64,000 bases of DNA, from assembly GCA_965197545.1 (NCBI GenBank), contig CBDANJ010000005.1, forward strand, positions 3,311 through 67,310, given 5' to 3'. Made by a program: the position numbers and the translations under genes. How positions within the stretch are numbered: the first letter of the stretch is position 1; the number at the start of each line of letters is the position of its first letter. This DNA is from Dehalococcoidia bacterium. Lineage in GTDB: Bacteria; Chloroflexota; Dehalococcoidia; Lucifugimonadales; UBA3495. Shown here piece by piece: positions 1 to 64,000 of this stretch. A model generated the notes under the pieces. That model had not been told where the DNA came from and ran no database searches. It saw only the letters and a list, made by a program, of their open reading frames with translations.

Positions 1-231
1 CGTCCAGTTTTGGGCCTCCAAGAGGTCGTCCGTGTTCATCTGGCCGGCCACAAGACGGTGAAACGCCTGTTCGTCTTCAGAGGCGGTCCTTGCCTGGGCC
101 TGCAGGGGCGTGCCCGCCATCAGCAGAACGGCTGCGGCGCAGCCGGCCGCGCAGGCGGCGGAGAAGCGGTGCCCCGGACTGGGGTGCCGCACATCATTCG
201 TCATACCCGATAAGTTAATTCGATTTTTCAT
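1..231 (-). CDS. hypothetical secreted protein, N-terminal part only (runs off left edge)
   Basis: ATG at 231-229 with GGGAGGAAG just upstream on the minus strand. Open to position 1. MKNRINLSGMTNDVRHPSPGHRFSAACAAGCAAAVLLMAGTPLQAQA resembles a signal peptide. Confidence 0.4.
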   Translation of the reverse strand, partial: MKNRINLSGMTNDVRHPSPGHRFSAACAAGCAAAVLLMAGTPLQAQARTASEDEQAFHRLVAGQMNTDDLLEAQNWT

Positions 232-271
232 ACTTCCTCCCAATCCGTTCTGCCCATTCTAAGGGAAAACC

Positions 272-463
272 ATGATTCGCAAGAAATGGAGAGACGGCGA
301 GCCGGTGCTCTCTATCGAAACCGAGGATGAATTTGGAAAGGCGCTCGCGACAGGTGAAGCGGTGGAATTGCCGCGGGAGTTGGGGGAGGAGATCGGTTTG
401 ATGAAAGATGACACGATTTCCGAGGCCGAGGCGAAAGCCGCGAGGTACGACCCGAGCGACTAG
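272..463 (+). CDS. small hypothetical protein (63 aa)
   Basis: ORF track. AAGGGA 6 nt before the ATG. No recognisable domain. Confidence 0.3.
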   Translation: MIRKKWRDGEPVLSIETEDEFGKALATGEAVELPRELGEEIGLMKDDTISEAEAKAARYDPSD

Positions 464-704
464 AAACTGAAGGGGATAGGTTGACAAGATGGGATGGCAC
501 CCGCGTAGCAGGCGTTTGTTGACCTTGTATGAACACTAGTGATACACGAATCGCCAAGGAGAATGAAGATGAGCAGTGACACGAAATGGATCATAGGGAA
601 GATGCTCGCACTCGCGGGAATGATGACCGCATTGATGCTCGGCCAGTTCACGTCCATCGAACTCGTACCAGAAACCAATTAACCGCGTCCCAAAGGAGTG
701 CTCC

Positions 705-1415
705 ATGAGTTCTCAAATAGCCGTTGTCCTTATACTCGCGCTCTTTGGGTTTGGGCAGGAAAGCCGCCCGGAACTCCTGTTGTGGCAAGACGGAACCAGC
801 CACAGCGATTCCTTCTACATCGATGGCCACCAAATGCGATCGATCGAACACGACGGAACCACCATCAGCACGTTCCTGCTCCGACACCACTGGGAAGCAT
901 TCTCGGATAGCTGGCACGTCCGCATCATGGTTCGAAACAACACCGATAGGCGGCTGGAACTAGACCCAGCCACGATCCGGCTCATCGACACGGAAAAATC
1001 GCAGTATGTCCGTCAGGAGAGCCCGGCAGAGCTTGTAGACAAGTACGCGGACGCGTCCATAATCCAATCCGAATTAGAGAGCAACAGGAGAACATCAGAG
1101 TCCAACAAACGCCGAGCCCAGACGCCTTGCCCGCCACTTATCGGTGCGCCGGGAGCCATAGCGGCGATCCAGAGGCTCTGCGAAGACCAGAGACGCCCCA
1201 ACAGAATCCCTTATCCAACCACCTCCGAGTCCGACCTCCACGCGGCCCAAAACCTCGCTGCGTGGATCCAGGAAACTTCGCTGGAACGAACCACGCTGTT
1301 TCCAGGCAAGACGATAGAACGCTCAGTTTGGTATCGACACGACGGAACGTCGTTGTTGCTCCAGGTTCCCGTCTTCGACCGCGTATTTGAATTTCCGTTC
1401 CCAGCACAAGAGTAG
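705..1415 (+). CDS. hypothetical exported protein
   Basis: ORF track. AAGGAG RBS 8 nt upstream. N-terminal hydrophobic segment MSSQIAVVLILALFGFG. Confidence 0.5.
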   Translation: MSSQIAVVLILALFGFGQESRPELLLWQDGTSHSDSFYIDGHQMRSIEHDGTTISTFLLRHHWEAFSDSWHVRIMVRNNTDRRLELDPATIRLIDTEKSQYVRQESPAELVDKYADASIIQSELESNRRTSESNKRRAQTPCPPLIGAPGAIAAIQRLCEDQRRPNRIPYPTTSESDLHAAQNLAAWIQETSLERTTLFPGKTIERSVWYRHDGTSLLLQVPVFDRVFEFPFPAQE

Positions 1416-1575
1416 CCGGGAGCGCCAGACGTGGTTTGTCAACCTATCGATAGAAGCCCCAAACTGAAGGCCCAAGACCGAGCCTGAAACTTCGCCGCGC
1501 TGAGGAATTCATGGAACACCTTGTCTCAGGCGCGTCAGCGGCGCCGATCCGAGCCTTCCCGCAGGGATAAATACC

Positions 1576-1617
1576 GACGATAGCGACCCCCCACTTTTGA
1601 GGGGGGTCGCTATCGTC
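1576..1617. repeat. 17-bp GC-rich inverted repeat (copy 1), terminator-like or possible transfer-origin IR
   Basis: GACGATAGCGACCCCCC / 8-nt loop / GGGGGGTCGCTATCGTC. Preceded by CTTCCCGCAGGGATAAATACCG, which recurs at 11631-11652. T-rich tract follows on the + strand. Confidence 0.6.
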
Positions 1618-1703
1618 CCCCTCTTTTTTCCTCGCTCGGCACAGCGGGGGTCGATGAGTAGGGGATAACCACAACAGAATGAGAGAGATATTGGAATAGG
1701 ACT

Positions 1704-1782
1704 TTGGAACACCTTCGTCCCAAATCTTGGAACACCCCCCCCTTTGTCCCTGTTCCAAAAAATAAGCGGTCATTTGTGGCAA
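1704..1782. promoter_or_regulatory. four-site array around conserved C8-TTTGTCCC core (copy 1)
   Basis: TTGGAACA at 1704 and 1727; core CCCCCCCCTTTGTCCC at 1735-1750; TGTTCCAA at 1751; TGTGGCAA at 1775. The inner pair forms an 8-bp stem. Confidence 0.6.
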
Positions 1783-1863
1783 GAAAAAACCCTCGATTTA
1801 GCCTCTCCGGGCGCACCTTCTCGCGGAGTATTGATTTAGATAGCATTTGATCTATATGGCCCC

Positions 1864-2856
1864 TCATACCGGGACCGCAAACCGGGTTGCCAGGTACGTC
1901 GAACACTCGTCAATCTTAACCCCTTCCGCTAGGTTAGCCTCCGGGAGTTTTTCAAGCTCGAACCACCGCTCCCTGGCCGGGTGCCACCGTCCCCACTGCC
2001 CCAAAAACTCGTGATCGCACCGCAGCATCCCATCTTTGATCGCCGCGATCTCCTGCTTCACCGACATGCCGGTTCCATCCTTCTCCGGTGCCGCCGCCCA
2101 TGCCCTTAGCACCCGATCCGCCCGCTCAATAGGTTCGTGTTCGGCGGCAACGGCAACCACTCGGACCTGTCGCCCCTTGGCGCGGATCGCATCCCAAAGC
2201 GGAACATGCGCGGCTCCCCATGTGTTGAGTTCGCCGGTGCTCTCCCGGCCTGGATCGACATAGGCAAAGGTGACAGTTTCAGCGGCCCCGGCGATGGGGA
2301 GCTTGAGCGTAAAGTAGCGATTCTTCGCGCCATCGTCTCCATAGTAAATCCGGCGGGGAACCAAGCGGGAAGAAATGCCGAGCCCTTCAAAAAAATCGAC
2401 CTTCTCCGGTTCGGTGGGAAGCCAGTTCGACCCCGGATGTTCCAGGACAAAATCAAGCGATAGGAGCCGCCGCATCAGAACAGAGTTCCGGGCCTTCCGC
2501 CGATGCCGGATATTCTCGACACCGAGCGCCCGGTAGATCGCCATGTTCGAAATCCGGCACAATCGAGCGCCACCGGGAAACATCATCGAATCCCCTTCGA
2601 TGCCCGCCCGCCGCGCCACCAATGCCCTGACAACCCGGAGAGCCTGTTTTCGATCCGTGTTGAAGTAGTGACAAAATTGAGGCCGGATAAAAACCCCGCT
2701 ATGGAGACAGACAAGCGCGATCCATTCCGCCTCCCGTCCCGTCCAGCCAAGCGGTTCCAGTGCTCTCTCTCGCCCGCGCAAGTGCTCGATCATGGCTCGC
2801 CCAATGGTCCCCTTTCCCCTCGCCTTCGATTCTGCCAGATCGGTCCTCGCCGTCAA
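1864..2856 (-). CDS. family-X protein (330 aa); possible winged-helix replication-relaxation-like protein
   Basis: ORF track. Paralog of 11938..12957, nearly identical over about the first 165 aa. The N-terminal pattern LGWTGREAEWIALVCLHSGVF..RALVARR resembles wHTH Replic_Relax-type proteins; this is recalled from memory, not searched. Confidence 0.55.
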   Translation of the reverse strand: MTARTDLAESKARGKGTIGRAMIEHLRGRERALEPLGWTGREAEWIALVCLHSGVFIRPQFCHYFNTDRKQALRVVRALVARRAGIEGDSMMFPGGARLCRISNMAIYRALGVENIRHRRKARNSVLMRRLLSLDFVLEHPGSNWLPTEPEKVDFFEGLGISSRLVPRRIYYGDDGAKNRYFTLKLPIAGAAETVTFAYVDPGRESTGELNTWGAAHVPLWDAIRAKGRQVRVVAVAAEHEPIERADRVLRAWAAAPEKDGTGMSVKQEIAAIKDGMLRCDHEFLGQWGRWHPARERWFELEKLPEANLAEGVKIDECSTYLATRFAVPV

Positions 2857-2879
2857 GGGTCCGCTTCGCCGCTTCGCGC

Positions 2880-3197
2880 CCTGGACCGCTCCGGGCCGAT
2901 CTGAAGACCGCGCTCGCGAAGCAGTACGAAGCGGAGATGGAGCAGCAGGCCGGGCGCGCCGGCGAATTACAGGAGCAGGTGCAGCGGCTCGAAGAATCGG
3001 TCAAGGACTTGAAGCCGCAGCTCGGGCGGACCGAAGCGTCGGCCAAGGAATTTGAAGCAGCAAGTCGAGATCTTGGCAGCGAACTACAAGGAGATCGCCG
3101 AAGTATTGCGCGAGGTGTGAACGCGATCTGGAAGCAGCGGCAGGAGGCGCGGGAACGGTTGCGGGGCCCGGAGCGGGACTTTGGTCCCAGCCGTTAG
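2880..3197 (+). pseudogene. 3' remnant of a relaxase gene
   Basis: The last codons ...RGPERDFGPSR* and the about 60 nt after the stop match the 3' end and downstream region of the relaxase at 61123..62505. No 5' part is present. Confidence 0.3.
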
Positions 3198-3293
3198 GTT
3201 GGGCCTTTCTTGGAGGCGTGAGAGAGAATGGGCAGAACGGATTGGAGGGAAATAATACATGATGGTTAAGTGCCAGAAAAAATCGGAGGCAGT

Positions 3294-3566
3294 ATGATGG
3301 CTATTGTTAGAAAAGACATACACGATCCAGTCTCTGTGGGACGGACCGAATGGAGACCAGTGGGCATAAAACTCCGCATTGGTGGAACTGGGCAGGGCGA
3401 AGGGAGGCGCGCAATTCTCTCGTTATTAGAGGCCAAACAGATTGGCTACGCACTCTTGCTCGAAGCGGAAAAACTGGATGCAGAGCAACGGCGCGAAGAC
3501 CGAGAGGCCATGGAAAGAAAGATCGCGAAGAAAGCCGATCAATCGGAGTCTTTACATGAGCATTAA
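3294..3566 (+). CDS. hypothetical protein (90 aa)
   Basis: In-frame ATG of ORF 3270..3566, preceded by GGAGG 5 nt upstream. Confidence 0.35.
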   Translation: MMAIVRKDIHDPVSVGRTEWRPVGIKLRIGGTGQGEGRRAILSLLEAKQIGYALLLEAEKLDAEQRREDREAMERKIAKKADQSESLHEH

Positions 3567-3670
3567 ACGCATCAGTGTTTTGACCGCGATCGTGGGTGCC
3601 AGGTAGCCGGGGGCTGAGATAGGACACGGCGCGGCTGGAAGCGCGACCAGACGGATTCGAGCGTGCGCGG

Positions 3671-3946
3671 TTAGCGCACCACCCGCTTGGCGATCTCGGC
3701 ACCACGCTCCTGTTCGACCACCGCGATGTCATACTGGCTCTGGAGATCAAGCCAGAACTGCGGGTTGTTGCCGAAATAGCAGCCCAGGCGAACCGCCGTG
3801 TCGGCGGTGATCGAGCGTCGGCTGTTCAGGATGTCTGTGATGCGGCCTGAGGGAACACCGATATTGAGGGCTAGCCTGTTGGCGCTCAGGTTGCGTGCGG
3901 CAAGTTCGCGCTTCAGAAACCGACCTGGATGTGAAATTGGGTGCAT
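3671..3946 (-). CDS. higA: HigA-family antitoxin (XRE HTH)
   Basis: MHPISHPGRFLKRELAARNLSANRLALNIGVPSGRITDILNSRRSITADTAVRL is the typical HigA N-terminus and HTH. Starts 4 nt after the higB stop. Confidence 0.85.
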   Translation of the reverse strand: MHPISHPGRFLKRELAARNLSANRLALNIGVPSGRITDILNSRRSITADTAVRLGCYFGNNPQFWLDLQSQYDIAVVEQERGAEIAKRVVR

Positions 3947-3950
3947 AGCT

Positions 3951-4238
3951 TTATCCCCTGTGGTAATCAACGATTTCCACGTTGTGAGCGTTCCCCTTGC
4001 GAAACTCGAAACAGATCCGCCAGGACCCGTTCACGGTCATCGCCCATTGACGCTTGCGTTCCCCTTTGAGCTTGTGCAAACCGACGCTCTTGAGGGGGCT
4101 CAGGTCCTGAAGCGTCTTGGCAACGTTCAGAGCCAGTAACAGATCGACGGCGGCATCGAAGTCTAAGCCCCGGAACCGGTTCGGACGCTCGCCCTTCCAG
4201 ATTTTTTGGCTTGGCGCGTTGCGCCATGAGTAGATCAA
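3951..4238 (-). CDS. higB: HigB-like RelE/ParE-superfamily toxin
   Basis: C-terminal LKGERKRQWAMTVNGSWRICFEF..NVEIVDYH matches the HigB killer-protein signature. Confidence 0.85.
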   Translation of the reverse strand: MIYSWRNAPSQKIWKGERPNRFRGLDFDAAVDLLLALNVAKTLQDLSPLKSVGLHKLKGERKRQWAMTVNGSWRICFEFRKGNAHNVEIVDYHRG

Positions 4239-4410
4239 GTCAAAAACATACTACGCGAAACGGTTAAAGTGAAACAAGGGGCGACACCAGCTTTGTATGT
4301 GGGCGCTTGTATCTGGAAGGACACCCTTCAAAGGTGCTCACCGGCTTTGGCCACATCCTTGATCATATAGGTCTTGTGGGACTGTCTGGGGAACATGGGA
4401 GAATAAAGCC

Positions 4411-5050
4411 ATGCAGCGTCAACGCGGCGAGCTGGTTCCGATCGGTGAAGTCATCGACGACCTGGACGGGCCGGCGATCCCCTCCGCTTCGCCCCAGGCC
4501 CGGCACCACTTCACCCAGGCTGATCAAGTGAACCTGCTTGTTTCAGCCCGCGAAACGGACCCCGATCTCGGCTTCATGGCGCGTCTGATGGCGCTGTGCT
4601 CGTTGCCCCGCACCAACCCCGGCAACCGGAGCAAGTATGTCCGACGCAACGGACCCTACACCTTGGTCATGAACGCGGGCGGTCTTCACAAGCTCCCCTT
4701 TGGCAACCTGCCGCGCCTTTTGCTGGCTTGGGTGTGCACCGAAGCGGTGCGGACCCAAAGCCGTGTTCTCGTTCTAGGGAAGTCGCTTTCCGAGTTCATG
4801 CGGGCGCTGGGCATGGAGCCAGTTGGCGGTGGTGCTACGGGCGCTCGAACCCGGCTCCGCAACCAAATGACACGGCTCTTTAACGCCAGTGTCCGGTTGG
4901 TCTACAAGGATAAGCAAGGGGAACAGTTCATTGCCTCACACATAGCCGACCGGGGTGAGTTTTGGTGGGACCCAAAGCGCCCCAACGAGCGGATGCTGTG
5001 GGACAGCAAGATCGAACTCGGCGAAAAGTTCTTCAACGAGATCATCCGCC
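4411..5050 (+). pseudogene. repA: RepA_C-type replication initiator, 3'-truncated at a MITE
   Basis: Collinear with the RepA genes at 33322 and 59101 (FMARLMALCSLPRTNPG, FGNLPRLLLAWVCTEAVRTQSR) up to ..FFNEIIRR. From there the ORF reads into the MITE at 5051. Confidence 0.8.
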
Positions 5051-5180
5051 GGTACTGTCAAGTTAACCGATTCGTTGTCTAATCAGCGCCTCGTCCACTC
5101 CCTAAGTTGTTGATTCTACATTCGACCGCCGACCGTTTCCGCCTCCAAAACCCGAGAATTCCACTTAACTTGACAGTGCC
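5051..5180. mobile_element. 130-bp MITE with IS6-like termini (copy A)
   Basis: Termini GGTACTGTCAAGTTAA ... TTAACTTGACAGTGCC. The reverse complement is about 95 percent identical to 40813..40942. Confidence 0.75.
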
Positions 5181-5734
5181 GCCATAAGCACTGGAACCAT
5201 TAGCAAGGTGGAGATGTCCCTATCCGAGTTCGGTCCATTCTCTCCAGAGGTCGAAGCGCCCTATTGGATATGCGGAGACAAGGGCAATAAATGTTCTAAT
5301 GGCGGTATTAAGTTTGAACCAGGGAAGTATGTTCTGACCGCTACACCCTATACGGATAGTGGCGAAGAGGGGCAGAAGAACACCCTTAGATTCTCAGTTT
5401 CGCAATGAGAGACGACTCAACATCGCTGATCCCGGAGGCCTGAGCGGGAGTTCTGCCTTTCCTGGTGAGTCGGGTATTGTAGTGGACCAGCACCATTGGG
5501 GTCACCTCACGAAACGGAAAAAATCGTACGCTCAGGCCGATTGAGCGGCGGTAGGGGTCGCAAGTTGCGCTGTTCGACTTGCTTGTTCTGCCGCCAGGTT
5601 GATGTGCTCCCAGCCCAGTGGCGTCAGCTCGGAGCCGCCTAATTCCTTGTCGTCGGTGGCATGAGGGGCGCGGGAATGGCCCACTCCGCATCCGGCAGGT
5701 CAAAGGTATGGGGAGGTTGTCGTTGGATACGATC

Positions 5735-6004
5735 TCAAATGGCGGCTTTGAGAGCCTTGCCCGCTGAGAATTTTGCTACCCTTCCCGCCGGAATCCGGAT
5801 GGACTGACCGGTTTGAGGGTTCCTTCCCGTACGCTCCCCTCGTGCGGAGGCTGAAAAAGTCCCGAACCCGATGAGAGTGACCTTGTCGCCACTCTTGAGG
5901 GAGCTTTGCACATTGCTCACAAAAGCGTCCAGAGCCGCCTGAGCTTGGGCTTTAGTGATACTTGCATCATTCGCAATTGCCTCAATTAATTCACCTTTGT
6001 TCAT
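5735..6004 (-). CDS. hup: HU-family DNA-binding protein
   Basis: [11 protein letters not shown]...[41 protein letters not shown] is the canonical HU/IHF fold signature. Confidence 0.9.
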
Positions 6005-6275
6005 CTCTCCTCCTTAGCGTTAAACCAACTCAAGCGGCCTCCATCAGCAACTGATCGCGGATCGGGTTGAGGCCCTCTTCAAACTGTGCGGCCCCAATAA
6101 GATAATCATCCAGTCTGTCAGGAAGAACTCTATTCTGACGCCTTAGCGCACCGTCCCTGACGTTAGGCTAGGGTATGCCTCAACCCGACGCCTTCCTAGA
6201 GTGTACATCTTCAGCGAAAGTGAGACATACACTCCTGTCATGCTTTAGATGACCTTGTTCGAGGGGGCCTAAAAG

Positions 6276-6786
6276 ATGTTCGGACCCTATGTCCATAATA
6301 TCGATCCGATCATTGCCAAAGTGGGCGGCGTCTATCTCTGGTGGTATGGGCTGGGCTATTCGCTGGGATTCCTGCATTTGCATCTATTTCTGCGGCGCCA
6401 CAGGCTTCGGCTCGGACTTACTCCCAGAGACGTATACACCCTTACCCTTTTCATTGTGGTGGGCGTTCTGGTTGGGGCGCGTCTCATCGAAATCGCATTC
6501 GACGAGTGGCCCTTCTACAGCGCGAACCCCATCCTCATTCCGGCCTACTGGCTTGGGGGCTTGGCGTCACATGGGGTCCTTCTCGGAGCGACTGTAGCTG
6601 TCACCTCCTTCGCCTTGCTCTATCGAAAGGACCTGCTCGCGCTGTTCGATGCCGTCGTGATCCCCGGTTCGTTTCTGATGGGAATGGGAAGGATCGGGAA
6701 CTTCATCGACGGCCAGATCGTGGGTGCTCTCACCGATGTGCCCTGGGGCGTGCGGTTCCCCGGCACAGATGGGATCCGGCATCCGG
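6276..6786 (+). pseudogene. lgt: prolipoprotein diacylglyceryl transferase, 3'-truncated by IS3
   Basis: Lgt motifs GRIGNFIDGQIVG and WGVRFP are present. Homology stops at ..GIRHPV, exactly at the IS3 terminal repeat (6787). Confidence 0.75.
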
Positions 6787-6815
6787 TGACCTGCCCCCAG
6801 GAACGAGTCCACTCT

Positions 6816-7895
6816 CTAAGTTAGACCTGGGACCATTTGAAGTCCACTCCATGGTATAGAACTCTGGGCCTGGGACCTGGGTAATCTGGCCTCCGGCGCC
6901 GGCGGCCGATAGGCCAAGGCGCTGTGAGGCCGTCGCTGGTTGTACTCCCTGCGCCATCTCTCGGCCAACACCTTCGCCTCCCACAACGTGTCGAAGACTT
7001 CTACGTTCAGCAGTTCATCCCGCAGTTTTCCGTTGAAGCTCTCCACATATCCATTCTCCCAGGGGCTGCCGGGCTCGATGTATAAGGTCCTCACCCCAAC
7101 AGCCTTCAGCCAGTCCCGAACCGCCTGAGCCGTAAACTCCGACCCGTTATCGGACCGAATGTATTCAGGCACTCCCCGATCCACGAACAGCTCCGCCAAT
7201 CGATCCAACACGTCCTGGTGATTCATCTGTCGTTGAACCTCAATGGCCAGACACTCCCGGGTGTATTCATCCAGTAGGGTTAATAATCGAAAGGCCCTTC
7301 CGTCATGGGTTCGCTCATGCACGAAGTCATAGCTCCAGACGTGATCCTTGTGAGCCGCTCGTAACCGAACGCAGGATCCATCATGAAGCCACAGTCTCCT
7401 TCGTTTCGGCTGTCTGGACGGGACCTTCAACCCTTCTCGCCCCCACAACCTCTCCACCCGCTTGTGATTCACTTTCCACCCTTCCCAACGAAGCATGGCC
7501 GTGATCCGTCGGTAGCCGTATCGCCCGTAGTGCGTGGCCAACTCCACCATCTCAGCCACCAATCGAGCCTCATCATCGGGGATATGCCTTTCCCTTCGCT
7601 GGGTCGATCGAGCCTGTCCCAGCACTTGGCAAGCCCGACGTTCGGAGACGCGCTCTGCTCCCAATCTCTCCCTCACCCACACCACTGCGCGTCTCCTCTT
7701 CGTCGGGCCTAGAAGTTTCCCGAGGAAACTTCCTTTAGAATCTGCTTGTCCAAAGACAGATCTGCCACTAGCTTCTTCAACCGGGCATTCTCCTTCTCCA
7801 ACACCTTCAACCGCTTGGCCTGATTCAGTCGAAGCCCTCCGTACTCCTTGCGCCACCGGTAGTAGGTCTGCTCGGTCACCCCAATCTGTTTGCAC
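6816..7895 (-). CDS. IS3 OrfB (DDE integrase part; made as an OrfAB fusion)
   Basis: Shows rve-type motifs (HSDNGSEF-like [26 protein letters not shown]). Lies in the -1 frame relative to orfA. Confidence 0.85.
7644..7721 (-). promoter_or_regulatory. programmed -1 ribosomal frameshift signal of the IS3
   Basis: Slippery heptamer G_GGA_AAC in the orfA zero frame (rc of 7715-7721), 6 nt before the orfA stop. The 10-bp stem GGAGACGCGC/GCGCGTCTCC (7644-7653 / 7687-7696) lies 18 nt downstream. The -1 reading gives the OrfB sequence [11 protein letters not shown]. Confidence 0.7.
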
Positions 7896-7987
7896 ACCTG
7901 GCCCACCGTCTGTCCTTGGGCTAGACCCACCTCTGCCTCACGCAGCTTCATGATGATTTGTTCTGCCGTAAACCGCTTCCGTGCCAT
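7709..7987 (-). CDS. IS3 OrfA (HTH)
   Basis: [32 protein letters not shown] is a typical IS3 OrfA. Confidence 0.85.
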
Positions 7988-8054
7988 CCTTGCCTCCTTC
8001 CTAAAACCGAAAATCCTAACATTCAACTTGGACCCGTTTTAGGGGGCAAGGTCA

Positions 8055-8364
8055 CCAGCAACAGGCGGGAGAGATTCCCGAAGGGCAGTCCGGTTTGACC
8101 CACGGCCGTCATGATCAGGGTGTAGGGGCCGTTGACGCGCCTGTATTGAAGCTGACGGCCCGGGTTGGTGCGGGGCAGGGAACACAGCATCATCAACCGC
8201 GCCATGAACCCCGTGTAGGGAGTTGCTTCACTGGCTCTAACCAAAAGGTCCACCTGATCGAAACGGGTGAAGTGGTCAACGCCTGGGGAGAATAGTCTCG
8301 GAGCGCCTTCACGGGTTCCTCCCGGCCCGGGAAGATTCCCCCGTCGGTTCTGTAGCTTCTGGAC
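8055..8364 (-). pseudogene. repA: repA 5' fragment, cut by the IS3
   Basis: ..FTRFDQVDLLVRASEATPYTGFMARLMMLCSLPRTNPG..LPFGNLSRLLL is collinear with RepA residues about 30-125. Ends at the IS3 IR. Confidence 0.7.
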
Positions 8365-9261
8365 GTGGCCAGACCGGCTGAATAACCCAGCGGTTCTCCG
8401 CAGCTTCATAGCCCTTGACGAACAGAGCCTCTTCCACGAGACGCCGCCCCTCACGCCGCGTCATGTGGATCACCAGGGCGATCCCGTCCACCACCCCCCT
8501 ACAGGTGACTTCCCAGGGAAGCTCCCCGCCGCCCTGCATGGCGCAACTGGCGATCCGGGATAAGGCGCTTTCGGCGTTGTTGGTGTGTACGGTCGTGAGC
8601 GACCCGCCGTGTCCGGTGTTAAGGGCTTGCAGCAGGTCCGCCGCCTCCCCGCCGCGAACCTCGCCCACGACGATGTGATCCGGTCGGTGGCGAAGCACAT
8701 GGCGCACGAGATCCCGGATCGTCACCGCTCCCTCCTGTAGCCCTCGACCCTCGAAGCGGACGCAATTCGACCGCTCGATGCGAAGCTCCAGCGTGTCCTC
8801 GATGGCGACTATCCGCTCGCTGTCGGGGAGAAGTTCGATGAGGGCATTGAGCAGCGTGGTCTTGCCCGATCCGGTTCCGCCTGAAACCAGGATGTTACGC
8901 CGCGAGCGCAACATTCGCTCGGCTTCCTGCCGCACGTTTTTGGGGAGCGCTCCTTGCGCCACAAGATCATCCGCCGAGAACGCCCGCTTTCCAAACCGCC
9001 GGACAGTGATTGCCGCCGTGGGGCTCGCGGGCGGGACACAGCTGGCCACCCGCGAGCTGTCCTCCAGTCGCGCATCGACAATTGGCGAGCTTGCCGGGTC
9101 CAGGCCCAAAGGCCGTGCGCCGTCAACCGCCCGGCCCGCTCGACCCAGACATTGCCTGGACCGTTAATCATGATCTCGCTGACTTCGGCATCTTCCAAGG
9201 CGCTTTCCAATCCCGGTAGAAATGGTTTCAGGTGTTCCAGTCCGCTTGCCGCGTTGCTCAT
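8309..9261 (-). pseudogene. virB11: VirB11/TrbB-type secretion ATPase, frameshifted
   Basis: N-terminus MSNAASGLEHLKPFLPGLESALEDAEVSEIMINGPGNVWVERAGR is in one frame. The Walker A VSGGTGSGKTTLLNAL and the rest are in another frame. The junction is near 9105-9112. The ATG overlaps the traG stop (ATGA). Confidence 0.75.
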
Positions 9262-11579
9262 ATCTCTCCGGCCTCCTTTGCTCTCCAATAAGAATGATCC
9301 AGGGGAAGGTAATGAGGTTTGAGATAAACCCTCCGGGGTTCCAGCGATTGCGCTCCGTCATAGGGCAAGCAAATGGCTTGACAGTTTCCAAGCAAGGTGA
9401 AGTCTCGCGGGTGAAAGACGGCCTCCCGGCGCTCCTGGAAAGACTTGGTTGCGCCGATGCTTCCGCCCGATCCACCGGCTCGGCCCGATAGCGGGGACAC
9501 GCCCGCCCGCTTCGAGGTCTCGCTGATCGTGTACGATCCTTTGATCTTGGCAACCTGCCCGCACAATTCCGATGCGATCTTGGCGGATGCGTCGTCGCTC
9601 AAGGATAGAAAGATCCGGGTGCGGAGTGTCTGCAAGAGCGCCCGCCACGCCTCCGAACTGCCCAGCACGGCCCGCAATGAGGATATGGATTGGGTCGCAA
9701 CAATCGGGATGCACCGGCATTGCCGCGTTAAGGCAAAGGATTTCTCATCGCCGGTCGGATCGTCCTCACCTACCGACGCGAACGCTTGATATTCATCACA
9801 GATAAAGACGGCTGGCCGAAAGTAGTCCGTGGGGGATTCTTTCATCTGCGCCGGGCGCATAAGCAGGGCTTGAAGCCATGCGTTTTTGAGCATCACGCCG
9901 ATGGCGCGGGCCAGCGCCGGGTTGCTCCCGGCTGGCATATTCAAGGCCAGCACCTTGCCGCCCTCGATCAATTCATAGAGCGGCGGTAAGTAGCGCGGCC
10001 TGGAAGCAATGGTATCTGCGGGCCATTGCCGGGATTCCTGGGGCTTGCCGTCGCCGCTGTCCTCCCCCTGGCCCTGGGCCTGGGTCTTCGCTTTGGCCTT
10101 CTTCTCGGCCAGCATCGCGGCCCTGGCCTTCGGGCCGATGCGCTTGGGATCGTCGGACACTTCCGGCGCGGGCGGGCAAAACACCGCCGCCACGTCCGGC
10201 ATATCGAACATCGAGAGGAAGACCGAAACGCCCTCGACAATCGAGGATTTGATTTTGTTGTCCAGCTTTTGCCAGTCGTTCTCAAACCACCGCTTCACAG
10301 CGGCCACCCGCTCTCGCACATCGTCACCGGCTCCGGGCTCCCAAACAATACGGGGTTGGATCTCCAATTTCTTTAGTTTCTGCTCCAATTCCAGGCTCCA
10401 TTCGGCCCGCATTTCCTTCCCGCTTTCTCCCCGCACCGCCACCCATTGCCACTCTCCAACCTCCACCATTTTCTCGTCCCACTTCTGGAACGGAATAAAA
10501 ACCTCCCCGGTGTTTAGCTCTGCGCTCCACGCCTCGGCCTGTTTGATTTTGGCCGTGAAAAGATCCGGGTCAATCGCGCATTGATAGACCTGCTGCAATG
10601 TCACCCACTGCTCCGGTAGCACCCGGTGAAGCTCGATGATCCAGCGCACCAGATTGGTATAGGCTTGCTGCCAGAACGGTTCCTTGCCCTTTCCGAAAAG
10701 CTGATTCAAAAGGCTGGAAACGGTGTAGGCCAGCGAGTATGAATCGAGCCACCAAGCCGAGAGCGGGTTCCATTTCCAGAGGCCGCCCATTCCAAGCTCC
10801 AGGTAGTCGGCTCCCCGGCCCGCGTCGTCCAGGATCGAGCGAATGTCATGGCAAAAATCTCCCTTCACTTCGAGCATGAGCGCCGCCGCCCGCTTCTCCG
10901 GATCGTCCGCTTGCCAGCCGAGTAGTTGCTTGGCGAAGGGGTGCATGCAGGCCGAAGTTTTGCCGCTCCCCACCGCTCCGAAAATGGCAATGCCGGTGTA
11001 CAGTCCGCGCTCCGGGATGGTCAGCCATTCGGGGTTGAAAATCTCCCTGGCTTCGACCGGATGATGCACTTCACCGATGACGATTTCCGGGCCGGGCTGA
11101 TCCGGGGAAAGCGGCCAAGCGGGGAGCGCCCCAAAGGGAATTAAATCGCGCTTTCGCGCCTCAATCCAAACCTTCCAAACGGAGAGGGCAATAGATCCGG
11201 CCAGCATCACCGCCACCAGCGGAGAAAGGTAGTACCAAACCACAACGGCGCTATAAAAATTCGGGTTGTGATACTCCAAAAGATCGAGCAAAGGGACCGT
11301 CTCAAGCGCCGGAAAAGGACGCCGGACAAAGCTCCAAACGGCGAACCAAGCCCCCCCGAAAAAGAGGATCACGGTGGGGGGAATTGCCAGGAAAATCTGA
11401 CCGGCGCGGACGCCGTACCGGACCCATTCACCCACCAAAAAGGCCGCGCCGTTGAAGATTTCCCAGCCGATATAGGCCGTCACGCGGACGGGGTTTTTCC
11501 AGTTCATCGGCCCGGCCTCCCGGCGCCAAAACCGGCTCAAGGCCGTGGTCAGTGTCCGATAGTTCTTCCGCAATTCCAT
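9258..11579 (-). CDS. traG: type IV secretion coupling protein (TraG/VirD4/TraD family)
   Basis: N-terminal TM segments, Walker A GAVGSGKTS, and C-terminal VFICDEYQAFASVG..ALTRQCRCIPIVATQS. The start was chosen at MELRKNY (GGAGAA RBS) rather than the track start. Confidence 0.85.
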   Translation of the reverse strand: MELRKNYRTLTTALSRFWRREAGPMNWKNPVRVTAYIGWEIFNGAAFLVGEWVRYGVRAGQIFLAIPPTVILFFGGAWFAVWSFVRRPFPALETVPLLDLLEYHNPNFYSAVVVWYYLSPLVAVMLAGSIALSVWKVWIEARKRDLIPFGALPAWPLSPDQPGPEIVIGEVHHPVEAREIFNPEWLTIPERGLYTGIAIFGAVGSGKTSACMHPFAKQLLGWQADDPEKRAAALMLEVKGDFCHDIRSILDDAGRGADYLELGMGGLWKWNPLSAWWLDSYSLAYTVSSLLNQLFGKGKEPFWQQAYTNLVRWIIELHRVLPEQWVTLQQVYQCAIDPDLFTAKIKQAEAWSAELNTGEVFIPFQKWDEKMVEVGEWQWVAVRGESGKEMRAEWSLELEQKLKKLEIQPRIVWEPGAGDDVRERVAAVKRWFENDWQKLDNKIKSSIVEGVSVFLSMFDMPDVAAVFCPPAPEVSDDPKRIGPKARAAMLAEKKAKAKTQAQGQGEDSGDGKPQESRQWPADTIASRPRYLPPLYELIEGGKVLALNMPAGSNPALARAIGVMLKNAWLQALLMRPAQMKESPTDYFRPAVFICDEYQAFASVGEDDPTGDEKSFALTRQCRCIPIVATQSISSLRAVLGSSEAWRALLQTLRTRIFLSLSDDASAKIASELCGQVAKIKGSYTISETSKRAGVSPLSGRAGGSGGSIGATKSFQERREAVFHPRDFTLLGNCQAICLPYDGAQSLEPRRVYLKPHYLPLDHSYWRAKEAGEI

Positions 11580-11652
11580 AGGCCCATTCTCCGCTTGATC
11601 TGCGCCGCCGTGAGGCGTCTTTTCCGAGCCTTCCCGCAGGGATAAATACCGG

Positions 11653-11747
11653 CGATAGCGACCCCCTGGGGCCGGTGTAAGGGCCTGTCCCACAGGGCAG
11701 CTACACGGGGCCAGTAGGAACCCCCGTTTCGGGGGGGGTCGCTATCG
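11653..11747. repeat. same GC-rich inverted repeat as 1576..1617, with about 67 nt inserted in the loop (copy 2)
   Basis: Arms CGATAGCGACCCCC (11653-11666) and GGGGGTCGCTATCG (11734-11747). Same upstream flank CTTCCCGCAGGGATAAATACCG. Confidence 0.6.
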
Positions 11748-11835
11748 TCTCCCCGAATTTTTCTGTATCAGCACGCGGGAAGCCGATTAGTAGGGACAAA
11801 CCACAGAAAACAAAAGAGTTCAAGGAAAGTTGGGT

Positions 11836-11912
11836 TGTCCCGCCCCCACGCTTTTTTATGCCCCACCCCCCCCTTTGTCCCTGGGGCAAAAAATAAGCGG
11901 TCCTTTGGGGCA
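11836..11912. promoter_or_regulatory. four-site array around the C8-TTTGTCCC core (copy 2)
   Basis: TGTCCCG at 11836; TGCCCCA at 11859; core CCCCCCCCTTTGTCCC at 11866-11881; TGGGGCA at 11882 and 11906. Confidence 0.6.
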
Positions 11913-11937
11913 TGAAAAACCCCCCGGATTTGGCCCC

Positions 11938-12957
11938 TCAAACCGGCTCCGAAAACCGGGTTGCCCGAAACGTCGAATAGCCGTCAATCGAGACCCCTTT
12001 CGTAAGCTCCGCTTCGGGAAGTGTCATGAGTTCCTTGTACCGCTCCACCGCGCCTTGCATCCCTCCGTACTGGCTCATAAATTCCTCGTCGTCGCTGTGA
12101 AGTGCCTCTCTAATCGCGTTAATCTCCTGCTTCACCGTCACCCCTTCGATCACCTTTCCCGGCTCCGCCGCCGCCCAAAGCTGTAGCATCCGATCCGCCC
12201 GCAAAACCGCATCCAGTTCCGCGCCGATGGCGATCACTTCCACCCGCCGCCCCTTGGCGCGGATCGCATCCCAAAGCGGTCCATGCGCCGCTCCCCATGA
12301 GTTGAGTTCGCCGGTGCTCTCCCGGCCCGGATCGACATAAGCGACGGTGACAGTTTGAGCGCCACCGGCAACAGGCAGCTTGAGCGCAAAGTAGCGATTC
12401 TTCGCGCCATCGTATCCGTAGTAAATCCGGCGGGGAACCAAGCGGGAAGAAATGCCGAGCCCTTCAAAAAAATCGACCTTCTCCGCCTCGGTGGGAAGCC
12501 AGTTCAACCCCGGATGTTCCAGGACAAAATCAAGCGACAGGAGCCGCCGCATCAGAACAGAGTTCCGGGCCTTCCGCCGATGCCGGGTATTCTCGACACC
12601 GAGCGCCCGGTAGATCGCCATGTTCGAAATCCGGCACAATCGAGCGCCACCGGGAAACATCATCGAATCCCCTTCGATGCCCGCCCGCCGCGCCACCAAT
12701 GCCCTGACAACCCGGAGAGCCTGTTTTCGATCCGTGTTGAAGTAGTGACAAAATTGAGGCCGGATAAAAACCCCGCTATGGAGACAGACAAGCGCGATCC
12801 ATTCCGCCTCCCGTCCCGTCCAGCCAAGCGGTTCCAGCGCTCTCTCTCGCCCGCGCAAGTGCTCGATCATGGCTCGCCCAATGGTCCCCTTTCCCCTCGC
12901 CTTCGATTCTGCCAGATCGGTCCTCGCCGTCAAGGGTCCGCCGGGGCTCGCTTCCAC
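11938..12957 (-). CDS. family-X protein (339 aa), directly upstream of traG
   Basis: ORF track. Paralog of 1864..2856. The C-terminal third is divergent. Confidence 0.55.
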   Translation of the reverse strand: MEASPGGPLTARTDLAESKARGKGTIGRAMIEHLRGRERALEPLGWTGREAEWIALVCLHSGVFIRPQFCHYFNTDRKQALRVVRALVARRAGIEGDSMMFPGGARLCRISNMAIYRALGVENTRHRRKARNSVLMRRLLSLDFVLEHPGLNWLPTEAEKVDFFEGLGISSRLVPRRIYYGYDGAKNRYFALKLPVAGGAQTVTVAYVDPGRESTGELNSWGAAHGPLWDAIRAKGRRVEVIAIGAELDAVLRADRMLQLWAAAEPGKVIEGVTVKQEINAIREALHSDDEEFMSQYGGMQGAVERYKELMTLPEAELTKGVSIDGYSTFRATRFSEPV

Positions 12958-13083
12958 TCATCGACATAAGCCCGCAGCACGGGCACGCATTTCGTTCCAG
13001 GACAGGTGAATAGCCTAAAGGCCTTCCATGTCGAACATGTCGAAATAATCCTCGGACTGCCGTAGCCGGTGATGGCGGCTATA

Positions 13084-13104
13084 GTGTAACATTAAATGTT
13101 ACAC
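13084..13104. promoter_or_regulatory. 21-bp perfect palindrome, likely HigA operator
   Basis: GTGTAACATTAAATGTTACAC ends 8 nt before the higB start codon (13113). Confidence 0.5.
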
Positions 13105-13112
13105 TTCCTTTT

Positions 13113-13392
13113 ATGATCAAGGGGTTCGCTTCTAAGGTCCTTAGGAGGGCGTTTGAAGATGGAAACTACCGGAGGATCAACCCTCAATGGAGGGCCAGGG
13201 TTGAACTTCTTCTGGACGCATTGGCCGCAGCAGAGAAGGCGGAAGACTTGAGCCTCCTGACGCTCGGCACCCCCCCCCGCTGAAGGGCAACCGAAAGGGT
13301 GAGTGGGGAATGACCGTGACGAAGAACTGGAGGATTACCTTCAGATTCGAGGCGGGAGACGCCGTCGAGGTAGACCTGGAAGATTATCGCTA
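13113..13392 (+). pseudogene. higB: HigB-like toxin interrupted by a frameshift in a C9 run
   Basis: Frame 1 gives MIKGFASKVLRRAFEDGNYRRINPQWRARVELLLDALAAAEKAEDLSLLTLGTPPR*. The next frame gives ..PPPLKGNRKGEWGMTVTKNWRITFRFEAGDAVEVDLEDYR*. The switch lies inside CCCCCCCCC at 13270-13278. Confidence 0.7.
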
Positions 13393-13408
13393 GAACGGAG
13401 GGCTGGAC

Positions 13409-13711
13409 ATGGCTAGAAATCTGGAGAGGCGCCCGACGCATCCAGGCAGGTTGCTACGGAGCGAGATCGAGGCTCGGGAACTCAATCAGGGGCAGGTGGC
13501 GGATCTTGTCGGTGTCGGGCGCAGGACCATTAACGAGATTTGCCAAGGACTAAGACCGATGAGCACCGACATGGCGCACCGGATCGGGAAGCTCTTTGGC
13601 AACGGTCCGACGCTCTGGGTCAACATGCAGAAGGCGGTTGACATGTGGGACGCTGAGCGCGAGCACTCGACAGACTATGCAAAGATTCAGACCTTGGAGA
13701 TAGACAGATAA
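13409..13711 (+). CDS. higA: HigA-family antitoxin (XRE HTH)
   Basis: THPGRLLRSEIEARELNQGQVADLVGVGRRTINEICQGLRPMSTDMAHRIGKLFG. Confidence 0.85.
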   Translation: MARNLERRPTHPGRLLRSEIEARELNQGQVADLVGVGRRTINEICQGLRPMSTDMAHRIGKLFGNGPTLWVNMQKAVDMWDAEREHSTDYAKIQTLEIDR

Positions 13712-13719
13712 AGCTTGCC

Positions 13720-14940
13720 AGCTCAACCGGTCGATGCAACACAAGCGTTAAATCGTTCTGCCGGAGTTTCAAACTCCAGCGTCTGACGGGGCCGTTCGTT
13801 CAGCTGACGTGCCACCTTGTTCAGATGCGCCTGAGAGTGCATCGACAAGTCCGTTCCCTTGGGGAAGTACTGTCGGAGTAGACCGTTGGTGTTCTCATTC
13901 GAACCGCGCTGCCATGGACTCTGAGGATCGCAGAAGTATACATCAATGTCGGCCGCCAACGTGAACCGTCGATGCTCGGCAAGCTCCAGGCCTCGATCCC
14001 AAGTCAGAGATTTGTACAGCTCCGTCGGCAGCTTCTTCGCGTGCTTGATGAGCGCCGACACGACCGTCTCCGTTTTCTTGCTGGATACTTTCGTAAGCAT
14101 CACGTAGCGCGTATGACGTTCGACCAGAGTCGCAATGTGGCTGTTCTTCGATCCGGACAGCAGATCGCCTTCCCAATGACCGGGCACGGCACGATCTTCG
14201 ACCGAGGCCGGGCGCTCACGGATCGATACGATGCCGGTGATCTGTCCTCGTCCATGGCCTCTCAGACTTGCATGCCGGGATCGACGAATCGTCCGCTTTG
14301 ACCGTAGATGCTGCATCAGCTCTGCCTTCAGCGCACCACGGGCTTGAACAAACAGGCTGCGGTAGATGGTCTCGTGAGACACGTGATAGGACGGATCCTT
14401 CGGATAGGCTCGTTTCAGCCAGCTGGCGATCTGCTCAGGCGACCAGTTTATGCTGAGCTTTCTGGCCACTACCCGTCGTAGTGGTGGATGCTTGACCAGC
14501 TGACACCGCTTCGGACGGCGGGCCCTCTCCCAGGCTCGCTCATCGGCCTCCGCTGCTCGATAGTCATCATCGCCGCCATTCCGGCGAATCTCCCGGCTCA
14601 CCGTCGATGGTGAGCGACCCATCAACCCGGCGATGGATCGTATCGATTGATGTGCCGCAATGCCTCGAGAGATCTCTTCGCGCTCCGACAACGTCAGTGC
14701 CAAACATGAACGGCGTGGTGGCCGAGGACGGATGCCTCCGTACAAAGCAAGCTGACGGTAAACAGACGATGGCTGCTTACCAAACACTCGTCCAATCGAC
14801 TTTAGCGACTCCCCTCGTTTCCACCGGTCCCACACCTCCTCCAGTTCCGCCAGCGTGTAACCGCGACGAGCTCTTTGCTTCATCCGCATACACTCCACCT
14901 CCTCCTTTCAAGGCAAAGTGTTGCGTCGATGGGTTGAGAC
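13720..14940 (-). mobile_element. IS30-family insertion sequence
   Basis: Imperfect IRs: CTCAACCGGTCGATGCAACAC at 13722, matched by the rc of 14918-14938, CTCAACCCATCGACGCAACAC. Carries a single transposase. Confidence 0.8.
13723..14883 (-). CDS. IS30-family transposase
   Basis: HTH plus DDE region (GHWEGDLL, TLTWDRGLELA-like SLTWDRGLELAEH, RGSNENTNGLLRQYFPKG). Confidence 0.9.
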   Translation of the reverse strand: MKQRARRGYTLAELEEVWDRWKRGESLKSIGRVFGKQPSSVYRQLALYGGIRPRPPRRSCLALTLSEREEISRGIAAHQSIRSIAGLMGRSPSTVSREIRRNGGDDDYRAAEADERAWERARRPKRCQLVKHPPLRRVVARKLSINWSPEQIASWLKRAYPKDPSYHVSHETIYRSLFVQARGALKAELMQHLRSKRTIRRSRHASLRGHGRGQITGIVSIRERPASVEDRAVPGHWEGDLLSGSKNSHIATLVERHTRYVMLTKVSSKKTETVVSALIKHAKKLPTELYKSLTWDRGLELAEHRRFTLAADIDVYFCDPQSPWQRGSNENTNGLLRQYFPKGTDLSMHSQAHLNKVARQLNERPRQTLEFETPAERFNACVASTG

Positions 14941-15205
14941 CACCACACTTATCGTGCTGTAGATGGAAGCATCTGAGGGCTTCGGTTTTTCTGGTCTTTC
15001 CAGAGAGCGCGCCAACGCGTCCTCTGTGGTCTTGGTGGGGGGGCGCTATGCCAGTATCCTCGAAACTCATAAAGATTTACTCGGACATATCAATCTGCTC
15101 TGATAAATGCAGCGGTGTTAGGAATGAACCGGAAAACGGAGTAATCGGTCGAGGCTTCTACTGCCCATATGATCCAAACGGTGTCTCTTTGATGATGATC
15201 AGTAA

Positions 15206-15317
15206 GATCAAAATCGCCTGGCCGAAGCTGAACTACGCAACGGCCAAGGGGGTGCTGATCCTCTCGCCTTCGACACCGGCCATCGCGCCTCTCAATTCAG
15301 GCCAGCTAACAAGCTAA
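15206..15317 (+). pseudogene. repA: repA 3' fragment
   Basis: ..ISKIKIAWPKLNYATAKGVLILSPSTPAIAPLNSGQL* matches the RepA C-terminus. Followed by an oriV skeleton. Confidence 0.65.
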
Positions 15318-15413
15318 TTCCCCCATTCCCGGCCCGTCATCGGCCTCATTGCGCTGAGTTGGACTCTGGGGTATGCCCCCGCTCCTAAATCGTCAGAATC
15401 CGCAAAATCACGC

Positions 15414-15542
15414 ATTTCCCACAGGCTTGTGTGAATCCCGGGAGTTTTCCAGGAATAAACAGGTACACACTCAAGTAGTAAGACAAGTAGTAAGACAAGT
15501 AGTTAAAGAACAAGTAGTAGGAACGACGACTGTTGTGAATAA
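15414..15542 (+). other. oriV skeleton copy 1 (only a single iteron-like unit)
   Basis: ATTTCCCACA box; GGAATAAAC unit; four CAAGTAGT 12-15-nt repeats at 15472/15484/15496/15511; GACGAC; DnaA-box-like TGTGAATAA (rc TTATTCACA) at 15534-15542. Confidence 0.6.
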
Positions 15543-15619
15543 ACCAAACAGAACCCCAAACGGACCCAAACCAACCCCAACCGGCGAGAGGCTCACCCCT
15601 TTTTGAGAGTAAACTGGCA

Positions 15620-16725
15620 TTGGTGCATGAATCGGCGTAAGCGGGCACGCTAGCATCGGCGGAGGGTTCCGGTCCATCATGGAGATCAAGGAGGCAACGT
15701 CATGGCCGCAGGGAAGTCGAGCCGAATCAACCGCCAGTACAAGACGAAGTACAGAATCCGGAACTGGAGGGAGTACGAGCGTGGCTTCAGGAACCGCGGG
15801 GATGTCACGATCTGGCTGAGCGAGGATGCGATTGCCGCGTGGATACTACCGAAGAACGGTCTCCGCGGAGGGCAGCGTCGATACTCGAACCTCGCGATCC
15901 GGACCGCGTTGACGCTGCGGGTCGTCTTCGGCCTACCGCTTCGCCAGACGGAGGGGTTCTGGACTCGCTGCTCAGCTTGATGAGCCGCAGCGTCAAGGCC
16001 CCGGGCCCACACCACCCTCTCGCGCCGGAACCCAATTGTTGTGGTGCCGCCCCTGACCCGAGCCCACGACGGCCCGATCGACCTGATCGTTGATTCCACA
16101 GGGCTCAAGATTCTGGGTTGCGGCGAATGGAACGCGCACAAGCACAAGACATCAAAGAAACGCCGGGATTGGCGGAAGCTGCACATCGGAGTGGATGCGG
16201 AGGGGTTCATTGTGGCGGCCGAACTCACAGCGAGCAGCCGGGACGACGCCTCCACACTCCCTGATCTTCTCGCCCCGCTCGAAGTTCCCATCCGGCGTTT
16301 CACGGCGGACGGGGCCTACGACCACAGATCGGTCTACGATCGGGCCATCGCGGCCGGTACAGAGAACGTCTTGATTTTGATCCCCCCTCGTCGCTCTGCG
16401 CGCTGTCGGCGGGGCCCACCGGCGGCCCCTGGGCGCAGCGTGAAGCGTCTCTTCAGAGGATTCGCAAGGTCGGGCGACGGGAGTGGCGGAAGGAGTCGGG
16501 CTACCGACAGCAGGCGCGCGTTGAGAACAGCTTCTTCCGATACAAGTCCGTGTTCGGAGGCGGCCTGAAGGCGAGGCACAGCAAGGCGCAACGCACAGAA
16601 GCCGCGATCGGGTGTCACATCCTCAACCGGATGGCCGAGCTCGGTAGGCCATCGTCGTACGCTCTTGGTAGGTGATGGACCTGTGAGTCGGGTTCGTTGC
16701 GGGCCAGTTCCGATTCATGCATCAA
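15620..16725 (+). mobile_element. IS5-family (IS903-like) element, decayed
   Basis: IR core TGCATGAATCGG at 15624-15635, with its reverse complement at 16710-16721. About 1.1 kb. Confidence 0.65.
15702..16675 (+). pseudogene. IS5-family DDE transposase with several frameshifts
   Basis: YKTKYRIRNWREYERGFRNRGDVTIWL and LRQTEGF are in frame 0. LDSLLSLMSRSVKAP is in +1. HTTLSRR..IDLIVDSTGLKILGCGEWNAHKH is back in frame 0. The C-terminal REWRKESGYRQQARVENSFFRYK is in a third frame. Confidence 0.7.
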
Positions 16726-17112
16726 CGCCGCGCTGATGGTGTAGTCCGCGCTGATGGCGGATGAATAGTAAAATAGACCCGTGAGAAAGAAGACGACAGA
16801 GACGACAACGATCCGGGGGGCGCTGATCATGCCCTATCCATCCGCGCTCGGACCGTCAGACGAGCCCCTAACGATTGAATGGCCGGAGGGCCACTCCTAC
16901 GCCGTGGTAGCGACGGCATTCCACGGTGGGGCAGTGCTCGGCACGACGGCCACCGAGGACGAGGCATGGGAGATCTACAATCAATGGCCTAAAACTGATT
17001 GCAGGTGTGGGTGCCGGGGTATCGTCACCCGCGATGGGTTTCGCCTCAGGCGCGGTGGGAGTCCGCAAAAGATACTAGACGAATGACCATATTAACTTGA
17101 CCCGCAACACCT

Positions 17113-17310
17113 TTGCGCAGGTCCGGGGGATCAAGCAAGCAAGCAAGAAAGGAAGGGAAACCGCATGGGCGGCCCATGACCGCAGGTAAGCTCGTGCCGG
17201 AAATGAAGCAGCTTCGCAAGGATGGGCTGAGCAAGCGAGAAATCGCCAAGCACCTCGGTGTCAGTCGCCCCTCAGTGATCCGTCTGCTACGTCCCACCAA
17301 GCGCCCTTAA
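17113..17310 (+). CDS. small HTH protein resembling the C-terminal domain of a serine recombinase (possibly a remnant)
   Basis: ..GRPMTAGKLVPEMKQLRKDGLSKREIAKHLGVSRPSVIRLL follows the resolvase HTH pattern. No catalytic domain is present. Confidence 0.35.
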   Translation: MRRSGGSSKQARKEGKPHGRPMTAGKLVPEMKQLRKDGLSKREIAKHLGVSRPSVIRLLRPTKRP

Positions 17311-17502
17311 GGGTACGCGCTCGTAGATTACACGGAGGGAAGCTCTTCGCGCCTTGCTCTACAGCCTCCAAGACCGCTGGCACGAGACTATCCAGAAGCC
17401 GAAAGATCAGTTGCCCCATTGCGCTTTCCTGTGACTCGGCCCGGCCAAGGTCACATCTATCGCCACTTGTCCCTCGATGTCGGCACCATGGACGTGTAGT
17501 CA

Positions 17503-17838
17503 TTAGTTGTTTGTCAGGACGTGTCTCAGTGCTTTTTTTACCACTTCGCAATCTCGTTTCGACAACGTTCCGAGCTTGCGGACAATCAGAGTGTCATCAA
17601 GGGTGAAGAGCTTGAAGCGGACCTTGCAGGGAACGTTGAGGCCAGCTTCCCGCCAGTCCTGGATCGCCACGTCGCTCGGCCAATCGTTCCCGACTGAGGT
17701 GATCATAGCCAAGATCGATTGTTCATGAGCCCCATTGAAGTTTGCCGATGAGACGATCAAGGCCGGGCGGCGCTTGGTGGCCCGGCGATCCGTGAAAGGA
17801 AAGGGGACGACGACCACATCGAGCGACTCAAAGGTCAC
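17503..17838 (-). CDS. mazF: MazF/PemK-family toxin
   Basis: LDVVVVPFPFTDRRATKRRPALIVS...ILAMITS is the PemK signature. Overlaps the antitoxin gene. Confidence 0.85.
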   Translation of the reverse strand: MTFESLDVVVVPFPFTDRRATKRRPALIVSSANFNGAHEQSILAMITSVGNDWPSDVAIQDWREAGLNVPCKVRFKLFTLDDTLIVRKLGTLSKRDCEVVKKALRHVLTNN

Positions 17839-18052
17839 GCCACGCTTCCTCGTCTTCGGGCGAGATCCATTCGCTCAGAACCTCGGAGAGGCCTTGCAGG
17901 TAGTCGTCCTGCCCCGGTGTCACCTTGTGTACCACCAGATGATCGCCCTCGATCTCGAAAGCGATCACATCACCCTCACCCAGGTTGGCCGCCTCACGGA
18001 TGCTCTTGGGGATCGTCGTCTGCCCGCGTGCGGTGATCTTGGCGAGTTCCAT
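17828..18052 (-). CDS. mazE: AbrB/MazE/SpoVT-type antitoxin
   Basis: MELAKITARGQTTIPKSIREAANLGEGDVIAFEIEGD has a looped-hinge-helix pattern. Confidence 0.8.
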   Translation of the reverse strand: MELAKITARGQTTIPKSIREAANLGEGDVIAFEIEGDHLVVHKVTPGQDDYLQGLSEVLSEWISPEDEEAWRDL

Positions 18053-18366
18053 TTACCTACTTCACTGATATTCTGATCATACAGATAGTAAGACATAACA
18101 GAATTGAACGCAATCCCATTTTAGCTGTACTGGCTTGCGGTCTTGCTCGCACGCTTTGTAGTGATCGTCCCTGAGAAGGGGGCAAGAGCGGGACAGTTAG
18201 GACAAACTGTCCGCGAAACGACAATAGTAGGTCATGGCCTGCTCCCTTAGCCACTCGTCGTGTTTTGCGTGAAACGCAACGCACAACTTCCCTTCCTCGT
18301 TAAACCATGTGAACACTGTTTGCTTTGATTGCTCTGACGGATCAAGACCGTCTATCTATGTCGGTC

Positions 18367-18576
18367 TCACAGTTCGAGGCCGAGCTTGTCGGCCAGTTCA
18401 CGTATGGCTTGCCGAGCGTCCTTTCTTTGTTCGCCGTTATTAATCCGGTGGATGGCTTGGTCCCAGATGTGGCCGCGCTGCAGCTCGTGGACCATGTAAT
18501 CGTAGGTCTCCGGACTCATTACCACGAGGGCGGCTTCGCCGTTCTGAGTGATGGTCTCGACCGCGCCGTCTTTCAC
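18367..18576 (-). CDS. Phd/YefM-like antitoxin, probably N-terminally disrupted; no toxin seen
   Basis: VKDGAVETITQNGEAALVVMSPETYDYM fits Phd/YefM. A Phd-like N-terminus (VASIREAHRFHQEVLERS, from 18640) sits in another frame, suggesting a frameshift near 18585. Confidence 0.4.
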   Translation of the reverse strand: MKDGAVETITQNGEAALVVMSPETYDYMVHELQRGHIWDQAIHRINNGEQRKDARQAIRELADKLGLEL

Positions 18577-18689
18577 TCTGGCCAGATGATCGCTCCAGGA
18601 CCTCTTGGTGAAACCGGTGCGCTTCCCTGATAGAGGCCACGCACTACCTTCAGCCTGTCGTGAATGCCCACATGGCTTGCCCTCAAATT

Positions 18690-18756
18690 TTCAAACATCC
18701 AAACTTTCAAAAGTTTATATACTCAAACACTCGGACTTTTGGTATAATCGCAGGCA
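18690..18756 (+). promoter_or_regulatory. parA promoter/operator copy
   Basis: Extended -10 TGGTATAAT at 18740-18748, only 8 nt before the GTG start. Palindrome AAACTT-TCAA-AAGTTT. Same sequence in reverse at 28938..29010. Confidence 0.5.
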
Positions 18757-18830
18757 GTGATCATCACCGTTGCCAGCTTCAGGGGTGGGGTAGGGAAGAC
18801 GACGACCGCCGTACACCTCGCCGCGCACGG
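18757..18830 (+). pseudogene. parA: parA 5' stub
   Basis: MIITVASFRGGVGKTTTAVHLAA matches the first 23 codons of ParA at 28937 with one substitution (R9 versus K9), then diverges. Confidence 0.7.
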
Positions 18831-18909
18831 CGCAAAGAATCAGCTCGGGCTCCGTTTGTCGCCACTTGAAGATCGCCGGTCGGATTGCCTTCTTCATGAT
18901 CTCTTCAGG

Positions 18910-19440
18910 CTACCAGCTGGCGCCGGCCAAAGTTGCAACACAACCCCGAGGATCCACGGGCGGTTCAGTCCGCGGCAAAACTTTTTCGACCACGGCGGCC
19001 CCGATCGCATCGCCACACACGTTGACCGCGGTCCGGAAACGGTCCAGCAGCCAATCGATCGAGAGGATCAACCCGATATATTCCACGGGCAGGCCCACCG
19101 CATTGAGGACAATGACCATAGTGACCAGGCCAGCTTCCGGGATTCCCGCCGCCCCGATCGCTGCCATCGTTGCCGTCGCGGCCACCACGATCTGCTGCGA
19201 GAGGGCCAGCTCAAAACCGACGGCCTAGGCGATGAAGATAGACGCTACGGCCTCATAAAGGGCGGTTCCATCCATGTTGACCGTGGCTCCGAGCGGCAGA
19301 ACGAAATCGACCGACCGCTTGGACACTTTGGCGTTGGTGACTGCGCACTCCATTGTGACGGGAAGCGTCGCACTCGAGCTGGCTGTCGAGAATGCCGTCA
19401 GAAGCGCTTCCGACAGCGGTCGCGCTCAAGCAACCCCCCT
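18910..19440 (-). pseudogene. dicarboxylate/amino acid:cation symporter (DAACS, GltP/DctA-like) fragment with an in-frame TAG
   Basis: [84 protein letters not shown]. The 5' half of the gene is absent. The stop codon is at 19227-19225. Confidence 0.7.
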
Positions 19441-19713
19441 ATCTCTCCGACGTCTTCGCGGTCGCTTTCCAGCTCCTGATTGCGGGGCTCCACCGCCCTC
19501 GCGGGCTGCTCTGCGCTCGGCTCTAGCAACGTTGTGCGGCCCGATGTGCACACCAGGTTCCCGATGCTCCAGGCGCGTGGTTTCTCCTGCTTTTTCCTTT
19601 ATCAGGAAGGGGTTGATTTGGGAGTTTTTTGAGAAGGAGTTCCCTTGTCAGAGGGGTCATAGCCTTCCTCTTCGCCTGTGGTCGTCCTGTCCTGGGTTCT
19701 GTTCCGGGTCGAT

Positions 19714-19750
19714 TTATTCACAGGTTAGTCGCTCTTACTACCTTCTTGAT
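19714..19750 (-). other. oriV skeleton fragment (copy 2)
   Basis: TTATTCACAGGTTAGTCGCTCTTACTAC matches the DnaA-box end of the other origins, for example 41562. Confidence 0.45.
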
Positions 19751-20318
19751 TAAGAAGGGGCGCAACTTCACTGGCGGCGACCTGTTGAGGTCGATCCGCC
19801 GTCAACCCTGCGCACCACTCTTGCCTTGCGACTTCTTGAAAGCCGCGTCTCCAACCCTCGTTTCGGGTGGGTTGAGAAAAGAATCCGGACCGCCTGTGAA
19901 CTCGCAGAGGCAATTCTCGAGGTTTCAAGACCCGGCGCCCGGACCGGACAGCACAGTCACTGGGTTTTCCCGTGGCCATAGGGTGTTCCAACCAACTCCT
20001 GCAGCACTTTTGGGAATCGGGCTGGGACGTGACCAGAGGCAACGAAAGTCTGTACGTTGTTGAACCCCCTCCCGACCGGGTCGAGTTGCGTCCCCGGGAG
20101 GCACAGAGAATGATGGAGGGGGTTCTCTTTCTCCCCGCTTACCTTAGGGTTGCCCAGCAAAGACATTGCGAGACTGGCCCATCTTGTCACCTTACTAGGC
20201 GTTAGTCCGCCATCGACACTAAAGGATAAACCCAGACCAACCTAAATCCGCAAAGACGAGACTGGTGGTAAACATCCAGGTTTAAACTGAACCAGTGCAA
20301 CCGCTTGGCCGGCTCCTT

Positions 20319-20353
20319 CAGCCTGAGTGAGCGCTGTAGGAATCGCCGTCCTT
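20319..20353 (+). repeat. solo remnant of the IS200/IS605 right end
   Basis: CAGCCTGAGTGAGCGCTGTAGGAATCGCCGTCCTT matches 30823-30857 (2 mismatches). The second hairpin arm is missing. Confidence 0.6.
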
Positions 20354-20472
20354 ACTTCTCGAATCATCAAAAGAAACTTTGGCGCCTCTCGGTTCTTGGT
20401 GGTCGGTGGTCTCCCGACGTCGGAAGCGCTCTCTTTTTTTCACTTGCTTCTCATGCCATCTGTGATACATTA

Positions 20473-20691
20473 ATGGCCCTAAAAATGAGTAAGCCTAGAA
20501 AATGGACCAAGGTGCGAGAGTTTCCCCATCGGCTGGGCCTGACCATCGACGATGAGTTGCTCAACCACCTGGACGCCGTGGCCGGCAGTCTTGAGATCAG
20601 CCGGGCTGAAGTAATGCGGCGCGTGCTCCGGGCAGGGATCGACGACCTCCAAAAGCAAGAAAAGCCCCCCCTTAGCACTAGACAGGAGTAA
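20473..20691 (+). CDS. ribbon-helix-helix (CopG-like) protein, orphan
   Basis: RLGLTIDDELLNHLDAVAGSLEISRAEVMRRVLRAGI has the RHH pattern. The internal ATG was preferred over the track start. Confidence 0.55.
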   Translation: MALKMSKPRKWTKVREFPHRLGLTIDDELLNHLDAVAGSLEISRAEVMRRVLRAGIDDLQKQEKPPLSTRQE

Positions 20692-21094
20692 GGCCGCTGA
20701 GAATTTTAAACCGACGAAAGAAAAAGGAGAAAACCGACAAGATCTTGAAACCGGTCGCTCCCCCCGGTGAGTTTCTAGAATATCAATAAGGGCTTTCTGG
20801 TTCGGACTGTGGGTCACCGTAGGACGCCCCAGGGGCGGCTTTTTCAACCTTGGAAGGGTGGGGCAGATCATTCGGGCCTTGTGGAGCCGTCAGGGGCAAG
20901 GGTTTTCGCGAGCTGGAACGTCGGAGTGATAGAGGATTTCGAGGAGAAAAAGGATCAGCACGCCCTTAGCCGCCGTGGGGAATCCGCCAGAAAGAGAAAA
21001 AAGTATTGATTGACACTTTTGTTGGAGTAGAGTATCTCTTACGGTTACTTTAGTTTTTAAGGCAGATCAGAACAATGAAAGGAGTTCTATCGAA

Positions 21095-22534
21095 ATGAGT
21101 AAAACCAAAACACTATTCACTATGGCCCTGCTGGTCCTGTTGGGATCGATGGGCGCGGCGCAAGCGCAGAACTTCGCCGAGGTCAAGCTGTTTACGACCC
21201 CGGCGGACTTCGCACGGGAGGGGGGTAAAAACGAGGCGGCTGGTAGCATCCTCCTCAATTCTTCTGCCGAAGCCGCTCTCCGGGCAGACGGTGCAATGAT
21301 CGAGCTGCATTTTTCCGTTCCCCTTGCGGCAGATATAGACACCGCAACCCAAGCCGTCGAGGCTACCCAAGTGACGGTAACAGGCGACACTGGTGCCGAA
21401 GTGACGGGGATGGCGGAGAACGAAGATAACGACGGCAATGGGACCATCATGATTAATCCCACCACCGGCGCTGGCCAAAATCTGCTCATCCAAAACGTGA
21501 AGTTGGACGTCAGCGGCGCCGATGAAGCCGTTACCGTGACTCTTAAAGTAACTGCAGGAACGGACGACTTTATACGGATTGACGGTCCCAGCTCCGCCAT
21601 GGTGATCGGCGGCATCAAGGTTGGCGTGGAAGCCGAAGTCACGACGGTTACCGTTCGAACCCGAGGCACCGGTGCTGGCGGAGTGATGGCCTCTCTGACC
21701 CTGAAGGAATCCTTCAAGGGTGCCTTCATGACGGGCAACATGGTGACAGTCGATTCCTCCGGCATCCCGGAGGGAGCCACGCTGACAGCCATGGTGACTA
21801 GTAATCTTGTAGCAAATGAGGACGCAGATCCTCCGGTTGTGGTCGACGACACGACTCCCTACGCTACAGTGAGCGCAGTGAAAGATGGATCCGCCACGGT
21901 AACGCTGGGTGGCAACGACGGTACGAACGATAGGCCGACTCCTGCCAGCGTCACGCTAGAGCTGACGTTGACAGCCAATCCGGCCGACGAGAACGCAGAG
22001 ATATCCTTCCCGCTGGCCCGGTCCAGCGTCATGGCGAAAGCCACCTTCACAGATCCAACCGGTCTGGTTAATAACTTTGAGGATGCGTTCACGGATTACG
22101 TGACTGTTTTCAATATCCGTCCGGCCCAGTGCGAGATTCTCTTTCCGGTCGTGACTGTCAGACCCGCGACACCCATGATGGGTATGTGGGATACGGCAAT
22201 CTCCGTCACCAACCCGGCGTATGAGGACGAAATGGCGTCCGGCGGTCTGACGTTCACCTTCTACCCGATGGGGGCCGACCCTGTGATGTATGAAACTGGA
22301 ATGGGCTCTCCAGGAGACGGGCTGGAGGCTGATGGAACTCTCGCCCCAGGAGGCACCTATCAGGTCTTGATAAGTCAGATTCTTAGCTCCACCGGCTGGG
22401 GAGACAGTTTCCGAGGCCACGTCCATATCCTGGCTGATTACACGAACTGCACCGGCGTGGGCTGGGTAACCGATTGGATGGGGGTCAACCAAGCCTATTC
22501 TGCGGTCGTGATCAGTTCTGATACCGGCGAGTAG
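21095..22534 (+). CDS. secreted protein of unknown function (479 aa), paralog of 25040..27421
   Basis: GGAG-type RBS. Signal peptide ..LLGSMGAAQA/QN. Shares motif blocks with the 793-aa protein (..NVKLDVSG..VTVTLKV; LKESFKGAF..GIPEGATLT). Confidence 0.7.
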   Translation: MSKTKTLFTMALLVLLGSMGAAQAQNFAEVKLFTTPADFAREGGKNEAAGSILLNSSAEAALRADGAMIELHFSVPLAADIDTATQAVEATQVTVTGDTGAEVTGMAENEDNDGNGTIMINPTTGAGQNLLIQNVKLDVSGADEAVTVTLKVTAGTDDFIRIDGPSSAMVIGGIKVGVEAEVTTVTVRTRGTGAGGVMASLTLKESFKGAFMTGNMVTVDSSGIPEGATLTAMVTSNLVANEDADPPVVVDDTTPYATVSAVKDGSATVTLGGNDGTNDRPTPASVTLELTLTANPADENAEISFPLARSSVMAKATFTDPTGLVNNFEDAFTDYVTVFNIRPAQCEILFPVVTVRPATPMMGMWDTAISVTNPAYEDEMASGGLTFTFYPMGADPVMYETGMGSPGDGLEADGTLAPGGTYQVLISQILSSTGWGDSFRGHVHILADYTNCTGVGWVTDWMGVNQAYSAVVISSDTGE

Positions 22535-22568
22535 ATCTGGCCAACTGCCTAGTGATCCGATCGACCAA

Positions 22569-22607
22569 GCAAACGGCCCCCTTTTACCGGGGGCCGTTTG
22601 CTTTCTT
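22569..22607 (+). terminator. rho-independent terminator
   Basis: 13-bp stem GCAAACGGCCCCC / loop TTTTACC / GGGGGCCGTTTGC, followed by TTTCTT. Lies 35 nt after the stop. Confidence 0.75.
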
Positions 22608-22735
22608 AGACCCCTAGGTGGAGCTAGACCCGATTGAGGGTTTGGGTTGGACATAATCTCCTTCCCATATCCACCCTTTCGGCATACGGAAGAGCCGTTA
22701 CAGTCCTTCGATTCCGTTTCGTATCGCCTGGTTCT

Positions 22736-22751
22736 CCCCCCCCGGGGGGGG
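22736..22751. repeat. C8G8 homopolymer palindrome
   Basis: CCCCCCCCGGGGGGGG lies 60 nt upstream of the ATG at 22811. Confidence 0.8.
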
Positions 22752-22810
22752 CATAGGTGATACGGGTTTGTAACCATACCCAACGAGAAGCCCGCTCATT
22801 TAGAAAGGCG

Positions 22811-23941
22811 ATGTCACTTGTTTGCATCGAAGCTTCATCTTCCGGGCTCGCCGCCCTTTCCCTCATCGGGGTTATGCTTCTGTGCAATCCCCCCGCCTGG
22901 GCCAAGCCTGCTGAAACAATTCCACAAGACCTCGAGACCGTTCCGGATTTAAACCAGCTTCAGCAGGAGGTGCTGGAGTTTTGGTCGCTGGTGGTCCAGG
23001 GGAAAAAGTTTCAAGCCTTGCGCTATGTCGCGGAAGGACAAGACCACTTTCTGAACTGGAAGTGGCCTCTAGTTCGATCCTACCGGGTAACGAATCTGGA
23101 TTTGAAGAATGGATCGGACGAGGTTCTCGTCACGACAACGGCCATGGTCAGCCCTCCGGGGTTCGAGGCGGCGTTGAGTTGGCCGGTTCGGCAACGATGG
23201 GTCTTCCGGGACCAAGACTGGCGAATCCTGGTTGAAGGATCGAACCCGGCAGCCGTCTTTGGGGGGAAGAGCCGGATCCGGACAACGTCTGGGCGCGATC
23301 AGGCGGAGACCCTCAAGCAGTTCAAGCGACTCCAGATTGGGCCAAAGCGGATCCATTTCGGTGCGGTTCTCCAGGGAGAAACGATCTGGCAGGAGCTCAC
23401 CTACAAAAACGAAGGCGAGCTTGGGATCCGGGTACGAGTGATCCAGTCCCCACGCTGGGTGGCTCTTGATCGGAGCGATTTTATTGCCGGTCCAGAGGAC
23501 GAAGGGACGTGGCTTCTGGGTGTGTTTACGGAGAATCTAGAGGGCGAGGTTCAGGGGGAGCTCACTCTGGAATTGAGCCACGGCACGGTTCGTCAGGAAC
23601 AAATGGTTTCGGTTCTGGGATCGATCACACCGCCTCTGAGCCTCGCTCCAGGACGCTTGGTTCTCGTCCCGGGAATTTCCTATGAAATTCGGGTTCAAAA
23701 TCACACCCACCAAGAAGTCCGCATTGCTGAAATTGTGTCGCCGGTGGACTTTCTTGTAGCGAAGTGGTCTTCATCGGCGAGCGGCCACATCGTTCCAGAT
23801 GGCAGTGCGGCCCTGAAGGTCACATGGGACGCAGACCGTGCGCCTCAGGACTGGAGCGGGGGGATCCTGCGGCTGCTTTTGGATCAGCCCGTAGCCGGTC
23901 GGTCGGAGCTCACGGTTCCGATCCTGCGACAGTTTCCCTAA
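22811..23941 (+). CDS. secreted protein with NTF2-like N-domain and two Ig-like (DUF1573/ASH-like) domains
   Basis: Signal peptide ..CNPPAWA/KP. IHFGAVLQGETIWQELTYKNEGELGIRVRV resembles the DUF1573 F-x-F-G-x-V motif. This assignment is from memory. Confidence 0.55.
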   Translation: MSLVCIEASSSGLAALSLIGVMLLCNPPAWAKPAETIPQDLETVPDLNQLQQEVLEFWSLVVQGKKFQALRYVAEGQDHFLNWKWPLVRSYRVTNLDLKNGSDEVLVTTTAMVSPPGFEAALSWPVRQRWVFRDQDWRILVEGSNPAAVFGGKSRIRTTSGRDQAETLKQFKRLQIGPKRIHFGAVLQGETIWQELTYKNEGELGIRVRVIQSPRWVALDRSDFIAGPEDEGTWLLGVFTENLEGEVQGELTLELSHGTVRQEQMVSVLGSITPPLSLAPGRLVLVPGISYEIRVQNHTHQEVRIAEIVSPVDFLVAKWSSSASGHIVPDGSAALKVTWDADRAPQDWSGGILRLLLDQPVAGRSELTVPILRQFP

Positions 23942-23947
23942 AGAACA

Positions 23948-24975
23948 ATGGGCTTTTTGGTCGAACGATTCTCACCGAGCAACCCCTTGCGAGGTGACGG
24001 GTTTCCCCTGCTGGTTCTCTTCGGAGCCTTTGGGCTCGCCGGTTGTGTCTCCAAGCCGACCTTGGAGATGTTTCAGGAGGATGATCCGCCGTGCTACGAC
24101 CGCTCGGACCAACCCCAGACCGCGGTCGTGGATACCCACGTGCACTTCCGGCCGTTTGGAGGTGTCGCGATTCTGTTCGAGGAGACCGTTTCCTACCTGA
24201 AGGAGGCCAGCGTTCTGTTTGCCAACATCTATGGCATCGGTCAGGCGCTGCCACCGGAGTCCTCCTGCACGTACTACTTGGATTGCCCCGAAACGCCCGT
24301 GACGCCGACGTTCAAAAACGATTTCGTCAATGCCGCCAACTACAGCACAAACACCTCAATGGATGTCCATTTGACGCTTGCGATGACCTTCCCGGACTTG
24401 TCGCAACCCGAGTCGATTCTTCCTGGGATGCAGCTGTTGGAGAAGGAGTACCCGGGCGCCTTCAAGTGGATGGGCGAGGTCAATCTGGTGAAGCAGGCCT
24501 TGTTCGACAATGGGCGGGAGCCGGTCTCCGCCGCCCTGGAGGAGTGCTCGCCGTTTATGGAGGTGCTCCGCTTGTATCCCGAGGACACGATTGTCTGGAT
24601 GCCCTCCAGCACACCAGTACGATGGCGGCGCTGTTGGACCGCTACCCCAATCTGATGCTGGATATCTCCTGGCGAGGGATTGACGATCTCTACTTCTCGG
24701 GCCCGAGCAAGAAGAGGTTCTACGTTGCGTTCCTGAATGACTACTCGGAACGGGTACTGCCTGGGACGGACTTTTTGGCATCGAGGGACAAGGACATCGA
24801 CGTGTACCGAACGAAGCTCTGGATCACGAGCGGGATCCTTCGCGATCTGAACGACACCGCTTTCCGGAACATCGGGTGCAATTAAACAAAGGTACCCAAC
24901 ATCGCCTTGGGGGAGAACTATTTCCGTCTGTTGGAGCTGGACTACACCGCGCCGTCCATATGCGCGAGTCGATAG
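23948..24975 (+). pseudogene. amidohydrolase-family lipoprotein with a frameshift and an in-frame TAA
   Basis: Lipobox LAGC and VVDTHVHF. Frame change near 24600 (..YPEDTIVW / ..ALQHTSTMAALLDRYPNLMLDISW). TAA at 24883-24885, followed in-frame by ..IALGENYFRLLEL. Confidence 0.6.
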
Positions 24976-25039
24976 GAGGGCTTGGAGGTCCCCGCTCGTG
25001 GTGCGTCGACGATACGGGCCCTCGCGTCGGCCGATCCGC

Positions 25040-27421
25040 TTAGTCTTCCCGGGGAATCGATGCGATCCACTCTCCGGTCAGATCGCCGAACAGAGCGAAG
25101 CTCTCCACCGCTCCGTCCTGGGAGAACACCCGGAAGCCTCCCCCCCGTTGGCCGGACGTCTCTGGGATCAATTCAAAAAGGAGTTTGGCCAAGCGGGCGC
25201 CTGGATCGAGCTGAAAGTCGGCGGCCCCGACCACCTGGCCCGACGCATCGAACGCTTCCACGGTCCCGTCAACCGGCATTCTCCCCCGGTTTTTGATGGC
25301 CAATCCGGTAAAGAAGCCCTGATCCTGTACCACATGGGTGTAAAGGGCGTCCTTATCCGCCCCACGGAAAAGCGGAATCGTGGCCGAGTACCGGCCATCC
25401 AAGCTCTTGAACCGAACCGACCCGTTGATGCTGCGGGGGACCAGGTAAGGGCCGAGAAAAGCATTCAGGAGCTCGATCTCAAGGGAGCCCGTGAGCAACT
25501 CGGCCGTGGACAAGCCGAACAGAACTGAAAAGTCGACAACCCTCTGCTCGCGGGGTGCCAAAATAAAATCCGGCGAGACGAGGATGGCTTGGCCGAAATC
25601 GTCAAGGACCAAAATGCGAAGCTCCGCGTCCTTGAACCCGTCGCTGTTGATGAGGTTGAGCTCTGTCTCCAGACCGGCCCCGAGCCCGATGTGGGCGATT
25701 CCATAGGATGGCCGCAGAGAAGTCGTCTGGGCTGGTAGGTAATTGATCGTCTTTTCGTTTCCAAACGTCTCATGCGCCACCACTCCCTCTCCGGTGGCCT
25801 CGCCCCGGATGTACCCCCCCTGAAAGTCCGACAGCTCGACGGCAAAGAAGGTCCCAACACTCTCTGAGATCGTCCCCCGCGGACCCAGAGCTCGGTCGGT
25901 CGAGGACACCCTCTCCCCGTTGCCGTCATAGAGGGATGCCCGGATCTCGGTGTCGGCTTTTTCCGATGGATTGAACAAGTGCACGACCGTGAACGGCTCC
26001 TCTCCCTCCCGGGAGATGTTCGGAAGCAGGAACCGGGTGCGCGGAGGTTGACTCGCCGCCCCGCCGCCGCCCCGGGTTTGATCGTCCCCCAGCAGGAAGA
26101 TTGCTCCGATTTCGGCTCGCCGGGTGCGTGCTGCGATCGTTCCGGCCTCGACCTCCAGAATCCCGGACCCCAAAACCTCTTCAATCGCCACCGAGACCTG
26201 CTCCCCCTGACCGACCGGCAAGGAAGCCGGATTCACGATATCCGGCCCCAAGACCAGACGGCCCTCCGGGCCCAACGCCTCCAGGCGGACGTTTAGATCC
26301 AGGCTGCTTCGATTCGTGAACTGGAGCCGGAGCGGCCCGAGACGGAAACTGATCGGGAAATAGGTCTCAAATTCCGGTAAAGGGAGTTCCTCCTCGGGAG
26401 GAACAAACTTCGTCTGATACCGAGGAATGCAAGGATTTCCGCCACACTGCTCATCCTCTTCCGGAGCCAGCGTGGCCTGCAGGAATACGGCCGCGGGTTG
26501 TGCCACCACCGGCAGCCCTTCCGGCGGCTGCGAGTCGTCCGTGGATTCATCTTCCGGAGTGTCCATTTCGACCGTGTAGTCGAGTTGGAACGCCTCCACT
26601 CGCTGATTGCTGGCCACCTGCGGCGTAAACTCATACGTGATCGTCCGATCGTCGTCCCCGGTCGGCAGTTTGGTTTCAGACCCTTCCGCCACGGTGAGGG
26701 TTGCTCTCGATACGGTTGAGGGCACCGAATCGGGAAAGGTGACCGAAACCCCTTCAGGCAGACCGGTGATTCGGATCTGCACGCGGGTGGGGGCGTTTTG
26801 ATTGAATTGCCCGGTGTTCCCCGAGAAGGCTGAAGCAAAACCCTCCTTGAGGGTCAATGTCAGGTCCGTCGGCCGAAAAGACCTCTCCGGAAGGATGAAG
26901 ACCACATTCGACTCCAAATCAACTTCCAGGCCAGGTAGAACCTTTGAGATGACCTCGACAGAACGATAGCGCTCGAGGATGAAGAAGTCCGACCTAGGCA
27001 CAACGCTCAGGTTCGCCACAACTCGCTCAGCATCCGTCGCGGCCACATCGAGGCGAACCCCGCTCAGAGTCAGGACTTCGCCGTTATTGATCTCCTCGCG
27101 AATCCGGACCGTGAGGATTCCCGAGGCCAGGTCGGTTGGCTCGATGGACACTCTGGCACTGTCGGAAACGACCCCGGTATCCTCAATGGGGATGCCGTAA
27201 TCGATCACGATTTCACCCGGTCCCGCAGAGCCGGCGGACACGGCAAAAAGAAGGGTTCCAGAGAGCGCCGATCGATTCGTCTTCGCCACCTCTGTCGGAT
27301 TGCTGACGACGGCGACAAATCCCTGAGCCAGAAGCGGCGGCTGCGAGAGGAAAACGGACAGGGCGATGCACAAAGAAAGCAGACCCCAGAAAATGCCAGC
27401 TTGGTTTTTGTAGCGGAACAT
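25040..27421 (-). CDS. secreted multi-domain protein of unknown function (793 aa)
   Basis: Signal peptide. N-terminal blocks paralogous to 21095..22534. Four or more C-terminal beta-sandwich-like repeats of the type ..AHIGLGAGLETELNLIN... Confidence 0.7.
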   Translation of the reverse strand: MFRYKNQAGIFWGLLSLCIALSVFLSQPPLLAQGFVAVVSNPTEVAKTNRSALSGTLLFAVSAGSAGPGEIVIDYGIPIEDTGVVSDSARVSIEPTDLASGILTVRIREEINNGEVLTLSGVRLDVAATDAERVVANLSVVPRSDFFILERYRSVEVISKVLPGLEVDLESNVVFILPERSFRPTDLTLTLKEGFASAFSGNTGQFNQNAPTRVQIRITGLPEGVSVTFPDSVPSTVSRATLTVAEGSETKLPTGDDDRTITYEFTPQVASNQRVEAFQLDYTVEMDTPEDESTDDSQPPEGLPVVAQPAAVFLQATLAPEEDEQCGGNPCIPRYQTKFVPPEEELPLPEFETYFPISFRLGPLRLQFTNRSSLDLNVRLEALGPEGRLVLGPDIVNPASLPVGQGEQVSVAIEEVLGSGILEVEAGTIAARTRRAEIGAIFLLGDDQTRGGGGAASQPPRTRFLLPNISREGEEPFTVVHLFNPSEKADTEIRASLYDGNGERVSSTDRALGPRGTISESVGTFFAVELSDFQGGYIRGEATGEGVVAHETFGNEKTINYLPAQTTSLRPSYGIAHIGLGAGLETELNLINSDGFKDAELRILVLDDFGQAILVSPDFILAPREQRVVDFSVLFGLSTAELLTGSLEIELLNAFLGPYLVPRSINGSVRFKSLDGRYSATIPLFRGADKDALYTHVVQDQGFFTGLAIKNRGRMPVDGTVEAFDASGQVVGAADFQLDPGARLAKLLFELIPETSGQRGGGFRVFSQDGAVESFALFGDLTGEWIASIPRED

Positions 27422-28077
27422 CCGCCTATTATATCGCCTTACTCGAAGTCGTGGCAGAGTAGCTTGAGAGATGCCGTGAGGTGTCTTTGAGTGCCGTTCG
27501 TCGATCCTGAGGAATTCTCGGGCGGGTTATGGCCCCATGGTTACAGAGCGGCTGGAGCCTGATATCCCCGGAAGCGCTCACCCTGGAACTCCCCATGAAA
27601 TCCTGGAACGGCCAGGAGGTAATCTGCATCACCGAAATTCTGACCCCTAAGAGTCCAATGGGGTGCGGGTGCGGACCCCGGAGGATTGGAATGGAAGGAT
27701 CTACGGCTGGTCCTGGCTGAACCCATGGGCGGCCGCAGTGGGAATTGAGGAAGACGGCAGATCGGACCAACGATATCGGAATTTTACCGAAAGGGCGTTG
27801 ATTCCCCGGCCCACTGCGACCAGAAATAAACTTTACCCTGATTTCCCTGAAAATTGAAGTGTTTTCCGCAACAAATGTCTGCTCCACCGGGCGGGGCAGC
27901 TCAGGAGGGATTTCCTTTTGGGAGTGTGCTCTAGGACAGTGCGGCCAGGAGAGCCGTAGCGGCCGCTTGAGCGCAAAGGTCCGGCAGGTGGCCCAGAGAT
28001 AGAGATCGAGGTTCAACGAGGAGAGTTTGAGGGTTGAAGGCGCTCGACCGCGACTAAGCATCTGAGTATCGGGGTTG

Positions 28078-28347
28078 TCAACTACGCGCCTTAAGCCACT
28101 TGGCAAGTAAGTCCTCGACGAGTTCACTGAACTCCTGGCCTTTGCCCTCTTGCAGCAGCGCAATTTTGACGCCCTGGTGGGTGTGCCTGCGAATGTAGGC
28201 AGTGACCTGCTCGAAGTCTGGATCGTTGCGCTTGCCAGGTGGTCTTCCCCTCCGCCGCCGTTTGGTTGACACCACCAAAGGTGCAGGCTTGACCGCTGTG
28301 TCTTCCCTGTTCTTCGCAGCGTCAATGACCCTCTGGAACTTGCTCAC
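28078..28347 (-). CDS. ParG-like ribbon-helix-helix partition protein
   Basis: GTG overlaps the parA stop (GTGA), with an AAGGAG RBS. The C-terminal EQVTAYIRRHTHQGVKIALLQEGKGQEFSELVEDLL has the RHH pattern. Confidence 0.65.
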   Translation of the reverse strand: MSKFQRVIDAAKNREDTAVKPAPLVVSTKRRRRGRPPGKRNDPDFEQVTAYIRRHTHQGVKIALLQEGKGQEFSELVEDLLAKWLKARS

Positions 28348-28937
28348 GATAGTATCTCCTTCCCCAGCTTCTCGTAATCCGTCCAAGCCAGTTGTGCTCG
28401 GGGATCCCGGACAGCGAAGACCGGAACGCCTGCTAGAGCGGCCTTTTGAAAAGCAACGAGCCGACGGATACCGACTTCAAAAAGAGGTACTGCCCCCTGC
28501 TGCAAGAGGCTCCTGGCTTCCTCTCCGTCGCGGCTCGGCCGCGGCGGAATGATGGCGAGCAGAACCCGGTAACTGTTGGCTCCGATGTCCTGCAGGACCT
28601 TAACGGTGAGCATGAGCGCGTCCAAGGCCAGCACGTCCGGCGTCGTGGGAATGACGAGTAAATCGCAGCCGTCTGCAAGGGCCTTGAGATCCTCCTCTTC
28701 GGGACGCGCCTCGGTGTCGATAATGATGTGCTCGTACTCGCGCGCGTAGCGGGCGGCTTGGCGTTCATCGACGACCTTGAAAGGCAGCCCTCCTCGTTTA
28801 CCCCAGACAGTTGCGCTGCGGTTGGCATCCCCGTCAACCAGTAGTGCCGGAGCCCTCTTTTGCAGGTAGGCGGCGAGGTGTACGGCGGTCGTGGTCTTCC
28901 CTACCCCACCCTTGAAGCTGGCAACGGTGATGATCAC
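28344..28937 (-). CDS. parA: ParA-family partition ATPase
   Basis: Deviant Walker A KGGVGKTT, and DGDANRS. Confidence 0.9.
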   Translation of the reverse strand: MIITVASFKGGVGKTTTAVHLAAYLQKRAPALLVDGDANRSATVWGKRGGLPFKVVDERQAARYAREYEHIIIDTEARPEEEDLKALADGCDLLVIPTTPDVLALDALMLTVKVLQDIGANSYRVLLAIIPPRPSRDGEEARSLLQQGAVPLFEVGIRRLVAFQKAALAGVPVFAVRDPRAQLAWTDYEKLGKEILS

Positions 28938-29010
28938 TGCCTGCGATTATACCAAAAGTCCGAGTGTTTGAGTATATAAACTTTTGAAAGTTTGGATGTT
29001 TGAAAAAATT
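28938..29010 (-). promoter_or_regulatory. parA promoter/operator
   Basis: The rc contains TGGTATAAT (28946-28954), 8 nt from the GTG start, so there is no room for an RBS. Same palindrome as at 18690..18756. Confidence 0.5.
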
Positions 29011-29180
29011 TACAGGTGAGCCCATGGCGTGAATCCACCACCACGACTTTCCTGGAAAGCGGAAATCGCAACCAGGAGAGCTTTGAGGGTTTGCGGGATT
29101 GACCTGGTGCGCGACAAGCCTTGGCCTTCAGTCCGGGGAGGGATAGCGCGGACGGCGCAGCCGTCCTTTGGGTTGGCCGT

Positions 29181-29594
29181 TCAGAGAGGTGTCTGCTGCT
29201 GTTCGATGTACTGGCGCACGATGGAGATCGGTGCACCGCCGCAGGATGAGGCAAAGTAGGACGGCGACCAGAGCACGCCCTTCCAGTAGCGTTTCTCGAT
29301 GTCGGGTCGCTCTCTGCGCAGCAGGCGACTGGACACGCCTTTCAGGCTGTTCACCAGACTCGAAACGGCTACCTTAGGCGGATATTCCACCAACAGGTGA
29401 ACATGATCATCTCCGCCGTCCATATCGATCAGGGTGGCCTCGAAGTCGGCACAGACCTTGGTAAAGATCGTACGAAGTCGCTTGATGGCATCGCCGTCGA
29501 ACACCTGGCGGCGATACTTTGCCACAAATACCAAGTGTATATGAATCTTGAAAATACAATATCTTCCGTGTCTTATATCCTTGTAATCTGTCAT
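29181..29594 (-). CDS. tnpA: IS200/IS605 Y1 (HUH) transposase
   Basis: HIHLVFVAKYRR, HVHLLVEYPP (HUH) and SPSYFASSCGGAPISIVRQYIEQQ (catalytic Y). Confidence 0.9.
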   Translation of the reverse strand: MTDYKDIRHGRYCIFKIHIHLVFVAKYRRQVFDGDAIKRLRTIFTKVCADFEATLIDMDGGDDHVHLLVEYPPKVAVSSLVNSLKGVSSRLLRRERPDIEKRYWKGVLWSPSYFASSCGGAPISIVRQYIEQQQTPL

Positions 29595-29615
29595 AGACCA
29601 AATTATAATGTTCTC

Positions 29616-30830
29616 CTGAAACGCCTGCAAACCTTCAAGTTCGAGACGCGGCCCAGTGGTCAGCAGAAACAACGCATGCGCCGCTTCGCGGGCTCACGCC
29701 GTTTCGTGTTCAATCGTGCCTTGGCTTTGCAGAAGGAATGCCACAAGCAAGGCGAGAAGCGGCTCGGCTACGCCGGTCTGTGTCAGTTGCTCACGGCGTG
29801 GCGCCACGCTCCGGAGACGGCATGGCTGGCCGATGCGCCCGCGCACCCTCTGCAACAAGCGCTCAAGGATCTCGAGCAGGCTTATGCCCACTTCTTTGCC
29901 AAGCGGTGTCGGCTTCCACGCTTCAAGAAGAAAGGCCGATCCGAAAGCTTCCGCTATCCCGACCCGAAACAGATCAAGCTCGATCAAGCCAACGGCCGCC
30001 TTTTTCTACCCAAGCTCGGTTGGTTGCGCTACCGAAACAGCCGCAAGGTCCTGGGGGAGGTGAAGCAGGTCACCGTGTGCCAACTCTGTGAGAAGTGGTT
30101 CGTATCGATCCAGACCGAGCGCTGCGTCGAGCCGCCCCTGCCACAGGGCGGGGCTGTCGGCATCGACCTGGGGATTACTCGCTTTGCTACGCTCTCCGAT
30201 GGTACGTTCTACGCACCGCTCAACAGTTTCAAGCGGCATGAGACTGCCTTGCGCAAAGCGCAGCAGGCGATGAGCCGCAAAACCACGTCCAGCAACAACT
30301 GGAAGAAGGCGAAAGGCCGTGTTCAGCGTCTCCATGCCCGGATCCGCAATGGCCGACGAGACGAGCTGCACAAGACCACGACCACGATCAGCAAAAACCA
30401 CGCGATAGTGTGTATCGAGGACTTGAAGGTGAGGAACCTGTCCAAGTCAGCGGCTGGATCAACCGAACAACCGGGCACTCATGTTCGGGCCAAGTCCGGT
30501 CTGAACAAATCCATCCTCGATCAAGGCTGGTTCGAGTTCCGCCGCCAACTGGCCTACAAGCTCCAGTGGTCCGGCGGATTGATGATTCCTGTACCGCCGC
30601 AGAACACGAGTCGTACCTGCCCGTGGTGCGGTCATGTGTCGAAGGACAACCGGCGGACTCAATCCCGGTTCGAGTGTGTGGCATGTGGTTTAAAGGAAAA
30701 CGCCGATTTAGTGGGTGCGATCAATATTCTAAGGGCAGGGCTTGCCCGGTTCGCCTGTGAAGTGAGCGGCGCAGTCATGCCGCCAGCAGCAGGAACCCTC
30801 CGAAGCGACTCGCTCAGGCATACAGCCTGA
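29616..30830 (+). CDS. tnpB: TnpB (IS605 OrfB, RuvC-like RNA-guided nuclease family)
   Basis: QTFKFETRPSGQQ..FAGSRRFVFNRAL; GIDLGITRFATLSDG; CIEDLKVRNL; CPWCGH..FECVACGLKENADLVGAINI. There is no in-frame ATG near the expected N-terminus, so CTG 29616 is a guess. Confidence 0.8.
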   Translation: MKRLQTFKFETRPSGQQKQRMRRFAGSRRFVFNRALALQKECHKQGEKRLGYAGLCQLLTAWRHAPETAWLADAPAHPLQQALKDLEQAYAHFFAKRCRLPRFKKKGRSESFRYPDPKQIKLDQANGRLFLPKLGWLRYRNSRKVLGEVKQVTVCQLCEKWFVSIQTERCVEPPLPQGGAVGIDLGITRFATLSDGTFYAPLNSFKRHETALRKAQQAMSRKTTSSNNWKKAKGRVQRLHARIRNGRRDELHKTTTTISKNHAIVCIEDLKVRNLSKSAAGSTEQPGTHVRAKSGLNKSILDQGWFEFRRQLAYKLQWSGGLMIPVPPQNTSRTCPWCGHVSKDNRRTQSRFECVACGLKENADLVGAINILRAGLARFACEVSGAVMPPAAGTLRSDSLRHTA

Positions 30831-30875
30831 GTGAGCGCCGTAGGAATCGTCGTCCTTTAGGACGGCGAGGATGTC
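30690..30875 (+). ncRNA. candidate TnpB omega/reRNA scaffold
   Basis: Position is inferred from family knowledge (tnpB 3' end plus right end). Visible hairpins GCGACTCGCTCAGGC-ATACA-GCCTGAGTGAGCGC (30806-30839) and 30848-30867. Boundaries not determined. Confidence 0.35.
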
Positions 30876-31140
30876 AACAGCGACTAAGTTCTGGGAGAGT
30901 ACGACAGTGGCAAACAATAGCGCGAGGCTGAGGGTTCTTCGCATCCCGGCATACACCGCCCCCAGAACCGACTAGCAAGAGCGACAGAGTGCCGCCTACA
31001 TCCGAGTTGGGTGCCAAGGTCAGCGCCATTGCCACTACAATTGCCAAACTAACGATGATTCTTGTTGCCATTTTCTTCTCCCTGCATAATCACCAGTGAG
31101 TAGCATTACGCACCCCCGTGAGTCTCGCGGCTGGAAAGGT

Positions 31141-31590
31141 CTATTGGGGCGCTTTGTCCTTGTCCGCAATGATGGCTCGTGCCCGCTTGGTGAGGAGTTC
31201 CTTCTCTTTGGGCGTAAACCGGATATCTCCGCTGACCCAACGGCTGATATCCCGGGTTGCGATCTCGGTGATGCGCATCTGTTCACCCCGAAGTGTGATG
31301 GGAATGACGCCGGCAATCTCAATCGCCTCCTGGCACTCCCGGATGGATATCGTTGGCGGGGCAGGAGGAATGAGGGGGCGGTCTGCCTCTGCAATGATGG
31401 CCCGCGCCTTCCTGGTAAGCTCTTCCTGGCTGGCGCGCGGAAGGCGGATATCTCCGCTGACCCAGCGCGGCCCCTGGGTTCGGAGGTCTCTGGTGATGAG
31501 CACCTGCTCACCACGAATCATCAGAGGGATGCCGCCTCCGGCGATCCAAATCGCCCTTCGGCAAGCTCCGATGGATATTTTCGGTTTCAT
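31141..31590 (-). CDS. hypothetical protein made of two tandem ~65-aa repeats
   Basis: GGAGGA RBS. The repeats ISIGACRRAIWIAGG..RGEQVLITRD..RWVSGDIRL..ELTRKARAIIAEAD and ISIRECQEAIEIAGV..RGEQMRITEI..RWVSGDIRF..ELLTKRARAIIADKD are also visible at the nucleotide level. Confidence 0.6.
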   Translation of the reverse strand: MKPKISIGACRRAIWIAGGGIPLMIRGEQVLITRDLRTQGPRWVSGDIRLPRASQEELTRKARAIIAEADRPLIPPAPPTISIRECQEAIEIAGVIPITLRGEQMRITEIATRDISRWVSGDIRFTPKEKELLTKRARAIIADKDKAPQ

Positions 31591-31695
31591 CTTTCCTTTC
31601 CTCCGTGGGGTGAAGTAACTTTATCAGGCTGTAGGGAGGGCAGTCGAAGCCGGTGATTACCATAGGCTTAACTGCTCATCCTTGAATTGTGAGAC

Positions 31696-32685
31696 CTACG
31701 GACCCTCGTCCAGATAATAGCCGGAGCCGACCAGGATGGGCAGGCCATAGGCCACGACCCTTTTGACGAAAGCCACCTTGCGCTGCAGCCTCCCGGTGGC
31801 GGGATTGCGCGTCGAGTAGTACAGGAAGGTTTCCCCGAACGCATCGCCGACGCTCACCACATCCCGGCCGCCGAAGGGACCGTCCAGATAGTCATTCAAC
31901 TCGGGAGCAAGGCTGCCCCACCACTGGCTGCTGTAGGGATCGCCGCTGAACAGCGGGTAGCCGTAGGTATCCAGGCCGAACAGGTAGATCGAGTCGTTCC
32001 TCCAGCGCGGATCGCTCGACAGCGCCCGGGTGGCGAAGTACCCCTGCGATTCCAGCTCCATTGCGGCGCAGCGGACAAACTCCTTCAACCTCGCGTTGGA
32101 AGGCTCGGCGGCGAGCACCGTGGCGTTGACGTCGTCCTTGTTGCATGTGCCCGGAATGTCGCGCTGATAGATCCCCGCGCCGATCGCTGCCGGCACCCCG
32201 TTCCAGTCGATGGCCTTGGCGTAGGCAGCCTTCGGTTCACTCTTTTCCGACGCCGGGTTTGTGAAGTCGTAGTAGGTCCAACCCTCGCCGAAGCTGCTCA
32301 TGAGACGAACGAATTCCAAAATGAGGTCGCTGCCGAAGATGTCGACTAGTTCTCCCCACGGCACCCCTTCCCTCGACGGGTCGGGTGGAAAGACAAACGC
32401 TCGAGACGCCCCAGGCACCGGCGTCATTTCGTCGACGAAGACATAGGTGGGGCCGCTTTTCCAACGCTCGTCCTCGTTGAAGGCGCGCCGTGCCTCTTCA
32501 AAACCCATTTCCTGGACATACTCATAGGCACATTGAACGAAGATTTCAACGTCCTTCGGCGTCCGGACAGCGCTGGCGACGACGGACTGATCCGCGCAAG
32601 GCGGCGGTTCATCGGCACCGAACGCCTGCGGCGCGGCGTATAGCAAAATCAAGGGAAGCAGCAATGGGGAAAGACTAGGTTTCAT
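31696..32685 (-). CDS. periplasmic tandem Cache-like domain protein
   Basis: Signal peptide MKPSLSPLLLPLILLYAAPQAFG. FNEDERWKSGPTYVFVDE..GWTYYDFTNPA..PKAAYAKAIDW..IGAGIY, then a second similar half. Paralog of 47018..48013. Confidence 0.7.
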   Translation of the reverse strand: MKPSLSPLLLPLILLYAAPQAFGADEPPPCADQSVVASAVRTPKDVEIFVQCAYEYVQEMGFEEARRAFNEDERWKSGPTYVFVDEMTPVPGASRAFVFPPDPSREGVPWGELVDIFGSDLILEFVRLMSSFGEGWTYYDFTNPASEKSEPKAAYAKAIDWNGVPAAIGAGIYQRDIPGTCNKDDVNATVLAAEPSNARLKEFVRCAAMELESQGYFATRALSSDPRWRNDSIYLFGLDTYGYPLFSGDPYSSQWWGSLAPELNDYLDGPFGGRDVVSVGDAFGETFLYYSTRNPATGRLQRKVAFVKRVVAYGLPILVGSGYYLDEGP

Positions 32686-32918
32686 AGTCTGCCCATTTTC
32701 CCACATCTCCAAGACAAGAACCACAAGAGAAACAAAGCTCAACCACAAAAAGGGGGGCTTTACGCCCTTGAGAAAGAACTAGCGGCTGGGGCCATAGTCT
32801 CGCTCCGGCCACGGCAGTAGCGGCCTTGGCGTGCCCCTTTTTTTCCGTTCGGCACGGGGTGGGCCGAGTAGTAGAGGATAACCACAGCGGAATGAGAGAG
32901 ATAAGGAAATATGGAGTT

Positions 32919-32994
32919 GTGACACCTTTGGGACGAATCGGGTGACACCCCCCCTCTGTCCCTGTCACATTTATCGCGCGGCCCTCAGTCACAT
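32919..32994. promoter_or_regulatory. four-site array around the C-rich core (copy 3)
   Basis: GTGACA at 32919 and 32942; core CCCCCCCTCTGTCCC at 32948-32962; TGTCAC at 32963; AGTCAC at 32987. Confidence 0.55.
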
Positions 32995-33020
32995 TCAAAA
33001 TGCCCGTTTTGCCCTCTCTT

Positions 33021-33270
33021 TCATCCGGTTTCCTCCGGGGCGGAAAAACGGGTGGCCCGCCACGTTTCGCAGTCGTCAATCGAGACCCCTTCCGTCAGTT
33101 TCGCTTCGGGGAGGCGTTGAAGCTCAACAGACCGTCTCCCGGCTCCCCCGTAGCCTCCATACTGCGCTAGAAACTCCTGGTCCCTACGGGTGATCGCCTC
33201 GTGGATCGCCTTGATCTCCTGCTTTACCGTGAGTCCTTCGGCGGACTTCCTCTGCCGCAGGGCGTCCCAA
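33021..33270 (-). pseudogene. family-X 3' fragment (third copy)
   Basis: ..WDALRQRKSAEGLTVKQEIKAIHEAITRRDQEFLAQYGG..LPEAKLTEGVSIDDCETWRATRFSAPE aligns with the C-termini of 1864..2856 and 11938..12957. Confidence 0.65.
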
Positions 33271-33321
33271 AACCGCAGATGGATATCCCTGTCTTGTCTG
33301 GGGAATATGGGAGAATAAACT

Positions 33322-34296
33322 ATGGAGCGTAAACGAGATGGGTTGCTTCCTATCGGGGAAGTCTTCGGCAGCTTGGACGGGCCGGTGAAAACACTCCAGA
33401 AGTCGCCCCGGGCGCAGCGGGGCTTCACCCAAGCCGACCAAGTGAATCAGCTTGTTTCGGCCAGTGAAGCGGACCCGGATCTCGGCTTCATGGCGCGGTT
33501 GATGGCGCTGTGCAGCCTGCCTCGCACCAACCCCGGAGACCGACTTCAGTACAAGCGCGTCAACGGGCCGTATAAACTCATCATGTCGGCCACCGGGGAC
33601 CACAAGCTGCCCTTCGGCAACCTCCCACGCCTGTTACTCGCCTGGGTCTCGACCGAAGCGGTGCGGACCCAAAGCCGCGAACTCGTCCTGGGGAAGTCGC
33701 TTTCAGATTTCATGCGAACACTAGGAATAAACAGCACCAGTGGCGGGAAGAGGGGCGAGCAAACCCGGCTTCGTAATCAGATGCGGCGGCTTTTCAATGC
33801 TCATGTCCGGTTGGTCTACGAGCACGAGCACGGCGAAGCAAGCGTGAGTTCGTCTGTAGCCGACCGCACCGAGTTCTGGTGGAATCTCAAGCGTCCCGAC
33901 GAGCCGATGCTGTGGCAGAGCAAGATCCGCCTCGGCGAAGACTTCTTTAACGAGATCATCCGCCATACCGTCCCGATCGACATGAACACCCTCAAGGCGC
34001 TCAAACGGTCCCCGCTGGGCCTGGATCTCTACCTGTGGCTCACCTACCGCACCTTCGCCCTCCGCGCTGCACAGCGGCTCACTTGGCGTCAGGTGTACCG
34101 TCAGTTTGGAGCGGACCCGGCCAAAGCCAGCGATAAGCGCACCGTTCTAAACTTCCGTAGCAAGGTTCTACGGGAGTTCAAGAAGATCAAAGCGGCCTGG
34201 CCGGCTCTGAATTACGCGACGGCTCCAGGCGCGTTGATCCTCTTGCCCTCGACGCCAGTCATTGCACCATCGAATCATCGTCAGCTAGCAAATTAG
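33322..34296 (+). CDS. repA: RepA_C-type plasmid replication initiator
   Basis: GGGAGA RBS. FMARLMALCSLPRTNPG, FGNLPRLLLAWVSTEAVRTQSR, LRNQMRRLF, VPIDMNTLKALKRSPLGLDLYLWLTYR. Confidence 0.85.
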   Translation: MERKRDGLLPIGEVFGSLDGPVKTLQKSPRAQRGFTQADQVNQLVSASEADPDLGFMARLMALCSLPRTNPGDRLQYKRVNGPYKLIMSATGDHKLPFGNLPRLLLAWVSTEAVRTQSRELVLGKSLSDFMRTLGINSTSGGKRGEQTRLRNQMRRLFNAHVRLVYEHEHGEASVSSSVADRTEFWWNLKRPDEPMLWQSKIRLGEDFFNEIIRHTVPIDMNTLKALKRSPLGLDLYLWLTYRTFALRAAQRLTWRQVYRQFGADPAKASDKRTVLNFRSKVLREFKKIKAAWPALNYATAPGALILLPSTPVIAPSNHRQLAN

Positions 34297-34416
34297 GCTC
34301 TTAAGTTCCCCGTTCCTGGCTCAAAGTCGCCCCCCCTGTTACCACCGCGAAGCCCGATGTGTTTAAAGGGGTACCTGAGCCTCTGAAAGCCGATTCTGGG
34401 GCTTCCATCGCCGCAG

Positions 34417-34599
34417 TTTTCCACAGGAGCCTGTGATTCAGGGAAGTTTTCCACGCTGTTGCGGGATACCTTCCCCATCAATTCTTCGCTGTTGCGGGAT
34501 ACCTTCCCCATCAATTCTTCGCTGTTGCGGGATACCCATACAAGTAATAAGACAAGTAATAAAGAAACAAGTAGTAGGAACGACGACTACTGTGAATAA
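34417..34599 (+). other. iteron-type oriV (copy 3, complete)
   Basis: TTTTCCACA box at 34417; iterons; CAAGTAAT/CAAGTAGT AT-rich repeats; GACGAC; TGTGAATAA (rc TTATTCACA) at 34591-34599. Confidence 0.65.
34454..34537 (+). repeat. iterons: CGCTGTTGCGGGATACC x3 at 33-bp spacing
   Basis: Starts at 34454, 34487 and 34520. The first two units are identical over all 33 bp. Confidence 0.8.
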
Positions 34600-34684
34600 A
34601 TCAACCGAAAACAGAACCTGGAACAAGAGGATCCCAAGGGCGCCAGGTTGCCCTCTCTGTAAGACCCGCTAAGTGCCTTTATCA

Positions 34685-34759
34685 GGTACTGTCAAGCTAA
34701 GTAGAATTCTCTGGTTTTGGAGGCGGAAACAGTCGGCGGTCGAACGTAGGATCAACAAC
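34685..34759. mobile_element. partial MITE copy C (one terminus plus 75 bp)
   Basis: GGTACTGTCAAGCTAAGTAGAATTCTCTGGTTTTGGAGGCGGAAAC.. matches 40813-40887. Ends abruptly at the truncated IS110. Confidence 0.65.
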
Positions 34760-34810
34760 GCCAACCTGGCCCTCCGGTTGAACTGACGGGTTCGCTGAGT
34801 GCCTGGTTGC

Positions 34811-35776
34811 TTACCGGAGGATTTCTCCAGCACGGTCATCCCCAGGTACAGAGCCAGGCTTGGCCTCTTTTTCGAAGCGGACCAAAGTTCCGATCTCTCC
34901 GGCCAGTTCGCTGCTGCAGATGGTTCCAAAGCCGGGAATAGTGTCGATTCGTCTGGCCATCGCCGATTGCCGGGCGACGGGGCCGATCTGTTGCTCCAGC
35001 TGATCGATCTGAGCCAGCAGTTCGAGAAGGCGTCGAGCGTCACTCAGGATCATCGGACCCACCCAAGAGACCTTTGAAGAGAAACTAGCTTGGGCCTGCC
35101 ACTCCTGGATGATCTGTGCGTAGTGCCGGCCGATCCCCTGGATTTTCAGCACCGAGGAAAGATGGATTCGCGAGAGTTGGCGCAGATCCTTGCGGCAGGT
35201 TAAGAACCGCAAAAACCAGAGATTGGTCAGAGCTCCCGTTATCGAGGCTAATTCTGGGCACACCGCCTGCAGGTCCGAATGCAGGCGGCTGACCAAGCCG
35301 ACCTTTTCCTGAACCAGCTGCCGGCGACGACGAGTCAAGCGCTTCAGTTTCAGGTTTTCGGTGGGCCGCTCTCCGACCTCCTGCAGCACCTCCTTGGCCA
35401 AGGGCAGCGATCGCTGCAGCTGAAATAGTTCCAGCATCTTCCGAGCGTCAATTTGTTCGTTTTTGGCCGGCCCCGGAAAGATCTCCTTGTAGCGAGCCAG
35501 CTTCAGATTGTTAACGTTCAAGAGTCGATAGCCCCGCTGCTGGATCTGAGTGTCCAAAGGTCTGGCCCAGCCGTTGTAACCCTCCATCGCCACCTCTACG
35601 GATCGCTTCAGACGCCTGCGGTGACGTTCCACTCTGCGAAAGAAGTTTTCGAAACCTCTCTGCGTGTGCTCGACTTCGAACTCTTCCAAAACCTCTCCCT
35701 CCGACACGCCAATGCCCACCCAGTGGTTTTCACTTCCCACATCGATCGCAACTTGAATGGTCTTCGCTCTTTGCAT
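34811..35776 (-). pseudogene. IS110-family transposase, frameshifted and 3'-truncated
   Basis: DEDD-type N-terminus (VAIDVGSENHWV). After ..RFEKEA the family-typical ..SLALYLGMTVLEKSSGKQ..NRRARLAL continues in another frame and then runs into the MITE fragment. Confidence 0.7.
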
Positions 35777-35990
35777 ACAACCGTTCGCCTTTCCTTATCT
35801 GTACTGGGGATTGCCGACGATCATCCAAACCACCACGTCTACCAACAAAGCCACTGTAAGGCACCATCCCGGCAGGCTCGTTTGGATGAACACAAAGAAG
35901 GACAGGGGCGGCACTTCAACTTGAGTCGTCCGCTCGAAAGCGGCGACCGACAGCGCAGGCCACACCCCCGTCTGGATCCATCCTAGACCT
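35777..35990 (-). ncRNA. candidate IS110 5' noncoding (bridge-type) RNA region
   Basis: Inferred from the family. The only direct evidence is a hairpin with a UUCG loop on the transposase strand (35925-35947: GUCGCCGCU-UUCG-AGCGGACGAC). Extent unknown. Confidence 0.25.
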
Positions 35991-36396
35991 TTCCAAAAGT
36001 CTGTTCCAGCCGCGCTCGTCGACCTCTCACTTTCGGGCCTCGACCAAGCTGTGGAAACTGCCGCCCTATGGAAACGATCAAGACAAGTTCCAAGCCCCAG
36101 AGATCCTTCCCACAGGGCTTGGAAAACGGATCGCTCACGCTCACCGTTTCCCACAGCTTTCACAGCTTCTACTGCTCCTGAAATGAACACACTTTCAGAA
36201 GGATTCGATCTCAGAATATGATGGTAGACAGTACCGCGAAACGGTATGGCGCTAGTGAATCGGACGGCGAGACATTTCCGCAACATCTTCGCCGCCGCGA
36301 TCCTGGCGCTCCGCCCGTAAACGGGCAACCTCGGCGCAAAGCTCGGCTACTTCACCCGCTAGACCGGATCGAGGGGCAGCGCGTGAGTTGCCGGGG

Positions 36397-37542
36397 CTAC
36401 AAGAGCTTTCGCTGGCCTCGCGGCTCGTTGGGCGCTCCGCGGTCTATCCCCGCGTGTGCGGGGGAGGGATGCGGAATGAGATCGTACCCCCTCAGTGATT
36501 GATCTTGTAGTGTAGGAACAAATAATTCATCCAAAAACAAAGGCGGGAAAGCGACGATTTCTTTGGCGAGAGTGGGATCTCTAGTCTTCACGATCTCCCA
36601 GGGGGACTGGTGATTCTTGTAGCTGTTCTTTCGGGCCAGGTTGAACCAGAGGTTGTAAGTGGTGGCCTTTTGCAGGAAGTCGTCTCGAGCGGAGAAGGTC
36701 TCCACCTCGTACAACTCATCCTCGATGATTCGATGCACCGTCTCCACATCGGCTTGCCAAGTATGAGCCCCCGGAGGGATGGTCTGGTGAGTCAGTCCAG
36801 GGACAGACTGAACGGTTTGAGTAAAGGCGCTGTCCTGCTGAGCATTCCAGCTGCCCACAAACTCAGCGCCGTTGTCGGTTTGAATCCGACACCCCCGAAA
36901 ACTCACTCCGCAGCTTTGCAGATAATCGACCAGCAAGCGGGCAAACAAGCGGGCATAGGTCAGGGAGCGCTCCTGGGCATAGCCAATAAACTGTAGACCA
37001 CTGACCACTTCTCGGGCGGTATACTGGACCGTGGGTAAGCCATGGCGGCGAATCTGTGGCCACAGTTCCGGGATGTCATTCAGATCCTTGGTATCCATCG
37101 AGATCTGCTCAAACAACCGCCACTGCTGCTTGATGGCTCTGAGATCATTCTTCGTTTTGTGTTTGCGTCGCTTCTTTTTGAGCAGTCCTTGCTCCCGCCA
37201 GATGCGCCGCAGCGCCTTTTCACTCAGTGCCAACTCATAGTCGCGTTTGATGCGGCCAGCTCCCCAGGAAGGGAGTTCCTTTTTGAGCCGAATGGCTTGG
37301 CGCTTCTGAGCTGGGGTAATGGCTCCAGCCGCTTGCTTCGGAGCTCGGCTTTGATCCCTCAATCCCGCATAACCTTGCTGCTGATACCGACGCAGCCATT
37401 TACGGACCGTCTTGGGGGTGGTGCCGAAGATTCGGGCTACCGGCTTGATCCCCTCCTGTTGAGCTAAACGCACCATGTACAGCCGAACGTATCGAGGATC
37501 TTTACTTTGTCGCATCAGATCATAATATGGGACAGGACACAC
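36397..37542 (-). CDS. IS481-like DDE transposase/integrase
   Basis: HTH plus rve core (RIQTDNGAEF, QADVETVHRIIEDE). The last ~28 codons (..PSPAHAGID..) read out of the element through the CRISPR repeat. Confidence 0.8.
   Translation of the reverse strand: MCPVPYYDLMRQSKDPRYVRLYMVRLAQQEGIKPVARIFGTTPKTVRKWLRRYQQQGYAGLRDQSRAPKQAAGAITPAQKRQAIRLKKELPSWGAGRIKRDYELALSEKALRRIWREQGLLKKKRRKHKTKNDLRAIKQQWRLFEQISMDTKDLNDIPELWPQIRRHGLPTVQYTAREVVSGLQFIGYAQERSLTYARLFARLLVDYLQSCGVSFRGCRIQTDNGAEFVGSWNAQQDSAFTQTVQSVPGLTHQTIPPGAHTWQADVETVHRIIEDELYEVETFSARDDFLQKATTYNLWFNLARKNSYKNHQSPWEIVKTRDPTLAKEIVAFPPLFLDELFVPTLQDQSLRGYDLIPHPSPAHAGIDRGAPNEPRGQRKLL
36441..36469 (+). CRISPR. type I-E-like CRISPR repeat (isolated, 3' end degenerate)
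   Basis: GGTCTATCCCCGCGTGTGCGGGGGAGGGA is identical to 37811-37835 over 25 nt. Separated from the other repeats by the IS481. Confidence 0.5.
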
Positions 37543-37740
37543 TGGACTTTGGCACCTCCTTTTCTTCTGTTTCGAGAAGAAAAGTTTGCCAAGCTGGTGT
37601 GTCCTTTCCGTTCGAGCCGACCGAAGGAGGCCACAGCTCCGTTCGCTACGCTCACTTCGTTCTGGCCTCCTTCCAGAAAATCCTTAATTCCTTCAACCCG
37701 GTTCTTCCTAGAATCTTGATCTTCCTCAGGGGGGTACGAT
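36481..37740 (-). mobile_element. IS481-family insertion sequence inside the CRISPR remnant
   Basis: About 40-bp imperfect IRs: ATCGTACCCCCTCAGTGATTGATCTTGTAGTGTAGGAAC versus the rc of the right end, ATCGTACCCCCCTGAGGAAGATCAAGATTCTAGGAAGAAC. Confidence 0.7.
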
Positions 37741-37749
37741 GTCTGTTCC

Positions 37750-37839
37750 GTTTCCCACCCGCGTGTGCGGGGGGACCTGGACACCGTGGGATGCAAGACT
37801 CTAAAATAGGGGTCTATCCCCGCGTGTGCGGGGGGACCT
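37750..37839 (+). CRISPR. two type I-E-like repeats with one 32-nt spacer
   Basis: GTTTCCCACCCGCGTGTGCGGGGGGACCT (37750) and GGTCTATCCCCGCGTGTGCGGGGGGACCT (37811). 61-nt period, 29 nt repeat plus 32 nt spacer. Palindromic core CCCCGCGTGTGCGGGG. Confidence 0.55.
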
Positions 37840-38043
37840 CACCCACAGGGGGTCACCTTCCGTGGCGAGGTTCCTTGCGTCGGAACCCCGGAAATCAAGG
37901 CGCGCCGATTTATCCTGGCCGTACGGTACCATAGCGAAATCGGAAATCCTGGCCTGACTCGGCGACCAAAATGGAAATCTCGGATTCTTTCGCCGGTAGA
38001 AGCGCTCTAGCGCTTTCATTTGTGCCGATTAGGAGGGGCGATC

Positions 38044-40770
38044 ATGCTCGATGCACTCAAGAATTTGACGGGCGGTAGCCGGACGAAAAAGCAGGCCGCG
38101 GATTTCGAGGCCTTGATCCTGGCGGCGAAGGAAGAACAAAGCGCCCTCAATGCCATGCTCGCACAGATTACCCTGCGCGGTTCGAAGGTGGCCCAGGTCG
38201 GCAAGACGCTCGAGCAGTTCGACGCGAAGACGGTCGCGACGAGCCAGAAGGTTACTGACGTCGACAAGCGCATCGCCGGCCTCGAGGAACGAACCCGGAC
38301 ATTTACGGAGATCGATGCGCGCATACAGGCGCTGCTGGCGATCGCGGAGCAAGCTCAGCAGAAGGCGGAGGGCTTGGTGGCTCCTGGCAGTGATCTACAG
38401 AAGCACCGACAGTCCGTCCAGCACCTCTCGTCGCAAATGCTCCAGACCCAGGCAGGCATTGATGCCCTCAAGCGAGAGCAGGCCACCCTGGAGGAGGCCC
38501 GGACCGCACTGCGCAAGACGCAGGGTGAGGTCAAGAGCACGATCGACGCTGCCGCGGTGGTCAAGGCCGAGCTCGATCAGGTCCGCGGTACCGCCGGCCA
38601 TCTATCGCAGGACTACGCGCGGCTGCGCGACGCGTCCAAAGAAGTACGCGAGGATTCCGTCGGGGCCGCGGAGTCGGTCAAGGAACTGGAGCGGAAACTC
38701 GGCCCGCTGATGCAGCTCCAGGAGCTGAGCAAGACGACCGAAGAGAAGCTTGCCGCCCTCAACGCCATGGCCGAGCATGTCTCACAGAAGGCCAAGGCCC
38801 TCGAGAGCCAGCGATCGACGGTGGAACGGGCCGTCGTCGAAGCCAAGCGACTGAACGAAATGGTCTGGAACATGGACGTCCAGATCAACCGGCTGAACGA
38901 AGGCGCGAAGGAGGCCCACCGTAGCGAGGAGACCATCGGCCGCATTGAGACACTCGTCCAGCAGACCAACGCCACGGTCGAAGGGGTGACAAAGGCCCGC
39001 GACGACATGGCGCGCGAGGCGGCGCGGTTTGAAAAGGATGGGCGGGCGCTCGTGGATGGCTTGCGCGCGTCCCTCGAGCGCGTTGCGCTCGAGAAGAAGG
39101 AATTCGAGGCGCTCGACTTGCGGCTGCGCGCACTGCAGGGCGCGGTCAAGGAAGCCGAAGCCAGCATGGAGGCGCTTGCCGTCAAGGAGCGGAATCTCTC
39201 CCAGCTCCACCAGAAGGCGGATGTCCTGCACCAGAGCTTCAAGGGACTCTCTGTGCAGGCAGACGAACTAGCGAAGAAGCAGGCCGGACTCGATATGCTG
39301 CAGGGCCGTCTCGCGCAGGTCGAGGAGTTGGCGAAACGGACGGCCCTGCAGCAGGAGACGCTGAAGCAGGGGCGACAGGAGCTCGAGACACTGCGCGGGG
39401 ACATTTATAAGTTCCACGAGTCCCACGCCCAAGTCGCCCGACTTGGCGACAAGCTGGCAGCCGACCGCGACGCGCTCGAAGCCTTCAGCGAGCGGATGAC
39501 GGCATTCATGCTCCGCACGCCGCAGATCGACGCCACGCTGAACGCGATCAATGGAAAGCTGGCGCTGGCCGATGAGGGGATCCAGCAGACGGTCCGGCTG
39601 GGTGAACTGGCCGGCGAGCTGGACACACAGGTGGATCGGCTTTCAGCTCGGACGCAGTTCGTCGACAAGCTGGAGGCCCGGATCGACGGCATGCACACGC
39701 TTGCTGCCGAAGTGGACGGTAAGCTGGCGGAGCAGCTCGCCCGCCGCTCCGAGCTCGACACCCTGAAGAGTCAGTGTGATTCGATTCTCGCGCGGACCCT
39801 CGACGCGGAGCAGAAGATTGAGTCGGTCGAGGCGCAGCAGCGAAAGCTTCTCCCCGTCACCAATCGCGTGTCCACCCTCGAGGCGCGCCTCGAGGCGGCT
39901 CACAGCCGCGTCAAGGAGATCCAGCAAGACGAGGCTGTCCTGCGCGAGCAGGAAACCCGACTGGCGGAATGTGTCGAAGCAAGCCGCGCGCTGGCCGACG
40001 AGACCAGCGCGCGAATGAAACAGACCCAGGCGCTGAACGACGAACTGACTCGTGCCGCCGTCACCAAAGACGAATTAGTTTCAGAACTCGCACGCATTCA
40101 GACACACCAGCGCGACGCGGCGGCGCGCGCTGAAACGACCGAGGATCAGATCAAACGCACCGAAACAATGTACAAGCAGATCGAACAGCGGCAGGGCCAG
40201 CTCGCATTCTCGGAAAGGAAGGTCGCGCTCGTCGAAGCGAAGATGGCCGAGCTGTCAGACAAAGCCGGTACCCTCGATCAGACGATCAAGGGCATTCTCG
40301 AGCGACAGGCGGTGGTGGTGGCCGTCAAGACCGAAGTGGACAGCGTCCACGAGATCAGCGCGCGCAGCCGGGCGGACCTGCAGTTCGTGACAGATCACCG
40401 GGACGAGGTGGCTGCCGTGCGGAGTCAGATCAATGATCTTCTGACCACAGCGCGGGAAACCGCGGAGAAGATCGCCGCCATCGAAGGGCGACAGGAGACG
40501 GTGGACGAGGTTCAGGCGAAAACGAATCTCATCTCGAACCTGCTCGAGGACGTGAGCGTGAATCTCGAAACACTCGTCGAGCAGAAGTCGATCATCGACA
40601 ATCTGACCGAGAAACTGGCCGGTGTTGACTTCACCATGCACGAGGCGCAGAACACGCTCCAGACGCTGAAGCACGAGCGCGAGCTGGCCGAACGCATGGA
40701 GAAGAGCATCAAGCAGCTTCGGACGAAAACCGTAAAGGCCGACCACCCGCGTAAATCGGCGACCGCCTAG
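38044..40770 (+). CDS. 909-aa cytoplasmic protein predicted to be almost entirely coiled coil
   Basis: AGGAGG RBS. No signal peptide, no Walker motif, no Cys/His clusters. Heptad-like A/E/L/Q/K/R-rich sequence end to end. Confidence 0.75.
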   Translation: MLDALKNLTGGSRTKKQAADFEALILAAKEEQSALNAMLAQITLRGSKVAQVGKTLEQFDAKTVATSQKVTDVDKRIAGLEERTRTFTEIDARIQALLAIAEQAQQKAEGLVAPGSDLQKHRQSVQHLSSQMLQTQAGIDALKREQATLEEARTALRKTQGEVKSTIDAAAVVKAELDQVRGTAGHLSQDYARLRDASKEVREDSVGAAESVKELERKLGPLMQLQELSKTTEEKLAALNAMAEHVSQKAKALESQRSTVERAVVEAKRLNEMVWNMDVQINRLNEGAKEAHRSEETIGRIETLVQQTNATVEGVTKARDDMAREAARFEKDGRALVDGLRASLERVALEKKEFEALDLRLRALQGAVKEAEASMEALAVKERNLSQLHQKADVLHQSFKGLSVQADELAKKQAGLDMLQGRLAQVEELAKRTALQQETLKQGRQELETLRGDIYKFHESHAQVARLGDKLAADRDALEAFSERMTAFMLRTPQIDATLNAINGKLALADEGIQQTVRLGELAGELDTQVDRLSARTQFVDKLEARIDGMHTLAAEVDGKLAEQLARRSELDTLKSQCDSILARTLDAEQKIESVEAQQRKLLPVTNRVSTLEARLEAAHSRVKEIQQDEAVLREQETRLAECVEASRALADETSARMKQTQALNDELTRAAVTKDELVSELARIQTHQRDAAARAETTEDQIKRTETMYKQIEQRQGQLAFSERKVALVEAKMAELSDKAGTLDQTIKGILERQAVVVAVKTEVDSVHEISARSRADLQFVTDHRDEVAAVRSQINDLLTTARETAEKIAAIEGRQETVDEVQAKTNLISNLLEDVSVNLETLVEQKSIIDNLTEKLAGVDFTMHEAQNTLQTLKHERELAERMEKSIKQLRTKTVKADHPRKSATA

Positions 40771-40812
40771 CCTTTTGCCGTCGGTCCCGGCGGGTGGCTG
40801 ACGCGTCCACCC

Positions 40813-40942
40813 GGTACTGTCAAGTTAAGTGGAATTCTCGGGTTTTGGAGGCGGAAACGGTCGGCGGCCGAATGTAGAATCAACAACTTAGGGAGTGGCC
40901 GAGCCGCTGATTAGACATCAAATCGGTTAACTTGACAGTACC
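40813..40942. mobile_element. 130-bp MITE with IS6-like termini (copy B)
   Basis: GGTACTGTCAAGTTAAG ... GGTTAACTTGACAGTACC. Has 16-bp terminal IRs. Confidence 0.75.
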
Positions 40943-41262
40943 CCTCGCCCGGTGCCTCCACCCCCGCCTTCCCTGGATGCTCCGCTCCCAGGCTGGCGTT
41001 CCCACCGCCTGGACAACGGGGACTGGGGCTCCATCTATCTTGGCGATCCCGCTGTGTTGCCCTCTGAGCTCGTCGGTGCAAAGATCGTCATGCAGTCGCG
41101 AAACGGCCAATCTTGGACCACCAACGTAACGACTGTCCTGGACCGTGGCAGCAGTCAGGTCATCGTCGCCGACTCCGGGAGGCCTTCGGAACCTTGATTT
41201 CCGGCTCCTGCCCAATTGGGCAGGAGCCCACAGATTCGTCCATCTCAAAGCAAGGAGAAACC

Positions 41263-41436
41263 ATGAGTAAAGACAAAGCAGAAGACGACGCGAAGAAAAT
41301 TGTGAGAGAAGAAACTGAACGGACCAAGCGCAGCGATGCGCGGAGGCAGAAACCGGAGAAGCAGGGGGGATTCGGGGACCTGTTCGAGGATATGTGGAGT
41401 GACCTGGAGGACTACGGGGATTCAAAAAAGGGGTGA
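41263..41436 (+). CDS. small charged protein (57 aa)
   Basis: AAGGAGA RBS 5 nt upstream. MSKDKAEDDAKKIVREETERTKRSDARRQKPEKQGGFGDLFEDMWSDLEDYGDSKKG. Confidence 0.5.
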   Translation: MSKDKAEDDAKKIVREETERTKRSDARRQKPEKQGGFGDLFEDMWSDLEDYGDSKKG

Positions 41437-41561
41437 GTATGGCGAGGTGGAATCAAGAATCGTTCCTTTGTGCAACCCTCTGGCGGTGCAGAGTGGCTCT
41501 CTGAGCTTGAGTTCCTGTCTCTTTGTGGTGGTTCTTTTCCCGGGGCTTTGTTTCTGGTGAT

Positions 41562-41711
41562 TTTTCCACAGGATTAGTCGCTCTTACTACTTGTACATCT
41601 TCTACTTGATCTTATTACTTGAGTGTCGTGGTGAATGTTCGAAGATTTCACCCCCGAATCGTGGTGAATGTTCGTGGAAAACTCTCCGGAATCACAGGAA
41701 GCTGTGGAAAG
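41562..41711 (-). other. iteron-type oriV (copy 4, inverted)
   Basis: TTTTCCACA at 41562; AGTAGTAAGAG-type repeats; iterons TCGTGGTGAATGTTCG at 41626 and 41659 (33-bp spacing); second box (rc CTTTCCACA) at 41703-41711. Confidence 0.6.
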
Positions 41712-41780
41712 CGCCCTCAGCTGCTCTGACGGAGGAATGGCGGGGGTCGAGGGATGCGGGATCAGCATTCCCTTGGCCGA
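41709..41780 (-). pseudogene. repA: repA 3' fragment
   Basis: SAKGMLIPHPSTPAIPPSEQLRAL matches the RepA C-terminus (compare TALGLLILHPSTPVIPPATDPLRF). Confidence 0.5.
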
Positions 41781-41808
41781 CCCGCGCTCTTCAAACGCCA
41801 GGGTAGAA

Positions 41809-42597
41809 TCAAAACCGGAATCGGATGCCTGCCTCGATCTGGTCGGCATCGATCGGCGCCCCCCGGCTAGAGCGAAAGCGATAGCCAAAGTGGAACTCCA
41901 CGCGCGGGGAGACCCGAGTCGAGAGGCCCGCCATGATCTGATAGGCAAACCGGGAATCCTCGTATGCGACGGTGGTCCTGAGAGGTTCGGTGGGAAAGCC
42001 GATGGTGGGAAGCTCGATGTTGGGAAAGATGATGTTGGGAAGGCCGATGGTTCCGAGTTCGTTCTCAACGGTGACGGTGGAGGTGAAGGCCCCATCATGG
42101 AAGAAGGCTCCAAGACCGAACCCGGCATAGGGACTCACTCTCCATTTGGGATAGCGGTAGTAGACATTGCCCATGAGGGAATGGGTCTTGATCTCTCCGT
42201 CGCTTTCTATGGTGATAGAGGGAAAGGGAATTTCAAAGCCTTCAACAATCAACCCGCCGACGCGTCCCGCCCGGGCTTGCCCTCCGCTGGCCTGGGAAAG
42301 ATTGACGATGGGATTACCGATACCGACTTTCTGGTATCCCCATTCCATCTCCGTCGAGAAGCCCTCTTTGAAGGCGTAACCGAAGGCTGCTGTAAACCCG
42401 CCTCCAGCTTTAAAATTGTCCCCTGGACCGCCGAGGCCGGCCGCTTGGCCCTTCGGGTCGTATGGGAAAACGGCTGATCCAGCAAAACCGACAAAAAACT
42501 CACCGTCTTTGTCAGCATCCTGCGCATTCAGAGGGCTATACGAGGACAAGACGACGAATAGGGTGAATAGGGTGAAAAAATATCGAAGGAGGTTCAT
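41809..42597 (-). CDS. outer-membrane beta-barrel protein
   Basis: Signal peptide ..SYSPLNA/QD. Alternating beta-strand pattern. C-terminal ..EAGIRFRF. Confidence 0.75.
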   Translation of the reverse strand: MNLLRYFFTLFTLFVVLSSYSPLNAQDADKDGEFFVGFAGSAVFPYDPKGQAAGLGGPGDNFKAGGGFTAAFGYAFKEGFSTEMEWGYQKVGIGNPIVNLSQASGGQARAGRVGGLIVEGFEIPFPSITIESDGEIKTHSLMGNVYYRYPKWRVSPYAGFGLGAFFHDGAFTSTVTVENELGTIGLPNIIFPNIELPTIGFPTEPLRTTVAYEDSRFAYQIMAGLSTRVSPRVEFHFGYRFRSSRGAPIDADQIEAGIRFRF

Positions 42598-42608
42598 TCC
42601 CACAATCT

Positions 42609-42741
42609 TCAACTACTCAGCCTGGGAATGGAAGATTTGGAGGGCGAGAGGATCAGCACGCCCTTGGCCGTCGAGTAGTTGAGGCCCGCCCAGGCGATTT
42701 TGATCTTCTTGAGCTCCCGCGAACAATCTTTACGGAAGTTA
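42609..42741 (-). pseudogene. repA: repA 3' fragment abutting the IS6 IR
   Basis: NFRKDCSRELKKIKIAWAGLNYSTAKGVLILSPS.. begins exactly at the IS6 terminal repeat (42742). Confidence 0.6.
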
Positions 42742-43568
42742 GGTTCTGGTGCAGACAGCGAAGGGGATTGGCGATAATGGGATAGGGCGCATCGCAAAAC
42801 TGAACGGAATCCTCTATTTGCCGGACGTTGGTTCGAAGACGACATCATTCTCCTCTGCCTTCGCTGGTATTTTCGCTTCAAACTAAGTTACCGAGACCTG
42901 GTCGCGATTTTAGGTGAGCGGGGTTTATCGATTTCGCATACCACGATCTTGCGTTGGGTCATTCGCTATGCCGAAACCTGCAAAAAGCGTTGGAGCCGAT
43001 TCGAGTGGCAGGTGGGTGGGAGCTGGCGAGTTGATGAAACGTTCATCAAGGTTCGGGGCCAGTTGATGTACCTGTATCGAGCCGTGGACGGACAGGGCAA
43101 CACCGTGGAGTTCTTTCTCAGTCGAACACGTGGCATCGCGGCGGCGGAGGCATTCTTTCGCAAGGCACTGAAGCATCATCGGGAGCCACACAGCATCACC
43201 TTGGATGGCCACCGGCCGAGCCATAGCGCGCTGCGGCGCATGGGAATGAACGGGGAGTTCAACTTCCGGGGCCCGAACCCGGTGAGAATTCGTTGCTGTC
43301 AATACCTGAACAATGTTGTGGAGCAGGACCACCGCCGGGTGAAGGGGCGATTGCGCCCGATGTTGGGGTTCAAAACGTTCTACAATGCGCGACGCGTCAT
43401 TATCGGCATCGAACTGGCGCAGAAGATTCACAAACGCCAGTTCGCAATTCCGATCACCTTGCAGTCGAATCCCGCCGTGACCTGGCGTCATGTCATGGCA
43501 GCATAGGCCGCATCGCCGCGGCGCACTCCTGGTCTTATCGCTCCGACAATCCTATCTGCACCAGAACC
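42742..43568 (+). mobile_element. IS6-family insertion sequence (827 bp)
   Basis: Perfect 14-bp IRs: GGTTCTGGTGCAGA at 42742-42755, with its rc at 43555-43568. Confidence 0.8.
42778..43506 (+). CDS. IS6-family transposase, start codon apparently lost
   Basis: The frame is open from 42778 and encodes ..RNPLFAGRWFEDDIILLCLRWYFRFKLSYRDL.. (family N-terminus). There is no ATG/GTG/TTG before Met at 42949; CGG sits where the start is expected. The DDE region, including YLNNVVEQDH, is intact. Confidence 0.6.
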   Translation, partial: WDRAHRKTERNPLFAGRWFEDDIILLCLRWYFRFKLSYRDLVAILGERGLSISHTTILRWVIRYAETCKKRWSRFEWQVGGSWRVDETFIKVRGQLMYLYRAVDGQGNTVEFFLSRTRGIAAAEAFFRKALKHHREPHSITLDGHRPSHSALRRMGMNGEFNFRGPNPVRIRCCQYLNNVVEQDHRRVKGRLRPMLGFKTFYNARRVIIGIELAQKIHKRQFAIPITLQSNPAVTWRHVMAA

Positions 43569-43713
43569 GCCTTAGCGTTGGATTTTGCACCGTTGCTACC
43601 GTAACCCCGCATAGAGCCCCCCCCGGGGTGGCCCTCACAAGCAGCAATGGGGTCCGGGCTACAGCACGGGCGCGTCTCGGCAGCATGAATCGCGTCTTCA
43701 GACGGACCCTCGT

Positions 43714-46551
43714 CTAGAAGTAAGAGCTGAGGCGAAAGTAGTAGTAGCCTCCGTTGAAGCCGAACGGCGAGAACTGGCCGTAACGATTCCCGGTGTTGGC
43801 CGCCGCGAACGGGTTTTCATCCGGGTAAGTGTTCAGGACGTTCTGGCCGCCGATGGCCAGTGTGGCAAACTCACTGAGCGGCACGCTGAAATCGACGTCG
43901 AGGAGGGCCTTGCCGTTGTAGGGGTCGTAGAGCGTCGCCATGGCCGAGCCCAGTCCCGCCTGCGCATCCTCGCTATCCCAGTACGAGCCGAAGTAGTTCA
44001 GGCGGGTTAGCAGGCTCCACCGGCGAGCGTCGTGTTTGATGGAGAAATTCCAGCGGGTCTGAGGCAGCCCTCTCTCCAATTCGCTGATCCTGATCTCATC
44101 AATCGTATCGGCGCTGTAGGTCGTGATCTTTGTCCGGGTATGGTTGAACACAACGCTGAACGACGTGTTGCCGCCGAGGGCCATCGGCCTGAAGGTCGAG
44201 ATCAGGTCGATTCCGTGGGTCTTGGTCGAAAAATCGTTCACGAAGAACCGGAACTCCGCTAAGTTGGCCGCCTCGGCCACCCCCGCCGCCAGAAGCTCAT
44301 CGACTTCAGTCTGCGAGAGCGAGAAGTCCTGAGTCAAGGCGATGCGATCGGAGACGTCTATTCGGAAGTAGTCGGCCGTGAAGGTGAACGGGCCCTCCTC
44401 GGCGACCATTCCGACAGCGTAGTTCTTCGAAGTTTCCGGCTGGAGCGGCTCCCCACCTCGCAGTTGGGCGACCGGATTGGTCGATGGAATAACGCCGAGG
44501 TTGATGAGATCTCCGAGATCGAAGTCGAATTCAGTCGTCACGTTGAAGGCGTTTTGCTGGCCGGGCGTCGGCGCGCGGAAGCCGGTGCTCACGGCGCCGC
44601 GCAACGCGACCGCGTCAGACACTTCGTAGCGCCCGGAGAATTTACCGTTAACCGTGGTGCCAAAGTCCGCAAAATTCTCGATCCGGGCAGCTACGCCGAT
44701 GGTCCAGGGATCATCTTGGCCGCCGAACTCAACGTCGTTGTAGACCGCAATGTTGCTGCGGTCCCATTCCCCCGCCGCGACATCTGCCCTGAAGCCGTTG
44801 AATCCGTTCGAACCGGAACTGAAACCCTGCCCGGCATAGGGACCGATCTCCCACGAGGCCGCATCGCCGGCACCAATCTTGAACTGCTCGTTGCGCCACT
44901 CGGCGCCGGTGGCCAGGTTGATCCTGTCGCTGGCGGCATAGGAGAGGTCAAGGTTGACGTTGACCTCGGTCTGTGTGTAGCTGCCGGGATTGAAGCTGGT
45001 CGGACTTTCCGGACCGAGCGAAGCGTTGACGGTGTTGTTGATAAAGAAGTCCACATTATTCGAACCGACACTGATGCTCGTGTCCCATACGAGGCGGTTG
45101 GTGATCAGTCCGCGAAGTCCGGAAACCAGCGACGCGTCTGTCGAGGTGCCGCCGAACTGCGGCGTGAAGCCGCCCCGGAATTCCTCCCGCAATTCCTGCA
45201 TGGAGAAACAGTTGGGATCAGCAAAGACCTGATCGAGGGCGGCTTGATCGGACACCACTCCTCCGGTGACAGCCACCTGCGGGCAGTTCGCGGAGCCTGC
45301 GCCGCGAGCGGCGAGCACATCGCCAATGAGCAAATGCCCGTCGCCATTTCTAACACTGCCAAAGACTCCGCCACGGGTGGCCGGATTCCGGTAGTAGAAA
45401 CCGCCGGTCACCTTTTTGGTGGCGTAGTTGGTGTGGCCGTAGAACTCTAGGCCGTCGTTGTTGAACGGGACGCCGAAGTTGCCGAACAGCTTCAGGTTAT
45501 CGTCAACCAGCGGTGAGCCCCATACCTGAGCCGGGTCCCGCACGTATGTGTTGCCGGCCGAGATGAGGGCGATGGCGTCGTTGCGCTGGACGGATCGGTT
45601 GGTCGGGTTCGAGCTGCCGTACTCGATGCTGAGGTTGAAAAAGCCTTCGGGTCCGAGCGGCAGCCCAACATTGCCGGCAAAGCTATACGCGAGTCCATGC
45701 CCACCGGCGTCGGAATAAAGCCTCGAGTCGCCATAGTTGCCGTCGCGGTGCGCACCAGCACGGAACTCCACACTGCCGCCGGAACGGGCATCTTTGAGCT
45801 GAAAGTTCATCACGCCGGCGATGGCATCCGAGCCGTACTGGGCCGCTGCGCCGTCGCGCAGCACCTCCGCCTGCCGGAGCGCGATGGCCGGGATGACGGA
45901 GAGGTCCGGACCTTGAGCGCCGTCAGCGACGCCGTTTCCCAGCCACTGAATGATCGCCGCGCGGTGGCGGCGCTTACCGTTCACCAGTACCAGCGTGTGA
46001 TCGGGTGGCAGATTGCGTAGGTTCGCCGGTCGGACGATCGTTGCTGCGTCGCTGATCGGCTGGGTGTTAACGTTGAAGGACGGCGTCACCGTGCGCATCA
46101 GGTCGCTTACGTCGGTAATGCCTTGGCTAACGAGTTCCTCGCCGGCAATGACGTCCACCGGAACGGTCGACTCGGTGGCCGTGCGCGCCCCCGCGCGGCT
46201 GCCGACGACGACGAGAGTGTCGACCGCGCTGATCTCAAGGGTGAAGTTCCGTAGAACCTCTTGGCCAGCCGCCAGTTCCACATTGCTGTAGGTGCCCACT
46301 TCAAAGCCGGGTACATCCGCCGTTAGTGTGTAGATCCCGGGGGGCAAACCGGTGAACGCGTAATTCCCGGTTTCGTCCGTCAAGCGTGTCGTGGCCTCAT
46401 CGGTCGTTTCGTGGATCACCGTGACGCTCGCGCCGGGAATGATGCCTCCGGTGCTGTCGGTTACGGTTCCCCTCACGGTGGTGCTCGCCTGGGACAGCAC
46501 ACTGACCAGCACACTCAACAACACAACACAACAACCAACGATTCTGCTCAT
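43714..46551 (-). CDS. TonB-dependent receptor with N-terminal carboxypeptidase-regulatory-like domain
   Basis: Signal peptide. VRGTVTDSTGGIIPGASVTV..GNYAFTGLPPGIYTL. Plug plus barrel. Terminal ..YYYFRLSSYF. Confidence 0.9.
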   Translation of the reverse strand: MSRIVGCCVVLLSVLVSVLSQASTTVRGTVTDSTGGIIPGASVTVIHETTDEATTRLTDETGNYAFTGLPPGIYTLTADVPGFEVGTYSNVELAAGQEVLRNFTLEISAVDTLVVVGSRAGARTATESTVPVDVIAGEELVSQGITDVSDLMRTVTPSFNVNTQPISDAATIVRPANLRNLPPDHTLVLVNGKRRHRAAIIQWLGNGVADGAQGPDLSVIPAIALRQAEVLRDGAAAQYGSDAIAGVMNFQLKDARSGGSVEFRAGAHRDGNYGDSRLYSDAGGHGLAYSFAGNVGLPLGPEGFFNLSIEYGSSNPTNRSVQRNDAIALISAGNTYVRDPAQVWGSPLVDDNLKLFGNFGVPFNNDGLEFYGHTNYATKKVTGGFYYRNPATRGGVFGSVRNGDGHLLIGDVLAARGAGSANCPQVAVTGGVVSDQAALDQVFADPNCFSMQELREEFRGGFTPQFGGTSTDASLVSGLRGLITNRLVWDTSISVGSNNVDFFINNTVNASLGPESPTSFNPGSYTQTEVNVNLDLSYAASDRINLATGAEWRNEQFKIGAGDAASWEIGPYAGQGFSSGSNGFNGFRADVAAGEWDRSNIAVYNDVEFGGQDDPWTIGVAARIENFADFGTTVNGKFSGRYEVSDAVALRGAVSTGFRAPTPGQQNAFNVTTEFDFDLGDLINLGVIPSTNPVAQLRGGEPLQPETSKNYAVGMVAEEGPFTFTADYFRIDVSDRIALTQDFSLSQTEVDELLAAGVAEAANLAEFRFFVNDFSTKTHGIDLISTFRPMALGGNTSFSVVFNHTRTKITTYSADTIDEIRISELERGLPQTRWNFSIKHDARRWSLLTRLNYFGSYWDSEDAQAGLGSAMATLYDPYNGKALLDVDFSVPLSEFATLAIGGQNVLNTYPDENPFAAANTGNRYGQFSPFGFNGGYYYFRLSSYF

Positions 46552-47017
46552 AATGTTTCCCTTTCTAAGTGCTGTCGTAAAATGGACTTCTTCGGCTTCG
46601 GCGGTCCGGTCGAAGCTAAGTGGAGTCATCACCAGGCTCAATCATTATAATAGTAACCCGGTGTGGGTTATCAACTCCAGCGATGATCCGCAAGGGTATT
46701 TTCATTGTTCTTCAGTGTCCTGTTGAGTGGAAACACCTGAAAATCAAGAACCCCGGAAGTAGCCTCCGCAGAGGGGGTGGGTCAAGGCGCTGCGTACGCC
46801 TCCTACGCTTCGCTACGGCCCTGCGGGTGGACTCCTCCCCTCCGCTGCGGCTCAGGCGGCTGGTAGGGCCGAAAGGTCCCCGCTCGGCCCGTCCGCAACG
46901 GGCCGAGCGGGGATCATTACGAGACGAGGGAAAGGAGATCAGAGCCGCCCGAGCTTCTGAGCCAGTACACCTGGGCTCAACTGCTCATCCTTGAAATTGT
47001 GCGATAGCTAACCCGGC

Positions 47018-48013
47018 CTACGGACCCTCATCCGGATGATAGTAGCCGGAGCCGACCAGGATCGGCAGACCATAGACCACGACCCTCTTGACGAAAGTCA
47101 CCTTGCGTTCCAGCCTCCTGGTGGAAGGGTTTACAGTCGAGTAGTAGAGGAAGGATTCTCCGAAGGCGGCCCCCACACTTACGAGATCCTGACCTTCAAG
47201 CGATGTGTTGATGTAGGGATCTAGCTCGGATACGCCGTACAACCGGCTGAAAGGATCTCCGTTGAACAGAGAGATTCCGTAGGCGTCCACGCCGAACAGG
47301 TAGATCGAGCCGTTCCCCCAACGCGGATCGGTGGTCAGGGACCGGACGGCGAAGTATCCCTGCGACTCAAGCTCCATGGCGGCGCAACGGACAAACTCCT
47401 GCAGCTTCTCTTTGGAAGGATCAGCGTCAAGCCCCATGGCGTGGACCTCTTCACTTCTGCACGTGCCGGGGAGATCGCGGCGATACACGCCCGCGCCGAT
47501 CGTGGCAAGGGCCCCGTCCCAGTCGATGCTCTTGAGGTAAGAAGCCTTCGGCTCATCCCTGCCGGTCGCCGGGTTTAAGAAGGAGTAGTAGATCCAGCCA
47601 TCTCCAGCGCTGTTCACGATGCGATGCTGTTCCCGGTACCAGTCGTTGCCGAAGGCGTCGATCAGCAGTCCCCACGGGAGCCCTTCTCTCGAAGGATCGG
47701 GTGGGAAGACGAACGGTCGAGACAGGTCGGACATGGGGGTCACTTCGTCGACGAAGATATAGGTCGGTCCGCTTTTCCAACGCTCGTCCTCGTTAAAGGC
47801 CCGGCGGGCCTCCTCAAAGCCCACTTCCTGGACGAACTCGTAGGCGCATTGAACGAACGCTTCAACGCCCTCCGGGGAGCGAACGGCGCGAGCAGTGATG
47901 TAGTGATCCGCGCAAGACAGTGGTTCAGCGGTGCCCTCCTGGGCAACGAGAGTCGGCGTAGCGGCGCAAAGTAGGATTGAGGAAATCAGGAATAAGGAGA
48001 ATGTATGTTTCAT
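47018..48013 (-). CDS. periplasmic tandem Cache-like domain protein, upstream of the TonB receptor
   Basis: Paralog of 31696..32685, including the conserved 5' leader. Signal peptide MKHTFSLFLISSILLCAATPTLVA. Confidence 0.7.
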   Translation of the reverse strand: MKHTFSLFLISSILLCAATPTLVAQEGTAEPLSCADHYITARAVRSPEGVEAFVQCAYEFVQEVGFEEARRAFNEDERWKSGPTYIFVDEVTPMSDLSRPFVFPPDPSREGLPWGLLIDAFGNDWYREQHRIVNSAGDGWIYYSFLNPATGRDEPKASYLKSIDWDGALATIGAGVYRRDLPGTCRSEEVHAMGLDADPSKEKLQEFVRCAAMELESQGYFAVRSLTTDPRWGNGSIYLFGVDAYGISLFNGDPFSRLYGVSELDPYINTSLEGQDLVSVGAAFGESFLYYSTVNPSTRRLERKVTFVKRVVVYGLPILVGSGYYHPDEGP

Positions 48014-48096
48014 AGTCTGCCCATTTTCTCACACCCACCCACCCAAACCAAGACCACCGGAGAGGACCTCTCCTAACCAGGGGCAGTAATGATAAC

Positions 48097-48890
48097 GGCA
48101 CTGTCAGAAGAAACGGGCTTGAGTCGACGAGATGCGGCTTGTAGTGTCTTGGGATGAAGAACCCATTTCGCTATTTCAAGACTTCGCCCGAAATCATTCG
48201 TCTTGCCGTGATGATGTATGTGCGCTTCCCACTGTCGCTACGCAATGTCGAGGACCTTCTGCACGAGCGGGGGATCGAGGTGAGCCATGAGACGGTCCGG
48301 TTCTGGTGGAACCGGTTCGGCCCGATCTTCGCCGCAGAGATCCGCAAGAAGCGGATGGATCGAAAGCGCGCGTTTTCGGTTTGGCGGTGGCACCTCGATG
48401 AGGTGTTCGTAAAGATCAACGGCGAACGCCATTACCTTTGGCGCGCCGTTGACGACGAAGGCGAGGTGCTGGAGGCCTTTGTCTCGAAGAAGAGAGACCG
48501 CAAGGCCGCCGTGAAATTTCTTAGGAAACTGATGAAGCGCTACGGCAGACCGGATGCGATCATCACGGATCGGCTGAGATCGTACCGAGCGGCGTTGCGC
48601 GAACTGGCCGGATCCGGTCTGCATCAAGCCGGACGCTGGCTGAACAACCGGCCGTTTCGGCGACGAGAAGACGCCATGCTCGGTTTCAGGCGGATACGAA
48701 CCCTTCAGAAATTCGTCACCGTTCATTCTTCCGTCTACAACCACTTCAATCTGCGACGACACCTCTGCTCACGGGACAATTTTACGCTCAACCGCGTCGC
48801 CGCACTTGCCCAGTGGCGTCAGCTCGGAGCGGCCTAGTTCCCTCTCGCCGGCGGAGAACTTGGCCCTGCGAACTTTCCTCTGACAGTGCC
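48097..48890 (+). mobile_element. IS6-family insertion sequence (794 bp)
   Basis: IRs GGCACTGTCAGAAG (48097) and the rc of 48877-48890, GGCACTGTCAGAGG. The flanking 8-mers differ (ATGATAAC versus TTCAACAG). Confidence 0.8.
48154..48837 (+). CDS. IS6-family transposase with an apparent in-frame deletion at the DDE glutamate
   Basis: Full-length ORF, but ..RWLNNRPFRRRED.. lacks the family N-N-R-x-E-N-S-H-Q segment. Compare YLNNVVEQDH in the other copy. Confidence 0.75.
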   Translation: MKNPFRYFKTSPEIIRLAVMMYVRFPLSLRNVEDLLHERGIEVSHETVRFWWNRFGPIFAAEIRKKRMDRKRAFSVWRWHLDEVFVKINGERHYLWRAVDDEGEVLEAFVSKKRDRKAAVKFLRKLMKRYGRPDAIITDRLRSYRAALRELAGSGLHQAGRWLNNRPFRRREDAMLGFRRIRTLQKFVTVHSSVYNHFNLRRHLCSRDNFTLNRVAALAQWRQLGAA

Positions 48891-48909
48891 TTCAACAGGG
48901 AATTCATCC

Positions 48910-49010
48910 TGACCTGCCCCCACAAGTGGGATCACCCTCTAAGTTAGACCCAGGACCAATGGTCCGCTACCCGGAACTTGGGCCACTTAAAAAGTCAGAG
49001 ATCCGGTTGT
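48910..49010. mobile_element. IS3-family left-end fragment
   Basis: TGACCTGCCCCCACAAGTGGGATCACCCTCTAAGTTAGACCCAGGACC resembles 6787-6833. Confidence 0.55.
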
Positions 49011-49176
49011 TAGGACCCATCCGGCATGGCTGATGGGTCGGTTTCACCGGACCGGAAGGGGATGCACCGTTTTTCACTTGACGGTCATCGTCCTCATGCC
49101 ACTTGCTCAGTCTGTTTTCGATGGATCTTTTGGAAGGCCTCCCGCGAGAAACTCGTGTGCGACCTCGGCATCGGGA

Positions 49177-49725
49177 CTAGAATCCCACCAAGATCCCGAC
49201 GCTGGGCTCGAGAACATTCAGGGTTTGCCCCTCGACGCCGCGTATGGAGTGCAGGCGGACATCGAAGCGAAGTCCGATGGGTTCGATTAATCCCACCTTC
49301 AATCCGCCCCCATAGTTGAAACTGAACTTCGTTCCGAAGCTAGCTGGCCCTTCACCTCCCGCACGAAAGACGCCAACCCCGGCCGTCGCGTAAGGCCGGA
49401 GTCTGGGGCCACCGGGCAATTCCACCCGCAGATTCGCACTGTAGAGAAAGGCATTGCCGTTGCTGTCAATGAAGTTCGGGCTGTACGCAACCGTGTGCTC
49501 CAATCCCAGTGGCGCCACAGAATGATACAGCCTCGCTCCGAAGACTCCGAAGTCCTTGGGGTCGACCCTCGCCTGCCCGGCAGCACTACTCACCCCGCCC
49601 ACTCCCGAACTCAGCGTGAGGGTGCCCGGATGCTGGAAGCCCCCAAAGACCGTAAAGTCCTGAGCATGGAGCGAACTTGCGAAACCCACCAACGCCACCG
49701 TCAGCAATTTTGGGAAGTATCTCAT
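49177..49725 (-). CDS. small outer-membrane beta-barrel protein
   Basis: Signal peptide ..FASSLHA/QD. 8-strand-like pattern. C-terminal ..GILVGF. Confidence 0.7.
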   Translation of the reverse strand: MRYFPKLLTVALVGFASSLHAQDFTVFGGFQHPGTLTLSSGVGGVSSAAGQARVDPKDFGVFGARLYHSVAPLGLEHTVAYSPNFIDSNGNAFLYSANLRVELPGGPRLRPYATAGVGVFRAGGEGPASFGTKFSFNYGGGLKVGLIEPIGLRFDVRLHSIRGVEGQTLNVLEPSVGILVGF

Positions 49726-49779
49726 CAGAAAAACTATATCCTACTCCCCCGACCGAAACGCTCGGGCAGCCGACACCAC

Positions 49780-49806
49780 TAGTAAGAGCGACTAACCTGT
49801 GGATAA
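49780..49806 (+). other. oriV skeleton fragment (copy 5)
   Basis: AGTAAGAGCGACTAACC-TGTGGATAA contains a perfect DnaA box (rc TTATCCACA) at 49798-49806. Confidence 0.45.
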
Positions 49807-49903
49807 ACGGCCCGAACCCAAAGAACCACAGGCGACGAAGGCTGCGCCTAGACTGGAAGGGTAACCCAGTTACCTATGTCACCACGTTGGTTTATTGCTT
49901 CTG

Positions 49904-50597
49904 TCATGGTGCTTTGGATGTTGGTCCGCTGGCTTTGCCGCTCACCACCTGGACCGTCACCCGAGGTGCCCGGATAAGACTTTTACAGGAACAATAAAGC
50001 TGATTAGCCACTCGGCCGTGGGTGGAAATCGTGAGTTCTACCAGGGGTTCCATCTCCGTCTGAACGGTTAGGCTTCCGTCCTCTTGTCCCTCCAGATCTT
50101 CCGTAACCTCCACTACCGATTCCGCTGCAATCTGATTACCCTCCGGATCGTAAAAGTGGAGGACGGAACGAGGGGGCTCCCTATTCACCAACACCAGGTC
50201 GGAGGTGAATGGAAGCCCCATTGGCGAAATGCGCAAAGTCCAGAGCGAACTCCTCGACAGGCCCTTCGGGAAGATGGCTCAACTCCGCCAGGATCTCGCC
50301 CGTCAGCTGGTTGCGGTGGAGGGACAACGCCGGCAATCCGGCGAAGACGAGAAGGGCCGCCCGGTCTACGAGCAACATCAGCGGAGCAAACCGATGATCC
50401 GGCAGTAGAAAGCACCTGTGCGCGATCTGTCCCTGTGATGTGTGCCATGCCCCATTCTGCCTCCAGTAGGCAGGGGGGCCGTCCCGGTGGCTTTTCACAC
50501 AGTCTGGCTCCTTGGTGCAACCCGCCGTCACTAGGTTCCGGATCGACCGCCTCAAACCGCATAGAGTATCCTGTTCAGGCCCTTTTTTTGCGCTCAA
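49904..50597 (-). pseudogene. fragment of an LRR plus beta-sandwich secreted protein, frameshifted
   Basis: ..LSLHRNQLTGEILAELSHL..LDFAHFANGASI is in one frame and ..TSDLVLVNREPPRSVLHFYDPEGNQI.. in the next. Same domain type as the repeats in 25040..27421. Confidence 0.4.
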
Positions 50598-50735
50598 ATC
50601 CTGTGACTTATCGAGGCCCAGGATGCTCGATCGTTTCGTCGGGCTCGTCCTGGTTCAACACCCGGTAGAAACACCAGCCGGCCACCCCCCAGACCAGTCC
50701 TAGCGAAGTCAGCATGACCACCCATCCGGCCAGAG

Positions 50736-52343
50736 TCACCGGGCCTCCTCTTGGCCTAGGATGCCGTCAAGATCCATTCCTGCCTCGCGCCAACGGTGCT
50801 CGCCCCTGCGCAGGAAAACCAGCAGCAGCAGCAGAACCAGGATCAAGAAAACAAAGGTCGCCAGGGCCACCGGATTTTCAACCAAACCCGCAAGGTACCC
50901 CGGTAAGCTCTGTATCGAAAAACCGACGAATACGACACACAGATAGGCAGGAGCCACGTACTTGATGATGAAGCGGAACAGGCGAGGTATTCGGACCGAC
51001 GCCCCCTGGTGGGCTTCGCGAAAACCGCGGTCCACCCCCATTACCCAGCCGAAACAGACGACCTGAACCGCGGCCAACACGAAGATAGCAAACGTGCCGA
51101 CCCAGAAGTCCATCGTATCCAGCGCGACCAGATCCCCGCTGAAATAAAGAACCCACAAGGATCCGGCGCCGGTCATCACGCCCAGAAGGACCACCGCACG
51201 CCGGGCCGAAACGCCCAGCGCCTCCTGGAGAAACGCCTTCACCGGTTGCAGCATCGAAAGCGAACTCGTGATTGCGGCCAGGAAAAGCATGAAAAACCAG
51301 ACGAAACCGATCCAGCGTCCCAGTCCGCCCATATAGGCAAACACGACGGGAAGCGCATTGAACCCTAGCCCAAAGGTCCCTCCCGTGGCGCCGCTGGCTC
51401 CCAGGAACACGAATGCCGCAGTTACGGTAATGAGCCCGCCAAAACCAACTTCAAACAACGCGTTCGTGGCCGAAGACGTCATCCCGGAAAGGACGACGTC
51501 ATCCTTCTTCCGGAGGTAGGAGGAGTAGTTGAGAATAATTCCAAATCCGACCGACAGGCTGAAGAAAACCTGTCCGGCCGCCGCCAGCCAGGTCTGGAAG
51601 TCTCCCAGGCGGGAGAAGTCCGGATTCCACATGAACCCCAGGCCGTTCAGTACATTCTGGTCTGGCAGGGCCGGGTTCGGTGTTCCCAGGGTCAGGACTC
51701 GAATCAAAACGACGACGGCGCAGACGGCCATCGCCGGCATCGCCCATCGGCAGAAAGTTTCAATGCCGCGGGAAAGACCCCGATAGACCAACCAGAGGTT
51801 AATCACAAACACAACGGCCCAGAACACGACTGCGCTGTCCAAATGCCCGTCTACGACAAGTCCATGCTGAGAGGACCCGGAGATCTCGGAAAAGAATGCC
51901 TGCGAGGCCCCCGCGTATCCAGAGACGTCACTACCAAGATCCATGGCGCCACTGGCATAAGCCCAAGCATAGCGCAGGCACCAGGACTCGACCAACCCGT
52001 AGTACATGTAGATGACCAAGGGAATCAGCAGCCCGATGACACCCAAATAGCGCGTCACCGCCCCCCGTCCGACCACACCCATGATCGCCGGCGAGGAATG
52101 GAAACCGCGCGCGCCGCCGTAGCGGCCCATCGTCCACTCGGCCCAACATATGGGAATCCCCAACAGCAGGAGAGCGCAGAGGTAGGGGATCATGAAGGCG
52201 CCGCCGCCATTGGCGACCGCCTGACCCGGAAAGCGGAGAAAATTACCCAAACCCACCGCAGAACCGGCTACGGCCAGGATGACACCCAGGCGGGAATTCC
52301 ACCCTTCGGCCCCCTGTCGGGAGGAAGGCTTCGTCGTCGACAT
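50736..52343 (-). CDS. sodium-dependent transporter, SNF family
   Basis: GSAVGLGNFLRFPGQAVANGGGAFMIPY. About 12 TM segments. Confidence 0.9.
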   Translation of the reverse strand: MSTTKPSSRQGAEGWNSRLGVILAVAGSAVGLGNFLRFPGQAVANGGGAFMIPYLCALLLLGIPICWAEWTMGRYGGARGFHSSPAIMGVVGRGAVTRYLGVIGLLIPLVIYMYYGLVESWCLRYAWAYASGAMDLGSDVSGYAGASQAFFSEISGSSQHGLVVDGHLDSAVVFWAVVFVINLWLVYRGLSRGIETFCRWAMPAMAVCAVVVLIRVLTLGTPNPALPDQNVLNGLGFMWNPDFSRLGDFQTWLAAAGQVFFSLSVGFGIILNYSSYLRKKDDVVLSGMTSSATNALFEVGFGGLITVTAAFVFLGASGATGGTFGLGFNALPVVFAYMGGLGRWIGFVWFFMLFLAAITSSLSMLQPVKAFLQEALGVSARRAVVLLGVMTGAGSLWVLYFSGDLVALDTMDFWVGTFAIFVLAAVQVVCFGWVMGVDRGFREAHQGASVRIPRLFRFIIKYVAPAYLCVVFVGFSIQSLPGYLAGLVENPVALATFVFLILVLLLLLVFLRRGEHRWREAGMDLDGILGQEEAR

Positions 52344-52586
52344 CAGCTTATAAGATTACCAGCTACCGTGACTGCCGACACATCATTATCTGAGATCTGT
52401 CGTTCCACCATTCACTCCTATAACCAAGCACAATCAAAAAGAAACGCCATCCCGACAATCCCACTGCTCATGCCCTGAAAGCCGCCCCCCCCATTCTAGA
52501 TTGCTTCCATCGCCCACTCGGCGAAGAACTCGTCCCTGATGGTACAGAGCCGCGCCAGGATGCCGCCCACGAACACGGCTAGACCC

Positions 52587-52748
52587 TGACCTGCTCCCAC
52601 GAGTGGTACCCCCTCTAGGTTAGACCCGGGACCCTTTGAAGTCCGCTCCAGGGGATGGGATCCAGTGCCTGCGGCCTGGGGAGTTGGGCCTCCGGCGCCG
52701 GCGGCCGATAGGCCACAAGGCGCTGCGAGGCCGCCGCTGGTTGTACTA
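52587..52748. mobile_element. IS3-family left-end fragment cut by the Tn3-family IR
   Basis: TGACCTGCTCCCACGAGTGG..CTCTAGGTTAGACCCGGGACC.. is collinear with 6787-6950. Stops at 52748. Confidence 0.6.
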
Positions 52749-52786
52749 GGGGTTCCGACAGTAACGGAGCAGAATCGCACGTTAAG
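52749..52786 (+). repeat. Tn3-family left terminal inverted repeat
   Basis: GGGGTTCCGACAGTAACGGAGCAGAATCGCACGTTAAG. Confidence 0.9.
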
Positions 52787-52804
52787 GGCCGCTCTTGGGA
52801 CCGC

Positions 52805-53428
52805 CTAGCGGGCCAGGACCTGTCGCCCTCGGTTTCTCAAGGAACCATCTGGCGCTACGTAGCGGTAGATGGTCGCCTTGGTTACGCCTAGCTCCAGGCA
52901 TAGCTCGCTGACCTTCGTGTCGCGCTGCGCCATCGCTGCCTGAGCTAGCCGCACCTGCGCTTTGCTCAGCGCGTGAGGGCGCCCTCCCTTCCTGCCCCTG
53001 GCTCGTGCAGAGGCCAATCCAGCGAGGGTCCGTTCCCGGATCAGCTCTCGTTCGAATTCCGCCAAAGCCGCGAAGAGCGCGAAGACCAACTTTCCGCTGG
53101 GGGTCGTCGTGTCGATGCTGGCCCCTTGGCCGGCGAGCACCCGGATCCCGATGTCCCTGTCGTTGAGGTCCTGCACCAGGTTGACGAGATGGCGGAGATT
53201 GCGACCGAGGCGATCGAGCCTCCAGACGACGATCACGTCTCCCTGCCGCGCCGCCTTGAGGAAGGCGGCGAGCCCCGGGCGGTCCTCACGCTGTCCGGAC
53301 GCTTGGTCCTCGTAGATCGCGTCGTCGCTGACGCCGGCCTCGCGCAGAGCATCCCTCTGCAGGTCGAGGCTCTGGGAACCGTCCGCCTTCGATATCCGCG
53401 CGTAGCCGATCAGCACTGGCGTCTCCAA
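52805..53428 (-). CDS. tnpR: serine recombinase (resolvase)
   Basis: LIGYARISKADGSQSLDLQRDAL.., C-terminal HTH. Confidence 0.9.
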   Translation of the reverse strand: METPVLIGYARISKADGSQSLDLQRDALREAGVSDDAIYEDQASGQREDRPGLAAFLKAARQGDVIVVWRLDRLGRNLRHLVNLVQDLNDRDIGIRVLAGQGASIDTTTPSGKLVFALFAALAEFERELIRERTLAGLASARARGRKGGRPHALSKAQVRLAQAAMAQRDTKVSELCLELGVTKATIYRYVAPDGSLRNRGRQVLAR

Positions 53429-53544
53429 AACGACCGTTTCTGTGACACCTGAGAACGGAGCGAAATCCGTGCCTTAGGCGGTCTCACAATCGGTATCTTA
53501 AACTAAGACTCGGAAACCCTCGGCTCCAATCGGAAGAGACATCA
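53429..53544. promoter_or_regulatory. res site / divergent promoters (inferred by position)
   Basis: tnpR-tnpA intergenic region of a Tn3-family element. Subsites not resolved by eye. Confidence 0.4.
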
Positions 53545-56520
53545 GTGCCGGCATCTATTTTCTCAGAGACTGAGTTGGCTAGGTTGGCCAGCTTTCCCGA
53601 GGAAATCCCCGGCGATGACCTGATCAGAGCATTCACGCTGACGGGTGCCGACCGAGAGCTCGTCGCCATCCGGCGGGGGGCAGCAAACCGCTTGGGGCTC
53701 GCGCTTCAGCTTTGTGCGCTTCGCTACCTCGGCTTCGTTCCGCGCAATTTGAGCGCAGCTCCGCGATCGGCCGCCTGCTTTGTCGCGGACCAGCTCGAGG
53801 TCAGCCCGGACGAGATTCAATCCTACGCTCGACGCGAGCAGACGCGCCGACAGCACTTCACCGAGGTTCGGGAACACCTCGGCTTCTCGATGCTCCGGTC
53901 ACGGGACTTGGAAGAACTCGAAGCTGGGCTTGTCGAACGGGCCCTTGAGCACGATGCTCCGAAGGTTCTCTTTCGCCTCGCTCGTGAGCGGTTGCGCACC
54001 GAGAGGCTCGTCTTTCCATCACCCGACCGAATCGTACGACTTGTCAGTTCGGCGCGCGGTCGCGCACAGGAGAGAACGTACACCCTGGTCGAGCCCTTGC
54101 TGAGCGCCGAGAGGCGAGCCCAGCTCGACGGTCTGCTCGAAGCCAAGGCCTCGAACAGCTGGTCGACCCTCAAGTGGCTCGGGCAGGGTGCTTCTGGCGA
54201 GAGCCCGGGCTCCATCAAGAGCGAGGTGGCCAAACTGGCGTTTCTCCGCCAGCTGGGAGCCCATGAGTGGGACCTCAGCGATTTGAATCCGAATCGCCGA
54301 AAGTTCTTGGCCCAAGTGGGTCGTCGTTCCACGAGTCAGACCCTCCAGCGGATGCCCGATCGCCGGCGTTATCCCATCCTCGTGGCCTTGCTTCACGAGA
54401 CCACGCTTGACCTCGTTGACGAGATCGTCGATCTCTTTAATCGAGCGCTGAAGAAGACCGACTCCCGCTCGCGACGGGAGCTCGAGGCCTGGCGAGTCGC
54501 GACCGCTCAGGCCACCAACGAGAAGGTCCGCTTGTTCTCACGTCTGGGACGTCTCGTTCTCGACCCGGACATCCTGGACGAGCAGCTGCGTCGACGCATC
54601 TTCGAGGAGGTCGCTTCCCGCGAACTATTCGCGGCCGCGGTCGAGGAAACCGAGCAGCTTCTCCGTCCGCGAGACGGCTCCTATCTCGACTTCGTCGAGA
54701 ACCGCTATGGCCATCTCAGGAAATTCGCTCCACTGGTCCTGAGGGTGCTGGACTTCAAGAGCCTGAAGATCGACGACCCCCTAATCGATGCAGTCGAGAT
54801 TCTGAGAGAGCTGAATCGCAAGCGACGACGGCGGGTTCCCGAGGACGCAGGACTCGAGTTCGCCTCCGCCAAGTGGCGCGGCCAGTTGTTGGGATCCGAC
54901 GGGCGAGTCAATCGCCGGTCCTTCGAGCTCTGTGTTCTCTACCAACTCCGTGACGGCCTTCGCTCCGGCGCCATCTGGCTCCAAGGAAGTCGTCGCTTCG
55001 CAGATCCCGCCACGTACCTCATCCCCAGCTCTCAGTGGACTTCTCGGCGATCCGAGGCTCTCCGGATCCTCGGTCTCGAGCAGGAACCCAGAGAGCACCT
55101 CGAAGCACTCGCCAACTCGACGGAGGCAGTCATCCAACATCTCGGTGAGACCGAGATCACCGAGTCGGAGACCCTGCGCCTGGAGGAGGGTCGGATCGTG
55201 CTCTCGCCCGCTTCAATGGAGGAGTTGCCCGACGAGGTCGTTCAGCTGAACGACCTCGTTGCCGAACGCCTGCCAAGGGTGGAGCTGGCGGAAGTCCTGA
55301 TCGAGGTCGACTCCTGGACCGGGTTCACGCAGTTCTTCCAGCACGCCGGTGGGGCTCGATCTCGAAATCCGGATCTGGTGCGCCACGTGTACGCGGCGAT
55401 CCTGGCCCAGGCCTGCAACTTCGGCCTCACGACGATGGCCGACCTCGCCGATTTGACCTACCGCCAGCTCGCATGGACCACGGACTGGTACCTGCGCGAG
55501 GAGACGCTCAAAGCTGCCTTCTCGGCTCTCGTGGACTTCCAGCACCAGCTTCCTCTTGCCGAGGCCTGGGGCGGTGGAACCCTCTCCTCCTCCGATGGCC
55601 AGCGATTCCCCGTTCGAGGCTCGGCGGAGAACGCGACCGCGCTCCCGAAATATTTCGGCCTCGGAAGGGGCCTCACTTTCTACACCTGGACCTCGGACCA
55701 GTACTCGCAGTACGGGTCGAAGGTCATCTCGTCTACGGTTCGTGACGCGACCTATGTCCTCGACGAGATCCTCGATAACCAGACCGATCTTCCGATCCTC
55801 GAGCACACGACGGACACCGCTGGCTACACCGAGATCGTCTTCGCCCTGTTTCATCTTCTGGGGCTGCAGTTCGCCCCCCGCATCCGGGACTTGGGCGCTC
55901 AGCGCTTGTATCGTCTCGATGCTCCTCCGCGGAAAGAAGGGGTCGCGGTTCTGCTGAAGGGATTGGTTCGGAGCAAGACCCTACTCGACAACTGGGACGA
56001 ACTCCTCCGGGTGGCCGGCTCACTCAAGTTGGGTTGGGTGACCGCATCGCTCCTGATTTCGAAGCTCCAGGCTGGCGCAAGAGAGAACGTCTTGTCCCGA
56101 GCCCTCCGCGATCTCGGGCGCCTCGTCAAGACCCAGTTCATCCTAAGGTGGATTGAGAACCCGGATTATCGTCGTCGAATCCACCGCCAGCTGAACAAGG
56201 GAGAAGCCCTCCACGCACTGCGCCGCTTCCTATTCTTCGCTCACGAAGGGAAGGTACAGCGCCGTCAAGCAGATCAGCAGACGAATCAGGTCCTCTGCCT
56301 AAACTTGGTCACGAATGCCATCGTCACCTGGAACACCGTCTACATGAACGCCGCCATCGAACGGCTGCGGGCCGAGGGGAGGATCGGCCGCGACATCGAT
56401 CTCGGCCATCTGTCGCCTGCCCTCTACGGGCACGTCAATCCCTACGGTAAGTACCGATTCGAGATCGAGGGTCGAGCGCCAGGCCTCCGACCCCTAAGGA
56501 GTCCGGGAAACGACGCTTAG
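53545..56520 (+). CDS. tnpA: Tn3-family transposase
   Basis: 991 aa, with a DUF4158-type N-terminus and a DDE_Tnp_Tn3 C-terminal region. The stop lies inside the right IR. Confidence 0.95.
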   Translation: MPASIFSETELARLASFPEEIPGDDLIRAFTLTGADRELVAIRRGAANRLGLALQLCALRYLGFVPRNLSAAPRSAACFVADQLEVSPDEIQSYARREQTRRQHFTEVREHLGFSMLRSRDLEELEAGLVERALEHDAPKVLFRLARERLRTERLVFPSPDRIVRLVSSARGRAQERTYTLVEPLLSAERRAQLDGLLEAKASNSWSTLKWLGQGASGESPGSIKSEVAKLAFLRQLGAHEWDLSDLNPNRRKFLAQVGRRSTSQTLQRMPDRRRYPILVALLHETTLDLVDEIVDLFNRALKKTDSRSRRELEAWRVATAQATNEKVRLFSRLGRLVLDPDILDEQLRRRIFEEVASRELFAAAVEETEQLLRPRDGSYLDFVENRYGHLRKFAPLVLRVLDFKSLKIDDPLIDAVEILRELNRKRRRRVPEDAGLEFASAKWRGQLLGSDGRVNRRSFELCVLYQLRDGLRSGAIWLQGSRRFADPATYLIPSSQWTSRRSEALRILGLEQEPREHLEALANSTEAVIQHLGETEITESETLRLEEGRIVLSPASMEELPDEVVQLNDLVAERLPRVELAEVLIEVDSWTGFTQFFQHAGGARSRNPDLVRHVYAAILAQACNFGLTTMADLADLTYRQLAWTTDWYLREETLKAAFSALVDFQHQLPLAEAWGGGTLSSSDGQRFPVRGSAENATALPKYFGLGRGLTFYTWTSDQYSQYGSKVISSTVRDATYVLDEILDNQTDLPILEHTTDTAGYTEIVFALFHLLGLQFAPRIRDLGAQRLYRLDAPPRKEGVAVLLKGLVRSKTLLDNWDELLRVAGSLKLGWVTASLLISKLQAGARENVLSRALRDLGRLVKTQFILRWIENPDYRRRIHRQLNKGEALHALRRFLFFAHEGKVQRRQADQQTNQVLCLNLVTNAIVTWNTVYMNAAIERLRAEGRIGRDIDLGHLSPALYGHVNPYGKYRFEIEGRAPGLRPLRSPGNDA

Positions 56521-56553
56521 CGTGCGATTCTGCGCCGTTACTGTCGGAACCCC
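56516..56553 (-). repeat. Tn3-family right terminal inverted repeat
   Basis: The rc is GGGGTTCCGACAGTAACGGCGCAGAATCGCACGCTAAG. Confidence 0.9.
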
Positions 56554-56856
56554 ATCATCTCCGGTAGACTTCACCTCGACCACGCCGCACTCCGGCGTCT
56601 GTCCCTCGCGCGGCTGGCCCTTCTGCGCCTGCTTCGCCGCATAGAGGCCGAAGTCAGGATGCCCCGCGCCCTGATCAGCAAGTTCGCCGACGCAGAACAC
56701 CTTCGGCCTGAGCGTCGCGCCGACGGCGTTCAACAGATTGGTGAGAGGCCCGTAGCTTGATCGCTCCCCAGTCGCTCCGCCCGACGCGCGCACCCGCCCA
56801 AGATCGGCGAAGTAGGTCTCAACCGCCGCCGTCAGTTTCGTGTTCGTTCCCGTCAT
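56554..56856 (-). pseudogene. N-terminal fragment of a PD-(D/E)xK-type nuclease domain, as found at the N-terminus of large restriction/methylase enzymes
   Basis: MTGTNTKLTAAVETYFADL..GERSSYGPLTNLLNAVGATLRPKVFCVGELADQGAGHPDFGLY..GVVEVKSTGDD, then the reading frame enters the Tn3 IR. The family assignment is from memory. Confidence 0.4.
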
Positions 56857-56960
56857 CGCATGTGCGCCCGTCCAGCCCTGGCCGCGTGGCACAAATCAGC
56901 GGGGGTCACTCCCCGGCACCTTCCGCTCATCGATGCAACTTCTACAACAGATGTACACGT

Positions 56961-57206
56961 TCAAGATTTGGGGATTTGCTCGATCAGGGGCTTGCCGCGC
57001 GCTTTAAAGAGCAAGTCAAGCGCTTCTTCGAGAAGCTGCTGAACGGTGCTGTTCTCCTCCACTGCCAAGTGACGCAGCTGCGTGGAGACGGCGGGGTCGA
57101 AATAGCCACCGATGTGCTTGCGCCGGTTGTTCCCACTGCGCGGTCGGGTGGCGGTTGGTGCTGGTTCCTGGTTGGTCTGAAGCGCTTTCGCAAACTTGTT
57201 AGCCAT
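56961..57206 (-). CDS. ParG-like ribbon-helix-helix partition protein
   Basis: ..RKHIGGYFDPAVSTQLRHLAVEENSTVQQLLEEALDLLF. Overlaps the parA 3' end. Confidence 0.6.
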   Translation of the reverse strand: MANKFAKALQTNQEPAPTATRPRSGNNRRKHIGGYFDPAVSTQLRHLAVEENSTVQQLLEEALDLLFKARGKPLIEQIPKS

Positions 57207-57858
57207 TGGATCGAACTCCATTGTTTGATGGTGTGCTGCACAGGTGCACACAATTACTTATGAACTCGTGCAATCGTTCTACTTCGGCGGCGGCCTTTCC
57301 CCCCGGCTCAAATTCCTTGGCCGCCTGGCCGCTAATCAGCGCCCTTGCAAACGCCACGCGGTTGCCGAGTTGCACAGGACAGACTTCGACGGCAAGACCA
57401 GCAATCGCATCGGCGGCTTGAGCGGCATCCTGCCCCATCGGCGCAACCGCATTGATCACCACACAAACTGGCGTTCCTGTGGTGCGAACGAAACGCAATG
57501 TGTTCGCGATCACCTCCAGATCCAAAATTGCGGGCCGGCAGGGGATCAGCACCAAGTCTGCGGCCTTAGCAGCCTCCAGCGCGGCGCTGTCAGAATGGGG
57601 GGCCGTGTCCAGATAAAGGATTTCGCCTCCTGTCTCCTCCACCCGAGTTGCTTCATGGCTGAGACGGCTCGCATGGGCCGAGAGCACAACGGGTAACTCG
57701 GCTCGGCGGCGGTCAGACCAATTGGCGGCGGAGGCCTGGGGGTCGAGGTCGATCACCGCCGTATTGCGCCCAGCCCTTGCGGAAGCCACAGCCAGGTGCA
57801 GGGCAATTGTCGTTTTTCCCGATCCCCCTTTCTGGCTGACAATGGCGATGGTCTTCAC
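57199..57858 (-). CDS. parA: ParA-family partition ATPase
   Basis: KTIAIVSQKGGSGKTT, VIDLDPQ. Confidence 0.9.
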   Translation of the reverse strand: MKTIAIVSQKGGSGKTTIALHLAVASARAGRNTAVIDLDPQASAANWSDRRRAELPVVLSAHASRLSHEATRVEETGGEILYLDTAPHSDSAALEAAKAADLVLIPCRPAILDLEVIANTLRFVRTTGTPVCVVINAVAPMGQDAAQAADAIAGLAVEVCPVQLGNRVAFARALISGQAAKEFEPGGKAAAEVERLHEFISNCVHLCSTPSNNGVRSNG

Positions 57859-57960
57859 GAGACTGCTTCCTGTTTTGCAGGATTGAATATATGCACAGAT
57901 TCAAGTGTACCAAATTGCAAGTATGAGATCTAGAAATTGTGCAGGATATATCTGCCCATA
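57859..57960 (-). promoter_or_regulatory. parA promoter/operator region
   Basis: Contains TTGAATATATGCACAGATTCAA (IR TTGAAT/ATTCAA). Duplicated at 58892..59000. Confidence 0.45.
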
Positions 57961-58086
57961 CAGGGCGTTCCCCTCGGGCCTGCTTGGACTCCAGCCGCTC
58001 GATCTTTCAGGAGGGTTAAAGTTTATAGTCTCTAAAATCCTTCCAGTTCAGGGGGGCTTGCTCGATATCGTTTTCAGTGATGGTGG

Positions 58087-58506
58087 TTACGGTGTTTCCC
58101 AGGGGTTGATGACGTCGACGTCCAGTCCGTCGAAGTCCCCTATATTCCGCGTTGCGATCGAGAGGTGGTGGGCTTTGGCTGTCCCAGCGATCAACGCATC
58201 ACCCAGATGCAGCACGCGCCCGGACAGGTGAGCTTGCGCTCGAAGCTGGGCGGCCCACTCCGCCTCTTTACGCTTCACCGGCAGGACCTGGTCTTCGTAC
58301 TCCTCTATGAATTTCAACAGGGCTTGCCGCAAGCCATCTCGACGACGTCCCTGTGGGAGGAGTTGCAAGCCGAATTCCAGCTCATGCAGCACGACTGGCG
58401 ACAGCCACAGATTGTCCTGTTCCGATAGAAATACGGTGACCCCTGGGTCCGGCGACTCTTTCGTCAGCTCCGAGACCACGTTGGTGTCCAATAGAAATCC
58501 GGTCAC
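58087..58506 (-). CDS. vapC: VapC PIN-domain toxin
   Basis: FLLDTNVVSEL.., ..DALIAGTAKAHHLSIATRNIGDF. Confidence 0.85.
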   Translation of the reverse strand: MTGFLLDTNVVSELTKESPDPGVTVFLSEQDNLWLSPVVLHELEFGLQLLPQGRRRDGLRQALLKFIEEYEDQVLPVKRKEAEWAAQLRAQAHLSGRVLHLGDALIAGTAKAHHLSIATRNIGDFDGLDVDVINPWETP

Positions 58507-58787
58507 GTGCCTTGCCCGTCGACGAATGGAATCTCACGTCCTGTCTCACGACGGCTCGGGATTTCAAGCTCTATCCCACGCGGAATGTTATCAACTAGCC
58601 ACTGGCCGAGAGGTTTCCGTGTTCGCGTTTTTGCATGCCATACGGGGGCGGGCACAACGACGAACGGCTTGCGTGCGCCGATATGCTGCGGCCCCTCTTC
58701 TTCGGCAAGACGCAGGATCTCAGACAGGCGCGCCTTGGCCTCGGCAACGGTCCAGACGCGATGGGGCTTAGCATGTTGGTCGGTCAT
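58503..58787 (-). CDS. vapB: Phd/YefM-type antitoxin (VapB)
   Basis: GGAGGG RBS. VWTVAEAKARLSEILRLAEEEGPQHI. 4-nt overlap with vapC. Confidence 0.75.
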   Translation of the reverse strand: MTDQHAKPHRVWTVAEAKARLSEILRLAEEEGPQHIGARKPFVVVPAPVWHAKTRTRKPLGQWLVDNIPRGIELEIPSRRETGREIPFVDGQGT

Positions 58788-58891
58788 ATACCCTCCAATC
58801 GATTCGTAGTAGTCTAATATAGACCAGATTAAACACTGAATCAAGAGGCCTCATATCAGCTGTTTGCAAGGTTTGGGATCGACCGCTGTCC

Positions 58892-59000
58892 AATCCCCCT
58901 TTCTGGCTGACAATGGCGGCCTCTTGTTTGCAGAATTGAATACATGCACAGATTCAATTCTGCTTTGTTGCAAGTTATGAATTATAGAAATTGCGTAGGA
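58892..59000. repeat. second copy of the parA 5' end plus operator
   Basis: ATCCCCCTTTCTGGCTGACAATGGCG plus ..TTGAATACATGCACAGATTCAA.. parallels 57823-57950. Only about 8 parA codons are retained. Confidence 0.65.
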
Positions 59001-59100
59001 TTGAATTTTCTTAGCTGGAGGTCGGTCGCACGGGAAGGGTCAGCTTCACCTACAAAAATGTCCATTGGCGTCTGGGTCCTGTGGGAGAATAGAAGCCCTG

Positions 59101-60078
59101 GTGTGCAAACGAGACGGCTTGATTCCCATTGCTGAAGTCTTCGGCAGACTGGATGGCCCGGTGAAGGCGATCCGCGAAGCCACGCCCCAGGCGCTCCACC
59201 ACTTCACCCAGGCCGATCAAGTGAACCTGCTTGTTTCGGCCAGCGAAGCGGACGCCGATCTCGGCTTCATGGCGCGGCTGATGGCGCTGTGCTCCCTGCC
59301 CCGCACCAACCCCGGCAACCAGATTCTTTACAAGCGGGTCAACGGCCCGTACAAGCTCATCATGATTTCAGGCGGCAACACCAAACTCCCCTATGGCAAT
59401 CTCCCACGATTACTGCTGGCCTGGGTATGCACGGAGGCGGTGCGGACCCAAAGCCGTGAGCTTGTCCTGGGGAAGTCGCTTTCCGAGTTCATGCGAACGC
59501 TCGGTATGGAGCCGGTCGGCGGGGGTGCGACGGGTGCTCGAACCCGCCTCCGCAACCAGATGCGGCGGCTCTTCAGCGCTCATGTCCGGTTGATCCACGT
59601 GCATGAGCATGGCGAGCAGTTTGTTTCCTCGGCCATCGCCGACCGAGGCGAGTTCTGGTGGAACGAACGCAAGCCCGATGAGCCGGTACTGTTTGACAGC
59701 AAAATTCGGCTGGGTGAAGACTTCTTCAACGAGATCATCCGCCACCCGGTGCCGATCGACATGAACACCCTCACAGCCCTCAAGCGTTGCACCCTGGGCC
59801 TGGACCTCTACCTGTGGCTGACCTACCGGACATTCAGCTTGAAGCGCCCGCTACGGCTCACGTGGAAGCAGTTGTACTGCAAGTTTGGAACGGACCCCGC
59901 CAAGTCGGACAACAAATTCATCGTTCGGAACTTCCGCCAAAATGTTCTACGGGAATTGAAGAAGATCAAGCTCGCCTGGCCGGAACTGAACTACTCGACG
60001 GCTCTGGGCCTTCTGATCCTGCATCCCTCGACCCCGGTCATCCCTCCGGCAACCGATCCGTTGCGCTTCGCTGAATAG
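59101..60078 (+). CDS. repA: RepA_C-type plasmid replication initiator
   Basis: Collinear with 33322..34296. The GTG at 59101 was chosen by alignment with MERKRDGLLPIGEVF (the track starts at TTG 59065). Confidence 0.85.
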   Translation: MCKRDGLIPIAEVFGRLDGPVKAIREATPQALHHFTQADQVNLLVSASEADADLGFMARLMALCSLPRTNPGNQILYKRVNGPYKLIMISGGNTKLPYGNLPRLLLAWVCTEAVRTQSRELVLGKSLSEFMRTLGMEPVGGGATGARTRLRNQMRRLFSAHVRLIHVHEHGEQFVSSAIADRGEFWWNERKPDEPVLFDSKIRLGEDFFNEIIRHPVPIDMNTLTALKRCTLGLDLYLWLTYRTFSLKRPLRLTWKQLYCKFGTDPAKSDNKFIVRNFRQNVLRELKKIKLAWPELNYSTALGLLILHPSTPVIPPATDPLRFAE

Positions 60079-60180
60079 CCTTTCCCCGGCCTCTCAGCGG
60101 CCCGTCAGCGGCCTCATTGCATCGAGTTGGACTCTATAGGTATGCCCCGTTCTTGAATCATCAGAGGACGCAAATCGCCT

Positions 60181-60364
60181 ATTTCCACAGGGTTGTGCGA
60201 TTCCGGGGAGTTTTCCAGGAATAAAACCCTTCACTGAAAACCCCGGTCTTTGGAATAAAACCATTCACCCGCCCCCCGGTCTTTGGAATAAAACCCTTCA
60301 CCATACAAGTAGTAAGAACAAATAGTACAGAACAAGTAGTAGTAGCGACGACTACTGTGGATAA
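60181..60364 (+). other. iteron-type oriV (copy 6, complete)
   Basis: ATTTCCACA; iterons; CAAGTAGT-type AT-rich repeats; GACGAC; perfect DnaA box (rc TTATCCACA) at 60356-60364. Confidence 0.65.
60218..60305 (+). repeat. iterons: GGAATAAAACC(C/A)TTCAC x3 at 34/33-bp spacing
   Basis: Starts at 60218, 60252 and 60285. Confidence 0.75.
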
Positions 60365-60735
60365 ATCAATCGGATCAAAAAACCACAAGAGACGCCAGCG
60401 AGCCCTGAGAAACGGCCAAAATCCTTCCTTTTAGGAGTGGAAACCAAGGAATCGGTGGGACAGGGCTGTCCGAGAACGGCTTGCACAAACAAACGGTTCT
60501 GTAACCCCCTGGTCCACCCCCCGGCCCTTTTGCAGAGTCTATCAATAGATATATTTGTATTTATTTGTACCAGGGCTTCTTCGGAGTCCGGCAAAGCGGC
60601 TCGCCTGTCAAGTGGCGAAGGCCGTTGATCGAGACGCTGGAACCAGGGTTGCCGTTGCCCTTGCGCAGACACCATGGGATAGGATATTTTAATTAGAAGA
60701 GAGCAAGATGTGTTTTTGTTTCACATAAACTCTTG

Positions 60736-60755
60736 CCAGGGGGCGATCCCCCTGG
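60736..60755. promoter_or_regulatory. perfect inverted repeat upstream of mobC (candidate oriT IR or operator)
   Basis: CCAGGGGG-CGAT-CCCCCTGG lies 27 nt before the mobC ATG. Confidence 0.4.
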
Positions 60756-60781
60756 ACCCCTGAGAGTCGGGGAGGGAAACC

Positions 60782-61123
60782 ATGGCGAGGCCACGGCTGG
60801 GAGAGGAGGAACGGCGGACACGCACGATCGGCGTGCGGGTGACGGAGGCCGAGGCGGCGGAGCTGCGGGAGCGAGCGCAGGCGGCGCGGCTCTCGGTGGG
60901 AGCCTACCTGCGTCGGCGGGCGCTGGGGCAGCGGGTGCGGATCGCGGCAGAGCTGCGGCTCGGGGCGGCGGAGCTGCGGGAGCTGAACCGGATCGGGGTG
61001 AATCTCAATCAAATGGCACGGGCGCTCAACTCGGGAGCCGTGTCGTTGCCGGCAGAGATCCAGGCGGCGGTCGAGCGAGTAGGGGAGCTGGTGGCCAAGT
61101 TGCTGGCCGGGGAGAGGGAGTGA
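60782..61123 (+). CDS. mobC: MobC-family relaxosome accessory protein
   Basis: RTRTIGVRVTEAEAAELRERA.., LNRIGVNLNQMARALN. Confidence 0.85.
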   Translation: MARPRLGEEERRTRTIGVRVTEAEAAELRERAQAARLSVGAYLRRRALGQRVRIAAELRLGAAELRELNRIGVNLNQMARALNSGAVSLPAEIQAAVERVGELVAKLLAGERE

Positions 61124-62505
61124 TGGTGGTCAAGATGTCCTCGCCGGGGCGCTCGTTCGGTGGAGTGACGGATTACTGCCTGCACGATCCGCGAATGCCG
61201 GGGGAGGCCCACCATCCCGAGAGCGCGGAGCGGGTGGAGTGGACCGAGACCCGCAACCTGGCGACGAGCGAGGGAGAGCGGGCGGCGCGGATCATGGCGG
61301 CCACGGCCGAGGCGTCCCCGGAGCTAAAACGCCTGGCAGGCGCGGCGGCGACCGGGCGAAAGCTCGAGAAGCCGGTGTGCCATTACTCGCTGAACTGGGC
61401 CAAGGAGGAGAAGCCGGACCGGCAAGAGATGCTGCGGGCTGCGGAGAGGAGCCTGAAGGCGCTGGGGATGGAGAGGCACCAGGCGCTGATCGTGTCTCAC
61501 CGGGACGGGCAACCCCATGTGCATGTGATCGCGAACCGGGTGGACCCGGAGAGCGGGAAGGCGGCGGGGTTGAACCGGAGCCAGCTGAAACTTTCGAAGT
61601 GGGCCGAGGGGTACGAGCGGGGGCAGGGGAAAATCCGATGTCCGCAGCGGGAGAGGAACAACAAGCGGCGAGAGGCGGGGGAGCGGGTGGTGGATGGGCG
61701 CGGGCATTCGGGAGGCCGCTTCAGGCGGGAGCGGATGAGTCCGCAGCGGGAGCCAAGGGAAAGGATTCCGGCACAGCGGGAAGGACCGGAGCGGGAGCGA
61801 GCGGCCTGGCAGCGGGCGGAGGAGCGCATGCACTGGGAGCGGATTCAGCAGTGGCGGCGGAAGGATCTCGGGAAACTGGAGAGGCGGAGCAAGCGGGAGT
61901 GGTCGGAGCTTTACGGGCGTCAAGAGCGGCAGCAGCGGCAGCTGGCGAAAGACTGCCATGGGGTGTTAGGGCGCTTCCGGGCTTGGCGGGAACTGGGTGG
62001 CAAACTGCGAGAGATCGGTGGGACGATCCGGGGACGCACGGAAGTGCTGGGGCGCTTTCGGGCGGTGCTGGAGACCCGGCAACGCTTGGAGCGGATCTCG
62101 CTTGGGAAAGCGCATTCGGAAGCGGTGCGTAAGATCGAGAGCTTGGCGGGAGAATTCTACCGCGGCGGCATGGAAGGGGCAGAGGGACGGGCGGGTGAGG
62201 CGACGAGGAGGGACCCACTCGCAGTGTATGACCGTTACCGTGGCGGAGACCGGTACAGGCTCAAGCGCTCGGCGTTAGAGGAGCGGATGGAGCAGGTGCG
62301 GGAGTTCGACGGAGAGCAAGCCTACGAGAAGATGATGCGGGACATGGAGAAGGCCGACCAAGAAAAGGCCAGGCAAGCGGAGAGGGCCAGGCAAGTGGAG
62401 AGGGCAAGGCTGGAGTGGGCTAGGCAAGAGACGGCAAGGCAAAGCAAGGAGCGGCGTGGGCCGGAACGCAGCGGACCGGAGCGGGACTTTGGGCCCAGCC
62501 GCTAG
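61123..62505 (+). CDS. mobA: relaxase (MobA/VirD2 relaxase/mobilisation nuclease family)
   Basis: The ATG overlaps the mobC stop (TGATG). Histidine triad HRDGQPHVHVIANRV. The C-terminal half is charged and repetitive. Confidence 0.85.
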   Translation: MVVKMSSPGRSFGGVTDYCLHDPRMPGEAHHPESAERVEWTETRNLATSEGERAARIMAATAEASPELKRLAGAAATGRKLEKPVCHYSLNWAKEEKPDRQEMLRAAERSLKALGMERHQALIVSHRDGQPHVHVIANRVDPESGKAAGLNRSQLKLSKWAEGYERGQGKIRCPQRERNNKRREAGERVVDGRGHSGGRFRRERMSPQREPRERIPAQREGPERERAAWQRAEERMHWERIQQWRRKDLGKLERRSKREWSELYGRQERQQRQLAKDCHGVLGRFRAWRELGGKLREIGGTIRGRTEVLGRFRAVLETRQRLERISLGKAHSEAVRKIESLAGEFYRGGMEGAEGRAGEATRRDPLAVYDRYRGGDRYRLKRSALEERMEQVREFDGEQAYEKMMRDMEKADQEKARQAERARQVERARLEWARQETARQSKERRGPERSGPERDFGPSR

Positions 62506-62559
62506 GTTTGGTCTTGCTTGAAGGCGTTAAAGAATAGGCCGAACGGATTGGGAGGAAGC

Positions 62560-62658
62560 ATGAGCGGAGAGATACTTGCAATTTTGGCGGTGGGGGTGGC
62601 CTTGGCCGGGGTGATCCTGACCAGCAATCGCGGTGGTGGAAATCCGGGGTCCGAGTAG
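62560..62658 (+). CDS. small hydrophobic peptide (32 aa)
   Basis: GGGAGGAAG RBS 2 nt before the [35 protein letters not shown]. Below the ORF-track cutoff. Confidence 0.35.
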   Translation: MSGEILAILAVGVALAGVILTSNRGGGNPGSE

Positions 62659-62715
62659 CAATGGAACGAAAACCTGGTGTTTTCGGAGATCATGCCGTTT
62701 CTGTGCGTGACCGCT

Positions 62716-63636
62716 CTAGCGGCGTGGATGCTTCCCACGCCTCGCCTGGTCGTGCTCGGCGGTGAGTCGGGCAACCGCTTTGGTCCCCGGACGCACATAG
62801 CGCGAGAGCGTCCGGAGGTCTCGATGGCGTGACTTCGCCATGAGCAGGGGCGCCGAGACGCCGTCCTCGCCGAGATGGGTCAGCGCACTGTGGCGAAGTT
62901 GGTGAAGTGTCCATTGCCCTCCCGATGCTTCACGGAACAAAGACCACGCCCGCTGGTAGGACAGCCGCCCCCGGCCGTCGGGGCTTCGATCGAGCTCGGC
63001 CGGAACGACGTTGGGCAGACCCGCGGTCACAAAGAGCGGACCTCGGCGGCGGCCGGCCAGGTAACGGGGGAGGAGCCGTGCCGTCGCCGCGTCCCACACG
63101 ATGATCTCCCGGTGGCCGCCCTTGCCGCTGATCGCCGCACGTTTACGGCCTACATCGAGATTTTCGACGTCCAGGGCGAGGACCTCGCTGGCCCGCGCGG
63201 CCGTTGCGTAGAGCATGCGCCACAGGGCTTTCTCGCGCAGCCCGATATCGGCGCGAGTCCACAGCGTATCGAGCGCCTCGAAGGGGATCGCCCGTGTCTC
63301 ATCCCGCGGGGTGCGACGCCGCTCCAGGCTCGCGGTCGGGTCGCGCTTGAGCCAACCCTGGCGCTGGCAGTAGCCGATAAGAACCCGGGACGCGGCGAGT
63401 CTTGCGTTCCAGGTCGCCGGGGCCGCCTTTCCCCAGCACCGGGTGAGCCAGTGTCGGAGCTTGACGGGGGTGAGGGCCGTGACCGGCATCTCGGTACCGA
63501 ACGCCTGGAGCAGGGAGCCATAGGTTGCTCGATAGGCACGGCGCGTCGCCGGCGCCAGATCACGGTCGGCAAAGAAGGCCTCGACCGCGGCCCCGAGGGT
63601 CGTTTTCGAGGAGTGAAGATGAGCAAGGGAGGCCAT
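62716..63636 (-). CDS. tyrosine site-specific recombinase (XerC/D-like)
   Basis: ..ARASEVLALDVENL.., HQLRHSALTHLGEDG.., RTLSRYVR (R..HxxR..Y). Confidence 0.85.
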   Translation of the reverse strand: MASLAHLHSSKTTLGAAVEAFFADRDLAPATRRAYRATYGSLLQAFGTEMPVTALTPVKLRHWLTRCWGKAAPATWNARLAASRVLIGYCQRQGWLKRDPTASLERRRTPRDETRAIPFEALDTLWTRADIGLREKALWRMLYATAARASEVLALDVENLDVGRKRAAISGKGGHREIIVWDAATARLLPRYLAGRRRGPLFVTAGLPNVVPAELDRSPDGRGRLSYQRAWSLFREASGGQWTLHQLRHSALTHLGEDGVSAPLLMAKSRHRDLRTLSRYVRPGTKAVARLTAEHDQARRGKHPRR

Positions 63637-63774
63637 CGGGGGGTCCCAACGAGAGATAATCCTCAGGGTTCGTTCGGCTCTTCGCGCCCTGACATCCTTG
63701 CGTTACATACAGTCGAGGTGTATTCACAAGAGATACACTAGCGAATTATCTCTCGTAGTTCTAGCCTTCCTCCT

Positions 63775-63983
63775 ATGCCGGTTGATTCCCTCACGACCGC
63801 GCAGGAGCAACGCTACGGCCGCTTCGCCGGCGAGCCCACCCCGAGGACATCGAGCGTCTTTCCCCGCTGGTTCACGAGCACATCAACCTTCACGGGCGCT
63901 ATTACTGCGGCCTGACCGAGGCGCTGCAACGCGGTGAGCTCCGAGCCCTTAGAGACCCGCGAGATGCAATTCAGGAACTCTAA
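63775..63983 (+). pseudogene. tnpA: internally deleted Tn3-family transposase remnant
   Basis: MPVDSLTTAQEQRYGRFAGEPTP (family N-terminus) is joined out of frame to ..DIERLSPLVHEHINLHGRYYCGL..GELRALRDP.. (family C-terminus). Confidence 0.6.
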
Positions 63984-64000
63984 TTGCCCCCGGGACGAGG

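Follow-up and report, generated by a model that had tools for sequence, protein, structure and literature searches.

Within the 64,000 nt of DNA analyzed here (the window), four short sites enclose a core at three positions, and the sequence of the sites is replaced from copy to copy while their distances are kept. This raises the question of which factor reads these sites and in which process. The original prediction offered two answers: a nick or recognition site presented in the loop of a hairpin, similar to those of HUH enzymes, or a protein-binding array with swapped specificity such as an oriT, an origin or an operator.

Three site arrays in the window

Reading of the sequence located the four-site array at all three predicted positions, with the 23/24-bp spacing in each copy. 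All three arrays lie on the minus strand, 3′ of a family-X gene or gene remnant. The core followed by TG occurs three times in the window, compared to 0.04 occurrences expected from shuffled sequences.

Copy 1 reads TTGGAACA at positions 1704-1711 and 1727-1734, followed by the core CCCCCCCCTTTGTCCC (1735-1750), the inner right site TGTTCCAA (1751-1758) and the outer right site TGTGGCAA (1775-1782). On the strand of the X gene (X strand), this corresponds to site A (TGCCACA, 1775-1781), site B (TGGAACA, 1751-1757), the core GGGACAAAGGGGGGGG (1735-1750), site C (TGTTCCA, 1728-1734), which is inverted with respect to B, and site D (TGTTCCA, 1705-1711). The specificity of site A is unlike that of B, C and D; TGTGGCAA at 1775 thus represents another specificity and should not be read as a decayed version of its three neighbors. 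The adjoining X gene encodes a DRKQALR helix, and site A has the type of sequence predicted for that helix.

Site D of copy 1 is followed on the X strand by a conserved block (1618-1703, ..ATTCC.CTATCTCTCTCATTC.GCTGTGGTTATCCCCT..) and a long inverted repeat (1576-1617, GACGATAGCGACCCCCC / GGGGGGTCGCTATCGTC), which lacks the usual insert of approximately 60 nt carrying a fifth site (E). Directly 3′ of the repeat, a nick-like motif TTATCCCTGCGGG was found (1558-1570). The family-X gene itself spans positions 1864-2793 on the minus strand, with Met22 of a 330-codon ORF as the likely start, resulting in a protein of 309 aa. Its recognition-helix codons (NTDRKQALR) are located at 2635-2661.

In copy 2, TGTCCCG (11836-11842), TGCCCCA (11859-11865) and TGGGGCA (11882-11888 and 11906-11912) were read, which are site D (CGGGACA), site C (TGGGGCA) and sites B and A (both TGCCCCA) on the X strand. 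The core at 11866-11881 is identical to that of copy 1. Here the long inverted repeat (11651-11749, minus strand) is branched and consists of the closing stem P1, a C-run/G-run hairpin and a nested hairpin with site E (TGGGACA on the X strand, 11686-11692) at its tip; the nick-like motif TTATCCCTGCGGG is located at 11633-11645 on the same strand. The helix of the family-X gene of copy 2 (11938-12870, minus strand; helix codons 12712-12738, DRKQALR) does not match the sites of its own copy. The first ~230 amino acids of X are almost identical in copies 1 and 2, with a different C-terminal third.

Copy 3 reads (T)GTGACA at 32918-32924 and 32941-32947, the core CCCCCCCTCTGTCCC at 32948-32962, TGTCACA at 32963-32969 and AGTCACA at 32987-32993. 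The corresponding X-strand sequences are TGTCACA (site D), TGTCACC (site C), GGGACAGAGGGGGGG (core), TGTGACA (site B) and TGTGACT (site A). Its family-X gene is reduced to a 3′ remnant (33021-33320, minus strand), cut off by a RepA_C gene (33322-34296, plus strand). Mosaics with a mismatch between helix and sites account for many loci, including all three of the window, and part of the sample is therefore decayed. The three array copies of the window are recombinant relics.

Conserved layout and covariation of the sites

The same layout was identified downstream of the family-X gene in 67 distinct Acidobacteriota loci, confirming that the geometry is kept in homologous loci, and a recognizable version of the array is present in Gemmatimonadota. 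The order is site A, 16 nt, site B, a G-rich core, the inverted site C, 16 nt and site D. The four sites are spaced almost equally (A-B 24 or 22 nt, B-C 23 nt, C-D 23 nt), and the spacer between the inverted sites B and C measures 15-17 nt, a fixed distance in all loci. The sites follow the pattern TGnnnCA, for which 14 different central triplets were found among the loci.

The core is not invariant, as had been assumed from the three copies. In the 67 loci, the 4-5 nt next to site B are GGGA, CGCT, GTCA, GGGT or CCCT (X strand), and the kept part is restricted to CA(G/A)A and a run of 7-8 G. In distant relatives the core is poorly conserved, while the inverted repeat and the nick-like motif are kept.

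In an alignment of 60 sequences, sites B and C were complementary in 93.6% of the cells, and each of their three central positions showed 22-27 double changes. For sites A and D the value was 71.7%. The observed covariation score was reached by none of 500 shuffles, so that the compensatory replacement in the inner pair, originally proposed from the window, also holds in the larger alignment. Sites of one locus resemble each other more than sites of permuted loci, with mean mismatches of 0.90 vs. 2.14 (B to C), 1.25 vs. 2.29 (C to D) and 1.06 vs. 2.02 (E to C). Site E is a fifth cognate site approximately 185 nt from the array, at the tip of the branched inverted repeat. All four array sites agreed within one mismatch in 33 loci, and site E agreed as well in 20 of these 33. 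In the intact operon L087, the five sites are coherent and of one type.

The cognate sites of L087 cluster only in the gap between X and the coupling-protein gene within 21 kb, and no cluster was detected in any other 100-nt bin in 62 loci. Different specificities also occur side by side: contig CBDCKA010000002.1 carries eight X loci, seven of them with arrays, of five different specificities. In hybrid loci (e.g., L004 and L068), the left and right halves of the array are of differing type.

A purely structural hairpin of RNA or single-stranded DNA, with B and C as the stem, the core as the loop and no dedicated protein, would explain the 93.6% complementarity and the many double changes, and the neighboring inverted repeat does behave as a base-paired structure. 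However, the same 7-mer is found in sites A, D and E, none of which takes part in the B:C stem, and the commonest site type (9 loci) has a fixed C.A mismatch in this stem (TGCCGCA vs. TACGGCA). The two 16-nt spacers are not complementary to each other. The search against Rfam gave no match in the whole window at gathering thresholds, and at a permissive threshold no family was found for the array or the inverted repeat; the sole sub-threshold match over copy 2 was HBV epsilon (E = 0.21). Since, in addition, the site sequence is predicted by a protein helix (see below), a hairpin of this kind is very improbable.

A nick or recognition site in the hairpin loop, the HUH-type answer of the original prediction, found no support. 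The core is not conserved in distant relatives, which keep the inverted repeat and the nick-like motif. The loop of the covarying B:C stem does keep CA(G/A)A and the G-run, but not in these relatives, and sites A, D and E covary too, although A and D are implausible as a stem. X has no HUH or Rep match, and a more conventional nick-like motif, directly 3′ of an inverted repeat with covariation support, is located approximately 250 nt from the core. The array looks like a specificity device for DNA transfer and not like a hairpin-loop nick site. An attP, a circle junction or a resolution site was rejected on other grounds: elements integrated in the chromosome still contain the complete array, and a spacer of 16 bp does not fit known recombinases.

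Family X and its recognition helix

Family X comprises 2,228 clusters at 50% identity, and every named member is annotated as "hypothetical protein". Searches of X against Pfam, NCBIfam and PHROGs, including all 36 alignment members at E-values up to 5, resulted in nothing meaningful, and the X profile had no match below E = 0.04 among the PDB sequences. No HUH, Rep or relaxase signature was matched. X was absent from 72,556 plasmid records (tblastn), and the region itself had no relative in this collection (megablast, blastn). Nothing relevant was found in the literature on conjugative elements of Acidobacteriota.

A first structure model of X based on 36 close homologues reached a pLDDT of 61, and the fold search with it was uninformative. 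The AlphaFold2 model from a deeper alignment of 56 sequences (pLDDT 85.5) shows an N-terminal MarR-like winged helix and an alpha/beta domain. It contains helices at residues 19-31 and 37-44 and the recognition helix at 48-60, followed by the strands 64-70 and 76-81, which form the beta wing; the recognition helix would contact the bases. MarR, MepR, SlyA and CadC structures were matched with Foldseek probabilities of 0.85-0.98, with E-values of only 0.08-0.3, and a distant member of the family had a weak MarR_2 match. The winged helix alone is identified with any confidence by the fold searches.

The recognition helix is hypervariable at ORF residues 66-74, the start of the third helix. Residues 68 and 73 share the highest mutual information with the site triplet (2.07 and 2.02 bits, respectively). 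The distance between helices predicts the distance between sites (partial Mantel r = 0.39, 0/2000 permutations), in contrast to the rest of the X protein (partial Mantel r = −0.03 and 0.09). The same helix was found with the same site across differing protein backgrounds and orders: DRK(R/Q)ALR with TGTGGCA, (E/D)SKRAHR with T(A/G)CGGCA and RRN.A.R with TGTTCCA. Since each X gene is adjacent to its own sites, linkage inflates any such association, a problem that the partial Mantel statistic and the repeated pairing across protein backgrounds lessen but do not remove.

Because the hypervariable helix carries the top mutual information and predicts the site distance, the protein binding the array is, judged from these sequence correlations, almost certainly family X itself. 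This supports the second answer of the original prediction, an array with swapped specificity, and sharpens it to a particular protein segment.

The C-terminal two thirds of X could have an enzymatic role. In an updated form of the first answer of the original prediction, X might then cleave or nick the core itself, which would be the true start of transfer or of rolling-circle replication; either an X pair bound to B and C would join its C-terminal domains over the 16-bp spacer, or the core would be presented as a hairpin loop. Designed nucleases are built similarly, with separate recognition and cleavage domains that meet over a spacer. The inverted sites around a conserved spacer of 15-17 nt at a fixed distance in all loci are in line with this, as are the intact operons without a relaxase gene near X and the hybrid loci with halves of different type. 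The part of X outside the winged helix also matched the folds of R.BspD6I and Nt.BspD6I, although not significantly (E = 0.06-0.2, probability 0.1-0.75).

However, a conserved PD-(D/E)xK, HUH or DDE motif could not be assigned to the modelled strands. Interpretations of X as a PD-(D/E)xK, DDE/RNase H-like or tyrosine-recombinase enzyme were rejected since no conserved catalytic residues could be located on the predicted strands; the invariant acidic residues D114, E128 and E130 are located in helices of the model. Hybrid junctions are not restricted to the core, as some separate A from B or C from D. Distant relatives have a poorly conserved core but retain the inverted repeat and the nick-like motif, and the covarying outer sites would not be needed by a hairpin. 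Cleavage of the core by X is therefore given only a slim chance. A more far-reaching version, in which X is a sequence-programmable initiator combining a winged-helix module of swappable three-base specificity with a domain that nicks or melts DNA in the G-tract, is a similarly long shot; if true, X would provide a relaxase-independent or second start site for transfer or replication.

Gene context of the array

In Acidobacteriota and Gemmatimonadota alike, VirB2..VirB8 are followed by X, which a gap of 300-360 nt separates from the coupling protein and then VirB11. In intact elements, X is located between virB8 and the coupling-protein gene and is translationally coupled to virB8. In most of 80 loci, the genes for the coupling protein and VirB11 come next after X, and fusions of X to VirB8 and to ArdC occur. 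In the window, a TraG/TraD-like type IV coupling protein gene was found at 9258-11579 on the minus strand (ATG at 11579-11577, preceded by GGAGA), and a VirB11-like ATPase gene (T2SSE, 8309-9109, minus strand) is the next gene of the operon.

The sole canonical relaxase gene of the window, of the MobA/VirD2 type (PF03432, 61125-62505, plus strand), forms a pair (60783-62505) with a mobC-like gene (60783-61123, plus strand). It adjoins a RepA_C gene and none of the array copies. No canonical relaxase was detected near X within 10 kb (L087) or 6 kb (L085). The relaxase locus of the window, next to the RepA_C gene, has an upstream inverted repeat of its own, possibly the actual oriT.

Inverted repeat and nick-like motif

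The array is followed at a distance of approximately 130 nt by the branched inverted repeat. Its stem shows compensatory changes, with 23 UA and 20 GC at one pair and 39 AU, 3 UA and 1 GC at another. The motif TTATCCCTGCGGG directly 3′ of it, a short distance 5′ of the coupling-protein gene, is nearly invariant and is one base off the MOBP nick consensus; in Gemmatimonadota, GATCCCTCCGGGAAGG takes its position. Both the inverted repeat and the ATCCCTG motif are conserved as DNA sequence from one phylum to another.

For MOBP origins, the published consensus at the nick, (C/T)ATCCTG(C/T), has an inverted repeat on its 5′ side (PMC3772185). The repeat GACGA(T/G)AGCGAC...GTCGCT(A/C)TCGTC found here ends 6 nt 5′ of TATCCCTGC and thus directly precedes the putative nick region on the strand that would be nicked, as in a MOBP oriT. 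The strict consensus was not found: TATCCCTGC has one extra C compared to ATCCTG, and an exact ATCCTG at the position of the motif is present in no locus. The likeness to MOBP origins includes the pyrimidine-rich character of TATCCCTGC, the location in an intergenic gap of a transfer cluster (PMC3772185) and the MobA/VirD2-family relaxase in the window. Apart from the extra C, the differences are a relaxase gene that is not adjacent and a branched repeat of approximately 100 nt instead of a simple repeat of 16-25 bp.

A reading of GGGAAGG in the nick-like motif as the RBS of the coupling protein was rejected, since the Acidobacteriota have a separate GGAGA before the ATG, approximately 55 nt further. 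In the Gemmatimonadota locus the spacing would fit.

Regulation or replication as possible other functions of the array

The same sites may serve as a local operator. X would then be a transcription factor, acting as repressor or roadblock, that sets the levels of the coupling protein and VirB11 from the read-through transcript, with the inverted repeat serving as attenuator or 5′-leader structure instead of as transfer origin. The winged helix of X is MarR-like, transcription of the operon passes through the sites, located between two of its genes, and the inverted repeat scores terminator-like. Three loci carry a group II intron in sense orientation within the gap, implying that the gap is transcribed. 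Regulation would also be compatible with a transfer origin, as oriT accessory proteins often double as regulators (TraJ, TrwA, TraY).

However, the promoter scan found no sigma-70-like promoter in the gap between X and the coupling protein, and the T-run after the inverted repeat is located on the antisense and not on the sense strand. No cognate sites were found at the start of the X operon or in the rest of the 21 kb of L087. The inverted repeat and ATCCCTG are kept across phyla as DNA, and at least 14 interchangeable specificities are not obviously needed by a repressor unless cross-talk between elements matters. The local-operator reading is considered unlikely.

An iteron-type replication origin would make X the initiator of the excised element and sites A-D its iterons, with the AT-richer block TATCTCTCTCATT as unwinding region, TGTGGTTATCC as DnaA-box-like sequence and the inverted repeat as priming signal. 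Winged-helix initiators with co-evolving iterons are a classical case, e.g., in Rep_3 and RepA-type plasmids. The phasing of 22-24 bp fits iterons, and site D is followed by the conserved, relatively AT-rich block and a sequence matching the DnaA box in 7 of 9 positions. The BFVD matches of X are uncharacterized phage proteins, with weak entries for a replisome organizer, protein O and RepL (E ~0.1).

In contrast, X matches no Rep family, and two direct and two inverted sites were found instead of the direct array of iterons. X is translationally coupled to virB8 within a secretion operon and is missing from the 72,556 plasmid records, and the elements of the window have a separate RepA_C gene with its own repeats. 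A function as iteron origin is thus improbable.

X as a proposed transfer-origin specificity factor

The reading we favor, with a probability of about one half, is that X is a locus-specific DNA-binding protein that marks the transfer-origin region with exchangeable specificity. It draws on what was directly observed, namely the conserved architecture, the covarying sites, the correspondence of helix and site sequence and the operon context, and it leaves the conserved G-tract core unexplained. The gap between X and the coupling protein would represent the whole transfer-origin region of the element; we infer both the position of the nick and the role in transfer from the arrangement of repeat, motif and genes.

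X is encoded in the operon for type IV secretion and conjugation that integrative conjugative elements of Acidobacteriota and Gemmatimonadota carry. According to this proposal, sites A-D would be double-stranded binding sites for the X protein encoded immediately upstream, with E as a fifth site, and the start of the winged-helix recognition helix would read the central triplet of TGnnnCA. With two sites in direct and two in inverted orientation, phased at approximately 23 bp, the X molecules would come to lie on the same face of the DNA, in a symmetric arrangement around the G-tract. In this way X may label the cognate origin, either for assembly of the relaxosome or for the hand-over to the coupling protein. 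A joint exchange of helix and sites would keep the many related elements of one genome from acting on each other.

A comparable protein is TcpK of plasmid pCW3 from Clostridium perfringens, a winged-helix oriT accessory protein that binds repeats (PMC6137059). Like X, TcpK is a conjugation-specific winged-helix protein that was formerly hypothetical; it acts on short repeats in the oriT and is needed for efficient transfer (PMC6137059). TcpK is much smaller, and it binds 9-nt tandem repeats 3 nt apart via its wing (PMC6137059). Compared to this published description, X has approximately 310 aa with a large extra domain, and its sites are 7-mers with a phasing of approximately 23 bp, two direct, two inverted and a fifth distal. 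To our knowledge, no family-wide code between helix and sites has been described for TcpK.

TraJ of RP4/R751 and TraM and TraY of F-like plasmids are encoded beside the oriT and bind repeats near the nick in an allele-specific manner, and TraM links the relaxosome to the coupling protein TraD. X is likened to them as an accessory protein beside the oriT with allele-specific recognition of related elements. They differ by their ribbon-helix-helix or other small folds, by few known specificities per family and by other site layouts, whereas the X arrays have at least 14 specificities on one fixed scaffold.

Variable repeats that co-evolve with a short specificity segment are also found in iterons and their Rep proteins, in geminivirus Rep and in the pT181-family RepC with IR-III. 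The conserved catalytic or structural centre beside variable repeats co-evolving with a protein segment is the common trait of these systems and the X arrays. X differs in that it has no Rep/HUH signature, its G-tract centre is not a known nick sequence and it is part of a conjugative operon.

With these results, the unannotated family X gains a proposed role and a testable DNA target. The natural exchange of specificity on one scaffold and in one geometry, with at least 14 pairings of helix and triplet, offers a readable recognition code of a winged-helix domain. It could allow up to eight or nine related elements to coexist in a genome while remaining functionally separate. Acidobacteriota and Gemmatimonadota are dominant soil phyla that are genetically intractable, and the likely transfer origin pointed to here is the piece needed for mobilizable vectors in these organisms.

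Position and conservation of the array

Re-reading of the window sequence confirmed three array copies at the predicted places (near 1704-1782, 11836-11912 and 32918-32993; copies 1 to 3), with spacings of 23 and 24 bp and sequences as originally predicted. The core with its flanking TG was found three times in the window, compared to 0.04 expected from dinucleotide-preserving shuffles. The claimed position downstream of family-X genes also held for every copy. X is an unannotated protein of about 310 aa, and the copies lie 3′ of X genes at 1864-2856 (copy 1) and 11938-12957 (copy 2) and of a 3′ X remnant at ~33021-33320 (copy 3), all on the minus strand. Read on the X-coding strand, as in all that follows, the array begins with site A, followed after 16 nt by site B, then the core, the inverted site C and, after another 16 nt, site D. 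A pair of paralogous genes for Cache-domain sensors (31696-32748 and 47018-48013), 15.3 kb apart and 77-81% identical at the DNA level with their upstream regions included (repeat families D4, D5, D9 and D14), is unrelated to the array yet directly abuts copy 3.

More than 3,000 close relatives of X were found in public protein collections, all of them unnamed and lacking a Pfam domain. When one genome per species was scanned, 80 X loci were obtained, all of them in Acidobacteriota MAGs (Terriglobia, Bryobacterales, Acidiferrales) and frequently numerous within a single genome. The identical array layout was identified 70-100 nt after X in 67 distinct sequences. Its sites read TGnnnCA, the centre being filled by 14 different triplets. 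The spacing is 24 or 22 nt for A-B and 23 nt for both B-C and C-D, which gives an even phasing of all four sites. The constant part of the core is only CA(G/A)A followed by 7-8 G; the description of the core as invariant was too strong, since 4-5 nt beside site B vary among loci.

The co-variation of the sites was borne out in an alignment of 60 sequences. Sites B and C were complementary in 93.6% of the cells, with 22-27 double changes per central position, and sites A and D in 71.7%. The covariation score was reached by none of 500 shuffles, and the signal was lost when the partner was slid by 1-3 columns. For every site pair, the mismatch counts were better than those of locus-permuted controls.

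A fifth site and the adjoining inverted repeat

Cognate 7-mers were enriched at one more place, ~185 nt 3′ of the core (site E; 22 cognate matches vs. 2 for mismatched controls). Sites E and C differ by 1.06 mismatches on average, compared to 2.02 ± 0.09 for permuted loci. Site E is located at the tip of a nested hairpin within an inverted repeat of ~100 nt, GACGA(T/G)AGCGACCCCCCC ... GGGGGTCGCT(A/C)TCGTC, whose closing stem shows clean compensatory changes, and the flanks of site E change pairwise (GCA/TGC, GTA/TAC, GCG/CGC, GTG/CAC). Directly 3′ of the repeat, ATTTATCCCTGCGGGAAGGCT is almost invariant across all loci. About 55 nt beyond it are GGAGA and the ATG of a type IV coupling-protein gene, for which the array might, in a rival reading, be a local operator or roadblock. 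The full set is present in copy 2 (inverted repeat 11651-11749, site E 11686-11692, motif 11633-11645). Copy 1 has a short inverted repeat without site E (1576-1617) and ends abruptly after the motif (1558-1570), and copy 3 is interrupted ahead of the inverted repeat.

In one locus (L019, ~5251-6030) an ORF-less group II intron was detected, with the same junction in L021 and L055. Its insertion point is exactly after ...ATTTATCCCTGCG; it begins with GTGCG, adjoins the long inverted repeat on the 3′ side and has the same orientation as X and the coupling-protein gene. It matches RF02005 (171 bits, E = 1.6e-51) and, for domains V-VI, RF00029 in Rfam. Its position and orientation suggest that transcription runs through the gap and that the intron recognises the inverted repeat as a stem-loop target. 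On the plus strand of the window, antisense to the coupling-protein gene, a T-run (CCCCTCTTTTTT) follows the long inverted repeat (1576-1623 and 11732-11764) and resembles a good intrinsic terminator; the matching sense-strand A-run is conserved across loci. T-run and repeat might terminate an antisense transcript starting in the 5′ end of the coupling-protein gene.

Probable recognition of the sites by X

For the 64 aligned X proteins, the highest mutual information with the site triplet was determined for ORF residues 68 (2.07 of 3.12 bits) and 73 (2.02 of 2.87 bits). Both lie within a hypervariable stretch, x-(T/A)-x-R-x-x-A-x-R (residues 66-74), surrounded by a strongly conserved N-terminal region. 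The pairings of recognition helix and site recur across differing protein backgrounds and taxa. In C orientation, DRK(R/Q)ALR is paired with TGTGGCA, (E/D)SKRAHR with T(A/G)CGGCA, QR(I/M)TASR with TG(G/T)AACA, RRN.A.R with TGTTCCA, (H/G)RK(R/Q)AER with TGTGACA, HRW(K/T)AAR with TGTCACA, GRKRAYR or YRKHAYR with TGGGACA, (Y/F/W)RK.AHR with TGGGGCA, WRSGAQR with TGTACCA and HRSAARR with TGTACCG. With the rest of the protein partialled out, helix distance predicted site distance (partial Mantel r = 0.39; 0 of 2,000 permutations), compared to -0.03 for the remaining N-terminal and 0.09 for the C-terminal part.

In a confident AlphaFold2 model from a deeper alignment (pLDDT 85.5, pTM 0.81), the variable residues begin helix three of a helix-turn-helix that has a beta wing after it. 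This winged-helix part resembles MarR-family structures (Foldseek probability up to 0.98, with weak E-values). For residues 100-309 no significant structure match was found; restriction and nicking endonucleases came up at E = 0.06-0.2 and uncharacterised phage proteins at E = 6e-5. Cleavage in the core by X itself is another rival reading.

That X binds the sites is, taken alone, a well-supported step, with a probability of roughly 85%. A bare hairpin without protein would fit the complementarity of B and C and is disfavoured, since sites A, D and E covary though unpaired, the site sequence is predicted by the protein helix, and a C.A mismatch is fixed in the stem that the commonest site type would form.

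The window copies are relics

The helix encoded by the two complete X genes of the window is DRKQALR, whose partner elsewhere is TGTGGCA/TGCCACA. Within the window, only copy 1 has this partner, at site A (1775-1781). Its sites B-D belong to the RRN type, and copy 2 has sites of the GGG/GGA type throughout. The two proteins are near-identical over ~230 residues (the first two thirds) and then diverge, the last third of the genes being only ~50-60% identical, which points to gene conversion in the recent past among co-resident copies and explains the mismatch of helix and sites in copy 2. In the related loci L002 and L011, sites A and E are of the cognate type, but not B-D. Insertion sequences crowd the window, as do truncated copies of the element. 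The array copies of the window are relics, recombination mosaics instead of imperfect copies of a single site.

Dense transposable elements (6816-7895, 13723-14898, 29397-30830, 34811-35776, 36397-37542 and 53545-56520) split several partial conjugative-element copies. They encode two rve-type transposases, TnpB/OrfB_IS605, one transposase each of the IS110 and Tn3 families and an IS481-like HTH protein. Conserved repeat blocks occur downstream of each RepA_C gene (60182-60402, 15416-15580 and 34418-34637). One block comprises three ACAAGTAGTA-like units and, after these, a short inverted repeat (GCGACGACTACTGTG); the third copy additionally has two or three GGTCTTTGGAATAAAACC.TTCAC. These are probably RepA iterons or the origin of a rep-mob module.

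Operon context and a putative transfer origin

The intact gene order, seen in an Acidobacteriota contig (L087) and a Gemmatimonadota genome (L085), is VirB2, B3, B4, B9, B10, an unnamed gene, B6, B8, X, gap, coupling protein and VirB11. In intact elements, X and the end of virB8 overlap, and the gap is non-coding (300-360 nt). In most of the 80 loci, X is followed by the coupling protein and VirB11. Rare fusions on metagenomic contigs join X to VirB8 (P0277, P0313) or to ArdC (P0133, P0144, P0175), an anti-restriction protein that binds ssDNA; such fusions to operon neighbours are consistent with X acting alongside the transfer apparatus.

L087 has five coherent sites of one type, and no cognate-site cluster was found beyond the array gap in its 21 kb. 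The Gemmatimonadota gap retains the inverted repeat, GATCCCTCCGGGAAGG and a short G-run. It also has GCGCAC sites recurring every 23 nt, one of which lies in the loop of the inverted repeat. A second distant locus has differing sites and no G-tract. Conservation therefore decreases from inverted repeat and motif over site architecture to the core. After VirB11, L087 carries a staphylococcal-nuclease-like gene and a VirC1/ParA-like ATPase gene (14526-15050 and 16772-17419); VirC1-type proteins are relaxosome recruiters in Agrobacterium and Helicobacter tfs4.

By analogy, we favour the array gap as a putative transfer-origin region, because it is the only large gap of the conjugation operon, adjoins the coupling-protein gene, and has an inverted repeat directly 5′ of the conserved TATCCCTGC, resembling the MOBP layout. 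Compared to the MOBP nick consensus (C/T)ATCCTG(C/T) (PMC3772185), however, TATCCCTGC has one extra C and fails the strict hexanucleotide. Further weak points are that the window relaxase and mobC (60783-62505) are not beside the array and have their own upstream inverted repeat, and that a transfer origin does not account for the G-tract or the large C-terminal domain of X. An iteron-type origin is a further rival for the repeated sites.

In the stretch 60720-62505, the MobA/VirD2-family relaxase gene (61125-62505) has its start overlapped by the mobC-like gene (60783-61123), which encodes a ribbon-helix-helix protein. Just upstream, the palindrome CCAGGGGGCGATCCCCCTGG contains GATCCCCCTGG, reminiscent of the coupling-protein-side motif ATCCCTGC, and is a candidate alternative oriT.

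TraJ and TraM are small oriT repeat-binding proteins conferring element specificity. The winged-helix protein TcpK also binds repeats in oriT and gives element specificity (PMC6137059). The X family, which was not found in Pfam, NCBIfam or 72,556 plasmid records, is new, as are its fixed position within the secretion operon, the arrangement of five sites around a G-tract and a branched repeat, and the breadth of a helix-to-triplet code that can be read off. Co-evolution of protein and site specificity beside a conserved functional centre is known from iterons, geminivirus Rep, pT181 RepC, TraM and TraJ. One contig carries eight X loci, seven of them with arrays and with five different specificities; exchangeable specificity makes sense where many related elements live in one cell.

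Follow-up and report, generated by a model that had tools for sequence, protein, structure and literature searches.

A MOBC-like candidate relaxase or oriT-recognition family with an adjoining oriT-like element in mobile elements of soil bacteria

Here we analysed a 64,000-nt stretch of DNA from a Dehalococcoidia bacterium (GCA_965197545.1 CBDANJ010000005.1:3311-67310; GC content approximately 58%), referred to below as the window. It contains two full copies and one remnant of a gene family that carries no name in its sources and that we call family X. Downstream of each full copy lies a non-coding module with a pair of direct repeats and an oriT-like element, and copy 2 is followed by the gene for a type IV coupling protein (T4CP). 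The features are as follows, all on the minus strand:

1554..1617, minus strand: oriT-like element of copy 1, minimal form, with no T4CP downstream
1704-1713 and 1727-1736, minus strand: direct-repeat pair of copy 1, GGTGTTCCAA twice, 23-nt spacing
1864..2793, minus strand: family X copy 1, probable CDS of 309 aa, C-terminal allele B; the ORF extends to 2856
8309..9109, minus strand: VirB11/TrbB/TadA-type ATPase, apparently shortened, followed by a RepA fragment and an IS
9258..11693, minus strand: T4CP (TraG-D_C, TrwB_AAD_bind), real start probably ATG 11579
11629..11747, minus strand: oriT-like element of copy 2, outer inverted repeat and core
11835-11844 and 11858-11867, minus strand: direct-repeat pair of copy 2, GGCGGGACAA and GGTGGGGCAT respectively, 23-nt spacing
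11938..12870, minus strand: family X copy 2, probable CDS of 310 aa, start placed from homologues beginning MIEHL
12906..12933, minus strand: promoter-like site (TTGACG, 16 nt, TG-CAGAAT), a consensus match only, approximately 35 nt 5' of the ATG
32838..32954, minus strand: partial downstream module of copy 3, 74% identical to 1625-1741
33036..33287, minus strand: family X copy 3, 3' remnant only, last ~85 codons, 57% identical

The copy 2 ORF is listed as 11938-12957(-) and reaches a GTG at 12957. Since homologues mostly measure 310 aa and start with MIEHL, the coding sequences are probably 11938-12870 and 1864-2793. The initial annotation had described two paralogs with divergent 3' ends, and both are real, with 81% identity across 331 aa and the ENIRHRR/ENTRHRR difference that it had cited. 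Its third copy is likewise real and diverged, and is reduced to the 3' remnant listed above, truncated beside a RepA_C gene (33322-34296); the module of this remnant has neither the inverted repeat nor the core. Homology between copies 1 and 2 starts sharply at 12941/2864, slightly 5' of the promoter-like site, and extends through the downstream non-coding module. A look-up of contigs encoding a 100%-identical protein gave no match. There is also a palindrome, GTGTAACAT, 5' of copy 2, a weak lead that by itself has no significance.

Identity between the two full copies falls steeply along the gene, as had been noticed before, and a codon-wise comparison (numbered in the 330-aa frame) now gives the gradient. 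Codons 1–115 show 99.7% nucleotide identity and a single synonymous difference; identity then drops to approximately 97% at codons 116–165 and approximately 88% at codons 166–225. From codon 226 to the end, identity is 55–70% for nucleotides and 37–60% for amino acids, and third positions are near saturation at approximately 40%. Put in terms of the gene, the 5' ~450 nt are 97–100% identical and the 3' ~300 nt 55–70%. The same 5' 450 nt recur nearly unchanged (96–100% nucleotide identity) at MAG loci L002–L005 and L007 from other Acidobacteriota, Terriglobia, and Bryobacterales, with 3' 300 nt that are 60–68% identical to copy 2; L010 is the reverse mosaic. At least three alleles of the C-terminal part can be distinguished: allele A in copy 2, L010, and L008; allele B in copy 1, L002, L005, and L007, which are mutually 94–97% identical; and allele C in L001. 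The pattern is one of homologous recombination within the gene, with breakpoints around codons 150–210. The N-terminal half had been proposed to be a constant domain, but identity at the nucleotide level, synonymous sites included, speaks against a domain held constant by selection. Since synonymous sites are identical too, the 5' allele is common to other MAGs, and L010 is reversed, the near-identity reflects recent recombination. The mosaic also illustrates how such modules are reshuffled between genomes.

Family X comprises more than 2,944 clusters when grouped at 90% identity; at 50%, an exhaustive search counts 1,827. Pfam and NCBIfam scans of both window copies and of diverse members gave no family match, only weak MarR-type Pfam matches in a few members. 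A PHROGs scan gave no match either, and a profile search of the PDB by sequence returned only a spurious HIV capsid match (E = 1.6). No match was obtained by tblastn of three diverse members against the 72,556 plasmids of PLSDB, and a literature search found no paper describing the family. Some homologues are fusion proteins of ArdC and family X. The best-conserved polar residues are Y87, R98, R109, D114, E128, E130, K131, R148, and R159; conservation drops to 77–79% at D180 and H196 (D180 in 77% of representatives). On this sequence evidence, family X is a large, unnamed family in soil bacteria.

An AlphaFold (AF2) model of family X was built from 32 diverse members (pLDDT 90.8, pTM 0.83). 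It predicts a winged helix at residues ~19–90, with helices at 19–31, 37–44, and 48–60 and a β wing, a central α/β domain at ~100–235, and a helical C-terminal third at ~246–310. The central domain modelled separately, with a pLDDT of 94.6, has an α-α-β-β-β-β-α-β-α topology that fits PD-(D/E)XK. In a Foldseek search of predicted viral structures (BFVD), the top match was phage G gp146 (E = 4.6e-4, probability 1.0, 258 columns). Foldseek TM-scores are modest, at 0.38/0.43. Gp146 belongs to Pfam Replic_Relax (PF13814, E = 4e-25) and has the PHROG label "replication initiation by nicking". Replic_Relax is the MOBC relaxase family, whose members have a PD-(D/E)XK domain that is usually fused to an HTH (PMC3424549; PMC12857230). 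The likeness to wHTH replication-relaxation proteins, previously seen only by eye, thus gains structural backing, and by profile the protein falls in no well-characterised family. Against the PDB, the full-length model weakly matched only MarR-type winged helices, all at E ≥ 0.06. The central domain gave no match there below E = 0.059, and the top of its list consists mostly of PD-(D/E)XK nucleases, including the R2 endonuclease, bunyavirus cap-snatching endonucleases, and R.BspD6I. The winged helix is the only recognisable DNA-binding fold; no DNA-binding structural match was found for the C-terminal helical third.

Membership in Replic_Relax is not borne out at the level of sequence. PF13814 had no match in the 32 diverse members at E ≤ 1 and Pfam had none in the window copies at E ≤ 0.01. 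In hhalign, family X scored a probability of 4.9% against TraX-like and 1.1% against gp146-like proteins, a comparison of low power in which a control between true Replic_Relax subfamilies scored only 0.16%. The invariant residues of Replic_Relax are D152, E170, and E172 in TraX-like proteins and D174, E191, and D193 in gp146-like proteins. This D...E-x-(D/E) motif has no clear counterpart in family X, where the equivalents by eye are P166-I/V, Y/F178, and D180. Another conserved cluster, D114, E128, E130, K131, and Y87, sits in predicted helices, and a shifted active site made of D114, E128, E130, and K131 may exist, given that the motifs were aligned by eye. HUH relaxases (MOBF/P/Q/V) were matched neither in structure nor by the Relaxase, MobA_MobL, TrwC, and Mob_Pre families of Pfam/NCBIfam. 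The model therefore portrays a protein built like a MOBC relaxase, with an N-terminal winged helix and a putatively restriction-endonuclease-like α/β domain, that lacks the sequence and motif hallmarks of the family.

The genomic neighbourhood was surveyed in 80 metagenome loci with homologues 30–50% identical, of which 43 have at least 1.5 kb of downstream sequence. In 27 of these 43, the T4CP gene directly follows family X, usually with a VirB11-type ATPase and ArdC after it. The typical order is VirB8, family X, the element, T4CP, VirB11, and ArdC, and the genes upstream encode VirB4-like, TrbI/VirB10, TrbL/VirB6, VirB8, and VirB9 proteins. The linkage to T4CP, VirB11, and ArdC and to the downstream element persists in homologues down to 30–47% identity. 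The initial annotation had coupled copy 2 to the coupling protein, and the window indeed runs from copy 2 through the module to T4CP and the VirB11/TadA-type ATPase. This T4CP probably starts at ATG 11579, since its listed ORF runs into the oriT-like element. Copy 1 has neither a T4CP nor a VirB11 gene downstream. Among 59 ORFs flanking 13 T4CP-linked loci, none matched a relaxase Pfam family; this covers ±6 kb with crude ORF calling, and a canonical relaxase may lie farther away. These ORFs carry only T4SS parts, ArdC, RepB primase, tyrosine integrase, AlpA, and host genes.

In the close Acidobacteriota clade, the gene stands mostly alone with its downstream module and adjoins RepA_C replicon genes, and all three copies in the window adjoin replicon genes as well. 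Family X therefore occurs in two genomic forms, one embedded in the T4SS operons of integrative conjugative elements and the other a stand-alone cassette of approximately 1.4 kb, comprising promoter, gene, and oriT-like element, beside RepA_C replicons. Both full copies in the window are of the stand-alone or a decayed form. By analogy, a gene found inside conjugative clusters and also alone with a putative oriT on mobilizable replicons shows the distribution expected of a relaxase gene.

Searching with a profile of the core, we located the element in 40 loci, always on the gene strand and 260–330 nt after the stop codon. Its parts are an inverted repeat whose arms show compensatory changes, direct repeats that differ between loci and are spaced by 23 nt, and the mini-hairpin ATCCCTNCGGGAAGG. 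In copy 2, the outer inverted repeat is CGATAGCGACCCCC (11734-11747) and GGGGGTCGCTATCG (11653-11666), which enclose a 67-nt interior with an inner hairpin; after an 11-nt spacer follows the mini-hairpin core ATCCCTGCGGGAAGG (11629-11643). In copy 1, a 17-bp inverted repeat, GACGATAGCGACCCCCC and GGGGGGTCGCTATCGTC (1601-1617 and 1576-1592), encloses a loop of 8 nt and is followed by a 9-nt spacer and the same ATCCCTGCGGGAAGG (1554-1568). Across loci, the interior is usually 64–69 nt long and holds two further hairpins that would form a three-way junction, shrinking to 8 nt in copy 1 and 4 nt in L062. The spacer between outer stem and mini-hairpin measures 8–12 nt. When folded as single-stranded DNA, the elements score z = −5.8 to −6.9 (copy 1, −25.5 kcal/mol, z = −6.9), with copy 2 at only −1.9.

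The outer stem has an invariant core, AGCGAC(C)n / (G)nGTCGCT. Pairs 1–4 of this stem are Watson-Crick in 35–39 of the 39 distinct elements, with two to four pair types each. Non-canonical pairs of this stem are more often G-T than A-C, so it is the sense strand that folds. The mini-hairpin (A/G)TCC(C/T)-N3-4-(G/A)GGA-AGG also covaries, as TCCC/GGGA in 28 elements and TCCT/AGGA in seven, with one mismatch. A 20-mer of the module occurs exactly twice in the window against an expectation of 0.00, and exactly in five other loci. One of these is L007, whose residues 75–310 are only 67% identical to copy 2. The recurrence of the module is not due to chance. An exact scan of JGI contigs for the core 22-mer gave no match. 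The module was also considered as an intrinsic terminator, which is ruled out by the absence of a T-run after the stem on the gene strand. With covarying inverted-repeat arms beside a conserved core, adjoining a presumptive processing gene, the element is a candidate oriT with a putative nick site.

The direct repeats consist of a locus-specific word of 8–13 nt, located approximately 200–230 nt 5' of the core at a fixed 23-nt spacing, and are present in about half of the element types. The family word is GGTGTnnCA, of which the pair of copy 2 is a degenerate form. A copy-specific site array next to the divergent 3' end of the gene had been claimed before, and 23-nt-spaced pairs are indeed present at both full copies. 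The repeat word recurs as a perfect 7-mer at the tip of the inner hairpin in six of 16 loci, compared with six of 240 cross-locus controls. Between distant loci, a change of word goes with a change in helix 3 of the winged helix. Different repeat words also accompany copies whose winged helix is identical. Within the close clade, proteins with the same N-terminus and C-termini 94–97% identical are nonetheless found beside different words, TGTTCCAA and TGTGACAA. Because like proteins adjoin either word, the central dinucleotide of GGTGTnnCA is not matched by a change in the protein. These loci speak against the C-terminal third as the reader of the variable repeats. A variable C-terminal DNA-reading domain with cognate sites, as the initial annotation had envisaged, is also not supported by the structure, in which the winged helix is N-terminal and helices make up the C-terminal third. 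That the sites are inherited along with the 3' end of the gene is what physical linkage alone would give.

Drawing on the observed family size, synteny, element with its covariation, and mosaic together with the predicted fold, we read family X and its ~300-nt element as the DNA-transfer initiation (Dtr) module of a group of elements, conjugative or mobilizable, that reside in soil bacteria, Acidobacteriota among them, with family X as a MOBC-like relaxase or an oriT-recognition family (probability roughly 0.5). A role for family X in initiating DNA transfer at the adjacent site is likely. Whether the protein is also the nicking enzyme itself is an even call. The fold match, the T4CP linkage, and the conserved element all support the earlier suggestion of a DNA-processing or transfer-origin protein tied to the coupling protein. 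Binding, nicking, choice of strand, and polarity of transfer are inferred parts of a proposed mechanism. The winged helix would recognise the direct repeats spaced by 23 nt, as well as their word where it recurs at the tip of the inner hairpin, and this would set family X on the three-way-junction hairpin of the sense strand. This strand would then be cut at or beside the mini-hairpin (A/G)TCC(C/T)-NNN-(G/A)GGA-AGG, 8–12 nt 3' of the outer stem. The resulting nucleoprotein would be passed to the T4CP encoded directly downstream, and the T4CP-VirB11-ArdC side would be the first to enter the recipient. A bolder proposal, which we hold only tentatively, is that family X represents a new class of conjugative relaxase, i.e., a further MOB family, with a domain derived from a restriction endonuclease whose active site has been remodelled, acting on a three-way-junction oriT that spells its specificity word in three places (each of the two direct repeats and the tip of the hairpin). 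It would then be the missing relaxase of many VirB-type elements.

The nick could instead be made by a relaxase encoded elsewhere or on a helper element, with family X serving as a non-catalytic oriT-binding accessory or adaptor (a "pseudo-nuclease") that recruits the element to T4CP. Such a role would suit the winged helix and its repeat array, and the canonical acidic residues of PD-(D/E)XK are unrecognisable. At L025, a fragment of a VirD2-like relaxase lies 2 kb downstream, and the window itself encodes a VirD2-type relaxase (PF03432, 60733-62505). The core ATCCCTGC may also resemble the MOBP nick consensus YATCCTG/Y. However, the PF03432 relaxase lies 48 kb away with no copy of the element nearby, the 59 ORFs flanking T4CP-linked loci contain no relaxase family, and the stand-alone cassettes of gene and element beside replicons resemble complete minimal MOB modules. 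Known accessory proteins are, moreover, mostly small RHH proteins (PMC12857230), compared with the 310 aa and three domains of family X. We consider an adaptor function rather doubtful.

The element may also be viewed as a structured RNA that controls T4CP translation by serving as its leader, attenuator, or processing site, with family X as a regulator of the transfer operon and the direct repeats as its operators. Its stems covary as RNA stems do, the excess of G-T pairs points to the sense strand, and the N-terminus matches only MarR-type regulators in the PDB. In distant loci, GGGAAGG lies 12–16 nt 5' of the T4CP ATG and could be a ribosome-binding site, which the mini-hairpin would mask. 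Yet the element is kept with an invariant core in the absence of T4CP in six of eight close loci (copy 1, L001, L002, L005, L007, and L010), and orphan inverted copies flank cargo genes. In the window, T4CP has its own GGAG site approximately 50 nt farther on, and an Rfam scan of the whole window gave no match. Against this role also stand the full-length fold, which matches a nicking-protein family rather than a dimeric MarR, and the locus-specific word common to the repeats and the hairpin tip, which points to recognition of DNA by a protein. Such an RNA-based control is improbable. Lastly, Replic_Relax proteins carry annotations for both replication and relaxation (PMC3424549; PHROG label), and the replicon genes beside all three window copies could suggest a nicking replication initiator, with the element as a rolling-circle-type origin of plasmid-like modules. 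However, RepA_C initiators and their iterons are already present in those replicons, and at diverse loci the gene is embedded not in a replicon but in the T4SS operon of an integrated element that also carries integrase and AlpA, which makes a replication initiator very unlikely.

Conjugative elements are typed and detected via their relaxase, and a T4SS cluster in which none can be recognised is usually dismissed as non-conjugative or as a secretor of proteins. Family X, with approximately 1,800 clusters at 50% identity, occupies the relaxase position in VirB-type clusters of soil bacteria. Should it prove to be a relaxase or to recognise oriT, much of the Acidobacteriota mobilome would open to MOB and oriT typing, the 1.4-kb cassettes of gene and element would flag mobilizable replicons, and the element, with its covarying stems, fixed core, and programmable words, would be a ready substrate for biochemistry. 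Elements that current MOB typing scores as relaxase-less would gain their missing relaxase if family X is one.

Among known systems, MarR/ArsR-type regulators share the fold of residues ~19–90 (Foldseek probability up to 0.99 over 84–96 columns) and account for the few weak Pfam matches. Their matches remain at E ≥ 0.06, however, and the other two-thirds of family X and its DNA-transfer context have no counterpart among them. The oriT sites of HUH systems (RSF1010/R1162, RP4, and R388) resemble the element in having an inverted repeat followed 8–12 nt on by a short, highly conserved sequence, in combining covarying arms with a fixed core, and in lying between the gene in relaxase position and that of T4CP. 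They differ in that the "loop" of the family X element is usually 64–69 nt long with two more hairpins, its core is itself a 4-bp mini-hairpin, and no HUH relaxase is encoded nearby. The closest likeness in architecture is to the MOBC/Replic_Relax proteins (PF13814; pAD1 TraX, CloDF13 MobC, and phage G gp146), which join an N-terminal winged helix to a restriction-endonuclease-like α/β domain, as family X probably does. The TraX homologue of pTEF1 also lies beside its T4CP gene, as family X does. TraX binds direct repeats 70–120 bp from nic (PMC12857230; PMC3424549), and in both systems the repeats are well away from the putative nick region (PMC12857230). Unlike MOBC proteins, family X has no Pfam match, no significant profile-profile match, and an unrecognisable D...E-x-(D/E) motif, and it has an additional helical C-terminal domain of approximately 65 residues. 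Its oriT-like site has a three-way-junction hairpin, and its hosts are diderm soil bacteria with a VirB-type T4SS, whereas MOBC is found in Firmicutes or on enterobacterial plasmids. What is new here is best filed as a relaxase-like family with a MOBC-like architecture and an oriT design of its own.

At least three replicon modules of the RepA_C type are present in the window, together with fragments. The window resembles a cointegrate of related plasmid modules, or a graveyard of them, in which IS elements have split the modules. Approximately 250 nt beyond each complete RepA_C module lie three ACAAGTAGTA-type repeats, which are probably iterons.

RepA genes, iteron-like repeats, mobile-element genes and cargo in the window
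4411-5082(+), RepA_C gene
33322-34296(+), RepA_C gene
59065-60078(+), RepA_C gene
8047-8340(-), RepA fragment
15189-15314(+), RepA fragment
42627-42740(-), RepA fragment
15483-15580, iteron-like repeats
34540-34637, iteron-like repeats
60305-60402, iteron-like repeats
6816-7895(-), IS3-like transposase (rve/rve_3)
13723-14898(-), IS30-like transposase (HTH_38 and rve)
29397-30830(+), TnpB (OrfB_IS605/Cas12f-like)
53545-56520(+), Tn3 transposase
62716-63636(-), tyrosine recombinase
31696-32748(-), Cache-domain protein
47018-48013(-), Cache-domain protein, paralogous to the preceding

The RepA gene adjoining copy 2 of family X, the candidate MOBC-like relaxase or oriT-recognition protein, seems to be interrupted by the IS30-like transposase. 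The two Cache-domain paralogs share 77-81% nucleotide identity across approximately 1 kb and have upstream sequence in common; they are cargo, with no relation to the family X finding. Three further sets of repeats are present.

Other repeats in the window
18688-18824 and 28870-29006, arms of a 137-nt inverted repeat, 99% identical, approximately 10 kb apart
5051-5181, 34685-34759 and 40812-40942, direct and inverted copies of an approximately 130-nt repeat, 91-95% identical
3165-3225 and 62473-62533, copies of a 61-nt repeat, 85% identical

Both 137-nt arms overlap the 5′ end of a ParA-like gene (18757-19479 and 28344-28937), and the large ORFs between them (21095-22534, 22757-23941 and 25040-27421) have no Pfam match. 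The segment that they bound could be invertible or duplicated. The 130-nt repeats, found at the edges of the truncated RepA gene and near an IS110-family transposase (34811-35776), are probably IS ends. One copy of the 61-nt repeat overlaps the 3′ end of a VirD2-type relaxase gene (60733-62505); the other precedes family X copy 1 by approximately 370 nt.

At 13083-13105, approximately 150 nt upstream of the promoter of copy 2, is a perfect palindrome, AGTGTAACAT-TAA-ATGTTACACT. The 9-mer of this palindrome exactly matches the direct-repeat word of metagenome locus L001, whose family X winged helix is almost the same as that of copy 2. Family X may use the palindrome as an operator, but taken alone one exact 9-mer is not significant. 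Downstream of copy 2, the listed ORF for the type IV coupling protein (9258-11693) takes GTG 11693 as its start and runs over part of the oriT-like element. The real start is likely ATG 11579, which has GGAG ahead of it; among homologues, conservation is lowest over the first ~100 residues.

Eight metagenome loci (L028, L030, L031, L034, L060, L062, L067 and L069) carry a second oriT-like element as an inverted orphan copy; the paired elements lie at 1221-1265(+) and 1374-1427(-) in L030 and at 7190-7236(+) and 10279-10328(-) in L034. The orphan copies often differ in sequence type from the first, and some are oriented core-to-core toward it. Some enclose cargo encoding a 733-aa unknown protein, near which lie type I R-M genes and Schlafen/AlbA_2. 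This arrangement may be a trace of recombination between oriT sites or of cargo captured there.

Three family X members (P0133, P0148 and P0188) are fusions, with an N-terminal ArdC (ArdcN and zincin metallopeptidase) and a C-terminal family X, suggesting that ArdC and family X are functionally linked.

Follow-up and report, generated by a model that had tools for sequence, protein, structure and literature searches.

The window analysed here is a 64,000-nucleotide stretch of a contig assigned to a Dehalococcoidia bacterium. Three intact genes, which we call A, B and C, encode secreted proteins, and a pseudogene lies between B and C. The trio is surrounded by genes typical of mobile DNA, namely three RepA_C genes, ParA, T4CP, relaxase and Tn3 genes and many IS elements. 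The features at and around the trio are as follows.

18688..18824, no strand: left arm of an inverted repeat, 137 nt, 99% complementary; carries promoter and 5' end of parA, which is truncated here
20446..20691, plus strand: CopG/RHH_1 regulator gene just 5' of A (Pfam RHH_1, E=3e-5, above cut-off)
21095..22534, plus strand: gene A, 479 aa, secreted protein and hypervariable member of the trio
22567..22603, plus strand: intrinsic terminator hairpin 3' of A; its 15-bp stem leads into UUUCUU (folding energy -33 kcal/mol, z=-6.8)
22811..23941 (ATG start) or 22757..23941 (GTG start), plus strand: gene B, 376 or 394 aa
23948..24885, plus strand: lipoprotein Amidohydro_2 pseudogene, read in two frames
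25040..27421, minus strand: gene C, 793 aa, secreted protein
27428..27457, minus strand: sigma-70-like promoter match upstream of C (consensus scan, 10/12 positions; a consensus match only)
28078-28386, strand not stated: parG-like gene after parA, 102 aa
28344-28937, minus strand: intact parA
28870..29006, no strand: right arm of the inverted repeat, 137 nt, at the start of the intact parA

Gene A would form a transcription unit by itself, with a strong ribosome-binding site (AAAGGAG) in front and the strong terminator at its end, so more A than B is probably produced. The terminator stem is kept in an alignment of four related loci (L005 to L008) while its loop varies, and a small RHH gene also precedes A at two of them, L005 and L007. 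A C8G8 tract upstream of B was considered as a possible site of phase variation and rejected; it lies within a 30-nt insertion found only in this window and is thus not a conserved feature.

The pseudogene had been described as a decayed amidohydrolase lipoprotein, and this is borne out by its lipobox (LAGC) and by its 97.3% identity to a 407-aa Amidohydro_2 gene in L007. Relative to that gene it is missing 90 and 37 nt (127 nt, with the IHAD segment gone) and differs by 1 nt further. The L007 orthologue matches Amidohydro_2 (PF04909) with E=1.3e-13, and the fragments in the window give no Amidohydro_2 match in the Pfam scan and do not make up an intact metal-dependent TIM-barrel domain. The window's copy is a recent pseudogene, and the gene itself is accessory, being absent in L005 and L008.

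Most likely the contig is a plasmid of Acidobacteriota, and we flag a probable binning error that placed this diderm plasmid in a monoderm MAG. None of 300 other genomes of the phylum to which the contig is assigned carries A, and the element encodes outer-membrane proteins. A tblastn search of PLSDB with A and C matched no named plasmid, and tetranucleotide composition is only weakly informative for host assignment.

Domain composition of the three proteins

The AF2 monomer model of A (pLDDT 83.6, residues 1-24 at low confidence) predicts four beta-sandwich domains, which we divide into A_N (approximately residues 26-235), A_M (236-335) and A_C (336-479). Of the whole protein, A_C is conserved best; it is also a widely distributed domain. 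Mature A would be 46.9 kDa with a pI of 4.05, rich in Thr, Ala, Gly and Val and poor in Lys, Arg, Cys and His. The signal peptides previously noted on the 479-aa and 793-aa proteins are evident on inspection as Sec-type N-termini (...GAAQAQ/N in A and ...LLAQ/G in C), and B has one as well (...PPAWA/KP). With signal peptides of the Sec/Tat kind, judged by inspection, and no membrane anchor, the proteins are as expected of substrates of a type II secretion system (T2SS). The Pfam and NCBIfam models of sorting domains (T9SS CTD, PEP-CTERM, GlyGly-CTERM) match none of the three proteins at E<=1, no known anchoring motif was found, and a lipobox is absent from A and C.

The first approximately 200 residues of C are homologous to A_N, and about residues 366-782 are made up of three to four beta-sandwich repeats; the AF2 model of C is poor (pLDDT 58.6) and unfit for interpretation. 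The sequence-only reading had pointed to ordered blocks common to A and C, and these reflect true homology: BLASTP aligns A117-231 with C104-228 at E=7e-7, and family profiles align A18-229 with C26-229 at an hhalign probability of 95.5% (E=1.6e-8). The paralogy is confined to the N-terminal part. The same reading had also proposed that A and C end in a common beta-sandwich motif, with a further copy in a pseudogene at 49904..50597, and neither proposal has statistical support. The hhalign probability for a C-terminal module common to A and C is at most 4%, and an HMM built from the C repeats reaches only E=1-3 against the A C-terminus; in the pseudogene, tblastn and Pfam give no match and the HMM E=4.9. 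Seven of 35 C-family members match DUF5719 (PF18986; best E=1.1e-7), and the window's own C has no match to it at E<=1. What DUF5719 does is not known, so nothing about mechanism follows from the link.

B probably consists of an NTF2-like N-terminal domain (B_N), with a single weak DUF4440 match, followed by two PapD/DUF1573/ASH-type Ig domains. The NTF2-like domain was missed by the sequence-only reading, which described B as an Ig protein of the DUF1573/ASH type. That description holds weakly, through relatives: DUF1573 is matched by 16 of 29 family members and ASH by 6, and distant homologues exceed the Pfam gathering scores for DUF1573 (33.2 in L024 and 26.8 in L022) and for the HYDIN/VesB-like Ig domain, with an MSP/Cep192/ASH-type domain as their second Ig domain. 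The window's own B, however, scores 16.9-17.1 bits against DUF1573 (PF07610), under the gathering cut-off of 26.1, and its relation to DUF1573 is therefore by transitivity only. These Pfam families have no assigned bacterial function, and B differs from them in adding the NTF2-like domain, which is the part that co-occurs with A_C. Chaperone-usher pili were rejected as a model, since the window ORFs scanned include no usher or pilin family and the PapD-like match of B in Pfam has E=0.23 only.

Neither Pfam nor NCBIfam gave a significant match to A, B, C or the amidohydrolase fragments, and sequence-profile searches of the PDB with A, B and C gave none either (best E=0.43-0.45). Foldseek searches with the model of A against the PDB and BFVD, and with that of C against the PDB, brought up nothing beyond generic strings of Ig or macroglobulin domains, with E-values down to about 1e-8 to 1e-9 and yet TM-scores of only 0.1-0.34. 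For A these matches are Ig strings of adhesins, pilins and integrin legs. Like multi-Ig adhesins and pilins (the PrgB Ig domains, 8beg; SpaD, BcpA, AspA and UafA) and the macroglobulin-domain strings of complement C3/C5 and alpha-2-macroglobulin, the proteins appear to be strings of beta-sandwiches, but the trio has no LPXTG, isopeptide or thioester motifs and its host is diderm; the likeness is one of fold class only. Sortase-anchored Gram-positive pilins and MSCRAMMs were likewise rejected, as A and C end without LPXTG (...VVISSDTGE and ...ASIPRED) on an element with outer-membrane proteins. The earlier statement that none of the three intact proteins can be assigned to a characterised family thus stands, the sequence and profile searches having matched no enzyme and no named family.

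Relatives on plasmids and in chromosomes

The A family comprises 173 close homologues and 761 representative clusters at 50% identity. The order A-B-(amidohydrolase)-C is identical on four other plasmid-type contigs. The trio is also present, with 32, 55 and 54% identity for A, B and C, in three Acidobacteriota chromosomes (L009, L010 and L026) in a different gene order, and among more distant genomes L022 and L024 have A, B and C, L023 has A and C, and L027 has A and B at a contig end. On plasmids as well as in distant chromosomes, the homologues thus show strong co-location. Since no enzyme was matched and the homologues do occur together, the proposal of an uncharacterised system made up of these genes is left standing.

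The commonest form of the module is a protein with a signal peptide and A_C followed by a B_N protein, often 4-15 nt apart, and the commonest relatives are short, about 200 aa, and have no domain but A_C. Such short relatives do not much resemble subunits of a lattice or fibre and may instead assist secretion, which we count against a surface complex. ORFs that are not otherwise related (311-625 aa from stop to stop) also end in A_C, and there are one to three A_C genes per genome.

We surveyed the neighbourhoods of 27 chromosomal regions containing A_C. A GspD secretin is encoded within about 10 kb in 16 of the 27 and an ECF sigma factor in 19; a B_N-domain gene is near A_C in 16, in most of them directly adjacent. 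The secretin has N0, Secretin_N and Secretin domains, with T2SSM_b and PilM/N-like genes alongside, and the A_C-B_N gene pair is nearly translationally coupled and adjoins gspLMCD. Every genome checked has only one GspD-type secretin, and by our rough estimate GspD adjacency would arise by chance in about 0.4% per genome. No secretin gene was found in the window, or within 10 kb at the plasmid loci and the closest chromosomal loci (L009, L010 and G301). Genes for Wzy_C+TPR, PMT_2+TPR and GT2 proteins are found in the same loci as the trio; such glycosylation-gene neighbourhoods are common in Acidobacteriota and this one may be incidental.

A, B and C are thus a conserved, unnamed module of soil Acidobacteriota, usually adjoining type II secretion genes. 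The cluster had been described as carried on mobile DNA, and plasmid and transposon genes do surround it here, but the system is not intrinsically mobile: as most relatives are chromosomal and adjoin type II secretion genes, the plasmid copy is the derived case.

Divergence of the A alleles

Among the plasmid copies, A proteins are 65-80% identical, compared with 97-99% for B and 94-96% for C. The corresponding dS values are 0.16-0.58 for A, 0.02-0.035 for B and 0.03-0.09 for C, such that the synonymous divergence of A is 10-25 times that of B. The dN/dS of A is 0.46-0.89, from four sequences only, all from low-coverage long-read assemblies. The divergence is mosaic and stops at the borders of the A gene. 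A therefore varies far more than B and C, as is typical of exposed cell-surface proteins. A diversity-generating retroelement was rejected as the source of this variability, as there are no template or variable repeats and no reverse transcriptase among the window ORFs scanned. Deeply diverged alleles, near-identical flanks and sharp recombination borders also mark loci at which surface antigens are swapped, such as the S-layer cassette of Clostridioides difficile, although the proteins, the envelope type and the secretion route are all unrelated.

Possible roles of the module

We favour the reading that the module encodes a type-II-secreted surface complex with A as its abundant polymorphic subunit, and we put the probability of this at roughly one half. 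A, B and C would be the plasmid-borne version of an exported-protein module of Acidobacteriota, carried across the outer membrane by the host T2SS to form a complex at the cell surface. A would be the abundant and exposed subunit, displaying its variable N-terminal beta-sandwich domains, with the conserved A_C docking onto the NTF2-like domain of B. B may then serve as a conserved adaptor or anchor, and C, with an A-type N-terminal domain and 3-4 further beta-sandwich repeats, as a second conserved structural partner. Recombination would swap new A alleles into an otherwise near-identical cassette, and the allele pattern of A is what might be expected under frequency-dependent selection, for which we infer phages, predators or competitors as the agent. 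Of the surface system first suggested for the locus, an uncharacterised, co-functioning secreted set of major subunit, Ig-fold partner and larger paralog is upheld, while the surface location and any fibre or S-layer character are still presumed.

Acidobacteriota rank with the most abundant bacteria of soil, yet hardly anything has been worked out about their envelope and the proteins they secrete. The three unnamed protein families defined here, with a reproducible genomic signature of T2SS, ECF sigma factor, A_C protein and B_N protein, make the module a specific candidate for the phylum's main T2SS cargo or surface component. The plasmid carries a diverged copy, in which the putative exposed subunit shows the pattern of a surface antigen that is swapped. 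With the minimal A_C-B_N pair, it is now testable in cultured strains what the acidobacterial cell cover is made of, what the T2SS exports, and what phages and predators see. Taken further, and only tentatively, the module might be the first identified cell-surface coat (S-layer-like) of Acidobacteriota or a phylum-specific means of attaching T2SS cargo, built on two new families, the beta-sandwich A_C of about 140 aa and the NTF2-like B_N, exported by the general T2SS under ECF sigma control, with plasmids bringing in alternative forms of the exposed subunit as strongly diverged "serotype" alleles.

A true S-layer is in our judgement unlikely. In this reading A, with C as second component and B as anchor, would cover the outer membrane with a two-dimensional paracrystalline lattice; the T2SS would export it, and the adjoining Wzy_C/PMT_2-type enzymes might O-glycosylate it. 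The size, acidity and composition of A are typical of S-layer proteins, its gene is monocistronic with a strong terminator, the T2SS and glycosylation genes would fit, and the allele pattern recalls known S-layer cassettes. The Aeromonas S-layer subunit, too, is variable between strains. VapA/AhsA of A. hydrophila and A. salmonicida, with the dedicated Sps/Aps T2SS, resemble the module in having a secreted acidic protein of about 470 aa and gspD-type genes beside vapA, as beside the chromosomal relatives of the module. The T2SS next to the Acidobacteriota module is, however, the genome's only GspD-type system and not an extra, dedicated one, and B and C have no Aeromonas counterpart; a lattice is putative here. 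A precedent is provided by Aeromonas hydrophila, whose S-layer gene vapA (469 aa) adjoins its own T2SS genes spsD-M (PMC4413209), and known S-layer proteins are dominated by beta-sandwich/Ig domains (bioRxiv 10.1101/2024.05.28.596244). The same source calls S-layers in Acidobacteriota "ambiguous", they are not established in this phylum, and the A_C-only proteins that make up most relatives are too small for a lattice subunit.

The proteins could instead be released as a scaffold into the biofilm matrix, or bind exopolysaccharide there, after the model of the T2SS-secreted Vibrio cholerae matrix proteins RbmA, RbmC and Bap1. The T2SS neighbourhood, the polysaccharide-type genes (Wzy_C, GT2 and PMT_2) close by and the all-beta, lectin-like domains are consistent with this, as is the reported link between T2SS secretins and slime export (PMC12475490). 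We regard it as distinctly unlikely, as Pfam and NCBIfam reveal no lectin or carbohydrate-binding family in the proteins and the strong diversification of A alleles better fits a directly exposed recognition target.

Quite improbable is the suggestion that A_C is a phylum-specific C-terminal domain for targeting or anchoring T2SS cargo, with the B_N protein as dedicated adaptor or receptor and A and C as two of many passengers. The conservation of A_C, its occurrence alone behind a signal peptide or at the end of unrelated ORFs, and its near-coupling to B_N beside gspLMCD would all suit such a role, but C belongs to the module and has no A_C, and one to three A_C genes per genome is far below expectation for a general sorting tag. 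To our knowledge, moreover, the T2SS signals described so far are conformational and not discrete domains.

Finally, a plasmid function, either as mating-pair adhesin or in surface/entry exclusion of a conjugative element with the variability of A setting recipient specificity, is very improbable: the window-type cassette always lies among ParA, RepA_C, T4CP and VirB11-like genes and the fold matches of A include the Ig domains of the enterococcal conjugation adhesin PrgB, but that match is a generic Ig string (TM 0.34), and most family members are chromosomal and adjoin T2SS and ECF sigma genes in place of transfer genes.

Genes of the cassette and kinship of their products

Three intact open reading frames and a broken fourth make up the cassette, and our ORF calls agree with the positions proposed in an earlier sequence-only reading:

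21095-22534, plus strand: gene A, ORF of 479 aa
22757 or 22811 to 23941, plus strand: gene B, ORF of 394 or 376 aa
23948-24885: amidohydrolase remnant, in two overlapping frames
25040-27421, minus strand: gene C, ORF of 793 aa

Inspection bears out the signal peptides, with Sec-type N-termini seen in A, B and C, while a search of Pfam, NCBIfam and PDB sequence profiles returned nothing significant for any of the three proteins. The ordered sequence blocks described as common to A and C reflect real homology: BLASTP aligns about 127 residues (E=7e-7), and the A-family and C-family profiles align over residues 18-229 of A and 26-229 of C with a probability of 95.5% (E=1.6e-8). The further proposal, that A and C end in a common module with another copy in a pseudogene, did not hold up statistically. 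When the C-terminal domain of A was aligned to the C-terminal repeats of C, hhalign gave a probability of at most 4%, and an HMM made from C's repeats found A's C-terminus at E=1-3 only and the pseudogene piece at 49.9-50.3 kb at E=4.9, a piece that had no match by tblastn, local domain HMMs or Pfam. The motif likeness may reflect a common beta-sandwich grammar; homology cannot be called.

The description of B as a PapD/ASH-type Ig protein finds some support: 16 of 29 relatives match DUF1573 and 6 of 29 ASH, although the window's own copy falls under the Pfam cut-off. Two distant homologues are above the cut-offs for DUF1573 and a HYDIN/VesB-like Ig domain, and B is predicted to consist of an NTF2-like N-terminal domain (B_N) and, after it, two PapD-type Ig domains. 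The model of A, built with 45 homologues, is confident (pLDDT 83.6) and predicts four beta-sandwich domains, for which Foldseek found generic Ig strings only, at TM 0.34 or less (integrin legs, PrgB Ig domains, Gram-positive pilins and herpesvirus gC). The C model is poor (pLDDT 58.6) and matches macroglobulin-domain strings at TM 0.1; DUF5719, a family for which we know of no function, is touched by 7 of 35 C relatives. Mature A has a mass of 46.9 kDa and a pI of 4.05, being rich in Thr, Ala, Gly and Val and poor in Lys, Arg, His and Cys. Its family profile collects 761 clusters at 50% identity from the 1.8 billion representatives searched, named 'hypothetical protein' wherever any source names them.

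The amidohydrolase gene had been called decayed, and it is a recent pseudogene: the remnant is 97.3% identical to the gene for a 407-aa Amidohydro_2 lipoprotein in L007, a related plasmid-type locus, but 90+37 nt, among them the IHAD segment, are missing from it and one further base differs. At 13769-14041 of L007 the 'intact' gene itself departs from the window by 1 nt, close to its 3' end, after which it reads on into an implausible tail overlapping gene C. The frame in the window seems to give the genuine Amidohydro_2 C-terminus, so an indel error from long reads may be present in L007.

Linkage to replicons and to secretion genes

Homologues are co-located. Four other metagenomic contigs show the same collinear order, A, B, (Amidohydro_2) and a convergent C, and there the cassette again lies amid ParA/RHH, RepA_C and transfer genes; in distant chromosomes the trio occurs in a different order. 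It reads C, A, B in L009 and L010 (on contigs of 3.19 Mb and 1.19 Mb), with a second A in L010, and the window shares 54% identity with them in C, 32-33% in A and 55% in B; the Acidobacteriota MAG G301 has the same arrangement. Among more distant Acidobacteriota, A, B and C are found in L022 and L024, A and C in L023, and A and B in L027, which is located at a contig end. The family A profile matched 22 of 301 Acidobacteriota genomes, mostly through A_C, the C-terminal domain of A.

Of the contigs behind the plasmid-type loci L005 and L007, one of 113 kb has three A-family genes and one of 144 kb has two. They also bear several RepA_C/ParA modules, which together suggests that they are multi-replicon mosaics with more than one cassette.

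We scanned about 20 kb around the A_C-domain matches from the Acidobacteriota search, comprising 27 chromosomal regions, with local domain HMMs and tblastn. A GspD-type secretin, a component of the type II secretion system (T2SS), is found in 16 of the 27 and an ECF sigma gene in 19; a B_N-domain gene is nearby in 16, directly adjoining the A_C gene in most, often at 4-15 nt. Pfam confirmed the secretion genes (Secretin, Secretin_N, GspD N0, T2SSM_b, PilM/N-like GspL and a weak GspC), and each genome checked has one GspD-type secretin plus one shorter PilQ-like secretin. The commonest form is gspL-M-C-D, an ECF sigma gene, a ~500-aa FG-GAP protein, a small protein consisting of signal peptide and A_C, and lastly a B_N protein; the A-B-C trio elaborates on this A_C/B_N pair. 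Several genomes assembled as one contig have the module next to gspLMCD: the A_C/B_N pair in G491, G437, G389 and G460, and a gene with A_C only in G481.

In three loci (L022, L023 and L027) genes for large Wzy_C (O-antigen-ligase type)+TPR proteins separate gspD from the A/B genes, L023 having PMT_2+TPR proteins too, with GT2 genes close by, and ~500-aa FG-GAP proteins and ECF sigma/anti-sigma pairs recur at many loci. These genes may add a layer of glycosylation and regulation to the system. In chromosomal and plasmid loci alike a secreted amidohydrolase lipoprotein is encoded next to the module, but its family differs: in the chromosomal loci L009, L010 and L026 it is an Amidohydro_3 protein adjoining C, and on the plasmids an Amidohydro_2 protein whose gene lies between those for B and C. 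This may be chance, or the enzyme may be a functional partner that recurs with the module.

Variation of A and signals around the genes

Divergence of A, B and C among the window and the plasmid-type loci L005, L007 and L008
A: identity 65-80%; dS 0.16-0.58; dN/dS 0.46-0.89
B: identity 97-99%; dS 0.02-0.035; dN/dS 0.29-0.78
C: identity 94-96%; dS 0.03-0.09; dN/dS 0.36-0.67

By sliding DNA identity the divergence is bounded by the A gene, within which it is mosaic. The variation is spread along the length of the protein and has hot spots at residues 81-100 and 241-260, A_C being the most conserved part. This pattern indicates that old A alleles have probably been recombined into a young backbone, and that A is not simply evolving fast.

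The ribosome-binding site of A is AAAGGAG, and the gene ends at a hairpin terminator (15-bp stem, -33 kcal/mol, z=-6.8) whose stem is kept in the other loci. A C8G8 tract upstream of B (22736-22766) lies within a 30-nt insertion found in the window only. A 1-nt difference (22811-22850) shifts the start of B from the TTG of the other loci to ATG 22811 and strips the positive charges from the N-region of the signal peptide; the difference may be genuine or may stem from an error in the long reads. Just upstream of C (27644-27745, plus strand), 32 residues match the end of the HMM for the B Ig domain (E=0.002), and may be what is left of another B-like gene that belonged to a previous gene order.

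A putative surface complex and its host

The best-supported reading, to which we give roughly an even chance, is that A, B and C form a surface complex exported by the T2SS. A would be the abundant, exposed and polymorphic subunit, A_C would dock on the NTF2-like domain of B, and C would be a conserved structural partner with A's N-terminal domain. The vapA/sps genes of Aeromonas, in which a ~470-aa surface-array protein is encoded beside T2SS genes (PMC4413209), offer a precedent.

That the complex is a true S-layer is unlikely, S-layer status in the Acidobacteriota being described in the literature as 'ambiguous'; that the three are a set of matrix proteins seems a little less probable still, and that the complex is a cargo-anchoring device more doubtful again. 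Most relatives are chromosomal and linked to secretion genes, which makes a role in conjugation unlikely for all the plasmid setting.

The source MAG (8 contigs, 4.73 Mb, estimated contamination 8.96%) has no Omp85/BamA and no secretin, and its only TonB Plug domain sits on C5, the 69.7-kb contig that contains the window (3311-67310) and also encodes an OMP beta-barrel protein. The tetranucleotide profile of C5 is more than 10 SD from chromosomal chunks and slightly nearer the G301/L009 lineage, and G301 has a fragment of window-type C at 85% identity. Thus C5 is most likely a diderm plasmid mis-binned into a monoderm (Chloroflexota-like) MAG, and its host is probably an acidobacterium of the G301/L009 lineage, which would supply the T2SS and in which a chromosomal trio is already present.

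The cassette is flanked by a 137-nt inverted repeat (18688-18824 and 28870-29006, 99% complementary) made up of the promoter and 5' end of parA. In the left copy parA is truncated and abuts an SDF-type transporter gene fragment on the opposite strand; in L005 and L007, too, the cassette has inverted parA/RHH pairs to either side. Elsewhere in the window, 38020-40770 (plus strand) encodes a 916-aa ORF with no family match and weak coiled-coil-type matches only. A 35-nt direct repeat (94%) occurs at 20319-20353 and 30823-30857, its second copy lying at the right end of an IS200/IS605 tnpB gene and its first standing solo, with the truncated parA on one side and the RHH gene that precedes A on the other.

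Follow-up and report, generated by a model that had tools for sequence, protein, structure and literature searches.

A predictive, putative two-part RepA-iteron recognition code in an undescribed clade of RepA_C iteron replicons, with intact and decayed copies on a single contig

The RepA_C family (PF04796) also holds the initiators of IncN, IncW and PromA plasmids and of SGI1. In SGI1 and in IncN plasmids (pCU1, IncN2/N3), whose initiators belong to the same Pfam family as those described here, oriV lies just downstream of repA, and direct repeats are flanked by or overlap DnaA boxes and are accompanied by an AT-rich region, an arrangement that is also found in the present DNA. For SGI1, experiments have shown that RepA binds the repeats and that both these and the AT-rich region are required (PMC7826253). 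An IncN-typed plasmid has the same junction between a DnaA box and an iteron starting with CG, with eight CGTACATCCGACCCCC repeats at 22 bp and then CCTGTAG repeats. However, SGI1/IncN origins contain eight iterons at 22 bp or four 16-bp repeats, whereas those described here contain three at 33-34 bp, and their RepA shares no more than 27-29% identity with that of the sampled IncN-typed plasmid and other enterobacterial plasmids of ~34 kb.

All RepA matches in PLSDB share less than 60% identity (pPRO2 43%, PromA-type 37%, IncN-type ~28%), and Megablast of 12 kb against the same database gave no match, thus no close annotated DNA relative. The best match is pPRO2 of Pelobacter propionicus (NC_008608), known from annotation alone, whose origin comprises three CGCTGAAACGGTGGCGC iterons spaced at 33 bp, AT-rich repeats of the CCTGTAGT type, likewise three in number, and a DnaA box at the end. 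The iteron frame of pPRO2, CG-NNN-AAAC, is that of the present family, but pPRO2 comes from a different phylum, branches more deeply and is without the left DnaA-box cluster. The features of the family, namely oriV directly downstream of repA and tandem direct repeats, are present here, as they are in pPRO2 and the IncN-type plasmid, while the replicons fall outside the IncN, IncW and PromA groups, as the best PLSDB match reaches only 43% and the iterons and their period differ.

A tandem winged-helix fold is predicted to be common to the RepA described here and to RepE of F, RepA of pPS10, pi of R6K and domains 2-3 of RctB. These WH1-WH2 initiators bind as one monomer per iteron with one half per domain, to which the present RepA may be likened, and in pPS10 the WH2 domain reads the 3' half and dominates specificity (bioRxiv 10.1101/2024.09.03.610885). 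However, they are without detectable sequence similarity to the present RepA, and their iterons are usually ~22 bp apart. Several replicons per molecule or cell are likewise found in IncF plasmids (FIA/FIB/FII), the PFP plasmids of P. syringae (PMC5304414) and rhizobial repABC plasmids, where coexistence is achieved through diverged specificity determinants and module exchange, as may be the case here. Specificity there rests on different initiator families or on antisense-RNA/partition determinants, whereas the present system has a two-part protein-DNA code within one family.

The window, which is the whole 64-kb stretch of DNA analysed here, corresponds to positions 3311-67310 of contig C5 (69.7 kb) in an eight-contig bin. 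A genome search for the initiator located four places in the bin. The two intact initiator genes and the six origin regions of the window, whose coordinates as given in the preliminary description were all confirmed when the regions were re-read and aligned, are as follows.

33322-34296, plus strand: repA-34, intact initiator gene, 324 aa (PF04796 RepA_C, E=1.9e-30)
34417-34599, plus strand: oriV-34, with DnaA-box cluster 34417-34453, AT-rich repeats 34540-34580 and DnaA box 34591-34599
59065-60078, plus strand: repA-60, intact initiator gene, 337-aa ORF (PF04796, E=1.9e-29)
60181-60364, plus strand: oriV-60, with DnaA-box cluster 60181-60217, AT-rich repeats 60305-60345 and DnaA box 60356-60364
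41562-41711, minus strand: oriV-41, orphan origin, with left DnaA cluster 41711-41675, AT-rich repeats 41623-41583 and DnaA box 41570-41562
15414-15542, plus strand: oriV-15, collapsed origin, with four AT-rich repeats and DnaA box 15534-15542
19714-19750, minus strand: origin right-end fragment, with the tail of the last AT-rich repeat, GCGAC and DnaA box TTATTCACA
49780-49806, plus strand: origin right-end fragment, with DnaA box TTATCCACA

The proteins encoded by repA-34 and repA-60 are 74% identical and score 106.9 and 103.6 bits against RepA_C (gathering cut-off 26), which is their only Pfam match, as no match to Rep_3 (PF01051) was obtained for either. The ORF of repA-60 opens at TTG 59065, but its start is probably GTG 59101, as judged from homology with repA-34 and a GGGAGAA ribosome-binding site. 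In the WH2 helix, repA-34 carries the signature K272 R273 L276 N277 S280 K281 and repA-60 the equivalent residues K F R N Q N. Each gene is followed after ~100-120 bp by an intact origin with its own iteron, while a search for iteron-like operators upstream of the two genes gave only one weak 7-mer, thus the usual autoregulation is not evident for them.

The six regions were aligned together with a seventh copy from contig C3 of the same bin, and the layout proposed beforehand, which comprises a DnaA-box cluster, iterons, AT-rich repeats of the CAAGTAGT type and a DnaA box, proved common to all six. The left cluster reads [T/A/C]TTTCCACAG-N-CTGTGATTC-N-G.AGTTTTCCA, the AT-rich block consists of three to four repeats of 12-15 nt, and the right end is formed by (A/G)GCGAC and a DnaA box on the opposite strand. 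Exact matches to TTWTNCACA occur seven times in the window, all inside the six regions, against 1.5 expected (seven were reached in none of 100 shuffles), and the AT-rich arrays contain 68-73% A+T (41% for the window) and are purine-rich on one strand. No match was obtained in an Rfam scan of the window, thus no known RNA regulator is found at the origins.

The iteron of oriV-34 (CGCTGTTGCGGGATACC) occurs exactly at 34454, 34487 and 34520 (0.2 matches expected), with two identical spacers which point to a recent duplication of the whole iteron unit, while those of oriV-60 (GGAATAAAACCNTTCAC, also given as GGAATAAAACC(C/A)TTCAC) are located at 60218, 60252 and 60285. The spacings of 33/33 bp in oriV-34, 34/33 bp in oriV-60 and 33 bp in oriV-41 agree with those first described. 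Other details need amendment. The region 41562-41711 had been taken as a complete origin, but it contains only two iterons (CGAACATTCACCACGA; minus strand, 41674-41659 and 41641-41626), has merely a 3' tip of repA upstream and shows GCGACTAATCC in place of the GACGAC that was ascribed to every complete origin. The region 15414-15542, listed as a partial skeleton, is not iteron-free but retains a single iteron (GGAATAAACAGGTACAC) at 15452-15468. Neither of the right-end fragments contains an iteron; the one at 49780 begins at the same nucleotide (TAGTAAGAGCGAC..) as the one at 19750, whose conserved downstream stretch reaches ~19682. Finally, the iterons had been described as completely different, but they are in-register variants of one frame, CG-NNN-WWW-C-NNN-NNNNN (C1 G2 N3-5 W6-8 C9 N10-12 N13-17), and those of oriV-15 and oriV-60 share the 5' half GGAATAAA and differ in the 3' half.

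Mutual information was calculated between each variable RepA column and each iteron position for 49 non-redundant RepA-iteron pairs of the family, and the check proposed in the preliminary description thus gave a positive correlation between the DNA-binding part of RepA and the iteron. Residues 272/273/276/277/280/281 (repA-34 numbering) track iteron positions 10-17, while residues 136-142 and 147 track positions 3-8. The top pairs all fall in residues 272-281 or 136-147, with z of 8-16, while the 95th percentile over all RepA columns is 2-3.7. This measure is not fully free of shared ancestry, a limit that the independent-pair and hold-out tests address. In 24 phylogenetically independent nearest-neighbour pairs, differences in the 3' half were correlated with those in the helix signature (rho 0.88, p=1e-8) and differences in the 5' half with those in the loop signature (rho 0.65, p=6e-4), while the cross terms in the same pairs (0.09 and 0.19) were not significant and backbone identity was uncorrelated.

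Prediction was evaluated on 29 held-out metagenome replicons. The 3' half taken from the nearest helix signature had an error of 2.9 of 8 nt, compared with 4.9 for the backbone-nearest relative and 5.1 for a random one (p=3e-4 and 3e-5), and when at least five of the six signature residues matched (n=11) the error was 1.0 versus 3.9 and 4.7, with several predictions exact despite ~60% backbone identity. For the 5' half, the error was 1.24 versus 2.03 and 2.46. The covariation, the independent pairs and the hold-out prediction bear out the proposal that this replicon family has repeatedly diversified its initiator-iteron specificity, and together they strongly predict that RepA binds the iterons specifically.

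The correspondence is resolved to single residues. In the 3' half, K281 goes with (A/G)GG and D281 with (A/G)CC; R273 plus D276 with xxGAC, F/Y273 plus R276 with xTCAC, and N273 plus N276 with TACAC or AACAT; and D277, N277 and A277 with C13, A13 and T13, respectively. In the 5' half, M136 plus D(D/R)S.S goes with GTG, I/V136 plus SDSG with CTG or CAT, NSG with GTC, and STS(E/Q) plus Y/H147 with ACT-ATT.

An AF2 model of RepA built from 48 sequences (pLDDT 71, pTM 0.67; moderate confidence, with loop 139-143 below 50) comprises two winged-helix units. The first contains helix 124-133, the variable loop 134-145, helix 146-158 with the invariant TRLRNQM.RLF and a beta hairpin, while the second contains helices 255-262 and 266-270, the long helix 272-292 and hairpin 297-308. 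In this model the co-varying WH2 residues line one face (i, i+1, i+4, i+5, i+8, i+9) of the second recognition helix, while those of WH1 are the turn and the opening residue of the first. By sequence, RepA had no match in the PDB, while Foldseek against the same database retrieved RctB domains 2-3 (E=4.5e-6, TM 0.51/0.57) and RepE54-iteron complexes (probability 0.95-1.0, TM ~0.4/0.57).

A scan of one genome per species gave 202 RepA relatives, of which the best 80 (60-74% identity) come nearly all from Acidobacteriota MAGs (Bryobacterales, Terriglobia, Vicinamibacterales). A metagenome scan added 80 loci, resulting in 160 related loci, mostly from Acidobacteriota MAGs and soil metagenomes, among which three iterons at 33-35 bp are the rule (48 of those best 80 genome loci have three, 11 have two and one has four). 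The layout of the origin is conserved across the family, with ..GTTTTCCA directly before the first iteron and the AT-rich repeats directly after the last. Granulicella pACIX904 contains four GATGAAACGGTCGCGC repeats. This layout, as judged from pPRO2, pACIX904 and the IncN-typed plasmid, is older than the clade to which the replicons of the window belong. Among 61 replicons, 46 iteron classes (members within two mismatches of 17) were distinguished, and no comparable diversity of iteron classes is described in those papers on SGI1 and IncN that were found. The module belongs to a new, very diverse, undescribed clade of RepA_C iteron replicons in which specificity diversifies one module at a time.

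The two iteron halves assort independently. Three members of the family (L014, L030 and L032) have ACTATTC in common and differ in the 3' half. The replicons L070 and L075, located on one 87-kb contig, are sister taxa (100/100) with 90% backbone identity, an identical WH1 loop and an identical 5' half, but their helices differ (SDNVTVQNFRKK versus EDKRTVDAFRTD) and the 3' half differs at all eight positions; L030 and L032 (sister taxa, 98/94) are a second such pair on one contig. In all 14 same-contig pairs, the iterons differ at a minimum of 4 of 17 positions, including at least 3 of 8 in the 3' half. Array copy numbers of one, two, three and four all occur, and in 12 of 50 arrays, oriV-34 among them, the spacers are at least 93% identical, the others grading to random similarity. 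If an array collapsed to one unit (cf. oriV-15) and then expanded again, a changed iteron would come to occupy all of it.

Several versions of the module were said to have accumulated in one molecule, and several are indeed present on one contig; likewise, 11 other contigs from independent assemblies carry two or three copies. The preliminary count of six copies or fragments holds for the six regions, which are all real, but tblastn and blastn searches with the intact modules disclosed four further repA fragments in the window, one outside it and a replicon on contig C3. The contig is a mosaic with two intact and at least eight decayed copies of one replication module, the remains of repA and the associated MITEs being the following.

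4411-5050, plus strand: 5' two-thirds of repA (aa 1 to ~213), cut at 5051 by a 131-bp MITE; sister of repA-60 in the tree
5051-5181, no strand assigned: MITE of 131 bp with IS6-type ends and terminal repeats GGTACTGTCAAGTTAA..
8047-8347, minus strand: repA fragment (aa ~16-109) between an IS3-family element and a truncated VirB11-like gene
15189-15314, plus strand: repA 3' remnant (aa ~283-324), followed by oriV-15
27930-28037, minus strand: repA fragment (aa ~227-263; tblastn/blastn)
34685-34759: half copy of the MITE, 86 bp past oriV-34
40812-40942 and C5:68368-68497: further copies of the MITE
41727-41765, minus strand: repA 3' tip directly upstream of oriV-41 (blastn against repA-60; translation ..SAKGMLIPHPSTPAIPP)
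42624-42740, minus strand: second repA 3' remnant (~aa 277 to stop, ..NFRKDCSRELKKIK..; tblastn/blastn)
C5:829-972, outside the window: repA 5' end

The remainder of the gene at 15189-15314 was lost beside an IS30-like transposase (13723-14898), and the remnant at 42624-42740 is separated from oriV-41 by an outer-membrane beta-barrel gene (41809-42612, OMP_b-brl match). According to the code, N277, K280 and D281 of the latter remnant fit the ACC-A.. 3' half of the oriV-41 iteron, while the helix signature expected for ACC-ACGAC is absent from all RepA proteins in the bin. The repA fragments can not be re-joined across the MITE copies, as no complementary fragment lies beside any other MITE. 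The 3.9-kb contig C3 carries a fourth full replicon, with three CGGTGAAACACCTCACAT iterons spaced at 34/33 bp.

The tree of RepA unites repA-34, repA-60 and the 4411 fragment in one clade with a single outside sequence, L013 (supports 93/79, 99/87 and 97/77), while the C3 copy is a distant family member placed elsewhere. As the copies of the contig are close relatives in the tree, they are siblings and were probably not captured across the family. They are more likely to have arisen within the plasmid lineage by duplication, or through the fusion of sibling plasmids. The opposite course, in which IS/MITE cointegration brought in modules from unrelated plasmids of the family, is possible but doubtful. 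It would suit a plasmid dense in mobile elements (IS3, IS30, IS6, IS110, IS481-like, TnpB, Tn3 with resolvase, a tyrosine recombinase and MITEs), on which several fragments end at such elements. Cointegrate formation is a known property of IS6-type elements, and the backbone gene of family X with its site is present two to three times at 68-92% identity, while C3 demonstrates a distant family member in the same bin. However, the copies on C5 do not scatter across the family, the co-located pairs L070/L075 and L030/L032 elsewhere are sister taxa, and oriV-60 and oriV-15 have their 5' iteron half in common. Diversification of specificity probably often follows duplication on the same plasmid. 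The plasmid also encodes a MobA-type relaxase and a coupling protein, together with fragments of a T4SS.

Another alternative is that oriV-41 and oriV-15 are kept as incompatibility decoys, with iterons that would sequester incoming RepA by titration or handcuffing. In F, P1 and R6K, additional iterons located away from the origin are responsible for incompatibility and copy control, and both relics contain clean iterons and DnaA boxes. Ordinary decay is nevertheless evident nearby, where repA is truncated, IS elements are inserted and the fragments at 19714 and 49780 are iteron-less, and loss of iterons is common for chromosomal copies: the array is kept in 8 of 22 loci on contigs of at least 500 kb and in 52 of 57 on smaller contigs (p=1.6e-6), which parallels the decay in the window. 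A decoy function is therefore improbable. Some bins contain near-identical replicons on different contigs (L025/L026, L077/L078 and L051/L054), which is at odds with simple incompatibility, except where a bin is a mixture of strains.

An assembly artefact, by which separate plasmids were joined into one contig, is very unlikely. Contig C5 is not closed, it ends in an inverted IS3 copy 100% identical to positions 7156-8054 of the window, and its bin is demonstrably mixed. However, apart from that IS3 copy, the only repeats on C5 that reach 200 bp and 90% identity are the 822-bp family-X paralogs (2048-2864 and 12122-12941), thus no long near-identical repeat exists between 15 and 64 kb by which the stretch holding oriV-15, -19, -34, -41, -49 and -60 could be mis-joined. 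The repA copies are only ~75% identical in DNA, and the 11 multi-copy contigs come from independent assemblies.

That the 33-bp repeats serve a partition centromere, a transcriptional regulator or another factor instead of the initiator is scarcely credible, for although ParA-like genes are located on the plasmid (28344-28937 and 57199-57858), the repeats co-vary specifically with two segments of RepA, located in the recognition elements of its two winged helices, RepA residues predict the repeat sequence out of sample, and the RepA_C protein of SGI1 binds equivalent repeats (PMC7826253).

The mixed bin also bears on the host. None of 40 relatives of the bin, including six of the same genus, contains a RepA of the window type. 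The sole TonB-dependent receptor of the 4.7-Mb bin is located on C5, and no Omp85/BamA was found in the bin, which fits a Chloroflexota cell that lacks an outer membrane, although genes for outer-membrane proteins are present on C5. The absence of RepA from the relatives, together with outer-membrane genes on C5 against the lack of Omp85/BamA, makes the chromosome of the bin an improbable host, and it was rejected as such. Contig C5 is probably mis-binned, and C5 and C3 most likely derive from a co-occurring member of the Acidobacteriota. Accordingly, figures of 10-20 replicons per MAG apply to bins and not to cells.

The window origins are very probably theta-type iteron-controlled plasmid origins of an undescribed RepA_C clade with modular RepA/iteron specificity, accompanied by relics of sibling replicons. 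The analysis shows the anatomy of the origins, the place of RepA in its family, the covariation with its power of prediction and the mosaic build of the contig. From sequence we infer RepA binding, the use of DnaA, a melting site, replication activity and incompatibility, which would fit together as follows. Host DnaA would occupy the conserved left box cluster and the one right box, and three RepA monomers would bind the three iterons of 17-19 bp at 33-34 bp distance, the first abutting the last left DnaA box and the third abutting the AT-rich region. The N-terminal winged helix (loop 134-145 and the start of helix 146-158) is predicted to read positions 3-8, and the C-terminal recognition helix (residues 272-281) positions 10-17, while the three to four adjacent CAAGTAGT repeats would melt and allow the helicase to be loaded there. 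A change in one helix face and one iteron half would create a new replicon unseen by the old RepA, and the arrays may undergo concerted evolution, in which 33-34-bp units are gained or lost as a whole. Modules 34 and 60 are predicted to be functional on the ~70-kb contig, while the remaining modules, cut by IS elements or MITEs or reduced to two or one iteron, are decayed relics. These would stem from sibling replicons, through either duplication within the lineage of the plasmid or the fusion of close relatives.

How iteron plasmids change their initiator-origin specificity is a long-standing problem, as the protein and several DNA sites must change together while replication is maintained, and the outcome is a new incompatibility group. 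In the present family, natural specificities number in the dozens while the scaffold is conserved. Its architecture is distinctive, with DnaA boxes on one side and unwinding repeats on the other enclosing three iterons at 33-34 bp. The two-part code, a position-by-position correspondence between protein and DNA, is already predictive for unseen members, and sister replicons of the same molecule that differ in one module resemble intermediates caught in the act. We lean towards the broader reading that the clade carries a natural two-module code, that orthogonal replicons arise by duplication on the same plasmid, which provides redundancy, followed by the recoding of one helix face with one iteron half and by spread through the array as whole units collapse and re-expand, and that multi-replicon plasmids act as incubators and graveyards for new incompatibility specificities. 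Such a protein-DNA code may allow many related replicons to coexist in this family of soil Acidobacteriota. Among the plasmids of soil Acidobacteriota, the family seems to represent a major replicon type that is as yet undescribed. Genetic tools for this phylum are few, and the origins could serve as a starting point for vectors and for replicon sets whose members are mutually compatible, and, if true, the code would be usable for designing orthogonal origins.

The 69.7-kb plasmid contig C5 and the 3.9-kb contig C3, which carries a further complete replicon, are probably mis-binned as whole contigs, judged by comparison with C7 and C8 of the same bin. The RepA (PF04796) initiator described here is absent from all 40 genomes examined that are taxonomically related to the bin. 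No Omp85/BamA is encoded in the bin, yet C5 encodes outer-membrane beta-barrel proteins and the only TonB-dependent receptor of the bin (43714-46641). Mis-binning may likewise affect the related repA loci L013, placed in a Nitrospirales bin, and L018, placed in a Pseudomonadales bin.

Two beta-barrel genes abut origin remnants, and the first is flanked by two different repA 3' ends, one on each side:
41809-42612, (-), outer-membrane beta-barrel gene (OMP_b-brl)
49177-49725, (-), outer-membrane beta-barrel gene (OMP_b-brl)

Two fragments from the right end of an origin have the same starting nucleotide (TAGTAAGAGCGACTAAC..), located within the last AT-rich repeat, while the sequences to their left are unrelated. 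Breakage that recurs at the unwinding region could account for this common start, as could an old truncation common to both fragments.
19714-19750, (-), right-end origin fragment
49780-49806, (+), right-end origin fragment

A conserved A/C-rich stretch (..AAAACAAAA..ACCACA(A/G)G.G..) lies 3' of the terminal DnaA box and is followed by a short GC hairpin (GAGGGCTGCGCCCTC in the C3 copy); many related loci show this arrangement 3' of their origins as well. The stretch has 0 matches in Rfam, and its candidate roles are terminator, priming signal or small RNA.
34600-34680, conserved downstream stretch
60365-60440, conserved downstream stretch
15543-15620, conserved downstream stretch
41480-41561, (-), conserved downstream stretch

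The contig also contains MITEs of a 131-bp family whose ends are of the IS6 type. One of the copies cuts a repA short at 5051; the half copy is located 86 bp beyond oriV-34, the origin of an intact module, and adjoins an IS110 transposase gene.
5051-5181, MITE copy
40812-40942, MITE copy
34685-34759, MITE half copy
C5:68368-68497, MITE copy

An IS3-family element is present in two inverted, 100% identical copies (window 7156-8054 and C5:68779-69677), and the plasmid is not closed because the contig terminates inside the latter.

Among related loci, the iteron array is kept in 8 of 22 repA copies in multi-megabase acidobacterial chromosomes (L003, L010, L016, L033, L037, L040, L079 and others, mostly without an array), compared with 52 of 57 on small contigs, which suggests that the chromosomal copies are integrated plasmids with inactivated origins. 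The metagenome sister clade (L088-L141; 50-60% identity), chiefly from peat and soil, has a detected repeat spacing of 31-32 bp and iterons with a nearly invariant 5' half (CGCTGAAAC), where variation is confined to the 3' half.

Five pairs of loci (L025/L026, L077/L078, L045/L049, L051/L054 and L053/L055) share the same iterons and a near-identical replicon on separate contigs of one bin, reflecting either strain mixture in the bins or coexistence of identical replicons. If identical replicons do coexist, simple incompatibility would be contradicted.
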